Virus record (IMG/VR): IMGVR_UViG_2913167280_000006
Coordinates: 1-34,274 of that record
Source: a virus
Taxonomy: Duplodnaviria; Heunggongvirae; Uroviricota; Caudoviricetes
Length of the DNA stretch: 34,274 nucleotides
Reading direction: 5' to 3' (one strand)
The notes below the pieces were generated by a model. That model made no database searches. It worked only from the letters and a program-made list of their open reading frames with translations, and was not told where the DNA came from. How positions within the stretch are numbered: position 1 is the stretch's first letter; every line of letters begins with the position of its first letter. Both the position numbers and the translations under genes were made by a program. Shown piece by piece: positions 1 to 34,274 of the stretch.

Positions 1-1254
1 ATGCTGGAACAAATGGGCATTGCCGCGAAGCAAGCCTCGTATAAATTAGCGCAACTCTCCAGCCGCGAAAAAAATCGCGTGCTGGAAAAAATCGCCGATG
101 AACTGGAAGCACAAAGCGAAATCATCCTCAACGCTAACGCCCAGGATGTTGCTGACGCGCGTGCTAATGGCCTCAGCGAAGCGATGCTTGACCGTCTGGC
201 ACTGACGCCCGCACGGCTGAAAGGCATTGCCGATGATGTGCGCCAGGTGTGTAACCTCGCCGATCCGGTGGGGCAGGTAGTCGATGGCGGCGTGCTGGAC
301 AGCGGCCTGCGTCTGGAGCGTCGTCGCGTGCCGCTGGGGGTGATTGGCGTGATTTATGAAGCGCGCCCGAACGTGACGGTCGATGTTGCTTCGCTATGCC
401 TGAAAACGGGTAACGCGGTGATCCTGCGTGGCGGCAAAGAAACCTGTCGCACTAACGCTGCAACGGTGGCGGTGATTCAGGACGCCCTGAAATCCTGCGG
501 TTTACCGGCAGGTGCAGTACAGGCAATTGATAATCCTGACCGCGCGTTGGTCAGTGAAATGCTGCGTATGGATAAATACATCGACATGCTGATCCCGCGC
601 GGCGGCGCTGGTCTGCATAAGCTATGCCGCGAACAGTCGACAATCCCGGTGATCACAGGCGGTATAGGCGTATGCCATATTTACGTTGATGAAAGTGCAG
701 AGATCGCTGAAGCCCTGAAAGTGATCGTCAACGCGAAAACTCAGCGTCCGAGCACATGTAATACGGTAGAAACGTTGCTGGTGAATAAAAACATCGCCGA
801 TAGCTTCCTGCCCGCATTAAGCAAACAAATGGCGGAAAGCAGCGTGACATTACACGCAGATGCTGCCGCAATGGCACAGTTGCAGCCAGGCCCTGCGAAG
901 GTGGTTGCTGTTAAAGCCGAAGAGTATGACGATGAATTTCTGTCATTAGATTTGAACGTCAAAATCGTCAGCGATCTGGACGACGCCATTGCCCATATTC
1001 GTGAACACGGCACACAACACTCCGATGCGATCCTGACCCGCGATATGCGCAACGCCCAGCGTTTTGTTAACGAAGTGGATTCCTCCGCTGTTTACGTTAA
1101 CGCCTCTACGCGTTTTACCGACGGCGGCCAGTTTGGTCTGGGCGCGGAAGTGGCTGTAAGCACGCAAAAACTGCACGCACGCGGCCCAATGGGGCTGGAA
1201 GCACTGACCACCTACAAGTGGATCGGCATTGGTGATTACACCATTCGTGCGTAA
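1..1254 (+). CDS. proA: Gamma-glutamyl phosphate reductase (proline biosynthesis)
   Basis: Full 417-aa ORF beginning [13 protein letters not shown], recognised as enterobacterial ProA; the window begins exactly at the ATG. Confidence 0.93.
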
Positions 1255-1368
1255 ATAAAACCGGGTGATGCAAAAGTAGCCATTTGATTCACAAGGCCAT
1301 TGACGCATCGCCCGGTTAGTTTTAACCTTGTCCACCGTGATTCACGTTCGTGAACATGTCCTTTCAGG

Positions 1369-1444
1369 GCCGATATAGCTCAGTTGGTAGAGCAGCGCAT
1401 TCGTAATGCGAAGGTCGTAGGTTCGACTCCTATTATCGGCACCA
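1369..1444 (+). tRNA. thrW: tRNA-Thr (anticodon CGU)
   Basis: GCCGATATAGCTCAGTTGGTAGAGC...GGTTCGACTCCTATTATCGGCACCA seen directly: 7-bp acceptor stem, D-loop, anticodon loop with CGT, T-loop GGTTCGACTCC, encoded CCA. The integrase gene lies immediately downstream. Confidence 0.9.
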
Positions 1445-1458
1445 TTTAAATCAATAAG

Positions 1459-2622
1459 TTACACATCATTAGTACCTTCCTTATTTTTTGACTGGGACAA
1501 ATTTGGGACCGATGGGTTCAGGATCGAGTCTATTTGCCGTGCGTGTTCGGTAAGGTGATTAGGTGCAAGGTGAGCATATCGACGAACCATTTCGATAGAC
1601 TCCCAGCCTCCCATTTCCTGTAACACTGACAACGGGACTCCGGCTTGAACCAGCCAACTTGCCCAGGTGTGTCTCAAGTCGTGAAATCTGAAATCATCAA
1701 TACCAGCCCGTCTCAGCGCCGCTTTCCAGGCTGTGTTTGCGTCATACCGCATCTTCCTTACTGTTGGCGCTTTCGTTCCGTCTGGTTTGGTACAGCTTTC
1801 CTTGTACACAAATACCCAACGGTGATGATTCCCGATTTGTTTTTTCAATACGCGACATGCAGTATCATTCAGCGCAACGCCAATTGCGCGGTTTGATTTA
1901 CTCTCTTCCGGGTTTATCCATGCCACCCGGCGCTGCATATCTATTTGTTGCCATTCAAGGTTGATGATGTTCGAGCGTCTTAAGCCTGTTGCCAGTGCAA
2001 ATTCAACAACAGACTTTAATGGCTCCGGACATTCATCAATCAGCCTTTGTGCTTCATGGGGCTCCAGCCAGCGGATCCGTTTATTCTTTGGTTGAGGCAC
2101 TTTAATAATTGGTGCCTTATCCAGCATTTTCCATTCACGCTCTGCGGCTCTTAGTAGGGCCTTTATAAATGAAAGATGCGTAGCCTTCGTTGCAACGGAC
2201 GCTGGTTTTGGCGTGTATTCTGGAACAGGTTTCCCTTTTTTTCTGCACGCTTCTGCCCTGAGTTTCCAGTTTTCCTCATGACGCCGGTTCGTCATTTTCT
2301 GCATTGCTGAATAAATTTTTGATTCAGTAATGTCTCTTAGTTGCATTCCTGCGAAATGTTGAAGCCAGAATCCGATCCGGCTTTTGTCATCGTCCAGTGA
2401 TTTTTTATGTGCTTTCTCTTCAAGCCACCTGACACACGCTTCCTCGAACGTTATATCAGGTATTTCACCAAGTTTGCTGACCCGCCATGCTTCAGCCTTT
2501 AGCTTGTCATGGAGTTCTGTCGCCTGCCTTTTGTCCTTTGTTCCAAGAGACTGTTTAAATCTTTTACCGTTCGGCAATGTGAAACTGGCGTACCATATTT
2601 CACTTCTGCGGAAGAGTGACAT
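1459..2622 (-). CDS. int: Tyrosine-type site-specific integrase (P22 Int-like, thrW-specific)
   Basis: 387-aa ORF with the C-terminal catalytic region ...[40 protein letters not shown] (R..HxxR..Y); adjacent to tRNA-Thr, the known P22 attachment locus. Confidence 0.9.
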
Positions 2623-2840
2623 TTTCTTTCCTCTGTTATGCCATCACCCGCGCTCACCTTGATAGTATGCAGCGGAGACTGAAGCGCCGCAATGCAGGCT
2701 TGTCGCGTTGTGAGGTAAGGAGATTTTGGTTTAGTGGGGTCTTTGCGTGTTGCCTGTAGGCGGCCTGTTCGTATCCAGTTGGTAGCGGTAGGTCTGGATA
2801 TCTTGAGAAACTGACAGGCCTCATCGAGTGTGAGGCTGTG
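2499..2840 (-). CDS. xis: Excisionase-like HTH protein; no ATG/GTG/TTG start near the 5' end of its frame
   Basis: Hand translation of the minus strand gives ...[73 protein letters not shown]..., overlapping the int start in another frame. The frame is open from 2903 down to 2499; the only canonical start is a late GTG. Confidence 0.5.
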
Positions 2841-2841
2841 G

Positions 2842-3186
2842 TTAGTACTGGCGTAGCTCGCTAATTCTTCTGTAAGTTTCTGGTGCTTTGTTTCCGTGTA
2901 TCTTCATTTCAGACTTCAACAGAGCAACGAGAGAATCCCATTCGTTGAGGATGCCTTTGAATGCCGGAACGCGCTTTGCAACCTTGTCGAATGAATCTCT
3001 GATTTCTGGAATCTGCTCAACAAGTGCAACGCATCGTCGGAAATCGGCTGCGTCATGTGGAGCACCGAAGTGATGACCATAGATATTCTTTTTCAGTCCA
3101 CATGCGATTGAGGCAAGAGTTGCGCTACTGATGCCGACATCGCCAGTCGTTTGCCATTTCAAAATCTTCATAGCCAAATCTGACAT
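2842..3186 (-). CDS. Hypothetical protein
   Basis: ORF track 2842..3213; the internal Met (MSDLAMKILKW...) follows a GGAGA ribosome-binding site and avoids overlap with the upstream terminator hairpin. Confidence 0.45.
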   Translation of the reverse strand: MSDLAMKILKWQTTGDVGISSATLASIACGLKKNIYGHHFGAPHDAADFRRCVALVEQIPEIRDSFDKVAKRVPAFKGILNEWDSLVALLKSEMKIHGNKAPETYRRISELRQY

Positions 3187-3200
3187 TTCTTGTCTCCAAT

Positions 3201-3222
3201 AAAAAACCGCCATCAGGCGGCT
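3201..3222 (-). terminator. Putative intrinsic terminator
   Basis: Hairpin CCGCC-ATCA-GGCGG followed on the minus strand by a T-run (A6 on plus), just downstream of the 3251..3565 gene. Confidence 0.4.
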
Positions 3223-3250
3223 TGGTGTTCTTTCAGTTCTTAAATTCGAA

Positions 3251-3565
3251 TCAGCCTTTGGTCACCCAGCATTGTGAGTCACCATTACACGGGCATGAAT
3301 TAACAGGAACTCTCTCGCCGCACTTACCGCAACGTTTTATGCTGATCGATTTTATACGCCAGCGCACAAGTGCATCATCCTGGCGGCTCAGTAACGCGAT
3401 GTACTCACCAAACTCGTAAGGCGCACGCCTGAAGCGACGCGTGGCACAGTTACGCTCCAGCATTTCAATTTCCTGAGCATCAAGTACAAGCTCCAGCTTA
3501 CGCATACCGGATGATGCTTGCTTGGCTCTCTGATCGGCTTTGCGCTCTGCTGCTGATTTAGCCAT
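3251..3565 (-). CDS. Hypothetical protein with a C-terminal Cys cluster (CGKCG...CPCNGDSQC), possible zinc ribbon
   Basis: 104-aa ORF preceded by a ribosome-binding site; basic N-terminus, Cys-rich C-terminus. Confidence 0.5.
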   Translation of the reverse strand: MAKSAAERKADQRAKQASSGMRKLELVLDAQEIEMLERNCATRRFRRAPYEFGEYIALLSRQDDALVRWRIKSISIKRCGKCGERVPVNSCPCNGDSQCWVTKG

Positions 3566-3725
3566 TCTGCTTTTCCTGCATCAGGAGAAAGACAATCATA
3601 GCGGCGCGGATGCTTCCGATATCTCTTTATGCGATAAGCACATACAAGCAGCGAACCATCAACTGGAGTGAGTGAGGAATCGACCACAAGCAACGCCCCT
3701 TGCAATATGCCTTCGCGGTAATGGC

Positions 3726-3816
3726 TGTCACCCGCGGAACAATTTATCTGCTGGCTGCATGAAAAGCCAGCAATACAACTTTTGCTGACTTTCCACCGTT
3801 AACGCGACACAACCTT
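3726..3816. repeat. Left arm of an inverted repeat flanking the 3902..4603 gene; carries a 34-bp insertion absent from the right arm
   Basis: TGTCACCCGCGGAACAATTTATCTGCTG...ACTTTCCACCGTTAACGCGACACAACCTT is the reverse complement (2-3 mismatches) of 4770..4827. Confidence 0.8.
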
Positions 3817-3901
3817 TGTTCCTGAGCTTCACGTTGCAGAGCCGATAATCTCCGTCTCTTTAAATTAAAAAGACGGAGACTATTAAAAACTCATTAAAAC
3901 A

Positions 3902-4603
3902 TCAGGAAACAACAGATTCCCCGTAAAACGCTACAGCCTGTGCAGACTGGGAGTCCATATCATCATGGAGATCTCTGGAGTATGGGAGGGAGTTGACTGT
4001 CGATATAAATATACTGTCATTTTCTAAAGTGAAAATTTCTGATTCGAGACTACCAATATCACCACGTACAGGATTAGTCCACCCACTAAACAGTAAAAAT
4101 CCCCATTCCTGAAAAAGCCCGGAATTCACTTCACGTTTTACATCATGAAACATTTCTCCCGTCAGTTCATCGAAAGGGACATTATTGATATCGCGTCGTG
4201 CCGGGACAGTCCCTTTTTTATCCTCAATCCAAAACAATGCATCGTAAAATCTGTCCGACGTTGCGGTACGAGGTTTAAAGAAGCGATAAGGTTTAATTAA
4301 ATAAGATGACACATTTTTCCCTGTGGCTTTATCCTTCGCAAAAATAACAAATGTTTTACCAATGCAACTTTCATCAATATCATTTGAAAATGACACCACG
4401 CCGTCCTGATTTACAGTCAGCGAATTGTCTCCCGCATTGGTGACAACACTCCAGTCCAACGTATTATTATTGACAACATCATTGTCAACCACCATCTGAA
4501 ATGTCGCGCCTGGAAATAATGTTTTCGGGAATGAACCATTAGCCATGTCTTTTTTTATATCGAACACATGGTGGCTCACTAGAACACCGGTAATTTTGGG
4601 CAT
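3902..4603 (-). CDS. Hypothetical protein, paralog A of an AT-rich two-member family in this prophage
   Basis: 233-aa ORF (MPKITGVLVSHHVFDIKKDM...LFPGATFQMVVDND...QEWG...AQAVAFYGES); AAGGAG ribosome-binding site upstream; AT-rich; shares motifs with the ORF at 16042..16719. Confidence 0.7.
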   Translation of the reverse strand: MPKITGVLVSHHVFDIKKDMANGSFPKTLFPGATFQMVVDNDVVNNNTLDWSVVTNAGDNSLTVNQDGVVSFSNDIDESCIGKTFVIFAKDKATGKNVSSYLIKPYRFFKPRTATSDRFYDALFWIEDKKGTVPARRDINNVPFDELTGEMFHDVKREVNSGLFQEWGFLLFSGWTNPVRGDIGSLESEIFTLENDSIFISTVNSLPYSRDLHDDMDSQSAQAVAFYGESVVS

Positions 4604-4769
4604 AAAAAACTCCTTATTTGTTTAATTGAAATGCGATCAATAAATTCGATCACCAAAGAGATATTATTACTTTTACAAGAATAAATGTTGTTATTTGTTT
4701 ATTATAAAACAATCATCACCCAGAAAAGAAAAAGATGCAGCTCGTTAACAAAAACCTTTGTGGCATATT

Positions 4770-4827
4770 AAGGTTGTGTCGCGTTAACGGTGGAAAGTCA
4801 GCAGATAAAATTGTTCTGTGGGTGACA
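4770..4827. repeat. Right arm of the inverted repeat flanking the 3902..4603 gene
   Basis: AAGGTTGTGTCGCGTTAACGGTGGAAAGT CAGCAGATAAAATTGTTCTGTGGGTGACA, reverse complement of the left arm. Confidence 0.8.
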
Positions 4828-5026
4828 ATCCATCACCCTGAGGATGCTGATATTGCCCCTTGCGCATCATGTGGATTAATTCAACGCCGGCCAGTATCGT
4901 AGCCGTTCCATGAAATAGGTGTGCAAGTTCTCCGGTTGCTCACGGGCTACCTGTTCTGCAATTACCGGTATATTCATCCGCTCTTTGTAGGCAACGCCGC
5001 TGGCGGCTAGGTCAACGTTGAAGTGG

Positions 5027-5455
5027 TCAACCAAAACTGGCCACCGAGTTAGAGTTTTTCCAGTTGTCGCGTATATCAGATGCAAGCGACTGTTCGGATT
5101 TTGAGTTACATTTCTGTGCAAACATCTCCAATCCCTGCGCCCGGACTTCAGCCAAGAAAGCGTCGGTGGCTGGGGGTTCGCTGTGGTGCAGGGCATCATT
5201 GATAATCATCGCAGCTACTCCGGCCTGTCCTGCGTCCGTGACCGACACATGCTCAAGAGTTACGGCCATTGCGTTTTTCAGCCCAGCATTCTCCTCCGCC
5301 AGCGCCGCGCATTTAGCTTCAAGTTCACCGAACTTACGCACCAGATATTCAGCGTTTGTTTCGTTAACCTTTAAATCTCGTGGGATGCATTTACCTTTCA
5401 GAAATCCATCTATCTCAATTAGTGACATTTGTTTCATTTCTTCCCACTCCGCCAC
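5027..5455 (-). CDS. Hypothetical early-region protein
   Basis: 142-aa ORF ([21 protein letters not shown]...), start overlapping the stop of the upstream small ORF; an overlapping downstream ORF (4876..5199) may be a frameshifted continuation or a separate small gene. Confidence 0.45.
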
Positions 5456-5598
5456 ATCGCATTCAGATATTTGTTTTGACTCACTGAAGGAAAAGAATTT
5501 CGCTTAAGCAATTCCTCTCTCGATGGCATTGGCTTTACGCGTTGGCGAATAATCATTTCTGCCGGAAGAATGCCGGGATTGTATGCAAGTCCTCTCAT
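5434..5598 (-). CDS. Small hypothetical protein (about 54 aa)
   Basis: Internal Met of ORF 5434..5748 ([15 protein letters not shown]...) preceded by GAGG, 10 nt after the stop of 5609..5902. Confidence 0.3.
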
Positions 5599-5608
5599 GG
5601 TAAATTCC

Positions 5609-5902
5609 TCAGTCATTACTGATAGCGCCATAGCGTGAGCGGTAATTACGCAGGCGCGGGTCAATTTCAGGGAAGTGGGTATATGTGGCTTTGCGGAATG
5701 GTCGGATTGATGTCTGGTAAATTCGCTCGCGTTCTTCTTTCTCTGCAAGCCATATACAATGGCGAAATTCCTTTTCCTCTTTCGTTTCCTGCGGTAGCGA
5801 CATTATCAGGTCGTAGTTTTTTCTGAATTTATCCAGCACCTCCAATACGGAATTGCCGGAACAGCGGCGCGCGTCGTCCGCACCATACAGAGGCGCTGGC
5901 AT
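5609..5902 (-). CDS. Hypothetical protein
   Basis: 97-aa ORF with an AGGAG ribosome-binding site, immediately downstream of ssb. Confidence 0.5.
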
Positions 5903-5915
5903 GGTTTTCTCCTGA

Positions 5916-6422
5916 TTAAATTGCGTGAATAGCGTGACGAGGGAAGGGGAGAGTTACTGGTGCAAAGGGTATATCGTCGTCAAAATCCATCGGAGGTTCG
6001 TTGTGTTGTGCTGGGGATGATTGCTGCTGTGGCTTCTGTGATTGCCTGCTGGCTGCTTGTTGTTTGCTGTCGCCAATGCCGCCAAGCATTTGCATCACGC
6101 CATTAATTCCGACATGAACCTCGGTTGTGTAACGGTCTTGCCCTGACTGGTCTTTCCACTTTCTGGTTCTCAGCATTCCCTCGAAATAAATCTGATCACC
6201 TTTTTTCACATACTGCCCCACGACCTCAGCCAGTTTCCCGGATACAGCAACACGATGCCATTCAGTCAATTCCTTTTGCTCGCCAGTATTTTTATCTCGC
6301 CATTGTTCTGACGTGGCTATTGTCAGGTTAGCGAACGCTGTTCCTGATGGTGAGTATCGAACTTCCGGGTCTTGTCCTACCCGACCAAGGATAATCACCT
6401 TATTTATCCCGCGAGAACTCAT
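5916..6422 (-). CDS. ssb: Single-stranded DNA-binding protein, with a 15-aa extension after the usual C-terminal DDDIPF
   Basis: [23 protein letters not shown]...TEWHRV...[17 protein letters not shown]...[11 protein letters not shown] matches the SSB OB-fold and acidic tail, but the reading frame continues [15 protein letters not shown] before the stop. Confidence 0.8.
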
Positions 6423-6886
6423 TTGCTCCACCTCTTGCCAGTTTTTATGTTGCTTATAATTGATTGAGATACACCCATGTCTTTTGCTATCTTGTACTGA
6501 CTCTCTTTTTCAGAGAGTCTTTTCCTAATTTCTATAACCTGCCACTCTGTTAATTTTGCACCATGATGAGCATGACCTTTTTTGGCTCCACGATGCCTTC
6601 CTTTTGCTATCTTGTCGTCCATGTTTTCTTGCGCGCTACCTAAAAAGAGATGTTCAGGATTAACGCAGCATGGGTTATCGCATTTGTGGCAAACCATCTT
6701 CCCAGATGGGATGGGGGAGTGATAAAGCTCAAAAGCAACCCGATGAGAAAGCATTGTTACGCCAAAGGCTACAAATTTTGTGTATCCTCCTTTGTTTTTT
6801 GAATAGGTAGACTCCCAGCAACCTGTTGTTTCATTAACTTTGTAGCTGGACTCGAATCTTTTAATAATTCCGTCCAAGTGAGACAT
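6419..6886 (-). CDS. HNH homing-type endonuclease with a C-terminal HTH-like region
   Basis: HRVAFELYH...[18 protein letters not shown] motif; AT-rich; start abuts the annealing-protein frame and stop overlaps the ssb start. Confidence 0.75.
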
Positions 6887-6993
6887 TTATGCCGCCTGTT
6901 TTAGTTCATTAACTCTGATGTTCATTACCTGAACGCATTTAGCCTGCGCATCCTCATTGCCAGCCATTAATTGCCAGTCATGCTGATAACGTT

Positions 6994-7593
6994 CTATGAG
7001 TTTTTCTTGTCAGTTTCTGTCGATGCATAATCGCTGAAGTCTTTCAGGATTTGTTCGCAGTCAACCGATGGAGATTTCTGGTTGGTATTTTCTGGTGATG
7101 GTTGATTGCCAGATGCTGGCATTGCCCATCCCGGCAGCGATGGAGGGGACCAGTAAAATCCTGTTCCATCCTTCAGTTTTGCCCTGTGCCATCCCTGCTT
7201 TTTATCGAGAGATGTTTGTGCGAAACCTTCCTCAAGGTTATACAGATACCGACCGATTCCCCACTGAACGGCAGCACGCTTCATTGCACCGGAACGACCA
7301 CCTTTGACGGCTTCTACCTGCGTGTTTTCAGCAGCATCCCATTTGGTTACCCATTCGGAATCAATCTTGATTGATATGCCGCATTCAACGCCGCCGTTGT
7401 TGGGAATATCGCGGTATTCATTGCGCCATCCCGCTTTGCCACAAACATCGTCAAGGCGTTTCATGATTGCCCGGTTCGTGACATAAGCCAGCACCATAGC
7501 CCACACTTTGCCATCGCGTGTTTTACCGCTTTGCTGTATTCGCCATTCGATATCTTCAGGGCTGAATGGCTCATCGAATTTATTCAAATCCAT
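6994..7593 (-). CDS. Single-strand annealing recombinase (Rad52/Sak-like core, GIGRYLY motif), apparently frameshifted near the 3' end
   Basis: 199-aa ORF; after its stop, a different frame reads ...KLIERYQHDWQLMAGNEDAQAKCVQVMNIRVNELKQAA to a TAA abutting the HNH start, resembling an Erf-type C-terminal tail. Confidence 0.6.
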   Translation of the reverse strand: MDLNKFDEPFSPEDIEWRIQQSGKTRDGKVWAMVLAYVTNRAIMKRLDDVCGKAGWRNEYRDIPNNGGVECGISIKIDSEWVTKWDAAENTQVEAVKGGRSGAMKRAAVQWGIGRYLYNLEEGFAQTSLDKKQGWHRAKLKDGTGFYWSPPSLPGWAMPASGNQPSPENTNQKSPSVDCEQILKDFSDYASTETDKKNS

Positions 7594-7695
7594 AATTCAC
7601 CTCAGAATGGACATGGCCCAAGGAAATAACGCTGGTTTAATACTTCGACTCTGGACAAATTAAGGCATACCCGCATTCCTTCGCGGTCACCATTA

Positions 7696-7851
7696 TGGCG
7701 ATACCAGAGAGCTTTCTGCGTGTACATGCGCCTCTGTAACTTGCTCTCCTTCACTGTGGTTGCAAGTGACATGAATATCTCCTTCGTTACCGATTAATTC
7801 TTTCATCTGACGAATGAATTCTTCGTCTGACCAGTTATCTGTAAAACTCAT
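7696..7851 (-). CDS. Small acidic hypothetical protein (51 aa)
   Basis: ATG overlapping the kil stop (ATGA); MSFTDNWSDEEFIRQMKELIG...; an alternative overlapping frame also exists. Confidence 0.3.
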
Positions 7852-8000
7852 TTCCTGCGATGCCACGGAAGGTTGATAGCTGATTTCATCGCTTTATTTG
7901 CTTCAAGCCACATTTTTGAATCACCAATAAATCGGGCTATTACTGCTTTGTTTTGTGCTGCACGAAGCATCTGGTGATTGATGGCTATTTCATTGCGCAT
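7848..8000 (-). CDS. kil: Kil-like host division inhibitor
   Basis: 50-aa ORF MRNEIAINHQMLRAAQNKAVIARFIGDSKMWLEA..., resembling lambda Kil and lying next to the cIII-like gene; below the ORF-track length cut-off. Confidence 0.45.
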   Translation of the reverse strand: MRNEIAINHQMLRAAQNKAVIARFIGDSKMWLEANKAMKSAINLPWHRRK

Positions 8001-8119
8001 AACGCCTCCAGTTGTTTCTTTGCTGCTCTGATTAATTGTTTAACTCGGCGTGATAATTCAGATTCGTGCGGGTAGAAAGCGGACATGACGCCGCTACCCG
8101 CGAGCTGAAAGTGCATCAT
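7985..8119 (-). CDS. cIII: cIII-like small protein (FtsH/HflB inhibitor family)
   Basis: 44-aa ORF MMHFQLAGSGVMSAFYPHESELSRRVKQLIRAAKKQLEAL..., with an amphipathic helix like lambda CIII; position between N and kil. Confidence 0.45.
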   Translation of the reverse strand: MMHFQLAGSGVMSAFYPHESELSRRVKQLIRAAKKQLEALCAMK

Positions 8120-8202
8120 GGGTAACTCCTTCTGTTTGATTGCATAACGAAAACGCCTCGAGTGAAGCGTTATTGGTATGCGGTAAAGCCGCGCTTGGCG
8201 GC

Positions 8203-8619
8203 TTATTTGAAAACTTCTATGAAATCAAGAACTGATGATATTTCGTGGTTGAATGATTTTCTTTTATATCTTTCTATCGCAGAATCTACCTGGTGTTTAT
8301 AGTCATCGTCGTTGGAGTATTTAACGAAGCATTCTATTGTCTCAGGCGTTACAGCTATAATGCTCCACCAACCTTCATCAGATTGATATTCAAATCCCAT
8401 GCTTTCAAGCCATTCAGCATATTTCCCTCCAGCATCTTGCCAGTGTGTCTTTTCTGCAAGGAAGCTGTTAACCGTCATATGTGCATCAAGGCATTTATCC
8501 AATTGTTTACCATTAAGTAGCCATGCGCTGACAGTTGCACATCCCAAATCAACCGATTTAGTAGAGATGTTGAATTGGTCGTAATTATCTGGATTAACCA
8601 GAATATCTGTAATTTTCAT
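8203..8619 (-). CDS. Hypothetical protein (138 aa from the internal Met)
   Basis: ORF track 8203..8673; the start MKITDILVNPD follows a GGAGA ribosome-binding site, and the longer N-terminus would span a terminator hairpin. Confidence 0.5.
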   Translation of the reverse strand: MKITDILVNPDNYDQFNISTKSVDLGCATVSAWLLNGKQLDKCLDAHMTVNSFLAEKTHWQDAGGKYAEWLESMGFEYQSDEGWWSIIAVTPETIECFVKYSNDDDYKHQVDSAIERYKRKSFNHEISSVLDFIEVFK

Positions 8620-8631
8620 AATTTCTCCGTC

Positions 8632-8658
8632 AAAAAAATCGCCCTCACACTGGAGGGC
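8632..8658 (-). terminator. Intrinsic terminator within the leftward early operon
   Basis: GCCCTC-ACACTG-GAGGGC hairpin followed on the minus strand by T7. Confidence 0.45.
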
Positions 8659-8710
8659 AAAGAAGATTTCCAATAATCAGAACAAGTCGGCTCCTGTTTA
8701 GTTACGAGCG

Positions 8711-8758
8711 ACATTGCTCCGTGTATTCACTCGTTGGAATGAATACACGGAGCAGTGT
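8711..8758. other. Long near-perfect hairpin (15-bp perfect stem, extendable to about 19 bp, 10-nt loop)
   Basis: TGCTCCGTGTATTCA-ctcgttggaa-TGAATACACGGAGCA, intergenic between 8787..9029 and 8203..8619. Confidence 0.7.
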
Positions 8759-8786
8759 TTATTCTGTTGTTTATGCCAAAATAATT

Positions 8787-9029
8787 TTAATCAGAAATAA
8801 ACTCTTCTGGTAATTCATCAACCAGTTGATGCATTATTATCACCCATTTGCCATCATTCGTTTCGTATGCATATTTCCGGTCTTTTATCATCAGGTGTTC
8901 AGTTACTGCCTTAATCGCTTGTTCGGTGACATCTTCTTTCTTTCCTACCCACATTCCTTTTTCAGTGTTTAATGTTCCTTGAAAAATATGACCGCTTAAT
9001 GGGCTTGCTGCCATAGTTTTAATTTTCAT
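8787..9029 (-). CDS. Hypothetical protein
   Basis: 80-aa ORF in the early-left operon. Confidence 0.45.
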   Translation of the reverse strand: MKIKTMAASPLSGHIFQGTLNTEKGMWVGKKEDVTEQAIKAVTEHLMIKDRKYAYETNDGKWVIIMHQLVDELPEEFISD

Positions 9030-9056
9030 ATAGATCCTTAAAAATAAAGGCCACCA

Positions 9057-9308
9057 TCAGGCAGCCTTGTTGTAAATGTTGCTGGTATCAAGTAAGTAAT
9101 TAGATGGAGCGCCATAAATTATGAATTCATCGTTTGTTGGGTCCATCTCCATCTCTTGGCCTATTGCCATTCTTGCGTCAGTGTCGTCAGAGGCGAAGCA
9201 TAAAACAGCCCACGCACCCATTGTTTTAAAAAGAACTGCAATTGGCTGTGGTTTTACTGAATTTGCGTTAGCGCGAAAATCATAAATAGCACTTTCATGA
9301 AATTCCAT
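9057..9308 (-). CDS. Hypothetical protein
   Basis: 83-aa ORF in the early-left operon. Confidence 0.45.
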   Translation of the reverse strand: MEFHESAIYDFRANANSVKPQPIAVLFKTMGAWAVLCFASDDTDARMAIGQEMEMDPTNDEFIIYGAPSNYLLDTSNIYNKAA

Positions 9309-9362
9309 ATATCACCTCAAATATGTGGTTTGCCGCGAAAATAAATCCGCTTAAGTTATCTG

Positions 9363-9500
9363 TTATTTATCCCACCAAGTTCCGTATCTATCTATCCAGT
9401 TACACCAATCATCGACACTCCATTTTGTTGTGTCGCATTTTGGCAATTGGCATGAATATCTACCTTCTTTGTAAAGTCGGCGTTTGATTTTCTTGAGCAT
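9363..9500 (-). CDS. Small Cys/Trp-rich hypothetical protein (45 aa)
   Basis: MLKKIKRRLYKEGRYSCQLPKCDTTKWSVDDWCNWIDRYGTWWDK; GAGGTGG ribosome-binding site; lies directly downstream of N. Confidence 0.3.
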   Translation of the reverse strand: MLKKIKRRLYKEGRYSCQLPKCDTTKWSVDDWCNWIDRYGTWWDK

Positions 9501-9507
9501 GACCACC

Positions 9508-9840
9508 TCAATCGTAATAAGCTGGAATTGATTTTCCGCGTTGCTTCTGGCGGCCTGAACAGGTCACACCCATTTCACTGCGTGGCTTGCTGTACCATGT
9601 GCGCTGATTCTTGCGCTCAATACGTTGCAGGTTGCTTTCAATCTGTTCGTGGTATTCAGCCAGCACCGTAAGGTCTATCGGATTCAGTGCGCTTTCTACT
9701 CGTGATTTCGGTTTGCGATTCAGCGAGAGAATAGGGCGGTTAACTGGTTTTGCGCTTACCCCAACCAACAGGGGATTTGCTGCTTTCCATTGAGCCTGTT
9801 TCTCTGCGCGACGTTCGCGGCGGCGTGTTTGTGCATCCAT
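9508..9840 (-). CDS. N: Antitermination protein N (lambda type)
   Basis: From the internal Met: MDAQTRRRERRAEKQAQWKAANPLLVGVSAKPVNRPILSLNRKPKSRVESALNPIDLTVLAEYHEQIESNLQRIERKNQRTWYSKP..., near-identical to lambda N as I recall it; nutL lies just upstream. Confidence 0.85.
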   Translation of the reverse strand: MDAQTRRRERRAEKQAQWKAANPLLVGVSAKPVNRPILSLNRKPKSRVESALNPIDLTVLAEYHEQIESNLQRIERKNQRTWYSKPRSEMGVTCSGRQKQRGKSIPAYYD

Positions 9841-9997
9841 CTGGATTCTCCTGTCAGTTAGCTTTGGTTGTGTGTGGGAGTCGTAGTCCTGAACGAAAAC
9901 ACCCCGCAATGGCACATTGGCAGCTAATCCGGATTCGCACTTCCGGCCAATGCTTCGTTTCGTATCACACACACCAAAGCCTTCTGCTTTGAATGCT

Positions 9998-10030
9998 GCC
10001 CTTCTTCAGGGCTTAATTTTTAAGAGCATC
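9998..10030 (-). promoter_or_regulatory. nutL (boxA plus boxB)
   Basis: Minus strand reads GATGCTCTTAAAAATTAAGCCCTGAAGAAGGGCAGCA: boxB hairpin GCCCTGAAGAAGGGC with a boxA-like CTCTTAA. Confidence 0.8.
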
Positions 10031-10039
10031 ACCTTCATG

Positions 10040-10151
10040 GTGGTTAGTGCGTCCTGCTGATGGATTAAAATATACCTACAGGTAAAACTGCTGTCTATAC
10101 CTGTAGGTAAATAAAATTGATGTGAGAGTTTACCTGCTTGAATTTTCAGGT
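10040..10151 (-). promoter_or_regulatory. Leftward early promoter (PL-like) with operators
   Basis: Palindromes TACCTACAGGTA (10073..10084) and TACCTGTAGGTA (10098..10109), plus TACCTG-n10-CAGGTA (10130..10151); candidate -35 TAGACA and -10 TATATT on the minus strand. Confidence 0.55.
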
Positions 10152-10171
10152 AATTAATTTTTTGGATTGAT

Positions 10172-10195
10172 ATAAAAAAGCCCGCTTTGCGGGCT
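10172..10195 (-). terminator. Intrinsic terminator ending the cI operon
   Basis: AGCCCGC-TTT-GCGGGCT hairpin followed on the minus strand by T6. Confidence 0.55.
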
Positions 10196-10206
10196 GAAAG
10201 GAGATG

Positions 10207-10521
10207 TCAGAAGCTATTTGGATTGCTTGGCCATTGCGGCAATTTTGATTCTACTGGGGTGTGTTTGGGTTTGAGTCCGTTTAAGTAGTCAAGGCGCTCA
10301 ATGGCGCATTTATACATAGCAATCTGCTCTGATGACATGTCGTCGTATGACATGCCTTTGAACTTTTTAATTATCGATTCTGCCTCATGTATAAGATGCT
10401 TCTTCCTCATGAGTTCAGCTGTATGCTTAGAGCTTACAGGAGATAACTTTGCCCATATGAAGCAGATGATTACAACAGCGACTACTATGCCGGGTATAAA
10501 CATTTGCTGCTTTATCCTCAA
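10207..10521 (-). CDS. Small membrane protein cotranscribed with cI (rex/sieB position); candidate superinfection-exclusion protein
   Basis: 104-aa ORF whose ATG overlaps the cI stop (ATGA); hydrophobic segment FIPGIVVAVVIICFIWAKL; terminator downstream. Confidence 0.55.
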   Translation of the reverse strand: MRIKQQMFIPGIVVAVVIICFIWAKLSPVSSKHTAELMRKKHLIHEAESIIKKFKGMSYDDMSSEQIAMYKCAIERLDYLNGLKPKHTPVESKLPQWPSNPNSF

Positions 10522-11204
10522 ACTTTTGGCAGATCGTCCTGGTCTACGTACCTGGTGTGTTTCACAATAGCTGAAACAAAATGCATTTTATCAACTTCTT
10601 CAACAGGAAGAGTGATTGGGCGGTGATCACTGTTTATGCTACTAAACTGATAATCACCGTCTCTTGTTTTGTTCATGATCTTTATCATGTTGTGACCGTC
10701 TTTGGTCCTTACAAAGACTTCATCACCTGGATGTACTGGCGTATTTGGTTCAATAACAACATATTCTCCTGACTGAATCCTTGGCCACATGCTGTCACCC
10801 TTAACCTTCAGACCGTAAGCATCTTTATCGCCGCTGTAGATGCTTAACCAACCGGATCTGAATTCAATCATATCCACTGAGCCATCAACTCCCAAAACGG
10901 CTTCACCAATTACCGGAACAAAACCCGCACGAACGTTACCCGCAAACTCAAGATGGTCTGTAGCTCCAGCTTTACCATCTACAAGCATGTCCATCCATCC
11001 GCGTGGGAGATTAAAAGATTTTTCAATTAGTTCCATCATATCGTCAGCAATGCGTTTTTTTCCGCTTTTTCCTTCCGGATACAGCATTCTGGAAACGTAT
11101 GATGGTTCCCTTTCTATTCGACGAGCCAACTCTGAGGCCTTTCCATTACAGAATCGGTCTCTTATCTCTATCAGCCTTAGTCGTCTTTGTTCGTATTTAT
11201 CCAT
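10518..11204 (-). CDS. cI: CI-type prophage repressor (N-terminal HTH, C-terminal S24 LexA-like autopeptidase)
   Basis: 228-aa ORF with the GDSMWP serine motif and a later Lys; divergent from cro across an operator region. Confidence 0.85.
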   Translation of the reverse strand: MDKYEQRRLRLIEIRDRFCNGKASELARRIEREPSYVSRMLYPEGKSGKKRIADDMMELIEKSFNLPRGWMDMLVDGKAGATDHLEFAGNVRAGFVPVIGEAVLGVDGSVDMIEFRSGWLSIYSGDKDAYGLKVKGDSMWPRIQSGEYVVIEPNTPVHPGDEVFVRTKDGHNMIKIMNKTRDGDYQFSSINSDHRPITLPVEEVDKMHFVSAIVKHTRYVDQDDLPKV

Positions 11205-11220
11205 GATTTAATTCTATCTT

Positions 11221-11300
11221 TGATTACCTGCCGGTAAATAACCTATGGGTATTGATTTGCTTTTTACCTACAGGTAAACTCACCTTATTCAACAACGGGA
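11221..11300. promoter_or_regulatory. Right operator and divergent promoters (PR, PRM)
   Basis: Operators TACCTGCCGGTA (11225..11236) and TACCTACAGGTA (11265..11276), with a weaker third site about 11241..11252; PR-like -35 TTGATT and -10 TAAACT; GGAGAT ribosome-binding site before cro. Confidence 0.6.
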
Positions 11301-11312
11301 AGGAGATAGCAA

Positions 11313-11543
11313 ATGGAAGAACTCCGCTTGTATCTGAACTCCCTTTCACTGGAAGAGCAGAGAGAATTTGCCACCAAGTGCGGAACTTCTATCGGCTATT
11401 TGAGGAAAGCACTTAGCCGTAATCATGAATTGGGCGCAGCACTTTGTGTTCTGATTGAGAAGTTCAGCAATGGTGAAGTGACTCGCAAAGACCTTCATCC
11501 GGTTGATTGGGAAAGCATCTGGCCTGAATTAATGGCCGCTTAA
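11313..11543 (+). CDS. cro: Cro-like lytic repressor
   Basis: 76-aa ORF with an HTH-like segment (ATKCGTSIGYLRKALS), first gene rightward of the operator. Confidence 0.6.
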   Translation: MEELRLYLNSLSLEEQREFATKCGTSIGYLRKALSRNHELGAALCVLIEKFSNGEVTRKDLHPVDWESIWPELMAA

Positions 11544-11659
11544 GTTATTAACGCTCTTACACATCCCCGCCCTGAAAAAGGGCATTACCAGAAACAAATC
11601 TCTATGGTTTTGCGTTTCTTTGCGAAGCCAACTCTATCTAATCATTAAGGAAATTATCT

Positions 11660-11941
11660 ATGGGTACTATTGCAACTAAAAGCAAGAAAGCGGCTCGCAT
11701 CGAGTCAGCCTTGCTGAACAAACTGGCACTGATGGGGCAGAAGACATTCGCTCGCGCGATGGGGGTTCCGGAATACCAGGTAAGCCGATGGAAGAATGGT
11801 TTCTTCTCGCAGGTAAGCATGATGCTGGCTGTTCTGGAATACGGAATCGAAGACGATGAAATGGCTGAACTGACTAAGCGGCTTGCCGATTACCTGACAA
11901 AAGAAAAAGCCCCGAAGAACGGCGAATTCTTCGAGGCCTGA
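11660..11941 (+). CDS. cII: CII-like transcriptional activator
   Basis: MGTIATKSKKAARIESALLNKLALMGQKTFARAMGVPEYQVSRWKNG..., resembling lambda CII (RIESALLNK..., SRWK). Confidence 0.8.
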   Translation: MGTIATKSKKAARIESALLNKLALMGQKTFARAMGVPEYQVSRWKNGFFSQVSMMLAVLEYGIEDDEMAELTKRLADYLTKEKAPKNGEFFEA

Positions 11942-11975
11942 TGTAGAAAGACTGGATCAATCCACAGGAGTAATT

Positions 11976-12137
11976 ATGACAAAACGTCGTAAGAAATACC
12001 AGGAAAAAGAAGAGATTCGACACCCTGATTCACCTGAGGGATTAGTGGTAGCCGCAGCAAATAACAGGGCGTTCGCAGAGCGCCTTGTTGGTGTTTACAG
12101 ACTAGCCAAAGCAGGAGTGAAACATGGGCGTCGTTAA
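11976..12137 (+). CDS. Small basic hypothetical protein (53 aa)
   Basis: ATG-initiated ORF between cII and the O-like gene (MTKRRKKYQEKEEIRHPD...), overlapping the O start; below the track cut-off. Confidence 0.3.
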   Translation: MTKRRKKYQEKEEIRHPDSPEGLVVAAANNRAFAERLVGVYRLAKAGVKHGRR

Positions 12138-12945
12138 GTTAGCTGATTACAGGCCTCAACTTGAGGTCGTGGAGCATCGCGTGGCAGATACCGAAGATGG
12201 TTTCATGCGCGTTGCTAACGAGATTACCGACAGTCTGCTGATGGCTGATTTAACCGTCCGGCAGTTGAAGGTGATGCTCGCTATCATGCGCAAGACATAC
12301 GGATTCAATAAGCCGATGGATCGACTCACAAACACGCAGATAGCAGCCATGACAGGTATTCATCACACTCATGTTTGCGCTGCCAAGCGCCAGCTTATTG
12401 AGCGTAAATTCCTCATTGCTGATGGCGTGAAAATCGGAGTGAACAAGGTGGTTTCTCAGTGGATTAGCCAGGACAGCTTAACATTAGCTAAAACAGCTAA
12501 TAAAACATTAGCCAAGTCGGCTAATGGGTATAAGCCAAGTCAGCTAAACACAAAAGACAATATACAAAAGACAATAAATACAAATACCCCCTTACCCCCT
12601 AACGGGGGCGGCGATGGGCAGGTTAAACCTGAACGTCGCAAGGCAGAACGAATCGACTACGAATCCTTCCTGAACGCCTACAACACCGAAGTCGGTGACA
12701 GACTGCCACACGCTGTTGCGGTCAACGAGAAACGCAAACGTCGCCTGAAGAAAATCATCCCGCAACTGAAAACGCCAAACGTGGACGGTTTCAGAGCGTA
12801 TGTCAGGGCGTTTGTGCATCAGGCCAAGCCGTTTTACTTCGGAGACAACGACACGGGCTGGACGGCCGATTTTGATTACCTGCTGAGGGAAGACTCGTTA
12901 ACGGGAGTACGGGAAGGGAAGTTTGCAGACAGGGGGATTGCATGA
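12124..12945 (+). CDS. Replication initiator (O-like, P22 gene 18 type)
   Basis: 273-aa ORF with an N-terminal HTH-like region; origin-type iterons and an AT-rich tract embedded mid-gene; followed by the helicase. Confidence 0.75.
12475..12590. repeat. Putative replication origin: AGCTAA-type iterons followed by an AT-rich tract
   Basis: TTAGCTAAAACAGCTAATAAAACATTAGCCAAGTCGGCTAATGGGTATAAGCCAAGTCAGCTAAAC followed by ACAAAAGACAATATACAAAAGACAATAAATACAAATA. Confidence 0.5.
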
Positions 12946-14318
12946 AACAGGATATCGAAGCGAGCGTTATCGGTGGCCTGCTGATTGGTGGATTAACACC
13001 AACCGCCAGCGACGTTCTGGCAACGCTGGAGCCGGAAGCGTTTTCAATTCCGCTCTACCGGAAAGCCTTCGAGGTTATCCGCAAGCAGGCGAGAAACAGA
13101 AACCTAATCGACGCGCTGATGGTTGCCGAGGCGTGCGGAGAGGAGCATTTCACGTCAATCCTGATGACCAGCAAAAACTGCCCGAGTGCCGCAAACCTGA
13201 AGGGATATGCCGGAATGGTCGCGGATAACTATCACCGCCGTCTGGTGCTGGAAATCATGGATGAAATGCGTGAACCAATCCAAAGCGGAACCATCGACGC
13301 ATCGAGTCAGGCGATGGATGAACTTGTAAAACGGCTCTCAGCCATCAGAAAGCCCCGTGACGAGGTTAAACCTGTACGGTTAGGGGAAATCATCACTGAC
13401 TACACTGACACGCTTGACAGGCGTCTGAGGAACGGAGAAGAGTCAGATACCCTGAAGACCGGAATCGAAGAACTTGACGCCATCACCGGAGGGATGAACG
13501 CGGAAGACCTGGTGATTATCGCCGCTCGTCCTGGTATGGGGAAAACCGAACTGGCGCTGAAGATTGCCGAAGGCGTTGCAAGCCGCGTTATTCCTGGTTC
13601 TGACGTCCGGCGCGGAGTATTGATTTTCTCGATGGAAATGAGCGCATTGCAGATTGCAGAGCGAAGCATTGCCAACGCCGGGAGGATGTCGGTTAGCGTG
13701 CTGCGAAATCCTGCATCGATGGATGACGAAGGCTGGGCGCGCGTTGCTAACGGCATGAGTCAGCTTGCAGATTTGGATGTATGGGTAGTCGATGCCTCGC
13801 GGTTATCTGTCGAAGAAATTCGCTCAATCGCAGAACGACACAAACAGGAAAATCCAAACCTGTCACTCATCATGGCGGATTATCTTGGCCTGATTGAGAA
13901 GCCGAAAGCAGACCGCAACGACCTCGCAATTGCTCACATCTCAGGAAGCCTTAAGGCGATGGCGAAAGACCTGAAAACGCCTGTTATCTCCCTAAGTCAG
14001 CTTTCACGCGATGTTGAGAAGCGACCAAACAAACGCCCGACAAACGCAGATTTGCGTGATTCAGGAAGCATTGAGCAGGACGCAGACTCAATCATCATGC
14101 TCTATCGGGAAGCGGTATATGACGAGAACAGTAGCGCCGCGCCATTTGCTGAAATCATCGTGACGAAAAACCGTTTTGGCTCACTTGGTACGGTTTACCA
14201 GCGGTTCTGTAACGGACACTTTGTTGCATGTGACCAGGATGAAGCCAGACAGATTTGCACAGCATCAAATGCACCTGCTGCGCGTGGCAGACGATATGCA
14301 CAAGGGGCTGACGTATGA
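12942..14318 (+). CDS. Replicative DNA helicase (DnaB family, P22 gene 12 type)
   Basis: 458-aa ORF with Walker A (ARPGMGKTE) and DnaB-like motifs ([20 protein letters not shown]). Confidence 0.85.
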
Positions 14319-14391
14319 CCATCTACATCACTGAGCTAATAACAGGTCTGCTGGTAATCGCAGGCCTTTTTATTTGGGGGAGAGGGAAGTC

Positions 14392-14880
14392 ATGAAAAAG
14401 CTAACCTTTGAAATTCGATCTCCAGCACATCAGCAAAACGCTATTCACGCAGTACAGCAAATCCTTCCAGACCCAACCAAACCAATCGTAGTAACCATTC
14501 AGGAACGCAACCGCAGCTTAGACCGGAATCGAAAGCTTTGGGCTTGCCTTGGTGACGTCTCTCGTCAGGTTGAATGGCATGGTCGCTGGCTGGATGCAGA
14601 AAGCTGGAAGTGCGTTTTTACAGCAGCATTAAAGCAGCAGGACGTTGCTGAGGTAACAGGCGCAACAGTAACCAGCATAAATCAGGCTGCGGCTAAAATG
14701 GCGCGGGCAGGAATTTTAGTCATTGATGGTAAGGTCTGGCGAACGGTGTATTACCGGTTCGCTACCAGGGAAGAACGGGAAGGAAAGGTGAGCACGAATC
14801 TGATTTTCAAGGAGTGTCGCCAGAGTGCCGCGATGAAGCGGGTTTTATTTGTTTATGCGGCGGGGGGAGGAAATCAGTGA
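14392..14880 (+). CDS. ninB: NinB-like protein with a divergent C-terminal half
   Basis: MKKLTFEIRSPAHQQNAIHAVQQILPDPTKPIVVTIQERNRSLDRNRKLWACLGDVSRQVEWHGRWLDAESWKCVFTAALKQQDV matches lambda NinB as I recall it; the remaining 70-odd residues do not. Confidence 0.55.
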   Translation: MKKLTFEIRSPAHQQNAIHAVQQILPDPTKPIVVTIQERNRSLDRNRKLWACLGDVSRQVEWHGRWLDAESWKCVFTAALKQQDVAEVTGATVTSINQAAAKMARAGILVIDGKVWRTVYYRFATREEREGKVSTNLIFKECRQSAAMKRVLFVYAAGGGNQ

Positions 14881-14975
14881 GGTTGACGATAACTAATATC
14901 TGGCGCTATATTCTGTGCGTTGCCGCAAAATCGGCACACGGGATTGGCGTCCCGGATAAGGTAATCGCGACTACT

Positions 14976-15000
14976 ACACGCCGCGAGCGTGTTTTTTATT
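14976..15000 (+). terminator. Intrinsic terminator
   Basis: ACACGC-CGCGA-GCGTGT hairpin followed by TTTTTTATT. Confidence 0.5.
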
Positions 15001-15155
15001 GTCGTAAGCATACGCACATCTGAATTATGGTGGGGCGTGTAGGGCCGACTTCGGTCGGGCCGGTTGATTACCCCGGTTACGCCAACCCTACATGTCTCAC
15101 CACCAAACTGATTGGCGTCAGCGGTGGTGGTTAACTTGATTTATAGGTAATCATC

Positions 15156-15761
15156 ATGAGCACACAACTAGTCTTTCATCAAACAAAATTCCATCCTGTT
15201 AAACACAACAACAGTATCTGGCTTACTGCCGTTGAGATTGCTCAAGCTCTCGGATATAAAAAATCTGATGCCGTAACTCAGATCTACGATCGAAATTCCG
15301 ATGAATTTAGGGCAGATATGACTGAGACCCTCAATTTGAGTGTCTCAGGGAACTACCAGAAAACAATACGCATTTTCTCCCTCCGTGGTGCCCATTTGAT
15401 CGCTATGTTCGCCCGCACTCCTGTAGCCAAAGAATTCCGCCGCTGGGTTCTGGATATTCTCGATCGAGAAGTTCAACAATCCCCAATCACAAAACAATTC
15501 ACTGATAACGAACTTTGCACACTCGCCTGGTTATGGCGAGCAGGGGATGTGATGTTAACCGCCTGCCAGAATGTTACTCCACTTCTTCAGGTTGCGGAGC
15601 ATCGCGAAGCCGGTCGCTTTACTTCTATTGAGCAAGAATATCCCCAGATACTACATAAGGCGCGCGAAATCCTTGCCAGAGAAACGGCACATGTAAGATT
15701 CCAGCCGTGGCAGGATGATAAGTGGAGCCGAGTATTGCCGCATTTGCGTTCTGAGCAGTAG
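15156..15761 (+). CDS. Bro-N domain protein (antirepressor-like)
   Basis: 201-aa ORF; the N-terminal 100 aa fit the Bro-N pattern (...IRIFSLRGAHLIAMFARTPVAKEFRRWVLDILDREV). Confidence 0.55.
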   Translation: MSTQLVFHQTKFHPVKHNNSIWLTAVEIAQALGYKKSDAVTQIYDRNSDEFRADMTETLNLSVSGNYQKTIRIFSLRGAHLIAMFARTPVAKEFRRWVLDILDREVQQSPITKQFTDNELCTLAWLWRAGDVMLTACQNVTPLLQVAEHREAGRFTSIEQEYPQILHKAREILARETAHVRFQPWQDDKWSRVLPHLRSEQ

Positions 15762-15944
15762 CAATAAAGTTTCCGGTGAGAAATGTCACCAGCATTTTGT
15801 TATGAAACGGGTATTGGCGGTATATGGGGGCGGGGCTTTAGTTATTAGGTGTCGAGAATTAATTGTTTGTAGCAATATAAAAAGGAGCGCTTAAGTCCGT
15901 TTATTTTTTTTAAGCTTCATATACATAGTGGATAAAAATGAGAA

Positions 15945-15968
15945 CCACCCGCTGAACGGGTGGTTTTG
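15945..15968. terminator. Bidirectional intrinsic terminator
   Basis: CCACCCG-CTGAA-CGGGTGG hairpin with TTTTG on plus and a T-rich tract on minus. Confidence 0.5.
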
Positions 15969-16041
15969 CGCAAGTTAAATTTTATAATTTCAGTGAATCT
16001 TTACGCTGTAATAATGCAAATGATAGTTGAAAAAAACACAA

Positions 16042-16719
16042 TCAGTCGATGGATTCTCCGTAGGATGCAACTGCCTGAGCGACGCAAAAACGATCAATAC
16101 ACTCTATTTCTCCATAATCACGCAGGCAATAATAAGTATTATTGTCTTTATCAAAAGCGTAAATGCTACAAATACCCTCAAGCTCACAACTTGCGTCCCA
16201 TCCACTATTAGATAACGTGCCCCATTCCTGGTAAAGCCCTGCGTTAACTTCTCGATTGATAATATGCGGTCCACTATAGTTATCATAATCGTAACTATAG
16301 ATGTCACGTGCCTCAGGAAAATTCCCGTTCATGTTTTCAATCCACGGTAAAATATCTTTAACTGAGTTATAAAGTTCAATGCTGTATTTGAAAAAACGCT
16401 TCACAATAAAAACATAGATGCCGGCAGATTTGTTTGTTGATTTATCAGTGGCGAAAATGACAAAAATCTTCCCAACGCACTTTTCATCTACCCCCGGAAA
16501 AGTTACTGTGCCATCCTGGCTAACCGCCAGAACATTATTGTCTGCATTAGTGCTACAGGTCCATTTTACCTTGTCATTATTAATAGGGTCATTATCAATG
16601 ACCATCTTGAAGGTTGCTCCTGGGAACAAACTGTTAGGGAAACAGTAACCACTCTCCATATCATTTTTAATATCATAGATATGGCTATCAACTAACACGC
16701 CTGTAATTTTGCTCATCAT
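16042..16719 (-). CDS. Hypothetical protein, paralog B of the AT-rich family
   Basis: ORF track 16042..16764; the start at MMSKITGVLVDSHIYDIKNDM matches the paralog A N-terminus, with shared LFPGATF, QEWG and AQAVASYGES motifs. Confidence 0.7.
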   Translation of the reverse strand: MMSKITGVLVDSHIYDIKNDMESGYCFPNSLFPGATFKMVIDNDPINNDKVKWTCSTNADNNVLAVSQDGTVTFPGVDEKCVGKIFVIFATDKSTNKSAGIYVFIVKRFFKYSIELYNSVKDILPWIENMNGNFPEARDIYSYDYDNYSGPHIINREVNAGLYQEWGTLSNSGWDASCELEGICSIYAFDKDNNTYYCLRDYGEIECIDRFCVAQAVASYGESID

Positions 16720-17230
16720 TGAACTCTCTTTGTTTGTTAAATAAAAAGTTTTATTCCTGAACAACGGAACACGCTGATATTAATGCAACCAATGAATTGT
16801 TGTTGTTATTTGGAGGTTATATAGTGGTATGAATGTTATTATGCGATGTCTCTGAGTGATGGGGTAAGGATTATATGATTCGCTTTTGAGATTTACCTAT
16901 GTCAGGCGTTGCTGTTCATGTTCGTCCCCGTTGTCAGTCTTCTTAGTCTGAGCTAATGTGATCATCAATGGGTTATCAGTTTTCTCTGAAGTTATATAAT
17001 TAATTGAGCGCCATAGCACCATGGGGCATTGTTGAATTTCATCTTCAATTGATTTTCCATAATCAACTCGCCATAATCATGTCATCGGAGCCTGAACACC
17101 TCCGGTGACTTCTGCGCTAAACGGGGACGTTTATGCGCACACACAATCCAAACTCTCTTCTCCCTTCACAGATGCAGAAATGCACCTGCGATTTTTTGCA
17201 TCCAACGTTTGACCTCTGCGGAGGTGAAGC

Positions 17231-17686
17231 GTGAACCTCCCACAAGACGGCATCAAATTGCATCGCGGTAACTTCACCGCTATCGGTCAGCAGATCCAGC
17301 CTTATCTGGAGGATGGAAAATGCTTTCGCATGGTGCTTAAACCGTGGCGGGAGAGACGCAGTCTTTCCCAGAATGCACTCAGCCACATGTGGTACAGCGA
17401 AATCAGTGAATACCTCATCAGCAGGGGGAAATCGTTCGCTACCGCAGCATGGGTAAAAGATGCTCTCAAACACACATACCTCGGTTATGAAACCAAGGAC
17501 CTGGTTGATGTCGTAACCGGCGAAATCACTACGATCCAGTCGTTACGCCATACCTCCGATCTTGATACCGGAGAGATGTATGTCTTCCTGTGTAAGGTTG
17601 AAGCCTGGGCGATGAATATTGGCTGCCACCTGACTATTCCGCAGAGCTGCGAGTTCCAGCTGCTGCGCGACAAGCAGGAGGCGTAA
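17231..17686 (+). CDS. ybcN: NinB/YbcN-family protein
   Basis: 151-aa ORF with [17 protein letters not shown]; recognised as the DLP12 YbcN type; followed by ninE. Confidence 0.7.
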
Positions 17687-17856
17687 TGGCTACACCGCTT
17701 ATTCGTGTCATGAGCGGACACATCTACAGAGTACCAAATCGTCGTAAGCGTAAGCCTGAGCTGAAACCATCCGAAATACCAACACTGCTCGGATATACCG
17801 CCAGCCTGGTTGATAAAAAATGGTTGCGACTGGCAGCAAGGAGGAACCATGGCTGA
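17686..17856 (+). CDS. ninE: NinE-like protein (56 aa)
   Basis: [56 protein letters not shown]; below the track cut-off. Confidence 0.55.
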   Translation: MATPLIRVMSGHIYRVPNRRKRKPELKPSEIPTLLGYTASLVDKKWLRLAARRNHG

Positions 17857-18139
17857 TTTGAGAAAAGCAGCGCGTGGTCGGGAATGCCAGGTAAGAATCC
17901 CTGGCGTATGTAATGGCAATCCTGAAACGTCTGTACTGGCACATATCCGGCTGGCTGGATTGTGCGGCACCGGTATTAAACCGCCAGACCTGATTGCCAC
18001 CATTGCATGTTCTGCCTGTCACGACGAAATCGACCGCCGCACACATTTTGTCGATGCTGAGTATGCAAAAGAATGCGCGCTGGAAGGTATGGCGAGAACG
18101 CAGGTTATCTGGCTGAAAGAGGGGGTAATCAAGGCGTGA
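17849..18139 (+). CDS. ybcO: YbcO-like DUF1364 protein (putative nuclease)
   Basis: From the internal Met of ORF 17810..18139: [34 protein letters not shown]...[11 protein letters not shown], with Cys/His metal-binding residues. Confidence 0.65.
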
Positions 18140-18498
18140 ATACTTACTACATCACACTACCCTGGCCGCCGAGCAATAACCGCTACTACCGCCATAATCG
18201 CGGGCGCACGCACATCAGCGCAGAGGGGCAGGTATACCGCGATAACGTCGCCCGAATCATCAAAGGCTCCATGCTGGATATCGGTCTGGCTATGCCAGTG
18301 AAAATCCGTATTGAGTGCCACATGCCGGATCGCCGTCGCCGTGACCTGGATAATCTGCAAAAAGCAGCTTTTGACGCACTCACCAAAGCAGGTTTCTGGC
18401 TGGATGATGCTCAGGTCGTTGATTATCGCGTTGTGAAGATGCCCGTTACCAAGGGTGGAAAGCTGGAGCTGACCATCACTGAACTGGGAGATGAATGA
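18136..18498 (+). CDS. rusA: Holliday junction resolvase RusA
   Basis: GTG start giving [32 protein letters not shown]...[34 protein letters not shown], recognised as RusA. Confidence 0.85.
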
Positions 18499-18635
18499 TG
18501 TTTGAGTCTTATATGGCAGAACGTCTTCGCCGCCGCTGGGTGCGCCTGCGCTTATATCGTTTTCCCGGTTCTGTTTTGACCGATTACCGAATACTGAAGA
18601 ATTACGCCAAAACACTGAAAGGAGCTGCCGCATGA
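18495..18635 (+). CDS. ylcG: YlcG-like small protein (46 aa)
   Basis: [46 protein letters not shown]; overlaps the rusA stop and the Q start. Confidence 0.45.
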
Positions 18636-19321
18636 ATACCCAATATTTACAGTATGTTCGCGAGCAACTCATGGTGGCTACCGCTGATTTGAGCGGAGTA
18701 ACGAAAGGCCAGCTTGAAGCCTGGCTGGAGCATGCTCAATTTGATACTGGTACATACAAACGAAAGAAGCCGCGCATTCTGGATGAGGTAACTGGCAGGA
18801 TGATTACGCTGGATAATCCGCCGATTTCCGGTAAGCAGTCGTACGCAAAAGGTTCATCCATTGCACTGGTCAGCCAGGTTGAGTTCTCAACCTCTTCATG
18901 GCGCCGCGCGGTTCTGTCTCTTGATGAACATCAGAAAGCGTGGTTGCTGTGGAGTTACAGCGAAAGTGTTCGCTGGGAGCATCAGGTTGCCATAACGCAG
19001 TGGGCATGGAGCGAGTTTAAGACTCTGTTGGGTACCAGAAAAATTGCAGGTAAGACACTGGAACGTTTGAAGAAGTTGATCTGGCTGGCGGCACAGGATG
19101 TGAAGAACGAGCTGGCAGGGCGTAAGACCTATGAATACCAGGAGCTGGCATCACTGGTGGGAGTGACATCAAAAAACTGGTCTGAGACATTTACTGAACG
19201 CTGGGTTGCAATGAAGCACATTTTTCTACAGCTTGATAGCGAAGCTTTATTGCTTGTAACGAGAACACGTTCAAAACAAAAGACGACATTTTCACAGCAA
19301 AGTATTGCAAAACTGGATTGA
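18632..19321 (+). CDS. Putative late-gene antiterminator Q (non-lambda type)
   Basis: 229-aa ORF directly after rusA and ylcG and upstream of the lysis genes; assignment by position only. Confidence 0.5.
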   Translation: MNTQYLQYVREQLMVATADLSGVTKGQLEAWLEHAQFDTGTYKRKKPRILDEVTGRMITLDNPPISGKQSYAKGSSIALVSQVEFSTSSWRRAVLSLDEHQKAWLLWSYSESVRWEHQVAITQWAWSEFKTLLGTRKIAGKTLERLKKLIWLAAQDVKNELAGRKTYEYQELASLVGVTSKNWSETFTERWVAMKHIFLQLDSEALLLVTRTRSKQKTTFSQQSIAKLD

Positions 19322-19542
19322 AAGGCATATATTCCGTGTAAATCTGATATTTTGCCAATGTTGTATGTGCAACTGTTCGTAGGTGTCGTAAGGGGTGACT
19401 ATCCAATTTCCAGGATATAGATTATTCTGCAATAAAGGTTTTGGGAATGAAGGGGCGGCTCCCAAAAGATAACCGCCAAGTTGGTAACTTCGACTCGATA
19501 ATTGGTCTGGGACTCCAACCGTGTCGGCTGAGAGGTCGACGT

Positions 19543-20346
19543 CTATTTCTTTTGGGGAAGTGGATACTTTAAGCTAACATTTTGAGTTTCTATATCTCGT
19601 GGCCCTCGAGTTTTATCATAAAAATACCAGATATTAAATTTTCTCTCAGTGTGCCATGTATCATATTGCAAGTGATCCCAGCCTAAATATGAAGCAACAT
19701 AGTTTGATACTCTTATTTTGGCTTCAGATGAAGCTTTTCCTTGATATGCGCACATAACCGCACCTAAGAAAAAATCGGCTAGCTGAATGTTTTCAGATGC
19801 TTTAGAGTCTTTTGTCACTACACTGCTGATTATCCCTTTACGACCAAATTTTCTATTCAATATGTTATTGGCAATAACATTTAGTTCTTCATCGGCCTTT
19901 TTATAACGAGATGCGATAGGATCAACTTCAATCCTGAAGTAACTGTCTCTTTCAGGGTGTGCAGAAATTACAGAGCTAATTTTTGTGGTAATGAGATTTG
20001 TGAAGTGCTTTCTCCTTGCCAGGTCATAATCCCCATTATGAAATGCCTTGTTTACTATTGATTTTTCAACCACGATACAATGAAAAGCTAGCCAAGGAAC
20101 TCTAAAGAATAAGTCGATCAGCTCAAGATAAAATTCAGAGTATCTTTTTGAATGGGCTTTTTGCCATTTTATTTCTTCAAAAAAACCATGTTTGCTGCGT
20201 AGTTCTCTGATTAGTTGACAGAAATCCCCACGGCGTTGGTACTTCATCCACAGACTGCCAAAGCCGTAGAAACGTTGCCCATCAATGCCAGATTCATCGC
20301 AAGCAATATGCCAAATTAACTTACCAATGTTATCTTTTTCTGTCAT
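19543..20346 (-). CDS. DUF3800-like protein, encoded antisense between Q and the holin
   Basis: 267-aa AT-rich ORF with N-terminal CDESGIDG and C-terminal IQLADFFLGAV motifs that I associate with DUF3800. Confidence 0.6.
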   Translation of the reverse strand: MTEKDNIGKLIWHIACDESGIDGQRFYGFGSLWMKYQRRGDFCQLIRELRSKHGFFEEIKWQKAHSKRYSEFYLELIDLFFRVPWLAFHCIVVEKSIVNKAFHNGDYDLARRKHFTNLITTKISSVISAHPERDSYFRIEVDPIASRYKKADEELNVIANNILNRKFGRKGIISSVVTKDSKASENIQLADFFLGAVMCAYQGKASSEAKIRVSNYVASYLGWDHLQYDTWHTERKFNIWYFYDKTRGPRDIETQNVSLKYPLPQKK

Positions 20347-20562
20347 CTGCTGGTAATGCTCTTAGTCCTTAAAGCATGGTATTTAACCACACATGTAACT
20401 CATTGATAAAGATCGTTTTATGCAAGTTGCATGGATCGGCTTTTGAAGGCCATTCGCTTAGTTATAAGATTTTTTAGTTATTTTGAGTTGACTGTTTATA
20501 ACAATATTTCCCATGTAAGTTTTTAATCATTAGCGTCCCGGCCTTTCGTCGGCGGCGAAACA

Positions 20563-20880
20563 TTGGCTATTCATATGCACGAAAAAGAGAGCCTTGCCGG
20601 AGCGTTCTGGCTCGTTTTGCTGATCATCGCAGGTTGGGGCGGTCTGGTCCGCTATCTGATAGATGTGAAGCAAAGTAAAGCAACGTGGAGCTGGATAAAT
20701 GCTCTGGCTCAGATAGTGGTATCGGGATTCACCGGTGTTATTGGTGGCCTGATCAGTATCGAAAGTGGATTCAGTATTTACATGATTCTCGCGACAGCGG
20801 GGATTAGTGGTGCGATGGGCTCGGTTGCACTGACGTACTTCTGGGAACGACTGACAGGGGTGAAAAATGCAAAATCTTAA
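20563..20880 (+). CDS. Putative holin
   Basis: 105-aa ORF with predicted transmembrane segments (LAGAFWLVLLIIAGWGGLV, IVVSGFTGVIGGLI, IYMILATAGISGAMGSVAL) and a charged C-terminus; two Met codons close together at the start; directly before R. Confidence 0.6.
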   Translation: MAIHMHEKESLAGAFWLVLLIIAGWGGLVRYLIDVKQSKATWSWINALAQIVVSGFTGVIGGLISIESGFSIYMILATAGISGAMGSVALTYFWERLTGVKNAKS

Positions 20881-21343
20881 TCCTCAGCGTAAAGCTTTCC
20901 TCGATATGTTGGCGTGGTCAGAAGGAACGGATAACGGGCGACAACCGACACGTAACCGCGGTTATGACGTTATTGTCGGTGGCGAACTCTTCACTGATTA
21001 CTCCGATCACCCTCGAAAACTTGTCACGCTAAACCCGAAACTCAAATCAACAGCCGCAGGCCGTTATCAACTTCTTTCACGCTGGTGGGATGCTTACCGC
21101 AAGCAGTTAGGGCTGACAGACTTCTCTCCTAAAAGCCAGGATGCTGTTGCATTGCAGCAGATTAAGGAGCGTGGCGCTTTACTAATGATTGATCGCGGTG
21201 ACATCCGTCAGGCAATCGACCGTTGCAGCAATATCTGGGCCTCATTGCCTGGCGCTGGTTATGGTCAGTTCGAGCATAAGACTGACAGCCTGATTGCAAA
21301 ATTCAAAGAAGCGGGCGGAACGGTCAGAGAGATTGAGGTATGA
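20867..21343 (+). CDS. R: Endolysin R (lambda-type lytic transglycosylase)
   Basis: ...[22 protein letters not shown]...[51 protein letters not shown]..., near-identical to lambda R as I recall it. Confidence 0.9.
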
Positions 21344-21801
21344 GCAGAGTCACCGCGATTATCTCCGTTCTGGTTATCTGCATCATCGTCTGCCTGTCAT
21401 GGGCTGTTAATCATTACCGTGATAACGCCATTACCTACAAAGCCCAGCGCGACAAAAATGCCAGAGAACTGAAGCTGGCGAACGCGGCAATTACTGACAT
21501 GCAGATGCGTCAGCGTGATGTTGCTGCGCTCGATGCAAAATACACGAAGGAGTTAGCTGATGCGAAAGCTGAAAATGATGCTCTGCGTGATGATGTTGCC
21601 GCTGGTCGTCGTCGGTTGCACATCAAAGCAGTCTGTCAGTCAGTGCGTGAAGCCACCACCGCCTCCGGCGTGGATAATGCAGCCTCCCCCCGACTGGCAG
21701 ACACCGCTGAACGGGATTATTTCACCCTCAGAGAGAGGCTGATCACTATGCAAAAACAACTGGAAGGAACCCAGAAGTATATTAATGAGCAGTGCAGATA
21801 G
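21340..21801 (+). CDS. Rz: Inner-membrane spanin Rz
   Basis: 153-aa ORF with N-terminal transmembrane segment and coiled-coil; overlaps the R stop. Confidence 0.85.
21560..21742 (+). CDS. Rz1: Outer-membrane lipoprotein spanin Rz1 (embedded in Rz in another frame)
   Basis: 60-aa [27 protein letters not shown]... with lipobox LVVVGC and proline-rich tail. Confidence 0.8.
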
Positions 21802-21832
21802 AGCTGCCCATATCGATGGGCAACTCATGCAA

Positions 21833-22126
21833 TTATTGTGAGCAATACACACGCGCTTCCAGCGGAGTATAAATGCCTAAAGTAATAAAACCGAGAAATC
21901 CATTTACGAATGTTTGCTGGGTTTCTGTTTTAACAACATTTTCTGCGCCGCCACAAATTTTGGCTGCATCAACAGTTTTCTCCTGTCCAATTCCCGAAAC
22001 GAAGAAATGATGGGTGATGGTTTCCTTTGGTGTTACTGCTGTCGGTTTGTTTCCAACAGTAAACGTCTGTTGAGCACATCCTGTAATAAGCATTGCCAGA
22101 GCGGCAGAAAACAACATTTTTTTCAT
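21833..22126 (-). CDS. bor: Bor lipoprotein (serum-resistance-associated)
   Basis: From the internal Met: MKKMLFSAALAMLITGCAQQTFTVGNKPTAVTPKETITHHFFVSGIGQEKTVDAAKICGGAENVVKTETQQTFVNG...; lipobox LITGC. Confidence 0.85.
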   Translation of the reverse strand: MKKMLFSAALAMLITGCAQQTFTVGNKPTAVTPKETITHHFFVSGIGQEKTVDAAKICGGAENVVKTETQQTFVNGFLGFITLGIYTPLEARVYCSQ

Positions 22127-22293
22127 CTTATTATCCTGCATTGTTAAAAACGGCAGAATCCTATGTGACAACAATTAAACGATAGTTAAATGGATTGATG
22201 AAAATTAAAACTATATAGGTGGATGCTCAGCCTATTGGAGGAGGGGGGGCACTCAGAATCCTGTGGAATGAAATAAACCGCTCTATCTGTCCA

Positions 22294-22518
22294 TTACCCT
22301 TTTAGCTGCGCTGTATCGTCGCCGTATTCCCGCATTAACCATGACCGTAGCCCGACGGGGAATTCCTTCTGCGTGAGTGTGCGGGAATAATCAAAAACGA
22401 TGCACACCGGGTTTTTACCGCGTTTATGGTTCACGGGGGTGTCCCTCATGCTCGCTAGTCCTGTGCGGGGGTGGAAGAAACAGGACGTGTATTCAGGTCT
22501 GTGTGACTGTGGTCGCAA
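22294..22518 (-). CDS. Hypothetical ORF between bor and cos
   Basis: 74-aa ORF; weak coding character. Confidence 0.25.
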   Translation of the reverse strand: MRPQSHRPEYTSCFFHPRTGLASMRDTPVNHKRGKNPVCIVFDYSRTLTQKEFPVGLRSWLMREYGDDTAQLKG

Positions 22519-22603
22519 GACTTTTGTCGTTCAGCTATTAAATCCCATTACGAAGTAGACCAGAACGGCCAACGGGTCCTTTCCGGCGATCCGACAGGTT
22601 ACG

Positions 22604-22615
22604 GGGCGGCGACCT
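22604..22615 (+). other. cosN cohesive-end site, with cosB-like sequence downstream to about 22790
   Basis: GGGCGGCGACCT followed by CGCGGGTTTTCGCTATTTATGAAAATTTTCC..., which I recognise as the lambda genome left end. Confidence 0.8.
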
Positions 22616-22792
22616 CGCGGGTTTTCGCTATTTATGAAAATTTTCCGGTTTAAGGCGTTTCCGTTCTTCTTCGTCATAACTTAATGTTTTTATTTAAAAT
22701 ACCCTCTGAAAAGAAAGGAAACGACAGGTGCTGAAAGCGAGCTTTTTGGCCTCTGTCGTTTCCTTTCTCTGTTTTTGTCCGTGGAATGAACA

Positions 22793-23312
22793 ATGGAAGT
22801 CAACAAAAAGCAGCTGGCTGACATTTTCGGTGCGAGTATCCGTACCATTCAGAACTGGCAGGAACAGGGAATGCCCGTTCTGCGAGGCGGTGGCAAGGGT
22901 AATGAGGTGCTTTATGACTCTGCCGCCGTCATAAAATGGTATGCCGAAAGGGATGCTGAAATTGAGAACGAAAAGCTGCGCCGGGAGGTTGAAGAACTGC
23001 GGCAGGCCAGCGAGGCAGATCTCCAGCCAGGGACTATTGAGTACGAACGCCATCGACTTACGCGTGCGCAGGCCGACGCACAGGAACTGAAGAATGCCAG
23101 AGACTCCGCTGAAGTGGTGGAAACCGCATTCTGTACTTTCGTGTTGTCGCGGATCGCAGGTGAAATTGCCAGTATTCTCGACGGGATCCCCCTGTCGGTG
23201 CAGCGGCGTTTTCCGGAACTGGAAAACCGACATGTTGATTTCCTGAAACGGGATATCATCAAAGCCATGAACAAAGCAGCCGCGCTGGATGAACTGATAC
23301 CGGGGTTGCTGA

Positions 23313-23338
<26 letters not shown>
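22793..23338 (+). CDS. nu1: Terminase small subunit Nu1
   Basis: 181-aa ORF MEVNKKQLADIFGASIRTIQNWQEQGMPVL... (winged HTH), first gene after cos. Confidence 0.9.
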
Positions 23339-27019
<3,681 letters not shown>

Positions 27020-27039
<20 letters not shown>

Positions 27040-28339
27040 TCTCCCGCATATTGCCAGCATGGCTTTTAATGAGCCGCTGATGCTTGAACCCGCCTATGCG
27101 CGGGTTTTCTTTTGTGCGCTTGCAGGCCTGCTTGGGATCAGCCGCCTGACGGATGCAGTATCCGGCGACAGCCTGACTGCCGGAGAGGCACCCGCGGCGC
27201 TGGCGTTATCCGGTGATGATGACGGACCACGACAGGCCCGCAGTTATCAGGTCATGAACGGCATCGCCGTGCTGCCGGTGTCCGGTACGCTGGTCAGCCG
27301 GACGCGGGCGCTGCAGCCGTATTCGGGAATGACCGGTTACAACGGCATTATCGCCCGTCTGCAACAGGCTGCCAGCGATCCGATGGTGGACGGCATTCTG
27401 CTGGATATGGACACACCGGGCGGGATGGTGGCGGGAGCATTTGACTGTGCTGACATCATCGCCCGTGTGCGAGACATAAAACCGGTATGGGCGCTGGCCA
27501 ACGACATGAACTGCAGTGCAGGTCAGCTGCTTGCCAGCGCCGCCTCCCGGCGTCTGGTCACGCAGACCGCCCGGACAGGCTCCATCGGCGTCATGATGGC
27601 TCACAGTAATTACGGTGCTGCGCTGGAGAAACAGGGCGTGGAAATCACGCTGATTTACAGCGGCAGCCATAAGGTGGATGGCAACCCCTACAGCCATCTA
27701 CCGGATGATGTCCGGGAAACACTGCAGTCCCGGATGGATGCAACCCGCCGGATGTTTGCGCAGAAAGTGTCGGCATATACCGGCCTGTCTGTGCAGGCTG
27801 TGCTGGATACCGAGGCTGCAGTGTACAGCGGTCAGGAGGCCATTGATGCCGGACTGGCTGATGAACTTGTCAACAGCACCGATGCGATCACCGTTATGCG
27901 TGATGCACTGGATGCACGTAAATCCCGTCTCTCAGGAGGGCGAATGACCAAAGAGACTCAATCAACAACTGTTTCAGCCACTGCTTCGCAGGCTGACGTT
28001 ACTGGCGTGGTGCCTGCGACGGAGGGCGAAAACACCAGCGCGGCTCAGCCGGACGTGAACGCGCAGATCACCGTAGCGGTTGCGGCAGAAAACAGCCGCA
28101 TTATGGGGATCCTCAACTGTGAGGAGGCTCACGGACGCGAAGAACAGGCATGCGTGCTGGCCGAAACCCCCGGAATGACCGTGGAAACGGCCCGCCGCAT
28201 TCTGGCCGCAGCACCACAGAGTGCACAGGCGCGCAGTGACACTGCGCTGGATCGTCTGATGCAGGGTGCACCGGCACCACTGGCTGCAGGTAACCCGGCA
28301 TCTGATGCCGTTAACGATTTGCTGAACACACCAGTGTAA
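27020..28339 (+). CDS. C: Head maturation protease C (ClpP/SppA fold), with the scaffold Nu3 expected in-frame inside its 3' part
   Basis: GTG start after GGAGGAG giving VTAELRNLPHIASMAFNEPLML...; ORF-track frame 26885..28339. Confidence 0.85.
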
Positions 28340-28348
28340 GGGATGTTT

Positions 28349-28681
28349 ATGACGAGCAAAGAAACCTTTACCCATTACCAGCCGCTGGGCAACAGTGACC
28401 CGGCTCATACCGCAACCGCGCCCGGCGGATTGAGTGCGAAAGCGCCTGCAATGACCCCGCTGATGCTGGACACCTCCACCCGTAAGCTGGTTGCGTGGGA
28501 TGGCACCACCGACGGTGCTGCCGTTGGCATTCTTGCAGTTGCTGCTGACCAGACCAGCACCACACTGACGTTCTACAAGTCCGGCACGTTCCGTTATGAG
28601 GATGTGCTCTGGCCGGAGGCTGCCAGCGACGAGACGAAAAAACGGACCGCGTTTGCCGGAACGGCAATCAGCATCGTTTAA
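28349..28681 (+). CDS. D: Head decoration protein D
   Basis: [41 protein letters not shown]..., 110 aa. Confidence 0.9.
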
Positions 28682-28736
28682 CTTTACCCTTCATCACTAA
28701 AGGCCGCCTGTGCGGCTTTTTTTACGGGATTTTTTT

Positions 28737-29762
28737 ATGTCGATGTACACAACCGCCCAGCTGCTGGCGGCAAATGAGCAGAAATTTAAGTTTGATCCGC
28801 TGTTTCTGCGTCTCTTTTTCCGTGAGAGCTATCCCTTCACTACGGAGAAAGTCTATCTCTCACAAATTCCGGGACTGGTAAACATGGCGCTGTACGTTTC
28901 GCCGATTGTTTCCGGTGAGGTTATCCGTTCCCGTGGCGGCTCCACCTCTGAATTTACGCCGGGATATGTCAAACCCAAGCATGAAGTGAATCCGCAGATG
29001 ACCCTGCGTCGCCTGCCGGATGAAGATCCGCAGAATCTGGCGGACCCGGCTTACCGCCGCCGTCGCATCATCATGCAGAACATGCGTGACGAAGAGCTGG
29101 CCATTGCTCAGGTCGAAGAGATGCAGGCAGTTTCTGCCGTGCTCAAGGGCAAATACACCATGACCGGTGAAGCCTTCGATCCGGTTGAGGTGGATATGGG
29201 CCGCAGTGCGGCGAACAACATCACGCAGTCCGGCGGCACGGAGTGGAGCAAGCGTGACAAGTCCACGTATGACCCGACCGACGATATCGAAGCCTACGCG
29301 CTGAACGCCAGCGGCGTGGTGAATATCATCGTGTTTGACCCGAAAGGCTGGGCGCTGTTCCGTTCCTTCAAAGCCGTCAGGGAGAAGCTGGATACCCGTC
29401 GCGGCTCTCATTCCGAACTGGAGACAGCGATAAAAGACCTGGGCAAAGCGGTGTCTTATAAGGGAATGTATGGCGATGTGGCCATCGTCGTGTATTCCGG
29501 ACAGTACGTGGAAAACGGCGTCAAAAAGAACTTCCTGCCGGACAACACGATGGTGCTGGGTAACACTCATGCACGCGGTCTGCGCACCTATGGCTGTATT
29601 CAGGATGCGGATGCATTGAGTGAGGGTATTAATGCGTCTCCCCGTTATCCGAAAAACTGGAAGACATCCGGCGATCCGGCGCGAGAGTTCACCATGATTC
29701 AGTCAGCACCGCTGATGCTGCTGGCTGATCCTGATGAGTTCGTGTCCGTTCAACTGGCGTAA
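28737..29762 (+). CDS. E: Major capsid protein E
   Basis: Internal Met of ORF 28710..29762: MSMYTTAQLLAANEQKFKFDPLFLRLFFRESYPF..., 341 aa. Confidence 0.9.
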   Translation: MSMYTTAQLLAANEQKFKFDPLFLRLFFRESYPFTTEKVYLSQIPGLVNMALYVSPIVSGEVIRSRGGSTSEFTPGYVKPKHEVNPQMTLRRLPDEDPQNLADPAYRRRRIIMQNMRDEELAIAQVEEMQAVSAVLKGKYTMTGEAFDPVEVDMGRSAANNITQSGGTEWSKRDKSTYDPTDDIEAYALNASGVVNIIVFDPKGWALFRSFKAVREKLDTRRGSHSELETAIKDLGKAVSYKGMYGDVAIVVYSGQYVENGVKKNFLPDNTMVLGNTHARGLRTYGCIQDADALSEGINASPRYPKNWKTSGDPAREFTMIQSAPLMLLADPDEFVSVQLA

Positions 29763-29803
29763 TCATGGCCCTTAGGGGCCATTTTCTCTCTGTGGAGGAG
29801 TCC

Positions 29804-30199
29804 ATGACGAAAGATGAACTGATTGCCCGTCTCCGGTCGCTGGGTGAGCAACTGAACCGTGATGTCAGCCTGACGGGGACGAAAGAAGAACTGGCGCTCC
29901 GTGTGGCAGAGCTGGAAGAGGAGCTTGATGACACGGATGACGCAGCCGGTCAGGACACGTCTGTCAGCCCGGAAAATGCGCTGACCGGACATGAAAATGA
30001 GGTGGTATCAGCACAGACGGATACCGTGACTGATACGGCTGCTCTGGTCACGGTTGTGGCACTGGTGACGCTGCATACCGATGCACTTCACGCCACGCGG
30101 GATGAACCTGTGGCATTTGTGCTGCCGGGAACGGCGTTTCGTGTCTCTGCCGGTGTGGCAGCCGAAATGACAGAGCGCGGCCTGGCCAGAATGCAATAA
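29804..30199 (+). CDS. FI: DNA packaging protein FI
   Basis: Internal Met MTKDELIARLRSLGEQLNRDV... of ORF 29765..30199. Confidence 0.8.
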   Translation: MTKDELIARLRSLGEQLNRDVSLTGTKEELALRVAELEEELDDTDDAAGQDTSVSPENALTGHENEVVSAQTDTVTDTAALVTVVALVTLHTDALHATRDEPVAFVLPGTAFRVSAGVAAEMTERGLARMQ

Positions 30200-30210
30200 C
30201 GGGAGGCGCT

Positions 30211-30564
30211 GTGGCTGATTTCGATAACCTGTTCGATGCTGCCATTGCCCGCGCCGATGAAACGATACGCGGGTACATGGGAACGTCAGCCACCATGACA
30301 TCCGGTGAGCAGTCCGGCGCAGTAATACGTGGTGTTTTTGATGACCCTGAAAATATCAGCTATGCCGGACAGGGCGTGCGCGTTGAAGGCTCCAGCCCGT
30401 CCCTGTTTGTCCGGACTGATGATGTGCGGCAGCTGCGGCGTGGAGACACGCTGACCATCGGTGAGGAAAACTTCTGGATAGACCGGGTTTCGCCGGATGA
30501 TGGTGGAAGCTGTCATCTCTGGCTTGGGCGGGGCGTACCGCCTGCCGTTAACCGTCGCCGCTGA
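30211..30564 (+). CDS. FII: Head-tail connector protein FII
   Basis: 117-aa ORF MADFDNLFDAAIARADETIRGYMG... Confidence 0.85.
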   Translation: MADFDNLFDAAIARADETIRGYMGTSATMTSGEQSGAVIRGVFDDPENISYAGQGVRVEGSSPSLFVRTDDVRQLRRGDTLTIGEENFWIDRVSPDDGGSCHLWLGRGVPPAVNRRR

Positions 30565-30575
30565 AAGGGGGATGT

Positions 30576-31154
30576 ATGGCCATAAAAGGTCTTGAGCAGG
30601 CCGTTGAAAACCTCAGCCGTATCAGCAAAACGGCGGTGCCTGGTGCCGCCGCAATGGCCATTAACCGCGTTGCTTCATCCGCGATATCGCAGTCGGCGTC
30701 ACAGGTTGCCCGTGAGACAAAGGTACGCCGGAAACTGGTAAAGGAAAGGGCCAGGCTGAAAAGGGCCACGGTCAAAAATCCGCAGGCCAGAATCAAAGTT
30801 AACCGGGGGGATTTGCCCGTAATCAAGCTGGGTAATGCGCGGGTTGTCCTTTCGCGCCGCAGGCGTCGTAAAAAGGGGCAGCGTTCATCCCTGAAAGGTG
30901 GCGGCAGCGTGCTTGTGGTGGGTAACCGTCGTATTCCCGGCGCGTTTATTCAGCAACTGAAAAATGGCCGGTGGCATGTCATGCAGCGTGTGGCCGGGAA
31001 AAACCGTTACCCCATTGATGTGGTGAAAATCCCGATGGCGGTGCCGCTGACCACGGCGTTTAAACAAAATATTGAGCGGATACGGCGTGAACGTCTTCCG
31101 AAAGAGCTGGGCTATGCGCTGCAGCATCAACTGAGGATGGTAATAAAGCGATGA
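30576..31154 (+). CDS. Z: Tail completion protein Z
   Basis: 192-aa ORF in conserved position. Confidence 0.85.
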   Translation: MAIKGLEQAVENLSRISKTAVPGAAAMAINRVASSAISQSASQVARETKVRRKLVKERARLKRATVKNPQARIKVNRGDLPVIKLGNARVVLSRRRRRKKGQRSSLKGGGSVLVVGNRRIPGAFIQQLKNGRWHVMQRVAGKNRYPIDVVKIPMAVPLTTAFKQNIERIRRERLPKELGYALQHQLRMVIKR

Positions 31155-31546
31155 AACATACTGAACTCCGTGCAGCCGTACTGGATGCACTGGAGAAGCA
31201 TGACACCGGGGCGACGTTTTTTGATGGTCGCCCCGCTGTTTTTGATGAGGCGGATTTTCCGGCAGTTGCCGTTTATCTCACCGGCGCTGAATACACGGGC
31301 GAAGAGCTGGACAGCGATACCTGGCAGGCGGAGCTGCATATCGAAGTTTTCCTGCCTGCTCAGGTGCCGGATTCAGAGCTGGATGCGTGGATGGAGTCCC
31401 GGATTTATCCGGTGATGAGCGATATCCCGGCACTGTCAGATTTGATCACCAGTATGGTGGCCAGCGGCTATGACTACCGGCGCGACGATGATGCGGGCCT
31501 GTGGAGTTCAGCCGATCTGACTTATGTCATTACCTATGAAATGTGA
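31151..31546 (+). CDS. U: Tail terminator protein U
   Basis: 131-aa ORF overlapping the Z stop. Confidence 0.85.
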
Positions 31547-31553
31547 GGACGCT

Positions 31554-32294
31554 ATGCCTGTACCAAATCCTACAATGCCGGTGAAAGGTGCCGGGACCAC
31601 CCTGTGGGTTTATAAGGGGACCGGTGACCCTTATGCGAATCCGCTTTCAGACGTTGACTGGTCGCGTCTGGCAAAAGTTAAAGACCTGACGCCCGGCGAA
31701 CTGACCGCTGAGTCCTATGACGACAGCTATCTCGATGATGAAGATGCAGACTGGACTGCGACCGGGCAGGGGCAGAAATCTGCCGGAGATACCAGCTTCA
31801 CGCTGGCGTGGATGCCCGGAGAGCAGGGGCAGCAGGCGCTGCTGGCGTGGTTTAATGAAGGCGATACCCGTGCCTATAAAATCCGCTTCCCGAACGGCAC
31901 GGTCGATGTGTTCCGTGGCTGGGTCAGCAGTATCGGTAAGGCGGTTACGGCGAAGGAAGTGATCACCCGCACGGTGAAAGTCACCAATGTGGGACGTCCG
32001 TCGATGGCAGAAGATCGCAGCACGGTAACAGCGGCAACCGGCATGACCGTGACGCCTGCCAGCACCTCGGTGGTGAAAGGGCAGAGCACCACGCTGACCG
32101 TGGCCTTCCAGCCGGAGGGCGTAACCGACAAGAGCTTTCGTGCGGTGTCTGCGGATAAAACAAAAGCCACCGTGTCGGTCAGTGGTATGACCATCACCGT
32201 GAACGGCGTTGCTGCAGGCAAGGTCAACATTCCGGTTGTATCCGGTAATGGTGAGTTTGCTGCGGTTGCAGAAATTACCGTCACCGCCAGTTAA
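31554..32294 (+). CDS. V: Major tail tube protein V (with C-terminal Ig-like domain)
   Basis: Internal Met [22 protein letters not shown]... of ORF 31524..32294. Confidence 0.9.
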
Positions 32295-32309
32295 TCCGGA
32301 GAGTCAGCG

Positions 32310-32732
32310 ATGTTCCTGAAAACCGAATCATTTGAACATAACGGTGTGACCGTCACGCTTTCTGAACTGTCAGCCCTGCAGCGCATTGAGCATCTCGCCC
32401 TGATGAAACGGCAGGCAGAACAGGCGGAGTCAGACAGCAACCGGAAGTTTACTGTGGAAGACGCCATCAGAACCGGCGCGTTTCTGGTGGCGATGTCCCT
32501 GTGGCATAACCATCCGCAGAAGACGCAGATGCCGTCCATGAATGAAGCCGTTAAACAGATTGAGCAGGAAGTGCTTACCACCTGGCCCACGGAAGCAATT
32601 TCTCATGCTGAAAACGTGGTGTACCGGCTGTCTGGTATGTATGAGTTTGTGGTGAATAATGCCCCTGAACAGACAGAGGACGCCGGGCCCGCAGAGCCTG
32701 TTTCTGCGGGAAAGTGTTCGACGGTGAGCTGA
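32310..32732 (+). CDS. G: Tail assembly chaperone G
   Basis: 140-aa ORF MFLKTESFEHNGVTVTLSELSALQRIEHLALMKRQ...; slippery G GGA AAG near its 3' end. Confidence 0.85.
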   Translation: MFLKTESFEHNGVTVTLSELSALQRIEHLALMKRQAEQAESDSNRKFTVEDAIRTGAFLVAMSLWHNHPQKTQMPSMNEAVKQIEQEVLTTWPTEAISHAENVVYRLSGMYEFVVNNAPEQTEDAGPAEPVSAGKCSTVS

Positions 32733-33148
32733 GTTTTGCCCTGAAACTGGCGCGTGAGATGGGGCGGCCCGACTGGCGTGCCATGCTTGCCGGGATGTCA
32801 TCCACGGAGTATGCCGACTGGCACCGCTTTTACAGTACCCATTATTTTCATGATGTTCTGCTGGATATGCACTTTTCCGGGCTGACGTACACCGTGCTCA
32901 GCCTGTTTTTCAGCGATCCGGATATGCATCCGCTGGATTTCAGTCTGCTGAACCGGCGCGAGGCTGACGAAGAGCCTGAAGATGATGTGCTGATGCAGAA
33001 AGCGGCAGGGCTTGCCGGAGGTGTCCGCTTTGGCCCGGACGGGAATGAAGTTATCCCCGCTTCCCCGGATGTGGCGGACATGACGGAGGATGACGTAATG
33101 CTGATGACAGTATCAGAAGGGATCGCAGGAGGAGTCCGGTATGGCTGA
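32714..33148 (+). CDS. T: T portion of the G-T tail assembly chaperone, expressed by -1 programmed frameshift from G
   Basis: ORF in the -1 frame relative to G beginning at the slippery site (32708..32714) and ending by overlapping the H start. Confidence 0.75.
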   Translation: MFDGELSFALKLAREMGRPDWRAMLAGMSSTEYADWHRFYSTHYFHDVLLDMHFSGLTYTVLSLFFSDPDMHPLDFSLLNRREADEEPEDDVLMQKAAGLAGGVRFGPDGNEVIPASPDVADMTEDDVMLMTVSEGIAGGVRYG

Positions 33149-34274
33149 ACCGGTAGGCGATCTGGTCGTTGATTTGAGTCTGGATGCGGCCAGATTTGAC
33201 GAGCAGATGGCCAGAGTCAGGCGTCATTTTTCCGGTACGGAAAGTGATGCGAAAAAAACAGCGGCAGTCGTTGAACAGTCGCTGAGCCGACAGGCGCTGG
33301 CTGCACAGAAAGCGGGGATTTCCGTCGGGCAGTATAAAGCCGCCATGCGTATGCTGCCTGCACAGTTCACCGACGTGGCCACGCAGCTTGCAGGCGGGCA
33401 AAGTCCGTGGCTGATCCTGCTGCAACAGGGGGGGCAGGTGAAGGACTCCTTCGGCGGGATGATCCCCATGTTCAGGGGGCTTGCCGGTGCGATCACCCTG
33501 CCGATGGTGGGGGCCACCTCGCTGGCGGTGGCGACCGGTGCGCTGGCGTATGCTTGGTATCAGGGCAACTCAACCCTGTCCGATTTCAACAAAACGCTGG
33601 TCCTTTCCGGCAATCAGGCGGGACTGACGGCAGATCGTATGCTGGTCCTGTCCAGAGCCGGGCAGGCGGCAGGGCTGACGTTTAACCAGACCAGCGAGTC
33701 ACTCAGCGCACTGGTTAAGGCGGGGGTAAGCGGTGAGGCTCAGATTGCGTCCATCAGCCAGAGTGTGGCGCGTTTCTCCTCTGCATCCGGCGTGGAGGTG
33801 GACAAGGTCGCTGAAGCCTTCGGGAAGCTGACCACAGACCCGACGTCGGGGCTGACGGCGATGGCACGCCAGTTCCATAACGTGACGGCGGAGCAGATTG
33901 CGTATGTTGCTCAGTTGCAGCGTTCCGGCGATGAAGCCGGGGCATTGCAGGCGGCGAACGAGGCCGCAACGAAAGGGTTTGATGACCAGACCCGCCGCCT
34001 GAAAGAGAACATGGGCACGCTGGAGACTTGGGCAGACAGGACTGCGCGGGCATTCAAATCCATGTGGGATGCGGTGCTGGATATTGGTCGTCCTGATACC
34101 GCGCAGGAGATGCTGATTAAGGCAGAGGCTGCGTTTAAGAAAGCAGACGACATCTGGAATCTGCGCAAGGATGATTATTTTGTTAACGATGAAGCGCGGG
34201 CGCGTTACTGGGATGATCGTGAAAAGGCCCGTCTTGCGCTTGAAGCCGCCCGAAAGAAGGCTGAGCAGCTGTAG
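33141..34274 (+). CDS. H: Tail tape measure protein H (N-terminal 377 codons; window ends on an in-frame TAG)
   Basis: MAEPVGDLVVDLSLDAARFDEQMARVRRHF... lambda gpH-like; the frame ends KKAEQL then TAG at 34272..34274, far short of a full-length tape measure protein. Confidence 0.85.
   Translation: MAEPVGDLVVDLSLDAARFDEQMARVRRHFSGTESDAKKTAAVVEQSLSRQALAAQKAGISVGQYKAAMRMLPAQFTDVATQLAGGQSPWLILLQQGGQVKDSFGGMIPMFRGLAGAITLPMVGATSLAVATGALAYAWYQGNSTLSDFNKTLVLSGNQAGLTADRMLVLSRAGQAAGLTFNQTSESLSALVKAGVSGEAQIASISQSVARFSSASGVEVDKVAEAFGKLTTDPTSGLTAMARQFHNVTAEQIAYVAQLQRSGDEAGALQAANEAATKGFDDQTRRLKENMGTLETWADRTARAFKSMWDAVLDIGRPDTAQEMLIKAEAAFKKADDIWNLRKDDYFVNDEARARYWDDREKARLALEAARKKAEQL

Follow-up and report, generated by a model that had tools for sequence, protein, structure and literature searches.

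This locus raises the question of why a single AT-rich gene should lie between inverted repeats near the integrase gene of a lambdoid prophage. The window, which is the whole stretch of 34,274 nt that we analysed, starts with proA (1-1254) followed by the tRNA-Thr gene thrW (1369-1444); the lambdoid prophage begins after thrW, with its integrase gene at 1459-2622 on the minus strand. The chromosomal flank is ~96.5% identical to E. coli, and positions 3400-5300 match an unclassified cryptic-clade Escherichia assembly (GCA_004212315.1, locus L012) with 100% identity. The original prediction had offered three readings of the bracketed segment: an invertible module, a mobilisable module or a recombination scar. 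We conclude that the segment is a moron gene enclosed in a recombination scar of IS origin. It is probably the decayed core of two inverted ISEas1-like copies of the IS6/IS26 family around a foreign gene, a structure that no longer transposes and is occasionally inverted by homologous recombination.

The inverted repeats were found as described. A repeat search of the window placed the arms at 3726-3816 and 4770-4827, with a 34-nt core that is 100% complementary (3783-3816/4770-4803) and two further blocks that are 93% (3743-3756/4796-4809) and 90% (3726-3745/4808-4827) complementary. A perfect 34-nt repeat is expected by chance ~1e-14 times (~3e6 position pairs in 2.6 kb x 4^-34), and a chance origin was therefore dropped. 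Between the two inward-facing tips of the arms lies the AT-rich passenger segment, predicted at ~950 bp and measured here at 957 bp (3815-4771), with a GC content of 31-43% compared with ~50% in the flanks. It contains a single ORF, the predicted 233-aa gene (3902-4603, minus strand), and no invertase gene. The predicted ribosome-binding site corresponds to a Shine-Dalgarno sequence, AGGAG, at 4610-4614, six bases 5' of the ATG. The AT-rich region upstream of the gene (4604-4771, minus strand) includes this sequence, a stem-loop at 4633-4653 and a candidate promoter with a perfect TATAAT -10 element (4701-4706) and a poor -35 element, and directly downstream of the gene there is a hairpin with 19-nt arms, 89% complementary, that is a probable terminator (3845-3883). 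From these sequence features, the cargo segment seems to carry its own expression signals for its gene.

The identity of the arms came from database comparisons. When the cassette was searched with sensitive blastn against all complete E. coli genomes, only the left arm matched, and its three matches were the 3' ends of plasmid IS6-family elements, one of which is annotated as ISEas1. Both arms are 80-83% identical to the 3' ends of IS6-family members (ISEas1 and its Yersinia and Serratia relatives). The left remnant (3726-3814, plus strand) is the last 89 nt of the element, with 80% identity to ISEas1 positions 720-809 of 811 and further matches in the IS6 copies of plasmids XJ6.1 and C012; it contains the last ~13 transposase codons, a hairpin-forming segment and the right terminal repeat (IRR), and its tip at 3814 faces the cargo. 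The right remnant (4772-4900, minus strand, 129 nt) is 83% identical to ISEas1 positions 647-748 plus the IRR core, which makes it equivalent to the final 163 nt of the element without a 34-nt segment; it retains the last ~38 transposase codons, and its tip at 4772 also faces the cargo. An undeleted form of the right stump, taken from locus L025, is 80-82% identical over 166 nt to ISEas1 and to IS6 elements of Serratia, Yersinia enterocolitica and Xenorhabdus. In ISEas1 the left end, GGTTCTGTCGCATTAA (L001 position 2282), is followed by the transposase gene and the right end, TTAATGCGACAGAACC, and the window tips, GGTTGTGTCGCGTTAACGG, at 3814 and 4772 align with the IRR of ISEas1 and with its IRL, GGTTCTGTCGCATTAA. 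The tips thus have the short terminal inverted repeats, the GG tip and the cTGTt motif of the IS6 family, related to those of other members. Both arms align to the final base of the element, and the homology ends exactly at the cargo on both sides.

The two stumps are not equally long. On the right, homology to the IS extends outward as far as 4900 (83% identity over 102 nt), and on the left it ends at 3726, so the truncation points differ. Judging from these alignments, the 57-bp inverted repeat of the original prediction is the part shared by IS stumps of different length, 89 nt and 129 nt; the repeat itself stands, but it is not a self-contained 57-bp unit, as the right-hand IS DNA reaches 4900 and the left arm ends at 3726 where it is fused to humD. 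A symmetric, MITE-like origin was dropped as well, since the stumps are unequal and the apparent outer boundary of the repeat is the humD junction. By the same sequence comparisons the arms are remnants and not an IS: the segment holds no DDE transposase gene between outward-facing left and right ends. The outer IS ends, which carried any target duplications, are deleted on both sides, and the inner flanks of the tips read TTTGTTCC and TTAATATG, a match between which is required by neither origin model (PMC7986276). A scan of 185,579 species-representative genomes (GTDB) with a degenerate 28-nt end pattern found no intact parent IS and matched only two Escherichia genomes, both of which bear the cassette. 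Because the parent is known only at ~80-83% identity and there is no intact close copy, the stage with two full IS copies is reconstructed rather than observed.

Ends of this kind could also belong to a mobile insertion cassette, similar to a MITE or MIC, with IS6-derived ends and a transposase supplied in trans. The arms are indeed IS6-derived and include the terminal inverted repeat, and the IS6 family has MITE derivatives (PMC7986276). However, both tips are right ends that point inward at the cargo, so that the ends delimit everything except the cargo, and there are no direct repeats at 3726 and 4827, where the flanks read GGTAATGGC and ATCCATCAC. From the known mechanism of IS6 elements, the cargo should be unable to transpose as a unit because it has neither a transposase nor outward-facing ends. 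The distribution of the unit, described below, also speaks against such a cassette, and we consider this explanation extremely improbable.

The outer junctions show what the stumps are joined to. On the left, a humD' remnant (3603-3735, minus strand), the C-terminal part of a UmuD'-like S24 peptidase from about residue 36, is 79% identical to humD of the P1-like plasmid pTB423 and joins the left IS6 stump at a microhomology, GTGATGG.TGTC; the truncated humD copy is annotated as 'UmuD-like protein' in phage Chlobot. The junction falls in a patch of mutual resemblance, in which humD reads GGTGATGGCTGTCTGCCGC and the IS reads AGTGATGGATTGTCACCTGCGG. This microhomology accounts for a faint outward extension of the repeat, and the extension was therefore dropped as a real repeat. 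On the right, the junction lies at a CGT microhomology with hot' (4898-5019, minus strand), a remnant of a DNA polymerase III theta homologue covering residues ~17-58 (Pfam DNA_pol3_theta, E 5.8e-22) that is truncated at both ends and 84% identical to the theta gene of pTB423. Its 5' truncation adjoins a 46-nt end remnant of IS911, an IS3-family element (5019-5064), which is 96-98% identical to the IS911 ends of Sf6, SfII and many E. coli records. In pTB423, hot lies directly upstream of humD, and the two genes are intact, co-oriented and 123 bp apart with no gene between them. The breakpoints of the window map inside hot and inside humD, at short microhomologies. Since hot and humD are normally adjacent, the structure would have taken the place of the last part of hot, the intergenic spacer and the first half of humD. 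The suggestion that the segment is a recombination scar is thus borne out, as two inverted IS6-family stumps fused to truncated hot and humD.

These junctions also bear on how the two IS copies came to flank the gene. One variant of the origin holds that two independent IS insertions occurred beside a resident AT-rich gene, so that the order hot-cargo-humD would be older than the IS copies. AT-rich DNA is a common IS target, and the arms differ by ~10% outside the core (o1 and the 34-nt segment), which is much for copies made in a single replicative event. Yet the intact reference pTB423 has only 123 bp and no gene between hot and humD, both genes are truncated in the window at junctions that lie inside the IS, which fits replacement better than insertion beside a resident gene, and the closest relative of the cargo, at 79% DNA identity, resides in a non-phage island. 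We regard this variant as possible but rather unlikely, and prefer the reading in which the inverted copies arose around a foreign segment.

The arms differ in one further respect. The left arm carries a 34-nt hairpin-forming segment (3754-3787, plus strand) bounded by CTGCTG and TTGCTG, which had been taken for an insertion. This part of the original prediction has to be reversed, because the same segment is found in ISEas1 and its relatives and in the hot-side arms of six loci (L011, L013, L018, L023, L025 and L027); it is ancestral IS sequence, and the right arm of the window therefore bears a 34-nt deletion between short direct repeats. The 34-nt core at the tips is 100% identical across every arm of every locus, and the remaining arm sequence differs by ~10% between arms. 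Gene conversion can explain a perfect core next to such diverged sequence, and functional constraint may also lie behind it. In L023, the hot-side arm keeps the hairpin-forming segment and appears to be a mosaic of the two arm types, and the humD-side arm is without the segment. As far as the sequences go, these arms fit homologous recombination and gene conversion between ~100-nt arms, together with a second, independent slippage deletion.

To see where the segment occurs and how it is oriented, we compared it with related prophages, as the original prediction had proposed. A protein identical to that of the window is found in at least eight other assemblies and in six IMG/VR prophage contigs, and the carriers of the module are lambdoid prophages in cryptic-clade Escherichia. 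Orientation was counted over 16 contigs bearing 17 locus identifiers (L007-L015, L018, L019 and L022-L027, with L014 and L019 on the same contig). In all 16 contigs, the unit lies between the same hot' and humD' junctions or the contig is too short or truncated to show both flanks; wherever contigs reach the flanks the order is hot', stump, cargo, stump, humD', orf104, the junctions do not differ and the identity is 98-100%. The module adjoins several integrase types and stays constant while the integrase varies, and the chromosomal neighbours vary with it: proA-thrW for the integrase type of the window, and a pectinesterase gene, fliE, yniD and an RND efflux operon for the others. The same module beside differing integrases and neighbours implies that it has spread by phage mosaic recombination, not by transposition. 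The cargo was absent from 5,426 complete RefSeq E. coli genomes and from deposited phages (megablast and blastn), where only the arms and flanks matched; the exact junction pattern gave no match in the JGI metagenomes and only six loci, all previously found, in IMG/VR. Exact-pattern scans of the genome, viral and metagenome collections revealed no copy of the unit at any other site. A mobilisable module would thus have to be reconciled with inward tips, the lack of a transposase and of a target duplication, and the same two junctions at every locus, and we reject it.

The orientation of the cargo, in contrast to its position, is not fixed. The window orientation is found in 13 contigs (14 locus identifiers); L018, from E. 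whittamii, also has this orientation, with the gene truncated by an IS911-like sequence. In L023, the cargo is inverted between the same hot' and humD' junctions, with flanks 99.5% identical to those of L011, whose prophage has the same 434-aa integrase type. As a consequence, the gene runs with the early-left genes in the window and antisense to them in L023. A metagenome contig, L007, likewise has the terminator side of the cargo joined to the hot-side stump, the mark of an inverted cargo; we give it less weight because the contig is short and its arms are identical, and it could partly be an assembly artefact. Each of these consensus assemblies has a single orientation, and both orientations are seen between genomes (L023 vs L011). 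Several features of the prophages are compatible with inversion by general recombination: they encode recombinases of the Rad52/Erf or RecT type, and arms of 58-102 bp would suffice for homologous recombination by RecA or by phage Erf/RecT-type enzymes.

Alternatively, the repeats could form a programmed switch for phase variation, in which a flip alters the expression of the gene, for example with or against read-through from pL. That both orientations occur in nature between identical flanks (L023, and L007), that the 34-nt core is perfectly conserved in all arms, and that the gene changes from co-oriented to antisense with respect to the early-left genes would all suit a switch. The locus nevertheless offers no enzyme to operate it: neither of the two ORFs that separate the segment from int (3251-3565 and 2842-3213) matches an entry of Pfam or PADLOC, no invertase was found there, and the only nearby recombinase is the prophage integrase, whose type varies between loci while the module is constant. 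In addition, the arms are already accounted for as IS stumps, the great majority of loci share one orientation with a single orientation per assembly, and the ribosome-binding site, AT-rich upstream region and terminator all lie inside the segment, so that flipping would leave any promoter connected. With no invertase found and with what seem to be expression signals of its own, nothing suggests a programmed switch, and we consider it very unlikely. The predicted invertible module is therefore upheld in the evolutionary sense, by the flipped cargo of L023 and L007, but not as a switch, and we return to the reading of a decayed IS structure that is flipped from time to time.

What, then, is the cargo? 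The original prediction could name no family for the 233-aa protein and guessed at an Ig-like fold for its N-terminal ~100 aa. The guess was right: residues 23-101 match Pfam Invasin_D4 (PF21764) with an E-value of 1.6e-8, and the N-terminus aligns with residues 302-366 of Yersinia invasin (PDB 1CWV). A family can now be named, since the Pfam match, the profile search, 1CWV and the AF2 model with Foldseek together identify the protein as a free-standing homologue of the D4-D5 tip of invasin and intimin. Close homologues form 14 clusters among 5.8 billion proteins, all from Escherichia where the source is named, with lengths of 156-233 aa (apart from one truncated member of 156 aa, 218-233 aa). 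When 1.8 billion representatives were searched with a profile, 51 matched; most of these matches fall in the final 160-200 residues of large proteins of the invasin/intimin type and extend over both domains, with the LW.EWG motif included; the invasin-like proteins matched by the HMM at their C-termini are roughly 540-1,540 aa long, and a few of the 51 are other stand-alone proteins of ~200-230 aa.

Structure prediction and Foldseek, both proposed at the outset, agree with this assignment. With a shallow alignment of the 14 close homologues, AlphaFold modelled only the first domain, and the C-terminal domain had a pLDDT below 50. With a 35-sequence alignment, AF2 reached a pLDDT of 85 and a pTM of 0.86, and Foldseek ranked invasin first, with an alignment that spans the entire query (1CWV; E 1e-12, TMq 0.69, rmsd 3.2), followed by intimin (1F00; E 1e-6). 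The 35-sequence alignment includes invasin-like C-termini, and the agreement of this second model with invasin is for that reason partly inherited; the HMM evidence for invasin homology, drawn from the sequence, is independent of the AlphaFold model. The protein thus models as an invasin D4-D5 superdomain, consisting of an Ig-like and a C-type-lectin-like domain. A BFVD fold search gave generic Ig-domain matches only, with no viral protein matching beyond the Ig-like domain, and scans against NCBIfam, PHROGs and PADLOC gave no match.

The protein starts exactly at the D4 boundary (MPKITGVLV...), and we found in it no signal peptide, hydrophobic N-terminus, membrane anchor or other Pfam domain. 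The family has no cysteine at the WC and C-terminal C columns that are conserved in most invasin-like sequences and that form the lectin-domain disulfide, and it has a conserved C-terminal tail, AQAVAFYGES. The dN/dS between paralogs is ~0.3, implying a real gene under purifying selection. Paralogs are found in a chromosomal islet between nfrA and emrE-folD, in the nin region of another lambdoid prophage, beside an NlpC/P60 gene, and directly upstream of a gene for a 424-aa Scabin-like ADP-ribosyltransferase next to an integrase. Taken as a whole, the protein is not a phage structural or regulatory protein but a soluble, probably cytoplasmic, two-domain ligand-binding module, homologous to the tip with which invasin and intimin bind integrin and Tir. 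With low confidence as to its function, we see it as a moron-type accessory binding protein, which might work inside the cell, as a binder or inhibitor, or be set free at lysis as an adhesin-like factor. A bolder proposal is that signal-less D4-D5 proteins make up an undescribed class of intracellular binding proteins on Escherichia mobile elements, serving as orphan proteins of immunity to or inhibition of Scabin-like ADP-ribosyltransferases or in phage exclusion, and that the IS-derived arms have since been put to use as a recombinase-independent flip-flop governing how the gene is expressed relative to read-through from pL. The idea of immunity to or inhibition of the DNA-targeting Scabin-like toxins arises because one paralog lies directly upstream of such a gene. 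We consider this combined proposal improbable.

The following history would account for the locus. Two ISEas1-like copies of the IS6/IS26 family would have come to flank, in opposite orientation, a foreign AT-rich segment of 957 bp with one gene, its ribosome-binding site and its terminator. Intramolecular replicative transposition in trans is expected to leave such inverted copies, and two independent insertions could do so too; in the IS6 family, trans intramolecular transposition yields an inverted segment between inverted IS copies, whereas the pseudo-compound transposons of the family invariably have direct IS copies around their passenger genes (PMC7986276). The outer parts of both copies, with the transposase gene and the left ends, would then have been lost, and the inner stumps joined to truncated hot and humD by microhomology-mediated illegitimate recombination. 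From then on, the segment would have travelled only within a conserved block at the int-proximal end of the early-left region, exchanged among the lambdoid prophages of cryptic-clade Escherichia. Recombination between the arms would have turned the cargo around in one sister prophage or more and given rise to mosaic arms, and the 34-nt hairpin piece would have been lost by slippage between the CTGCTG repeats, on different sides in different lineages. Both the order of these events and the recombination pathway responsible for the inversion are what we infer from the present-day loci.

If this history is right, the segment preserves, as a clear fossil, the route by which a lambdoid phage acquired a moron gene. 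An element of the IS6/IS26 type would have imported the gene or rearranged the DNA around it, illegitimate recombination would have cut the IS copies to stumps, and phage mosaicism would next have carried the block into prophages with several integrases, in which the stumps appear to drive inversion and gene conversion still. For annotation, the lesson is to compare inverted repeats that bracket one gene near int with the termini of IS elements, also those that face inward, before proposing a cassette that inverts or moves. The structure itself is of an ordinary kind that happens to be unusually legible, and the stand-alone invasin-tip family is its modestly novel part. The gene product is what merits follow-up, as a small, Escherichia-restricted family of stand-alone tips under purifying selection and without an export signal.

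We finally compared the locus with the known systems that it resembles. The arms share with IS6/IS26 elements of the ISEas1 clade 80-83% identity over the last 90-163 nt, including C-terminal transposase codons and the GG-tipped repeat, and a segment between inverted copies is a documented outcome of trans intramolecular transposition (PMC7986276). The locus differs from such elements in that only the inner stumps remain, with no transposase, left ends or readable target duplications, and no close parent element was found. IS26 pseudo-compound transposons or translocatable units, such as Tn4352 and Tn2680, also have a single passenger gene between two IS6-family copies, but theirs are complete, direct copies that move through cointegrates, whereas here two truncated copies lie in inverted orientation around a passenger other than a resistance gene. 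MICs and MITEs, such as MIC231 of Bacillus cereus, likewise place IS-derived inverted repeats around a passenger gene without a transposase; they have outward tips, flanking target duplications and several unrelated sites, in contrast to the inward tips, the lack of a duplication and the single pair of junctions seen here. Unlike the Hin/Gin/Cin and Fim switches, the segment has no dedicated invertase adjacent to it or inside it. With the tips of Yersinia invasin (D4-D5, 1CWV) and EPEC intimin (D2-D3, 1F00), the cargo protein shares the C-terminal superdomain of an Ig-like and a C-type-lectin-like domain and the motifs FP.TGF and LW.EWG. It differs from these inverse autotransporters in having no signal peptide, LysM domain, beta-barrel translocator or anchor, stalk of Big_1 repeats or disulfide-forming CTLD cysteines, and in its distinct conserved tail and its length of 233 aa from the D4 boundary. 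To our knowledge, a product of this type has not been described as a phage-borne function. Close parallels are also the morons and int-proximal accessory genes of lambdoid phages, which are likewise AT-rich single-gene inserts with their own ribosome-binding site and terminator, lie among the early-left accessory genes and are variably present among related phages; the cargo differs from them in that the IS stumps still show by which route it entered.

The two arms of the cassette, inverted stumps of an IS6-family element that bracket the cargo gene, differ from each other over most of their length by ~10%, and the exception is a 34-nt core adjoining the cargo (window 3783-3816 and 4770-4803), which is 100% identical in all arms of all loci compared (the window and the equivalents in the related loci L007-L027). 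This identity could come from homogenisation by recombination or from some constraint on the core. A second 34-nt element, the hairpin segment of the IS stump (window 3754-3787), is also found in the related prophages L023 (3444-3477) and L011 (7772-7805). Lineages differ in which of the two arms has lost it: the window lacks it on the hot side, L023 on the humD side. We noticed that the transposase reading frame of a stump lacking this segment would still end at a TAA within the terminal repeat. The L023 copy of the segment resembles a mosaic of both arm types, suggesting gene conversion between them.

Between the arms, the leader of the cargo gene contains a stem-loop with an 8-bp stem and, after it, a T-rich tract (window 4633-4653, minus strand). 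A perfect TATAAT (4701-4706) precedes this element and the ribosome-binding site follows it, and it could represent an attenuator or leader structure.

Relatives of the cargo protein, a free-standing invasin/intimin tip homologue, are found in other settings. In Escherichia sp. E3659 (VATQ01000061.1; L004, 6001-8034), a paralog with 70% identity lies 60 nt upstream of a gene whose 424-aa product carries a Scabin-like ADP-ribosyltransferase domain (Pfam E 7e-13), and the pair adjoins a tyrosine integrase and an autotransporter. The two proteins may form a toxin-partner pair. A more distant paralog (46% identity; L028, 3745-4422) is a single gene on the opposite strand within the nin region of a different lambdoid prophage, adjoining a 508-aa large serine recombinase. 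Three profile-search matches (P0038, P0042 and P0077) are stand-alone proteins of ~210-226 aa that have no signal peptide and start at the D4 boundary of invasin. All three fall outside the close Escherichia family, a hint that orphan invasin-tip proteins form a wider class.

Two conserved ORFs, 104 and 123 aa long, separate the cassette from int (window 2842-3565, minus strand) and accompany the module in most of the related prophages examined, while L009, another related locus, carries other genes there. Neither ORF had a match in Pfam or PADLOC; in phiV10/TL-2011b-type phages, the 104-aa ORF is annotated as a 'transcriptional regulator'.

The module itself has decayed further in Escherichia whittamii. 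In the species representative (NZ_JACSQI010000011.1; L018, 735-930), an IS911-like end interrupts the cargo gene at around codon 120 and is followed by an integrase fragment. The window also has an IS911 (IS3-family) end remnant of 46 nt (5019-5064), with 96-98% identity to the IS911 ends of Sf6, SfII and many E. coli records. The remnant of the theta homologue is truncated at its 5' end exactly where this IS911 remnant lies.

That theta homologue is hot, which together with the UmuD'-like humD makes up a P1-type gene pair. Both are present as decayed copies (humD, window 3603-3735; hot, 4898-5019) in the int-proximal accessory region of the lambdoid prophage. Phage Chlobot has an annotated humD that is similarly truncated, with the cassette absent. 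In the P1-like plasmid pTB423 (L020, 2352-3116), hot and humD are adjacent and both intact.

Follow-up and report, generated by a model that had tools for sequence, protein, structure and literature searches.

The annealing-protein (SSAP) gene described here lies in a prophage with a P22/Sf6-like early-left operon and lambda-like head genes, carried on a window of 34,274 nucleotides (the whole stretch of DNA that was analysed, IMG/VR record IMGVR_UViG_2913167280_000006). On the minus strand, an open reading frame of 199 aa that matches Pfam Rad52_Rad22 (7593..6994) runs from an ATG at 7593 to a TAG stop at 6996..6994, and its translation ends in ...TETDKKNS (SDYASTETDKKNS). The coding strand at the junction with the next frame reads GAC AAG AAA AAC TCA TAG. 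The sole homopolymer at this junction, located by a homopolymer scan, is a run of five A on the coding strand (A5, 7005..7001, minus strand; T5 at 7001..7005 on the plus strand). Three-frame translation shows a displaced frame, −1 relative to the ORF (7003..6887, minus strand), which opens with AAA CTC ATA GAA and encodes KLIERYQ...ELKQAA (K followed by LIERYQHDWQLMAGNEDAQAKCVQVMNIRVNELKQAA) up to a TAA at 6889..6887.

The ATG of an HNH endonuclease gene (6886..6419, minus strand, 155 aa; Pfam HNH_3, E = 1.1e-13) touches this TAA with zero spacer (GCATAAATG). The gene encodes a free-standing endonuclease with a C-terminal helix-turn-helix and is inserted exactly between the SSAP stop and the start of the phage ssb gene, whose ATG its TGA overlaps. 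It was detected in 13 of 120 IMG/VR loci; ssb directly follows the annealing-protein gene in the E. coli relative L002 and in most E. coli and phage relatives. The single-stranded DNA-binding protein encoded by ssb (6422..5916, minus strand, 168 aa; Pfam SSB, E = 1.8e-36) is the next component of the recombination module, and the anti-RecBCD protein gene abc2 (5902..5609, minus strand, 97 aa; PHROG 656, E = 9.3e-54, full length) is its last gene.

A preliminary description of this DNA had placed the stop of the recombinase ORF at 6994 and had read another frame from there to a TAA abutting the HNH start, and these coordinates are all correct. Its proposal that a one-base change in the run at 7001..7005 would fuse the two frames is also borne out, as one A inserted into the A5 run yields an uninterrupted ORF of 235 aa. 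The 199-aa product therefore consists of wild-type residues 1-197 (of 235) plus Asn-Ser, followed by the TAG. A 37-codon open stretch is by itself unremarkable ((61/64)^37 = 0.17); the homology of the tail frame, in contrast, lies far beyond chance.

In relatives the run is A6 and codes for Lys197-Lys198 as AAA AAA. Alignment with relatives, which had been suggested as a check, shows homologs that run through to 235 aa with A6 and do not end at this stop. Two E. coli relatives (L001 and L002) have A6 at exactly the position of the run, the single gap of the alignment falling inside it, and both carry an annotated 708-nt CDS named 'Rad52/Rad22 family DNA repair protein'. A megablast search of positions 6800..7700 against 5,426 complete E. 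coli genomes returned 361 records with at least 80% query coverage and, among the matches listed, every full-length match exceeds the query by one base. With an 86-base query centred on the run, 50 of 50 matched E. coli complete genomes were one base longer, corresponding to A6, and A5 was found in none of these 50 genomes. Using tblastn against GenBank phages, we found 97 records with the whole 235 aa in a single frame, including N7, mEp235, mEpX2, ECP1, Sf6 (gp28), IME10, HK75, ES18 (gp49), epsilon34 and ST64T (Orf-235). Protein searches at full coverage returned over 100 clusters of 230-241 aa, with identity down to 57%.

We also performed pattern scans, requiring an exact match with degenerate flanks (GAAACKGACAAG, then A5 or A6, then CTNAT). 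A5 was absent and A6 present in IMG/VR (0 and at least 120), in 185,579 species-representative genomes (0 and 6) and in metagenome contigs (0 and 62), so that the three scans together place A6 on at least 188 contigs and A5 on none. No A7 allele was detected by the scan of IMG/VR. The core and the tail share one frame in 120 of the 120 IMG/VR loci. By these sequence comparisons, the intact A6 form is overwhelmingly the norm among relatives.

Two Salmonella phage contigs, ST-29 (CP051288) and SW-70 (CP051272), have likewise gone from A6 to A5, and their products end in ...TDKKN followed by a stop. The background there is 91% identical to the window gene, with different flanking codons. The gene is intact in a third phage contig, ST-35, from the same study. 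The lysine run also varies in frame, as the P0002 cluster (298 members) has a KK variant. The ST-29/SW-70 recurrence and the KK variant show only that the tract is mildly slippage-prone, like any A6 run.

The core of the restored protein matches Pfam PF04098 (Rad52_Rad22, E = 5.1e-26, 91.9 bits against a cut-off of 20.3) over residues 4-136, covering profile positions 7-153 of 153. It is 58.7% identical to ORF252 (Sak) of the lactococcal phage ul36 over residues 6-159. A full-length AlphaFold model was built on the 96%-identical sequence P0001 (pLDDT 83), and its top Foldseek matches in the PDB were Mgm101 (probability 1.00, E = 1.9e-3) and human RAD52, with modest E-values. The core is thus predicted, from profile matches and the model, to adopt a Rad52-like beta-beta-beta-alpha fold, in agreement with the Rad52/Sak-like N-terminal core first proposed. 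The restored protein gave no match to Pfam ERF (PF04404) at E up to 0.1, so the suggested search against Erf and Rad52 HMMs returned Rad52_Rad22 only. As a control, P22 Erf itself matches Pfam ERF over residues 5-146 (E = 4.6e-46), and its tail falls outside the model.

The tail has a different affiliation. P22 Erf matches only residues 166-235 of the restored protein, with 48 of 71 residues identical by BLASTP (68%, E = 8e-32), which upholds the resemblance to the P22 Erf C-terminus that had been noted. The final 171 nt of the gene align with the final 171 nt of P22 erf without gaps at 78.9% identity, and nothing aligns upstream of them. The restored last 60 aa are 100% identical to those of phages ECP1 and N7 and 75% identical to those of P22 Erf. 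This P22-Erf-type tail follows a low-complexity linker, and it is the tail that is split over two frames in the window. It is also found on ERF-family cores in Klebsiella phage RCIP0098 and Morganella phage IME1369_01. The C-terminal domain (CTD) is a portable module of 55-70 aa that occurs on both Rad52_Rad22-type and ERF-type cores; the P22-Erf-type CTD has neither a Pfam model nor a solved structure. Since the core is Rad52/Sak-like without an ERF match and the tail is of P22-Erf type, the intact protein is, by sequence comparison, a mosaic in which a Rad52/Sak-type core is joined to a P22-Erf-type C-terminal module, the chimera that the preliminary description had suspected. The mosaic is already known, as it is the standard, long-sequenced Sf6/ES18/ST64T type.

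Over all 235 aa, the restored window protein is 97-98% identical to those of Sf6, N7, mEp235, ECP1 and HK75, and it is 90-95% identical to those of the Salmonella phages. In the relatives of the Sf6 gp28 / ES18 gp49 / ST64T Orf-235 type the gene sits at the same point of the early-left operon (kil, small ORF, SSAP, ssb, abc2), whereas the window has A5, ends the protein at 199 aa and carries the HNH gene between SSAP and ssb. These relatives are annotated as 'Erf-like ssDNA annealing protein' or 'Rad52/Rad22 family DNA repair protein'. Because the ERF profile gives no match, the 'Erf-like' database names do not indicate ERF family membership and are justified by the tail only; for the annealing core the label is a misnomer, only the 55-70-aa CTD being common to P22 Erf.

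With P22 Erf, the window protein has in common the C-terminal domain, including TETDKKKLIERYQHDWQL and CVQVMNIR.NELKQ, and the operon position with abc2 downstream. In contrast, the first ~165 residues have no detectable similarity to P22 Erf, whose core belongs to Pfam ERF rather than Rad52_Rad22, the P22 neighbours are arf and abc1 in place of ssb, and the P22 KKK is encoded as AAG AAA AAG, without an A6 run. The ul36 Sak (ORF252) shares the annealing core, the Pfam family and the Rad52/Mgm101-like predicted fold, but the similarity ends at about residue 159 and the Erf-type CTD is absent from the shared part.

AlphaFold places a disordered linker at residues 164-175, followed by helices at 179-192, 196-209 and 214-234 (pLDDT 83-92). 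A model of the CTD only has three helices at 6-19, 23-36 and 41-61 (pLDDT 92.9, pTM 0.77), and the C-terminal domain is predicted on this basis to fold independently as a helical unit. In an alignment of 75 sequences, L183 and F186 are invariant, and conservation reaches at least 90% at A190, L199, Y203, W207, C220, R227, E230 and L231. Codon 198, where the frames part, lies at the start of helix 2. Up to this point the truncated product is unchanged, with the Rad52-type core over about residues 1-150, then the disordered linker and helix 1 (codons 179-192, 7059..7018), and it is without helices 2 and 3, which hold most of the conserved CTD positions (L199, Y203, W207, C220, R227, E230 and L231). 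Fold searches with the CTD returned generic three-helix bundles only. The CTD of lambda Red-beta (PDB 6M9K) serves as a working analogy, as in both proteins a flexible linker connects a small helical domain to an annealing core of the Rad52 superfamily; no sequence link between the two C-terminal domains was seen.

The window begins in proA, followed by tRNA-Thr(CGT) (1369..1444) and an integrase, and the prophage is therefore located at the thrW site. The proA sequence has at most 96.6% identity to any of the 5,426 E. coli complete genomes, which suggests that the host is probably a non-coli Escherichia lineage. The prophage looks complete as far as the window reaches. End-to-end profile matches were obtained for the integrase, repressor, O-like initiator, DnaB helicase, NinB, RusA, Q, holin, endolysin, Rz, both terminase subunits, portal, protease/scaffold and major capsid protein. 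The suggestion of a decaying prophage is not supported, as the other tested genes match their profiles end to end and the out-of-frame tail is undamaged.

Two candidates for a second lesion were rejected. One is a NinB'-'Ren chimeric ORF (14374-14880), which is a mosaic junction that causes no loss of function because an intact NinB of 151 aa is present at 17231-17686. The other is the SSB C-terminus, in which 15 residues extend beyond DDDIPF; most related loci have this form.

In its sequence the gene looks like a pseudogene by homopolymer frameshift: the intact form prevails among relatives, and the window copy differs from it by a single-base indel within a mononucleotide run. The choice originally put forward, a sequencing error or an inactivating mutation, is the right pair of alternatives. 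We regard it as fairly probable that the mutation is real and that an annealing-protein gene of the Sf6-gp28 / ES18-gp49 / ST64T-Orf235 type has recently been damaged in the window. One A would have been lost from the A6 run, most likely by replication slippage, and the loss would shift codon 198 onward out of frame, giving 199 aa instead of 235. A real recent mutation is favoured over error because A5 is seen in the assemblies of two read sets and an equivalent loss is found in Salmonella. The lesion would be young and isolated, since the out-of-frame tail has taken no damage and the other parts of the prophage seem functional. The tail differs from L001 and L002 at 4-5 synonymous positions and at 2 conservative non-synonymous ones, and P22 Erf has both of the non-synonymous states.

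The core of the truncated protein would probably still oligomerise, bind single-stranded DNA and anneal. Poteete, Sauer and Hendrix reportedly found in 1983 that N-terminal fragments of P22 Erf still form rings and bind DNA. The truncated helical domain, in turn, is expected to be unable to fold because a three-helix bundle is impossible from one helix. A trace of the exact wild-type protein could come from −1 ribosome slippage on the A-run.

Red-beta uses its C-terminal domain to bind lambda Exo and the tail of the host SSB, the latter contact being needed for recombination in vivo; in annealing proteins of other phages the C-terminal domain is believed, though not demonstrated, to have the same role (review, PMC11611040). 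In HK620, phage SSB tails stimulate the neighbouring recombinase (PMC5928155). By analogy with Red-beta, the CTD of the intact protein would dock it onto SSB-coated DNA and/or the end-processing machinery, for which the phage SSB is a candidate partner. Among the 120 IMG/VR SSAP loci, ssb is present in 105 and abc2 in 109. Given the contacts of the Red-beta CTD, the stimulation by SSB tails in HK620 and these usual neighbours, function in vivo is probably lost or much reduced; from the docking role assumed by analogy, the A5 allele should be strongly defective in phage recombination in vivo. Mutants of P22 erf depend on the RecA of the host.

The locus is best annotated as a frameshifted (pseudo) annealing protein of Sf6-gp28 type and not as a novel short recombinase with an orphan ORF. 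The feature is commonplace, a one-base frameshift in a homopolymer, or possibly a miscall, within a mosaic gene that is well known, and nothing here would surprise a specialist in phage recombination. The natural truncations (the window allele, ST-29 and SW-70) are material ready for asking what the CTD binds.

A sequencing artefact is the main alternative and one that we consider possible but rather unlikely. The strain would then truly have A6 and an intact 235-aa gene, one A having been dropped when bases were called or the consensus was built. Among indel errors, undercalled homopolymers are the most frequent, and the tail is without any decay, as an artefact predicts. The A5 allele was not otherwise encountered, the scans giving 0 A5 against at least 188 A6; exact full-length SSAP sequences are found on hundreds of contigs and the exact 199-aa product on two Logan contigs only. 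However, A5 comes from two separately accessioned runs processed by an independent assembly pipeline. The Logan assembly of run SRR8835200 is 100% identical to the window across 5,820 bases, A5 included, although it may be the read set behind the window itself. The Logan contig of run SRR6148325 has A5 too; it also has two extra G-run deletions in the HNH gene, and these further homopolymer deletions suggest that the data set is indel-prone and gives weaker support for A5. About 30 other window genes were tested against profiles and all are full length, which indicates that the assembly is not generally indel-prone; no other broken gene was found among those tested in the 34-kb window. A run of 5-6 bases is also seldom miscalled by Illumina. 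The contigs ST-29 and SW-70, with their equivalent A5, come from Illumina-first Unicycler assemblies polished with Pilon (PMC7303406), and ST-35, from the same study and pipeline, is intact.

It is very improbable, in our judgement, that the A-run is a functional slippery site used for −1 ribosomal frameshifting, transcriptional slippage or phase variation, by which the phage would make both a CTD-less and a full-length form, as with the gamma and tau products of dnaX. A −1 slip of tRNA-Lys on AAG AAA AAC would restore exactly the wild-type DKKKLIE... protein, the same A6-to-A5 change has arisen at least twice in different backgrounds, and the in-frame KK variant of P0002 adds to the variation of the lysine run. 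As in dnaX-type −1 sites, an A-rich run of lysine codons is present at which a −1 slip would alter the C-terminus of a protein of DNA metabolism. The window, in contrast to those sites, has no canonical heptamer, upstream SD-like element, downstream structure or conservation of the run. The heptamer G AAA AAC is imperfect relative to the canonical X XXY YYZ, and re-pairing in the P site needs a first-position G:U pair. No Shine-Dalgarno-like element (GGAGG-like) was found in the 40 nt upstream of the run, and the predicted RNA fold of 7020..6880 is no better than that of shuffled sequences (z = −0.09, 87 of 200 shuffles folding equally well). Neither the run nor the two-frame layout is conserved, as P22 has AAG AAA AAG, more distant homologs lack KKK and homologs are single-frame. 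Five or six A are too short for efficient transcriptional slippage. The scans found neither A5 nor A7 in IMG/VR and no A5 in the metagenome contigs or the species-representative genomes, with A6 being common, so the tract is not hypervariable. Programmed frameshifting or slippage was accordingly rejected, with heptamer, upstream SD region, RNA fold, run conservation and allele frequencies all unsupportive, and some −1 leakiness at the run is plausible.

A more elaborate form of this idea, in which the A-run at codons 197-198 is a recurrent switch for the partner-docking CTD and the protein a tunable two-isoform recombinase, is highly improbable. If true, the phage would make mostly CTD-less core with a small wild-type fraction through −1 slippage of tRNA-Lys, loosely like dnaX tau/gamma. 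The losses in an Escherichia prophage and in Salmonella P22-like phages would then be independent, and possibly favoured when full phage recombination costs the lysogen.

The remaining reading, two genuine genes for a naturally short annealing protein and a separately translated small tail protein, has nothing specific in its favour beyond a tail frame that is open as far as the HNH start, and it is effectively refuted and next to impossible, as that frame has no start codon before an internal Met (which would give 26 aa only), it contains no listed ORF of at least 30 aa, and core and tail form a single in-frame polypeptide in every relative.

The loss of one A from the coding-strand run of six (A6 to A5) that shortens the single-strand annealing protein (SSAP) gene recurs in two Salmonella phage contigs, ST-29 (CP051288, 1501-2207) and SW-70 (CP051272, 1-707). 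Both carry the identical loss at the same run, in an SSAP gene that is 91% identical to that of the window, and their products end in ...TDKKN*. The two contigs come from different serovars and different provinces, and were assembled from Illumina and MinION data with Pilon polishing. The Logan assembly of run SRR6148325 also carries A5, its only differences from the window being two deletions of a single G, both located in short G runs of the neighbouring HNH gene (3890-3900 of the assembly, corresponding to 6695-6701 of the window). As these deletions hint at homopolymer-prone data, this assembly is weaker as independent support for the A5 allele.

The lysine run and the tail that follows it also vary among SSAP relatives found by protein search. 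One relative (P0002, 234 aa, 298 members) has KK at the run versus KKK in the intact form, an in-frame loss of 3 nt. Another (P0023, 225 aa) shares the Rad52-type core, but its C-terminal helical domain (...QVLKAFTDAAMQKNTVEELKQAFAKAWKML...) is clearly distinct; thus, the SSAP tail is exchanged as a module.

The HNH gene (6419-6886, minus strand) encodes a free-standing endonuclease with a C-terminal helix-turn-helix. It fits precisely into the junction from the SSAP stop to the ssb start, with an ATG that directly follows the SSAP TAA and a TGA that overlaps the ATG of ssb. It is found in 13 of the 120 IMG/VR loci that carry an intact SSAP; most relatives lack it and have ssb directly after SSAP. 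The gene looks like a mobile homing-type insertion. The phage SSB that follows (5916-6422, minus strand) extends past the canonical acidic tip, as ...MDFDDDIPF is followed by 15 extra residues that include a second LPF motif, so that the IPF tip is buried rather than terminal. Most related loci share this extended tail (78 identical and 5 near-identical tails out of ~112), and the SSB of the remaining loci ends in DIPF or EIPF.

Mosaicism probably accounts for a chimeric ORF on the plus strand (14374-14880), in which the first ~90 residues of NinB are joined to residues ~20-90 of Ren, the two alignments overlapping by 11 nt. In relatives, ren lies upstream of ninB as a separate gene. The chimera is probably a recombination scar. 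A complete NinB (151 aa, 17231-17686, plus strand) is encoded 2.4 kb downstream, with an HNH-like ORF, RusA and Q after it.

Two paralogous minus-strand ORFs of 233 and 240 aa (3902-4603 and 16042-16764) are 44% identical (E = 1e-60). Their sole Pfam signal is Invasin_D4 (Ig-like), and neither matched a PHROG family. One is part of the early-left operon; the other lies antisense inside the nin region, a placement like that of a moron. Also antisense, a DUF3800 protein (267 aa, 19543-20346, minus strand, full-length match to PHROG 3732) is encoded between Q and the holin, where morons are typically found.

The tRNA-Thr(CGT) gene, adjoining proA, is the integration site of the prophage. None of 5,426 complete E. 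coli genomes exceeds 96.6% identity to the host backbone that contains both genes (1-1460, plus strand), which suggests that the host is a non-coli or cryptic-clade Escherichia.

Follow-up and report, generated by a model that had tools for sequence, protein, structure and literature searches.

In phage lambda, the Rex system pairs RexA, a sensor, with RexB, a multi-pass channel; the sieB gene of lambda and P22 lies in the PL operon, beyond N. Among the genes found in the interval between cI and N, a recognised hotspot, are rexAB and bstA (PMC8585504). BstA, from phage BTP1 and other prophages, is the product of a lysogen-expressed defence gene encoded directly after the prophage repressor, presumably under its promoter (PMC8585504). 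A defence-related small RNA, svsR, has also been described at the 3' end of cI in the lambdoid prophage NC-SV (PMC12803456). At the inner membrane, SieA is a protein of 162–164 aa that spans the membrane with three helices and has an FxRYPxEAxxFNK motif predicted to be cytoplasmic (PMC10883804), and gp15 of HK97 is a small inner-membrane exclusion protein that blocks genome entry without touching the receptor (PMC3594210). Here we describe orf98, a small gene following the repressor of a coliphage mEp043-type prophage, and compare it with these systems.

The window, the whole 34,274-nucleotide stretch that was analysed, contains a lambda-like prophage in tRNA-Thr(CGU), adjoining proA. The tRNA gene (1369–1444), downstream of proA, directly adjoins an integrase gene (1459–2622), which places the prophage at the thrW attachment site. 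From the terminase to the tape measure, the ORFs follow a lambda-like layout, judged by ORF size and order only. The immunity region is that of mEp043, with 98.8% identity to the window over positions 10000–11300, and reads on the minus strand OR, PRM-like promoter, cI, orf98, terminator, OL/PL, and N (Table 1). The exact matches to the operator palindrome, four across 34 kb, all fall within the OL and OR clusters; cI and orf98 are therefore the sole genes inside the immunity region. The cI mRNA is probably leaderless, because the PRM-like -10 element ends just short of the cI ATG; the cI mRNA of lambda is itself leaderless.

An earlier reading of the sequence alone (the sequence-only reading) had placed a gene at 10207..10521, coupled to cI and followed by a terminator. 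The ORF is present, on the minus strand and immediately after the S24-peptidase cI, and so is the terminator. The terminator, AGCCCGCAAAGCGGGCT plus a T-run (10195..10179), is a strong intrinsic one that begins 11 nt past the orf98 stop, and its sequence is unchanged across the four aligned relatives. The gene shares its operon with cI, as had been claimed, and this operon ends at the terminator ahead of OL/PL. Given this layout, orf98 should be expressed in the lysogen.

Table 1. Features of the immunity region and its flanks, in coordinates of the window.
Feature	Position	Strand	Details
orf98, 98 aa, PHROG 10450 member	10207..10503	-	ATG 10503-10501, stop TGA 10209-10207
GAGGA Shine-Dalgarno of orf98	10515..10519	-	overlaps cI stop TGA (10520-10518)
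In-frame TTG, probably unused	10519..10521	-	overlaps cI stop (TTGA, 10521-10518)
Single N-terminal transmembrane helix, FIPGIVVAVVIICFIWAKL	10444..10500	-	codons 2-20; predicted by hydropathy; AF2 helix 5-47 spans it
cI repressor, 228 aa	10518..11204	-	S24 peptidase C-terminal domain; mEp043 immunity type
Intrinsic terminator of the cI-orf98 transcript	10169..10195	-	lambda timm analogue
OL operators, TACCnnnnGGTA	within 10069..10143	-	at 10073-10084, 10098-10109
Third OL element, wider inverted repeat	~10120-10143	-	spotted by eye in the sequence
PL-like promoter	10097..10069	-	TAGACA-17-TATATT
OR operators, three TACCnnnnGGTA	within 11211..11276		at 11225-11236, 11240-11251, 11265-11276
PRM-like promoter	11204-11238 region		TTTACC-16-TAGAAT; -10 end = 11211, 7 nt ahead of cI ATG (11204)
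N antiterminator	9508..9840	-	lambda-type N36 arginine-rich motif; first PL-operon gene

It should be noted that the mechanical ORF for N (9508–9972) gives 154 aa from an upstream GTG, and that the lambda-type N (MDAQTRRRERR...) has 110 aa and starts at 9840. This N closely resembles that of lambda, yet the immunity region differs from lambda's, a typical mosaic joint near nutL; the adjacent positions 10000–10076 match many lambdoid phages. The location of svsR within the cI of NC-SV would correspond to the 3' end of cI in the window (10518–10600). A small RNA reading of the region found no support, as an Rfam scan of 9400–11700 detected no RNA family above chance.

The sequence-only reading took orf98 to start at an ATG overlapping the cI stop codon, with a product of 104 aa. 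The overlapping codon is in fact a TTG, the first ATG lies 14 nt beyond the stop, and comparison with relatives shortens the predicted product to 98 aa. We place the start at ATG 10503 because four lines of comparison agree on it. The 98 positions of the PHROG 10450 profile align with residues 7–104 of the 104-aa form; the one RefSeq call of orf98 among the listed matches (WP_000470488.1) is 98 aa long; and in the distant relatives every N-terminus reads M/V-[YFW]-I-[PS]. Finally, a Shine-Dalgarno-like motif precedes the conserved start in all 11 loci compared (the window and 10 diverged relatives), and 7 of these 11, the window counted, have no in-frame start further upstream. The 104-aa form starting at TTG was rejected on the starts of the relatives and these missing in-frame alternatives. 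In mEp043 itself, a GTG occupies the start position. As for the claimed translational coupling to cI, the close spacing stands, with a 14-nt gap, a Shine-Dalgarno sequence lying over the cI stop, and the GAGGA 11 nt upstream of the ATG; the overlapping codons do not.

To assess conservation, 34 close loci were compared: 28 from IMG/VR contigs and the others from mEp043, from complete E. coli genomes, and from the single GTDB species representative in which a scan found the locus. All 34 carry an unbroken orf98, so that the loss or breakage in close relatives named beforehand as speaking against the gene was not seen. Among 12 DNA haplotypes, the segregating changes in orf98 comprise 10 synonymous and 8 true non-synonymous changes, plus the change of the start ATG to GTG. 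The pN/pS ratio is about 0.20 for orf98 and about 0.10 for cI, with a binomial p = 0.0009 against neutrality over the 34 loci. In a search of 5,426 complete E. coli genomes, all 52 that carry the window-type cI also carry orf98. Judged by these comparisons, orf98 is a genuine gene under purifying selection. The exact protein is found on 481 contigs, and hundreds of others encode close variants; the name given is 'hypothetical protein' throughout. PGAP/RefSeq leaves orf98 uncalled in 29/30 listed complete E. coli genomes, and K56-43-un alone has WP_000470488.1. GenBank calls at the equivalent of 10150–10560 range from 43 to 115 aa, some of them mislabelled 'S24 family peptidase, partial'; the 43-aa call in E. 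coli DEC12D, considered as a disrupted copy, was rejected as an annotation artefact, its DNA being identical to the window. In one contig (L040, IMGVR_UViG_2513237219_000004), a 1-base insertion in an A-run at about codon 47 frameshifts cI and leaves orf98 unbroken; the insertion may be an error of sequencing, or the repressor may be defective.

The only family matched by the orf98 product is PHROG 10450, of unknown function (E = 1e-54, profile positions 1–98), which is also matched by 15/15 aligned relatives. Scans of Pfam and NCBIfam with the product and its relatives returned nothing significant, PADLOC-DB v2 gave 0 families at E <= 1, and a PDB sequence-profile search gave only E > 2. Foldseek comparison of the AlphaFold2 (AF2) model with BFVD and PDB reached a best E of about 0.8, a comparison that says little given how simple the fold of a helical hairpin is. 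A word-indexed single-sequence protein search recovered near-identical copies only. An exhaustive HMMER search of 1.84 billion representative proteins gave ten matches, eight of them small family members; the other two, proteins of ~1,300 aa aligned over 5–9 short stretches at 19–35% identity, were set aside as probably spurious. No chromosomal, non-prophage homologue was found among these 1.84 billion representatives. A profile search of a 5.8-billion set gave 24 proteins, and related DNA loci were collected using subfamily alignments. The named members come from Escherichia, Salmonella, and the Enterobacter cloacae complex. This is firmly a small, enterobacterial family, confined to prophage and phage contexts in the loci examined. 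These comparisons revealed no resemblance in sequence or fold to a characterised exclusion or defence protein, and the database names of all members are 'hypothetical protein'.

Family members occur in two habitats. The sequence-only reading had proposed a search for homologues beside the repressors of other prophages, and such homologues were found. Two family members (P0006 and P0007) and the copies on two IMG/VR loci (L047 and L048) are 34–43% identical to the orf98 product and begin 3–5 nt past the stop codon of an S24 cI sharing 84% identity with that of the window. Where the contigs reach, cro, cII, the operators, and N are arranged as in the window, and the orthologues in Enterobacter-type immunity regions occupy the same slot directly after cI. 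At these loci, the orf98 protein diverges far faster than the adjacent repressor, as the 34–43% against 84% identity indicates, and its place is retained.

The second habitat is in P22-like phages. At 31 of 32 P22-like loci, a homologue (~27–35% identity) lies between the tailspike gene 9 and the ejection gene 16, the interval that is the sieA slot on the P22 map, and a sieA homologue was detected at 0/32. These homologues converge on gene 16, from which some tens of nucleotides separate them, and they are on the mnt strand where mnt exists, sometimes immediately after it. No mnt, arc, or ant homologue was detected at L012, L014, and L066, and L051 retains nothing of these beyond a 21-codon ant fragment. 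Scans for promoters and terminators near the copies in P22-like phages gave nothing informative. The exception among the 32 (L006, 5449–6747) encodes P0009, which has 114 aa and is the most divergent homologue; it belongs to an apparent P22-like prophage remnant and lies directly beside genes for T6SS Hcp and a Tlde1-domain protein. In phage N7 (ORF16 and ORF15; L002, 3008–3848) and at L049–L055, two genes of unknown function are found between mnt and the family member, one encoding a 115-aa protein with CxxC...CxxC and the other a product of 170 aa that has a hydrophobic helix in its middle. Since other family-bearing loci lack these two genes, they are not obligate partners.

The 38.1-kb P22-like phage genome IMGVR_UViG_2563366933_000009 encodes both paralogues (L019, 4001–4294; L068, 4001–4318). 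The cI-linked copy follows an mEp043-type cI and is 100% identical to the window protein, and the second copy lies in the sieA slot beside gene 16. This shows that the mEp043-type immunity module circulates in podoviruses too, and a genome with both paralogues suggests that their specificities are non-redundant.

The orf98 product is predicted to be a small single-pass inner-membrane protein. As the sequence-only reading had it, one N-terminal hydrophobic helix is followed by a charged remainder: the Kyte-Doolittle value over the 19 residues of the helix is 2.53, the next-best window reaches 0.05, and the remaining 78 residues include 12 K/R and 9 D/E. The topology prediction it had called for gave, by hydropathy, one transmembrane helix in 15/15 family members, located at residues 1–21 and starting within the first three residues in each. 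None of the 15 has K/R ahead of the helix, and all have 2–6 in the 15 residues after it. Because of this distribution, the N-terminus is predicted to be outside and a helical-hairpin domain of ~75 aa cytoplasmic, with the positive-inside rule alone setting the orientation. The TTG start, if used, would add MRIKQQ, with two positive charges before the helix, and would favour the opposite orientation.

An AlphaFold2 model built on a 14-sequence alignment (pLDDT 77.8) consists of a helix at 5–47, which comprises the membrane span plus an extension, a helix at 58–76, and an extended tail. The transmembrane sequence is variable across the family, and the invariant residues are K34, I38, E40, A41, M56, C66, A67, L71, W91, and P92; C66 is the sole invariant cysteine and has no partner. 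A lipoprotein or a Sec signal peptide was rejected, as 15/15 members lack a K/R n-region, the cysteine in the transmembrane helix is not conserved (it is replaced by F in P0002), and C66 is unpaired.

By its position and protein architecture, orf98 is a good candidate for a gene that protects the lysogen against other phages. We propose that this lambdoid prophage of the mEp043 type carries orf98 as an accessory ('moron') gene within its immunity region and that, on the basis of gene position, architecture, and evolutionary rate, the protein would be made constitutively in the lysogen. The product would insert in the inner membrane through its N-terminal helix, leaving 1–2 N-terminal residues in the periplasm and a helical hairpin of ~75 residues with its W-P tail tethered to the cytoplasmic face. 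The lysogen would then be protected against superinfecting phages, most probably by a disturbance of genome delivery at the inner membrane, the mode of action proposed for P22 SieA and HK97 gp15. The targets might be incoming ejection or tape-measure proteins, or an inner-membrane host factor that they use, and the rapid divergence together with the two paralogues in one phage may reflect differing target specificities. Such a lysogen-expressed exclusion by an entry block at the inner membrane is our tentative reading, held at a little below even confidence, because both habitats are classical exclusion or defence slots, the family and sieA are mutually exclusive, divergence is fast, the paralogues are paired, and the layout resembles that of gp15. 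More tentatively still, these proteins might form a new exclusion family, unrelated in sequence to the known ones, that substitutes for Rex in mEp043-type phages and for SieA in P22-like phages, blocks delivery from the cytoplasmic face, and has paralogues with distinct target ranges. Against an entry block, slot-sharing is guilt by association, as the same slots hold non-defence genes too, and a conserved domain predicted to be cytoplasmic is unexpected for a protein blocking a periplasm-to-membrane channel; the SieA conserved motif, likewise predicted to be cytoplasmic, counters the latter objection.

Other explanations have to be weighed against an entry block. Since the slot after the repressor is common to rexAB and bstA, both abortive-infection systems, the tethered protein might instead sense a cytoplasmic infection cue, oligomerise, and depolarise or permeabilise the inner membrane, killing the cell before phage release in the manner of Rex. 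The predicted cytoplasmic domain would be well sited for sensing phage products, and the transmembrane helix is strongly hydrophobic. We nevertheless consider this unlikely: a single helix and a 75-aa hairpin offer no recognisable sensor or enzymatic domain, no partner gene is present (cI and orf98 are alone between OL and OR), PADLOC gave no match, and the P22-like relatives replace an entry blocker, SieA. Equally, the protein could serve lysogenic conversion outside defence, modulating a host transporter, sensor kinase, or protease as MgrB, AcrZ, and SgrT do, and so altering host physiology or gut fitness. Its architecture is typical for small regulatory membrane proteins, the prophage slots that it uses also hold fitness genes, and many isolates of E. 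coli, Salmonella, and Enterobacter carry it. However, a search of 1.84 billion representatives returned no chromosomal non-prophage homologue, and the very fast divergence relative to cI and the two paralogues found in one phage fit an arms-race target better than a conserved host protein, which makes such a role improbable in our view.

The linkage of orf98 to cI in 52/52 genomes and across 84%-identical cI variants, and the frequent position of its relatives after mnt in P22-like phages, could also mean that it regulates the lysogeny or induction of its own phage, being kept near cI and mnt because it sequesters or modulates an antirepressor, RecA, FtsH/HflKC, or the repressor at the membrane. 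This is very unlikely, as the gene is present without mnt, arc, or ant at three P22-like loci and with just the ant fragment at a fourth, the family accompanies two unrelated repressor families, and orf98 is intact beside the frameshifted cI of L040, although that frameshift may be a sequencing error. As to the possibility that orf98 is a chance ORF filling the spacer that separates cI from the terminator, the window does hold many chance ORFs of similar size, and RefSeq/PGAP passes orf98 over in 29 of the 30 listed complete genomes. The PHROG match, the conservation at 27–43% identity in two genomic contexts, a pN/pS of 0.2 (p = 0.0009), a conserved Shine-Dalgarno sequence and start, and 0/34 disrupted loci contradict this explanation, which is essentially excluded.

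If orf98 is truly an exclusion gene, a very small, single-gene, and easily transferable module would join the inner-membrane entry blockers SieA, gp15, and Imm, to our knowledge a short list whose mechanisms are still unsolved. The two habitats, the series of orthologues at 27–43% identity, and the two-paralogue phage would then form a ready specificity panel for the mapping of recognition. Otherwise, orf98 is one further uncharacterised prophage moron. In either case, the annotation deserves attention, as 29/30 listed complete E. coli genomes are without a RefSeq call and the exact protein occurs on hundreds of assemblies.

By sequence, orf98 belongs to no Rex, BstA, SieA, or gp15 family, and PHROG 10450 is its only assignment. 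Of the 'rex/sieB position' given to it by the sequence-only reading, the rex part holds, as orf98 is in the rex slot on the cI transcript, and the sieB part does not: SieB of lambda and P22, compared here by position alone, is encoded in the PL operon downstream of N, and orf98 lies upstream of PL. With BstA, orf98 shares the position directly downstream of the repressor; no PADLOC model matched orf98. HK97 gp15 and the orf98 product are both small and begin with a transmembrane helix, which leads into a charged helical tail. Gp15, which is moron-encoded and prophage-expressed, differs in its length of 62 aa, in its place in the tail operon, where it has a promoter and a terminator of its own, and in its chromosomal YebO relatives, whereas the orf98 family has no chromosomal relatives among 1.84 billion representatives; comparison of gp15/YebO with the orf98 product gave an hhalign probability of 0.4% and no Pfam match. 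The likeness to P22 SieA is one of slot and compartment. The distant orf98 homologues lie where P22 has sieA, between genes 16 and 9, to the exclusion of sieA (0/32 with sieA), and SieA and the orf98 product are alike inner-membrane proteins with a conserved part that is predicted to lie in the cytoplasm. The orf98 product differs from SieA in having 98 aa and one transmembrane helix, and the two gave no BLASTP alignment and an hhalign probability of 0.8%. Lambda rexA-rexB, like orf98, are on the cI transcript ahead of OL/PL, are coexpressed with the repressor, and involve a membrane component. As the sequence-only reading had recognised, orf98 is a single small protein unlike RexA/RexB, with one gene, one helix, and no PADLOC match: one 98-aa single-pass protein set against a two-gene system. 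Thus, lambda reads cI-rexAB-timm-OL/PL-N and the window reads PRM-cI-orf98-terminator-OL/PL-N, with orf98 replacing rexA-rexB.

Follow-up and report, generated by a model that had tools for sequence, protein, structure and literature searches.

Why does a single lambdoid prophage carry two diverged copies of one gene, and what might the two proteins do? The window (the whole stretch of viral DNA that was analysed, 34,274 nucleotides) contains one copy in the early-left region and another between ren and ybcN, both on the minus strand:

3902..4603, minus strand: copy A (X_A), a 233-residue paralog with the same two-domain fold as X_B and an unrelated tip
16042..16719, minus strand: copy B (X_B), a 225-residue leaderless invasin-tip protein, laid out as an Ig-like D4 domain (residues ~1-112), a C-type-lectin-like D5 domain (113-225) and, within it, a hypervariable tip (175-213)

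The original prediction proposed from inspection that these ORFs are paralogs at two variable cargo positions of one prophage, and both points are borne out. BLASTP aligns the products significantly, at 44% identity over 240 columns (E=5e-54); every motif quoted as common to the two is found, and the similarity seen by eye is real, the estimate of 35-40% identity being too low. The accompanying view that two copies in one genome are unusual has to be dropped: multiple copies are the usual state in the cryptic Escherichia clades, with four in E1V33 and three in E. whittamii.

An adhesin tip without its exporter

Copy A and copy B had been taken for members of a structurally unknown family. Instead, each is a stand-alone copy of the invasin D4-D5 tip, equivalent to intimin D2-D3, in which an Ig-like domain is packed on a C-type-lectin-like domain; this is the receptor-binding end of inverse-autotransporter adhesins. 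The AlphaFold2 model of copy B (pLDDT 89.9) matches invasin (PDB 1CWV) in Foldseek with E=4.5e-12 over all 225 columns, and the model of copy A (pLDDT 83.9) has its secondary-structure elements in the same order. The only Pfam domain in either protein is Invasin_D4, which in copy A scores 35.4 bits, above the gathering score of 27. A profile made from the family together with adhesin tips matches 1CWV with E=3e-33, spanning D4 and D5, and more distant sequence relatives are found as C-terminal ends of proteins that carry IAT_beta, Big_1, Invasin_D3 and Invasin_D4. Outside the family, its closest relatives are giant proteins in which D4-D5 modules stand in tandem. Recent origin from a known adhesin was considered and rejected, since the closest inverse-autotransporter tips match only at E ~1e-9 to 1e-10. 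The refutation named in the original prediction, kinship with a well-studied phage protein of mundane role, does not apply, as the homologs come from bacterial adhesins rather than phages. We found no description in the literature of stand-alone or leaderless invasin-like phage proteins, and an E. marmotae transcriptome preprint offered nothing usable on this gene.

The shared feature is the C-terminal Ig-like plus C-type-lectin-like superdomain, and the differences from the adhesins lie in everything around it. Yersinia pseudotuberculosis invasin is a 986-residue outer-membrane protein with a signal peptide, a beta-barrel and a D1-D3 stalk, whereas X consists of the tip only, has about 20 extra residues inserted in the distal sheet of the lectin domain, and is encoded on phage, plasmid and IS cargo cassettes. 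The Tir-binding tip of intimin (PDB 1F00/1F02) resembles X in fold at about 10-12% identity; intimin uses type Ve export and binds the translocated receptor Tir, whereas the X genes are found without LEE, Tir, barrel or signal. The true family members that the profile search recovered have IAT_beta, Big_1 and Invasin_D3, whereas X has no signal peptide, LysM domain, beta-barrel (IAT, PF11924) or Big_1/Invasin_D3 stalk. Its N-terminus, MMSKITGVLVD, is already the first strand of D4, with MSKITGVLV aligning to LTGILV of invasin. Hydropathy peaks at 1.08 over 19 residues, so that a membrane or signal segment is absent, and at 1.4 over 9 residues within the first 30.

The residues that matter in the exported tips have also changed. 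The C907-C982 disulfide of invasin is lost (C907 corresponds to Ile127, and the C-terminal cysteine is replaced within AVAS/FYGES), and both cysteines are kept by the exported tips that match the family consensus (alignment A3). In alignments on which these assignments depend, Asp911, essential for integrin binding by invasin, corresponds to Asn131 and to Asn, Lys, Gly or His across the family, and the D4 synergy residue Asp811 falls in a gapped, non-conserved stretch. Five cysteines, not conserved in the family, are present in the tip of copy B, an odd feature if the protein is cytoplasmic. Lack of a Sec signal is still compatible with release by lysis or by an unrecognised route.

Two autonomous cassettes at two cargo positions

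Copy B lies in a DLP12-type block, whose features are listed here together with those of the cassette itself:

14374..14880, plus strand: chimeric ORF of 168 residues, N-terminus of NinB fused to C-terminus of Ren
14883-14912, plus strand: promoter-like site (promoter scan)
14906-14958, plus strand: c4 a1/b1 target sites (RF03163, 41.9 bits, below the gathering score of 46.7), overlapping isrK
14921-14997, plus strand: isrK sRNA (Rfam RF01394, 61.2 bits, gathering score 50)
14976-14992, plus strand: isrK terminator (terminator scan)
15023..15107, plus strand: C4-type antisense RNA (RF01695, 74.2 bits, gathering score 45, E=4.9e-14, full length 1-87)
15027-15134, plus strand: 35-residue leader ORF, overlapping the C4-type RNA
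15156..15761, plus strand: antirepressor-like protein (Pfam Bro-N 1.9e-13, P22AR_C 1.7e-15; PHROG 245 'anti-repressor Ant' 4e-52)
15806..17045, minus strand: copy B cargo cassette (terminator, coding sequence and AT-rich 5' region)
15943-15965, minus strand: intrinsic terminator of copy B, a 10-pair stem (6 GC) followed by a T-run
16720..16860, minus strand: 5' region of ~140 nt that every family member shares, the A-type included (alignments A2 and A5)
17133..17234, plus strand: ylcH-like small ORF (33 residues), overlapping the start of ybcN
17231..17686, plus strand: ybcN, a DLP12-type NinB-family protein, right edge of the island

The island had been thought to start after the ORF at 14374-14880, but it starts inside that ORF. 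The product matches Pfam NinB over residues 9-112 and PHROG 72 (NinB) over 5-106, then PHROG 142 (Ren-like) over 88-163, and homology to the DLP12-type 'protein ren' of E. coli begins at 14637. The NinB::Ren chimera is the recombination joint at which the DLP12-type block begins on the left. The right edge is where it was expected, at an intact ybcN (NCBIfam NF007281, 277.5 bits, positions 1-151 of 151; PHROG 72, 5e-52), and the same 33-residue ORF appears ahead of ybcN in the annotation of E. coli relatives.

Far from being empty, the interval 14881-15155 contains isrK, the C4 antisense RNA and the C4 target sites. The Bro-N protein noticed earlier in the island is real, with both Bro-N and P22AR_C domains, but adds nothing to the novelty, its gene being the coding gene of a known module at 14883-15761, in which isrK, C4 RNA, a short leader ORF and a Bro-N/P22AR_C antirepressor follow in the same order as in immI of P1 (c4-icd-ant) and in Gifsy-1, where the layout is isrK-orf45-anrP (PMC4825925). 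The unit is an ordinary regulatory module; the likeness to these systems is limited to the Bro-N gene, and no link between module and paralogs was detected.

Beyond the module, copy B sits between ant and ybcN as an insertion antisense to the early-right operon. In the otherwise collinear prophage of E. coli 118UI (L018), homology ends at 15805 and restarts at 17046, the cassette being absent, and a blastn search of 5,426 complete E. coli genomes with the cassette matched the flanks alone. Related DNA is found elsewhere: 15904-17106 has a 79% identical copy in a non-phage chromosomal islet (L011), and 15720-16857 is 82% identical to a DLP12 remnant in E. ruysiae. In the islet, a neighbouring 225-residue ORF was tried as a second paralog and is unrelated by tblastn. 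The GC content is 35-39% over 15850-17050 and 50-55% on either side. The terminators ascribed to the island are genuine, with six found by the scan against 2.0 expected; the strong ones are those just past the paralog and of isrK, listed above, and a bidirectional one at 15773-15792. AT-rich the upstream DNA certainly is, as had been noted, but the supposedly non-coding 16720-17106 is an upstream region that travels with the paralog, since it recurs at 79% identity in the unrelated islet. Its conserved part, 16720-16860, probably holds the promoter and 5' UTR of copy B and contains invariant TATAA-type and AAATAAC blocks; a consensus scan found no strong sigma-70 consensus upstream of either copy. 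Two further candidates in this region were set aside: a structured RNA in the conserved leader (just a 6-pair hairpin is predicted, with negligible covariation) and a conserved small ORF upstream of copy B (the 41-residue ORF at 16897-17022 is, by eye in alignment A2, apparently unconserved in the islet).

Copy B has the marks of a moron: its own terminator, atypical GC content, and presence or absence between collinear phages. The interval is also a recurrent site for defence and other cargo, occupied in E. coli relatives by DUF4041/SNIPE, which in 118UI lies between ren and the ant module. This protein, a membrane-anchored GIY-YIG nuclease, is proven to act against phages (bioRxiv 10.1101/2025.11.03.685801). 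X shares this nin-region interval with other DLP12-type cargo (emrE in DLP12 of K-12, DUF4041/SNIPE in 118UI) and resembles it in forming antisense or autonomous units of atypical GC that are present or absent among collinear prophages. The proteins themselves are unrelated: SNIPE is a nuclease and EmrE a transporter, whereas X has no catalytic or membrane domain.

Copy A occupies a different kind of site, at the distal end of the early-left operon and co-oriented with pL:

3717..3814, plus strand: left IS6-family (ISEas1-like) right-end remnant, terminus facing copy A
3815..4771, minus strand: passenger segment of 957 bp between the IS6 ends (5' region, X_A and hairpin)
3845..3883, minus strand: hairpin downstream of copy A with 19-nt arms, 89% complementary, and a 1-nt loop (inverted repeat I3), probably the terminator of copy A
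4772..4850, minus strand: right IS6-family end remnant, inverted, its innermost 34 nt identical to the left arm (alignment A6)

Copy A is a passenger between two truncated, inward-facing IS6-family ends. These are inverted right-end remnants of about 100 nt each, 80% identical to ISEas1-type ends, and no transposase gene remains. Over 3717-3814, blastn matches IS6-family elements on plasmids only (80% identity, about 90 nt), from the last ~38 nt of the transposase coding sequence up to the end of the IS. The innermost parts form a perfect 34-nt inverted repeat (3783-3816 and 4770-4803), for which zero matches are expected by chance and which is conserved around X_A in eight loci. It was considered as an invertible switch and rejected: the orientation is the same in 8/8 loci, and the arms are IS6-family ends. 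No invertase gene stood out in the ORFs examined, and an Rfam scan of the surroundings of copy A was blank. In at least six prophages, copy A lies between a theta-like gene and the xis/int end, by Abc2, Kil, CIII and Ral-type genes. A strong Shine-Dalgarno sequence, AAGGAG, precedes it, and each of the two genes is an autonomous AT-rich cassette consisting of a conserved 5' region, Shine-Dalgarno sequence, coding sequence and hairpin terminator.

Distribution, selection and the variable tip

The family is confined to cryptic-clade Escherichia and amounts to 24 clusters among 5.8 billion proteins. B-type copies occur without a surrounding phage in four settings: a DLP12 remnant in E. ruysiae, a flagellar-region islet, a plasmid and a genomic island. 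In E. ruysiae, the copy and emrE are the sole remains of a DLP12-type prophage, a context that agreed in the 24 contigs read out of 73 index blocks listing the protein. One copy lies amid TacAT, HipBA and Fic/Phd toxin-antitoxin modules, another on a small Rop plasmid, and one context is amid adhesin genes (inverse autotransporter, autotransporter and omptin). Across six kinds of context, there is no constant partner or exporter gene.

All members begin at the identical domain boundary, with the start, Shine-Dalgarno sequence and 140-nt 5' region conserved. Selection for the paralogs, suggested in the original prediction, is evident in the N-terminal Ig domain, D4, where dN/dS is 0.09-0.29 (purifying selection); in fixed chromosomal orthologs it is 0.22 in every region. 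The tip gives 0.5-2.1, a value based on 39 codons whose alignment is difficult. Saturated dS marks the A and B lineages as old, and both copies are nonetheless intact. Broken copies make up 3/11 of those examined (W166stop in L004, a frameshift in L007 and a truncation in L008), and since the family is both very rare and often decaying, selection for it is conditional.

Comparison of the C-terminal parts confirms that they diverge and places the divergence in one surface region. Identity between copies A and B is 56% in D4 but falls to 8% in the tip, where column entropy rises from the 0.77 bits of D4 to 2.0 bits. With divergence focused in this way, different specificities, as originally proposed, are a reasonable reading. 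The coupled suggestion of exclusion or defence did not fare as well: scans of both paralogs with PADLOC (E up to 0.1), PHROG and NCBIfam matched nothing, so that no experimental or homology link to defence, exclusion or anti-defence families was found.

The variable proteins of diversity-generating retroelements (DGRs), such as Mtd of Bordetella phage and TvpA of Treponema, likewise combine a lectin-type scaffold with a hypervariable ligand surface and can be phage-borne. The variation in X is between alleles and paralogs and not generated in situ, and X genes are early-region cargo, whereas Mtd is a tail-fibre tip. A DGR-type template repeat behind the tip variation was dropped as an explanation when blastn with both tip regions found none within the window; no reverse-transcriptase gene was noticed among the ORFs in the list, which was read without a systematic scan.

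Possible roles of the two proteins

We infer that X_A and X_B are cytoplasmic binders with two specificities, most likely used in conflict with phages or other mobile elements, a reading that we hold tentatively, as a serious possibility a little short of probable. The lack of an export signal and replacement of both lectin-tip disulfide cysteines suggest that the protein stays in the cytoplasm. There it would act by binding rather than catalysis, with the Ig domain and lectin core as a conserved scaffold and the distal lectin surface (~175-213) as the specificity determinant; as this surface is wholly different in A and B, one prophage would carry two specificities. In the least certain step, the protein would serve the lysogen in conflict by binding to some protein from an invading phage or other mobile element. 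This could be exclusion or defence, and copy A, in the pL operon, could instead be counter-defence. Purifying selection on D4 and the E. ruysiae copy that has outlasted its prophage point to functional genes; the SNIPE neighbourhood, the toxin-antitoxin and Rop plasmid sites and the frequent pseudogenised copies are counted for a context of conflict.

The fold itself suggests another role, since it is that of two well-studied host-receptor binders. X might leave the cell through phage lysis or unrecognised export and bind a eukaryotic or bacterial surface receptor, as a colonisation or virulence factor acquired by lysogenic conversion. Hypervariability of the tip parallels allelic variation in adhesins, copy B has cysteines in its tip, and one context is amid adhesin genes. 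Even so, we consider this unlikely: X lacks a signal peptide or membrane segment and the two canonical disulfide cysteines that exported tips keep, the Asp911 position is occupied by other residues, no exporter gene is linked in any context, and copy B, antisense to the lytic operon and with its own terminator, is not coupled to lysis. Somewhat less likely again is that X acts early in the lytic cycle, binding and neutralising a host protein, such as a defence sensor or a factor for surface-protein biogenesis, and leaving the lysogen unprotected. A binding-only protein suits the part of an inhibitor, and copy A is oriented with pL at its fixed spot among early genes; copy B, however, is antisense to pR, and B-type copies persist where the phage is gone, which argues for a benefit to the cell and not to the replicating phage.

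The remaining two explanations are both improbable. That these are captured fragments of adhesin genes, functionless, hitch-hiking on mobile DNA and decaying, would fit the broken copies and the rarity of the family, but not the low dN/dS of D4 and of the fixed orthologs throughout, the shared domain boundary, start, Shine-Dalgarno sequence and 5' region, or two old lineages that are still intact. Least probable of all is an accessory of the virion, a decoration or auxiliary receptor-binding protein held non-covalently on capsid or tail like the Ig-like domains of many phages. In a viral fold search (BFVD), the Ig domain alone finds matches, resembling Big_2 decoration and tail domains, but the two-domain structure has none (TM 0.29 or lower); tblastn with either paralog is blank in 50,697 phage genomes, the genes lie in early regions with one antisense, and intact copies are found on a 6.5-kb plasmid and in chromosomes without virion genes.

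If the cytoplasmic binders do act in conflict, a binding-only, enzyme-free specificity module would be added to the known repertoire, and the swappable tips of the paralogs would make a simple test system. It is conceivable, though we think it doubtful, that they represent a new class: single-gene, non-enzymatic specificity modules on prophages, plasmids and IS cassettes, intracellular and loosely antibody-like, which recognise and block (or sense) the proteins of rival phages or mobile elements, with stacked paralogs widening the coverage. For a family labelled 'hypothetical' nearly everywhere in Escherichia marmotae, E. ruysiae, E. whittamii and related clades, the fold now provides a structural annotation. 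The lineage keeps a selected scaffold and a hypervariable surface while moving between prophages, plasmids, IS cassettes and chromosomes. The tips of invasin and intimin are classic examples of proteins that bind receptors outside the cell, and a lineage of them without export would show the scaffold re-used inside the bacterial cell.

An adhesin tip without the adhesin

A lambdoid prophage inserted at tRNA-Thr(CGT), adjoining proA, makes up the window; contig RHJM01000018.1 of assembly GCA_004212315.1 (unclassified Escherichia) matches its positions 1-10603 at 100% identity. The two proteins considered here, X_A (3902-4603, minus strand, 233 aa) and X_B (16042-16719, minus strand, 225 aa), are paralogs as originally predicted: a formal alignment gives 44% identity (E=5e-54). 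They had been assigned to an unknown family, a description that no longer holds. The Pfam domain Invasin_D4 matches the N-terminus of X_A at 35.4 bits, above threshold, and that of X_B below threshold. The AlphaFold2 model of X_B, built from the family alignment, has pLDDT 89.9 and pTM 0.88; the model of X_A (pLDDT 83.9) has the same order of secondary structures. Foldseek searches of the PDB with the X_B model return the following matches.

Best structural matches in the PDB
Invasin 1CWV: E=4.5e-12, TM 0.72, 2.9 A, all 225 columns
Intimin 1F00: E=2.5e-6
Cadherin-11 EC1-2 (next best): E=7.1e-4

A profile of the family and adhesin tips aligns with 1CWV over both the Ig-like domain (D4) and the C-type-lectin-like domain (D5), at E=3e-33. 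A profile search of 1.84 billion representative proteins retrieves only 57 at E<=1e-3. Many of the non-family matches lie at the C-termini of large proteins, which, where scanned, contained IAT_beta, Big_1, Invasin_D3 and Invasin_D4; the closest are two giant proteins carrying D4-D5 modules in tandem. Thus, structural matches and profile homology together identify the family as a stand-alone version of the receptor-binding tip formed by D4-D5 of invasin or D2-D3 of intimin. The giant proteins, one from Thorsellia anophelis (P0027, 3122 aa) and one from a sequencing-run assembly (P0028, 2119 aa), have 4 to 13 tandem module matches (E about 1e-22). The former also has a weak Reo_sigmaC-like match, and Pfam finds an IAT beta-barrel in neither.

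Adhesins of the invasin/intimin type have a beta-barrel and a stalk, with or without LysM, whereas Pfam finds none of these in X_A or X_B. No signal peptide or membrane segment is present (highest hydropathy 1.08), and the first strand of D4 begins with the first residues. At the position of invasin C907 the aligned residue of X_B is Ile127, next to a retained Trp, and the C-terminal Cys is replaced in the family, whereas exported tips matching the family consensus retain both cysteines. Both are also missing from two other leaderless stand-alone proteins, one in Citrobacter amalonaticus adjoining an IS3-type transposase and one on a sequencing-run contig adjoining an emrE-like gene. Asp911, essential for integrin binding by invasin, aligns with Asn131 of X_B at a position that varies within the family, and the distal lectin sheet has ~20 more residues than that of invasin. 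The main argument for a cytoplasmic location is that export signal and disulfide have been lost together; judged from sequence, the X proteins are probably cytoplasmic. The X_B tip (window 16081-16188, residues 178-212) contains five cysteines (C178, C184, C198, C207 and C212), of which C184 alone is nearly invariant in the family; X_A has one cysteine in the entire protein.

Constrained scaffold and hypervariable tip

Pairwise Nei-Gojobori dN/dS was calculated for 11 coding sequences, with regions defined by X_B residues.

Selection and divergence by region (identity is X_A versus X_B)
D4, 1-112: dN/dS 0.09-0.29; entropy 0.77 bits; identity 56%
D5 core, 113-174: dN/dS 0.13-1.05; entropy 1.16 bits; identity 42%
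Tip, 175-213: dN/dS 0.5-2.1, several pairs >1 (short and hard to align, so to be read with caution); entropy 2.00 bits; identity 8%
Last strand, 214-225: entropy 0.69 bits; identity 75%

A conserved scaffold therefore carries a fast-diversifying surface in the distal lectin domain, and a single prophage holds two unrelated tips. The suggestion that function is under selection is borne out by the D4 values and by fixed chromosomal orthologs from E. ruysiae-type genomes (L002 versus L009), which are constrained in all regions, including the tip (dN/dS 0.22). No template repeat of a diversity-generating retroelement (DGR) was found within the window.

Autonomous cassettes

In a set of 5.8 billion proteins the family makes up 24 clusters (90% identity), every one of them from Escherichia, and it is present in 3 of 185,579 species representatives: Escherichia sp. 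E1V33 with four copies, E. whittamii with three and E. ruysiae with one. E. marmotae and a small number of E. coli also have A-type alleles. The listed entries are named 'hypothetical', save one UniRef 'Invasin domain-containing protein', and the family was found neither in 50,697 phage records nor in 5,426 complete E. coli genomes.

Where X_B-type genes occur
Between ant and ybcN: the window, E1V33 and one E. coli prophage
argU/DLP12 site of E. ruysiae-type genomes: order cusS-nfrBA-ybcH-[X]-emrE-argU-folD
Islet in the flagellar region
E. coli island with TacAT, HipBA, Fic/Phd, omptin and adhesin genes
Small Rop-type plasmid (about 6.5 kb; L014-L016): several samples, including Escherichia sp. 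E2562

At the E. ruysiae-type argU/DLP12 site (L002, L009 and L010; X_B gene at L009:8001-8678), X and emrE are the sole prophage remains, a context shared by the 24 contigs examined, out of 73 index blocks listing the protein. X has no partner gene common to all contexts and hence most likely acts alone. On the plasmid, which is ColE1-like, the B-type homolog is preceded by an 81-aa ORF and adjoins an operon encoding a 731-aa protein that weakly matches GH19 (lysozyme/chitinase-like), together with a DUF4087 protein and two small ORFs, which may be a bacteriocin-like module.

Features of the X_B island
14374-14880: NinB::Ren chimeric ORF (NinB N-terminus, residues 5-106; Ren C-terminus, residues 88-163)
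14906-15134: isrK, C4 antisense RNA, a1/b1 target sites and 35-aa leader ORF, 5' of the Bro-N/P22AR_C gene
15156-15761: Bro-N/P22AR_C antirepressor gene, 3' of the leader ORF
15943-15965, minus strand: strong terminator, 3' of X_B
17133-17234: ylcH-like ORF, 33 aa, right edge
Ending 17686: intact ybcN (NF007281, 277 bits), right edge

The segment 15806-17045 is missing from the collinear prophage of E. coli 118UI, whose right flank is 96% homologous, and the GC content of the cassette stretch is 35-39% vs 50-55% in the flanks. A non-phage islet located between yedF and fliE contains 15904-17106 at 79% identity, and E. ruysiae contains 15720-16857 at 82%. The AT-rich 'non-coding' DNA described originally is thus part of the cassette. 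The terminators and the closure of the island at a DLP12-type ybcN were read correctly. The left edge was placed where the NinB match stops, with the island running from 14881; the start lies inside ORF 14374-14880, at 14637, where the match to DLP12-type E. coli prophages begins. Together with the chimera, this makes the left edge a recombination joint that imported a DLP12-type block from ren to ybcN. The fusion is in-frame, with its joint near 14637-14700 at a boundary between two lambdoid phage types in the mosaic, and the prophage has a complete NinB-family ybcN 2.4 kb downstream of the truncated NinB.

In the interval 14881-15155, Rfam identifies isrK at 61 bits and C4 antisense RNA at 74 bits, along with the a1/b1 target sites (41.9 bits, just below the gathering score). 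The layout is that of the control modules known as P1 immI and Gifsy-1 isrK-orf45-anrP (PMC4825925), and no link between this module and the paralogs was detected. Nothing about the Bro-N gene, the RNAs or the NinB::Ren joint is out of the ordinary. An 89-nt sequence just upstream of ylcH/ybcN (17113-17201) is found twice in E. coli 118UI (L018), at 3807-3895 and about 5740-5830. One of these repeats (95.5%) precedes the c4-ant module and adjoins the SNIPE insertion; the sequence could be a boundary for cassette exchange in this slot.

A perfect 34-nt inverted repeat flanks X_A and is conserved in 8/8 loci holding the gene. The arms are the last ~100 nt (3' end) of IS6-family elements, termini facing inwards.

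Frame of X_A
3717-3814 and 4772-4850: inverted right-end remnants of IS6-family (ISEas1-like) elements, innermost 34 nt identical

The right arm has a 34-nt internal deletion relative to E. whittamii, and no transposase gene is left. The inward-facing ends suggest that X_A was brought in by an IS6-type composite element, as its 957-bp passenger, and that the IS copies of this element were truncated afterwards. A umuD/humD-like S24 peptidase ('DNA repair protein') remnant at 3566-3716, overlapped by ORF 3388-3705, abuts the left arm; the same fragment is annotated as a partial pseudogene in E. coli relatives. An identical X_A protein occurs in at least six prophages with different integrases and attachment sites, in constant order: theta-like gene, X_A, orf104, orf114, xis (where present), int. 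The theta-like gene (DNA polymerase III theta / HolE homolog; 4876-5199) is always directly upstream of X_A, in the window and in L021-L026, and the block from theta to orf114 is 98-99.7% identical in six prophages differing in recombination genes, integrases and attachment sites.

Possible function

The X proteins would be cytoplasmic, non-enzymatic binders whose tip determines the target. Most speculatively, the tip might recognise a protein of a rival phage or mobile element, which would serve exclusion or defence; X_A, which lies in the pL operon, might instead target a host defence. Several observations favor such a role in conflict: SNIPE/DUF4041, a proven defence nuclease (bioRxiv 10.1101/2025.11.03.685801), occupies the ren-to-ybcN region in E. 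coli relatives; other copies of X accompany toxin-antitoxin modules, plasmids and IS elements; the surface is diversifying; and gain and loss are frequent. Against it, the X proteins lack homology to any catalogued defence protein, and a consensus scan found no promoter upstream of either X gene. The original observation is confirmed and its interpretation supported in part.

The proteins might instead be released host-interaction factors; for this, the lectin domain is the part of invasin and intimin that contacts receptors, and against it, the features of export are gone. They might also be virion accessories or early-lytic inhibitors. Both genes are on the minus strand: X_A is co-directional with the early-left operon, which favors an early-lytic role, and X_B is opposed to the early-right operon, which counts against it. 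Finally, they might be decaying relics. Decay is common, with a nonsense mutation in the E. whittamii copy at the same argU/DLP12 site (L004, W166stop), a frameshift in L007 and a truncation in L008; purifying selection on the scaffold indicates that the X genes are functional. The family combines a familiar adhesin fold with an architecture not described before (leaderless, stand-alone and without the disulfide) and with a setting that is likewise undescribed, as cargo of prophages, plasmids and IS elements.

Follow-up and report, generated by a model that had tools for sequence, protein, structure and literature searches.

A DUF3800 gene lies tail-to-tail with a lambda 6S-type leader RNA in a cargo cassette between the Q and holin genes of a lambdoid prophage

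Introduction

Among the accessory genes (morons) of lambdoid phages, the stx genes of Stx phages and the nmpC/lc porin genes occupy the gap between Q and the lysis genes, while bor is located after Rz. The locus described here resembles these cases in that an accessory gene of odd base composition, apparently equipped with its own promoter and probably crossed by late transcription, is found between Q/pR' and the lysis genes in only some of the related prophages. Unlike the known morons, the gene is oriented antisense to the late operon, its product is predicted to be RNase H-like rather than a toxin or porin, and it travels together with a late-type promoter and a leader RNA of its own.

The 6S RNA of phage lambda is abundant, and to our knowledge no function has been assigned to it for about 50 years. 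The promoter pR' is constitutive and short terminated RNAs are made in lysogens, lambda 6S being seen as 194-nt and ~121-nt species (PMC7547250; bioRxiv 10.1101/2024.10.31.621285). Neither of these two sources gives a conserved pseudoknot or GNRA structure for lambda 6S. Like lambda 6S and the analogous short RNAs transcribed from pR' in phages 21, 82, phi80 and P22 and the StxS RNA of Stx phages, the RNA that we describe follows a pR'-type promoter, and like lambda 6S it appears to end at a terminator-like hairpin. Unlike lambda 6S, it is not followed by a separate strong tR'; instead, a U-tract is attached to its own last hairpin, which lies directly against a convergent gene, and the RNA unit of the cassette is also found away from any Q gene.

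At least 11 motifs of structured RNA are known to accompany DUF3800 genes (DUF3800-I to DUF3800-XI; Weinberg et al., 2017; PMC5737381). As in those motifs, which are sometimes followed by a terminator and occur on either strand, a structured RNA is found here beside a DUF3800 gene; it matches no Rfam model in a comparison that covered at least DUF3800-I and DUF3800-IX, and it differs from them in being identifiable as a phage late leader that also exists without DUF3800. Proteins of the same domain family are present in the PADLOC class PDC-M04, in type VII retrons, in Cas12a2/a3 systems (TPR-DUF3800) and in the Cas13 CASK system (Csx32), where they are likewise recurrently linked to defence loci and non-coding RNAs and likewise lack a demonstrated activity. 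In contrast to these, the protein described here is a solitary one: no partner of the RT, TPR, Cas or kinase type is encoded in the window, by which we mean the whole 34,274-nt stretch of DNA that was analysed. The original prediction for this locus had spoken of a family without established function, and this still holds for the published work.

Results and Discussion

A cargo cassette in the slot between Q and the lysis genes

The features that define the locus are as follows.

18632..19321, plus strand: late antiterminator gene Q of the PF06323 type (Pfam Phage_antiter_Q, E=8.3e-95; phrog_304)
19305..19333, plus strand: promoter-like site of the resident Q module, probable pR' (TTGCAA-17-TATATT; sigma-70 scan and conserved block)
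19366..20529, no strand assigned: cargo cassette, 1,164 bp, GC 0.38 (homology breakpoints)
19543..20346, minus strand: gene for the DUF3800/RNase H-like protein, 267 aa
20563..20880, plus strand: holin gene, the first lysis-cassette gene met by late transcripts (Pfam Phage_holin_3_3, E=8e-22; the RefSeq start is 20575)

The interval 19322..20562 begins directly after the Q stop codon (19321), reaches exactly up to the holin ORF (20563/20575) and contains a single long ORF. Behind it, a LydA-type holin gene, an endolysin-sized ORF and Rz follow each other; the ORF between holin and Rz has no Pfam match and is annotated as a glycoside hydrolase of family 24 in related genomes. In a comparison with about 1,370 E. 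coli genomes in which this Q is found, the left-hand homology with prophages lacking DUF3800 extends to 19365, and the right-hand homology sets in again at 20530. Where the cassette sits, empty prophages possess 232 nt with two strong terminators. Prophages of O157:H7 and O25b:H4 strains carry the same Q and holin genes 321 nt apart with no gene between them, and in an O111 strain other cargo is found between the same two genes.

The original prediction had taken this gap for a cargo site and had recommended a survey of related prophages, a survey that we have now carried out and that bears the idea out: the slot is empty, filled with DUF3800, or filled with something else. The AT-rich character and minus-strand orientation attributed to the gene are likewise borne out, the GC content being 0.369 for the ORF, while Q and the lysis genes have 0.48-0.51. 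RefSeq lists the same gene, under the name 'DUF3800 domain-containing protein', in 44 of the 5,426 complete E. coli genomes, each time located between Q and holin; its distribution is sporadic. The cassette shows the traits of lambdoid moron cargo: it is present at one fixed site in some prophages and absent in others, its base composition deviates, and it has a putative promoter of its own. What the earlier description missed is that the gap does not hold a single gene only, since the insert also brings in a lambda-type late promoter element and a conserved structured RNA of the 6S type. The cassette is most likely horizontally mobile prophage cargo with two convergent transcription units.

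A DUF3800 protein with a predicted RNase H-like fold

Membership in the DUF3800 family, which had been suggested from sequence motifs together with the advice to run an HMM search, is upheld by the Pfam profile PF12686, which matches residues 16-197 of the 267-aa product with 42.7 bits (E=1.2e-10), a score above the curated gathering score of 21; the phrog_3732 profile matches as well (E=6e-137). The anticipated signature CDESG...LQLADF is present as CDESG at residues 16-20 and IQLADF at residues 187-192. Both motifs that define the family, an N-terminal DE and a C-terminal QxxD (PMC7736814), are represented by D17-E18 and Q188...D191, which are invariant in 51 relatives. In total, 42 residues are invariant among these relatives, whose identity reaches down to 52%. 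The ORF is conserved over its full length in 501 database relatives, which rules out a chance ORF.

A high-confidence structure prediction gives the protein an RNase H fold, with type 2 RNase H as the closest structural match, followed by PIWI and RuvC. In this model and the alignment, invariant acidic residues are found where strands 1 and 4 end and in the helix that follows strand 5. The likeness is one of fold: no Pfam RNase H family matches the protein, a sequence profile search retrieves no relative of solved structure, and structural alignments with type 2 RNase H (RNase HII/H2A) and Argonaute PIWI domains give 12-13% identity, so that there is no sequence-level kinship with either and no place within the RNase HII family on this ground. 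The DUF3800 protein also differs from these enzymes by an extra conserved C-terminal region (residues ~200-267). With its conserved carboxylates it can be regarded as an RNase H-like candidate nuclease, for which a cleavage activity is presumed.

A putative promoter for DUF3800 and probable late transcription across the gene

The original prediction had advised mapping promoters around 20347..20450, and a conserved block with well-placed hexamers is indeed found there.

20372..20423, minus strand: DUF3800 promoter block (AAAACGATCTTTATCAA...TGTGGTTAAAT; -35 at 20404-20409, TGn-extended -10 at 20381-20389; comparative conservation)

The block retains 82-95% nucleotide identity in loci whose proteins share 64-86% identity, and it is missing from loci in which a TIR gene precedes DUF3800 in an operon. 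A default sigma-70 scan missed both this promoter and the cassette-borne late-strand promoter discussed below; the two are predicted from comparative conservation and manual matching of hexamers. Placed on the minus strand behind its own promoter, the DUF3800 gene would be expressed in the lysogen.

At default stringency, the only sigma-70-like site in the region 19100-20700 is that at 19305..19333. It lies inside a block that is common to the approximately 1,370 E. coli genomes with this Q and that ends at 19365. On the other side, the holin module starts merely 33-45 nt before the holin start, and no promoter-like site is found in these nucleotides. Since the probable pR' lies to the left of the insert and no promoter-like site precedes the holin, late transcripts would have to cross the DUF3800 gene in antisense, as the original prediction had held. 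The antisense position of DUF3800 genes after Q recurs with Q proteins of at least three Pfam families.

The structured RNA on the late strand is the core of a 6S-type leader

Between Q and the end of the DUF3800 gene, the following elements can be recognized on the late strand.

19395..19423, plus strand: cassette-borne lambda-type promoter-like element for the 6S-like RNA (GTGACT-17-TAGATT; comparison of loci)
19439..19542, plus strand: 6S-type structured RNA core, ~104 nt, pseudoknotted and GNRA-capped (covariation, lambda match)
19439-46 with 19460-67, plus strand: P5a and P5b of this RNA, forming the pseudoknot
19454-58 with 19473-77, plus strand: P4
19480-84 with 19515-19, plus strand: P2
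19492-94 with 19505-07, plus strand: P3
19521-29 with 19534-42, plus strand: P1, with the GNRA loop GAGA at 19530-33
19521..19556, plus strand: P1 hairpin and T-rich tract, terminator-like end of the 6S-like RNA (terminator scan)

The structure rests on covariation: 89% of the cells are paired, as against 29-51% when slid, compensatory pairs number 19 of 30, and none of 500 shuffles reached this level. Folding of single sequences was uninformative on either strand (z-scores near 0), and the assignment of the outermost P1 pairs was dropped, the set of Q-leader copies lending it no support. Neither gathering nor permissive Rfam thresholds (E<=10, 19200-20700) yielded a match on the DUF3800 flanks. 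Wobble pairs assign the RNA to the late strand. Our first reading had placed the element on the DUF3800 strand, as a structured 3' UTR; it was rejected because the mismatches of the core helices are A.C on that strand (19 versus 3 G.U, and 13 versus 0), and because the wobbles of the pseudoknot and the invariant G.U/U.G pairs closing the GNRA loop are present on the late strand only.

A covariance model built from the DUF3800-linked copies matches the pR'-tR' 6S leader of lambda at 44591-44720, on the late strand, with 73.9 bits (E=4e-30). By this sequence and structure match, the RNA at 19439..19542 represents the conserved core of lambda's 6S late leader. The position agrees: the RNA starts 118 nt past the Q stop codon, after the promoter-like element and before the lysis genes, and 60 phage contigs that lack DUF3800 have the same RNA, with the same layout, in their leader between Q and holin. 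These latter copies were detected by a pattern scan independent of the protein, a BLAST search of the element against the phage collection having proven too insensitive. Together with the lambda match, they rule out an RNA that would be found with DUF3800 genes only.

In most DUF3800-linked loci an element comparable to that at 19395..19423 is held constant 24-35 nt upstream of the GGCGG of the RNA, for example TTGACA-18-TAAATT in locus L014 and TTGAAT-17-TATGTT in locus L053, which occupies a P2 slot. At the other end, the terminator-like sequence overlaps the last codons and the stop codon of the DUF3800 gene. Its T-rich tail is a property of the DUF3800-linked copies only, which have a mean of 6.9 T in 12 nt as compared with 2.4 in the Q-leader copies.

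Defence-type associations of the DUF3800 protein

The PADLOC model PDC-M04A (PDLC04353) matches residues 13-243 of the DUF3800 protein with E=7.7e-35, a match that covers component A of PDC-M04, a candidate multi-gene class; relatives of the protein score alike, and no neighbour matching the partner model PDC-M04B was found within the window or in related loci. Relatives are encoded in the portal-gpA slot of P2-type phages, beside a P2-type integrase gene, directly after genes for ThsB/TIR-like proteins and beside Lamassu genes. The portal-gpA slot is one that we take to be the tin/old defence hotspot. The most likely role of the protein in the lysogen is that of a nuclease directed against phages, acting by superinfection exclusion or abortive infection.

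A model for the cassette and its alternatives

Our preferred explanation, to which we give about an even chance, is that the cassette is mobile cargo encoding an anti-phage RNase H-like nuclease that is made in the lysogen and silenced when Q drives antisense read-through past the 6S-type terminator. One unit would consist of the DUF3800 gene with its own extended -10 promoter on the minus strand, the other of the lambda-type promoter on the late strand followed by the ~104-nt 6S-type RNA, whose last hairpin with its U-tract would be the late terminator, equivalent to tR'. In the lysogen, late-strand transcripts would stop at the P1 hairpin, giving a 6S-like RNA of ~120 nt, and the DUF3800 protein would be made. 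Upon induction, polymerase modified by Q would pass the hairpin, cross the DUF3800 gene in antisense and reach the holin and lysis genes, so that the cargo gene might be turned off during the lytic growth of its own phage. Several observations speak against this explanation. The P1 hairpin, with -9.9 kcal/mol and four wobble pairs, is modest as a terminator; in the group of loci with 64-66% identity a terminator, not a promoter, lies ahead of the RNA on the late strand; and the resident Q and lambda Q belong to different families, which makes the second, cassette-borne promoter harder to place in this scheme. Moreover, antisense silencing leaves unexplained why the RNA is retained in P2-type contexts that lack Q.

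This retention lends weight to an unlikely alternative, in which the 6S-type RNA and the DUF3800 protein are functional partners, the RNA being either an antitoxin or decoy in the logic of type III systems or a recognized pattern, with the nuclease binding or cleaving the late leader or its R-loop and thereby blocking late expression of invading lambda-type phages. The RNA, always in one copy per locus, is situated 2-12 nt from the DUF3800 stop codon in 57 loci whose proteins share 48-100% identity. Some of these loci are outside lambdoid late regions: in the portal-gpA slot of P2, on a Salmonella island, and in operons of TIR and DUF3800 genes by P2-type tail genes. There, the RNA has retained a promoter-like element of its own and shows compensatory base changes. 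It is also better conserved (92-96%) than the DUF3800 gene (76-86%), the nearest folds of the protein belong to enzymes acting on duplexes that contain RNA or relying on nucleic acids as guides, and the independent ties between DUF3800 genes and other structured RNA motifs point in the same direction. Against a partnership stand the copies of the RNA in lambda and in the 60 contigs without DUF3800, and the distant DUF3800 relatives in Sorangium, Rheinheimera and other chromosomes as well as the Vibrio copies, which have no such RNA; six relatives without it weaken the notion of an obligatory cofactor of the protein family. Nor does the unit have the make-up of a type III toxin-antitoxin system: in contrast to ToxIN-like systems, the RNA is a single copy rather than a series of tandem repeats, it lies downstream of the gene and convergent with it, on the opposite strand, rather than co-directional, and the protein is RNase H-like rather than ToxN-like. 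Applied to lambda itself, the idea that the 6S core is the cognate RNA of a DUF3800 nuclease, which it would restrain or to which the folded leader or its R-loop would betray a lambda-type phage, seems unlikely to us.

We consider it quite unlikely that the protein is a housekeeping-type RNase H-like enzyme of benefit to the lysogen or the phage and without a role in defence, engaged for example in the removal of R-loops or the processing of RNA in the heavily transcribed late region, or in another host function. The predicted RNase H2-like fold would suit such a role, some relatives do reside among ordinary chromosomal genes, for instance between a tRNA-synthetase-like gene and pcnB, and we found no literature report of experimental protection against phage by this protein or by PDC-M04. 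This reading is at odds with the repeated siting of the genes in phage cargo and defence hotspots beside TIR, ThsB and Lamassu genes, with their sporadic occurrence in E. coli, and with the low GC content and the presence in some prophages but not in others, both typical of accessory genes. That the gene is a passenger, neutral or in decay, and is linked to the RNA through insertions or recombination events that recurred at a conserved leader, which could act as a homologous linker between mosaic phage modules, is very improbable in view of the intact ORF with its many invariant residues, the conserved DUF3800 promoter, the compensatory changes among the DUF3800-linked RNA copies and the junction-specific U-tract.

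Implications for 6S-type RNAs and DUF3800 proteins

Taken alone, the presence of a DUF3800 gene in this cargo slot extends the known accessory genes of prophages and the list of untried defence candidates only modestly. Under our preferred explanation, the locus offers a simple candidate case of a prophage that silences a cargo gene via Q-dependent antisense read-through. The strong covariation across many lambdoid phages argues that the core of lambda 6S is under selection for structure. If 6S were the cognate RNA of DUF3800 proteins, this would provide a function for 6S-type RNAs and for the DUF3800-RNA associations found across bacteria. The tail-to-tail coupling of the two makes both the role of lambda 6S and the relation between DUF3800 proteins and structured RNAs testable in E. 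coli with standard tools.

The DUF3800 cargo gene between Q and the holin gene

Between the stop codon of Q, the late antiterminator gene, and the holin gene lies a gap covering 19322..20562. As the original prediction had it, this gap is occupied by an AT-rich gene on the minus strand, whose ORF has a GC content of 0.369 where Q and the lysis genes have 0.48-0.51.

18632..19321, plus strand, late antiterminator Q (PF06323, E=8e-95)
19543..20346, minus strand, DUF3800 ORF of 267 aa, the sole long ORF in 19322..20562
20563..20880, plus strand, holin, the downstream border of the gap

The signature from which DUF3800 membership had been proposed is present in the protein (CDESG at residues 16-20, IQLADF at residues 187-192), and the HMM search bore the assignment out with a Pfam DUF3800 match of 42.7 bits (E=1.2e-10), well above the cut-off of 21. 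The ORF also matches PHROG 3732, a group annotated as function unknown (E=6e-137); among the NCBIfam models, none was found for it.

The gene and its flanks are present in 44 of 5,426 complete E. coli genomes, where it is annotated as "DUF3800 domain-containing protein" and always lies in the Q-holin gap, in prophages with differing packaging modules and in one case on a phage-plasmid. The Q type of the window occurs in about 1,370 genomes, with homology stopping at 19365 where the DUF3800 gene is absent, and its holin in about 1,010, with homology resuming at 20530; the insert therefore comprises 19366..20529. The DLP12-type prophages of O157:H7 and O25b:H4, which carry the same Q and the same holin, have a Q-to-holin distance of 321 nt, of which the differing 232 nt hold two strong plus-strand terminators, and an O111 prophage carries a different cargo in this gap. 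The gap is hence a cargo site, and a classical one; the DUF3800 gene was already annotated.

Elsewhere in the prophage, the nin region harbors a second AT-rich antisense ORF (16042..16764, minus strand, 240 aa, GC about 0.37-0.38), which gave no match in Pfam or PADLOC and may be another cargo gene. An AT-rich ORF near the integrase end (3902..4603, minus strand) weakly matches invasin domain 4 (E=1.6e-8), and a Bor lipoprotein gene (21833..22174, minus strand) lies antisense right after Rz, where lambda classically carries a moron. At the left end (1..2622), integration is at tRNA-Thr(CGU) (1369..1444), 3' of an aldehyde-dehydrogenase-family (proA-like) gene, with a tyrosine integrase at 1459..2622 on the minus strand. 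IsrK (61 bits; 14921..14997, plus strand) and the C4 antisense RNA (74 bits; 15023..15107, plus strand) directly precede, on the 5' side, a Bro-N/P22 antirepressor-type ORF (15156..15761, plus strand); this set is a P1/Gifsy-style RNA-controlled antirepressor module within a lambdoid prophage.

A structured RNA, the core of the lambda 6S leader, faces the DUF3800 gene

The roughly 100 nt immediately past the DUF3800 stop codon are 92-96% identical at the nucleotide level, compared with 76-86% for the proteins of the same loci, and this element is therefore more conserved than the gene. Its alignment reveals five helices, including a pseudoknot, with clear compensatory changes. In an alignment made from sequence only, 84.7% of the pair cells are paired, compared with 32-50% for slid partners, the covariation score is 0.272 against at most 0.105, and none of 500 shuffles attains either the paired fraction or the score. 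The covariance model R1, built from DUF3800-linked copies, detects 57 copies (E<=1e-26) in the loci examined, one per DUF3800 locus and all adjoining the DUF3800 stop codon; a second copy did not turn up in the window, nor any copy in the loci with the empty site. The R1-based alignment has a covariation score of 0.326 (against at most 0.104).

Scanning IMG/VR by the RNA pattern alone gave 110 stretches. In 60 of the 109 loci analysed there is no DUF3800 gene, and the element lies reversed, about 100-150 nt past the stop codon of a Q gene (PF03589 or DUF1133-like) and ahead of the holin and endolysin genes; a strong terminator often follows it on the late strand. Read on the DUF3800 strand, the core helices of these Q-leader copies contain A.C/C.A 19 times and G.U 3 times, and those of the DUF3800 set 13 and 0 times; internal non-Watson-Crick positions of the pseudoknot, read on the late strand, are G.U in 9 instances and A.C in none. 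On that strand, what looked like an invariant 10-nt "loop" in helix P1 resolves into G.U, C-G and U.G pairs that close a GNRA tetraloop (GAGA 28, GUGA 8, GGGA 3, GAAA 2, GGAA 1). An initial reading of the element as a 3' UTR structure on the DUF3800 strand is ruled out by the Q-leader copies, the wobble statistics and this GNRA loop. A late-strand alignment of 23 DUF3800-linked copies, 18 Q-leader copies and lambda is 89.0% paired (29-51% when slid), with double-sided changes in 19 of 30 pairs; its covariation score is 0.298 (against at most 0.122), and none of the five measures is attained in 500 shuffles.

R1 also matches the late strand of phage lambda (NC_001416) around 44591-44720 (73.9 bits, E=4e-30). 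This match lies directly after the late promoter pR' (TTGACT-17-TAAATT) and ahead of the terminator tR', which identifies the element as the core of lambda's classical 6S late-leader RNA. This core is conserved in the window, in lambda and in 60 IMG/VR contigs (L134, L137 and L093, for example), and no matching Rfam family was found. The lambda 6S RNA is an abundant RNA that binds Hfq and is found in lysogens; it occurs as species of about 194 and 121 nt, and has not been assigned a function (PMC7547250; bioRxiv 10.1101/2024.10.31.621285). By its length, the 121-nt species would run from the lambda start site through P1.

Anatomy of the two convergent units

19305-19333, plus strand, promoter-like site of the resident Q module (PF06323-type Q)
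19395-19423, plus strand, cassette-imported lambda-type promoter-like site (GTGACT-17-TAGATT)
19439-46, plus strand, P5a
19454-58 with 19473-77, plus strand, P4
19460-67, plus strand, P5b
19480-84 with 19515-19, plus strand, P2
19492-94 with 19505-07, plus strand, P3
19521-29 with 19534-42, plus strand, P1 (GAGA loop 19530-33)
19543-56, plus strand, T-rich tract, complement of the DUF3800 stop codon and last Lys codons
20381-20389, minus strand, DUF3800 promoter, extended -10 (TGn-TTAAAT), 17-nt spacer from the -35
20404-20409, minus strand, DUF3800 promoter, -35 (TTATCA), by comparative conservation

The late strand of the window thus has two promoter-like sites in tandem, one resident and one imported. 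A promoter-like element at a constant 24-35 nt from the GGCGG of the RNA is found in most DUF3800-linked loci, that in the P2 slot included. A terminator scan flagged the P1 hairpin, and the 12 nt after P1 contain on average 6.9 T in DUF3800-linked copies versus 2.4 in Q-leader copies; the T-rich tail is specific to the former, and the latter carry a separate tR' instead. In the group of 64-66% identity (L042-L052, L066, L069), a strong bidirectional terminator replaces the promoter before the element on the late strand, and the pseudoknot is reduced to TCAGG/CCTGA and lacks a connecting loop; here the element may fold or act differently.

Upstream of the DUF3800 ATG, where promoters had been expected, lies a conserved promoter-like block, AAAACGATCTTTATCAA-N-TGTGGTTAAAT, that retains 82-95% nucleotide identity where the proteins share just 64%; a default consensus promoter scan did not flag it. 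The block is absent from loci in which a TIR gene precedes DUF3800.

Fold and genomic company of the DUF3800 protein

A search of a large protein collection returned 501 relatives; those listed are nearly all full-length (260-290 aa), range from 99% to 52% identity and are annotated as DUF3800 at most. Invariant columns number 42 in 51 aligned relatives, among them D17, E18, E58, D142, E153, Q188 and D191. The AlphaFold model, computed from the relatives' alignment, is confident (pLDDT 91.1, pTM 0.90), and its best Foldseek match is RNase HII (1eke, E=4e-5); a sequence-profile search of solved structures gave no match. Invariant carboxylates occupy the ends of strands 1 (D17, E18) and 4 (D142) and the helix after strand 5 (D191); going by the secondary-structure map of the model, these would be the positions expected of a type 2 RNase H-like active site. 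The same fold has been assigned to the DUF3800 protein of type VII retrons (PMC7736814), and published assignments for TPR-DUF3800 proteins beside Cas12a2/a3 and for the DUF3800 protein Csx32 of Cas13 CASK loci agree; no activity was assigned in any of these cases.

In IMG/VR, 68 loci encode relatives. By neighbour labelling, the gene is convergent with Q of at least three Pfam families, PF06323 (window), lambda-type PF03589 and PF06530/DUF1133, and the flank opposite Q holds holins or other cargo. An E. coli relative (64% identity) is located between the P2 portal gene and gpA, the tin/old hotspot, a Salmonella relative adjoins a P2-type repressor and integrase, and a Vibrio relative immediately follows a ThsB-type TIR gene (E=2e-123). 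The group of 48-51% identity is the second gene of a TIR-like plus DUF3800 operon adjoining the P2-type tail gene D. TIR-like/ThsB-like genes lie directly upstream on the DUF3800 strand in L058 (5275..5973), L061 (5061..5942) and L075 (4135..4830), set in P2-type prophages and one Vibrio chromosome, which suggests a two-gene arrangement in part of the family. On a Rheinheimera-type contig (L192, 4066..6549), a 62% identical relative adjoins Lamassu-type genes (LmuB_C, MC3), in what looks like a defence island. The PADLOC candidate-class model PDC-M04A matches the protein (E=7.7e-35); the PDC-M04 partner component was not found among the neighbours in the window and related loci. Taken together, these contexts and the PDC-M04A match suggest an anti-phage role, a case of guilt by location and no proof.

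A proposed regulatory model for the cassette

The 6S-like RNA was undetected at six relatives (Sorangium, a metagenomic chromosome, Rheinheimera, one further chromosomal copy and two Vibrio-type loci) and is common without the DUF3800 gene; the coupling therefore characterizes the phage-borne branch (48-100% identity), not the entire family. Within this branch it is kept even away from lambdoid late regions, and there the promoter, the structure and the U-tract are preserved. Judged by the literature consulted and by Rfam, which covers at least DUF3800-I and -IX of the Weinberg motifs, both the pseudoknotted, GNRA-capped 6S-leader structure and its tail-to-tail coupling to DUF3800 appear undescribed; the RNA may yet correspond to one of the motifs II-XI that lie outside Rfam.

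The tight gene-RNA junction, the persistence of the RNA in contexts without Q and the DUF3800-RNA associations already known would all fit an RNA that is a genuine partner or target of the predicted nuclease; yet gene and RNA each occur independently and lie on opposite strands, and we consider this main rival unlikely. Somewhat less probable is that the protein is an enzyme with a role other than the defence suggested by its location, and a neutral passenger gene is very improbable.

Structural statements are far firmer here than functional ones, and we give about an even chance to the best-supported reading, the composite of a mobile two-unit cassette, expressed in the lysogen, silenced through Q by antisense transcription and encoding an anti-phage nuclease. 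The DUF3800 protein is probably an anti-phage nuclease, and its gene would be transcribed in the lysogen from a promoter of its own. The gene converges with a pR'-type promoter and a 6S-type RNA, and the last hairpin of this RNA would stop late-strand transcription against the end of the DUF3800 gene. Q-modified polymerase would pass this hairpin, traverse the gene antisense to reach the lysis genes, and may thereby silence the cargo in lytic growth.
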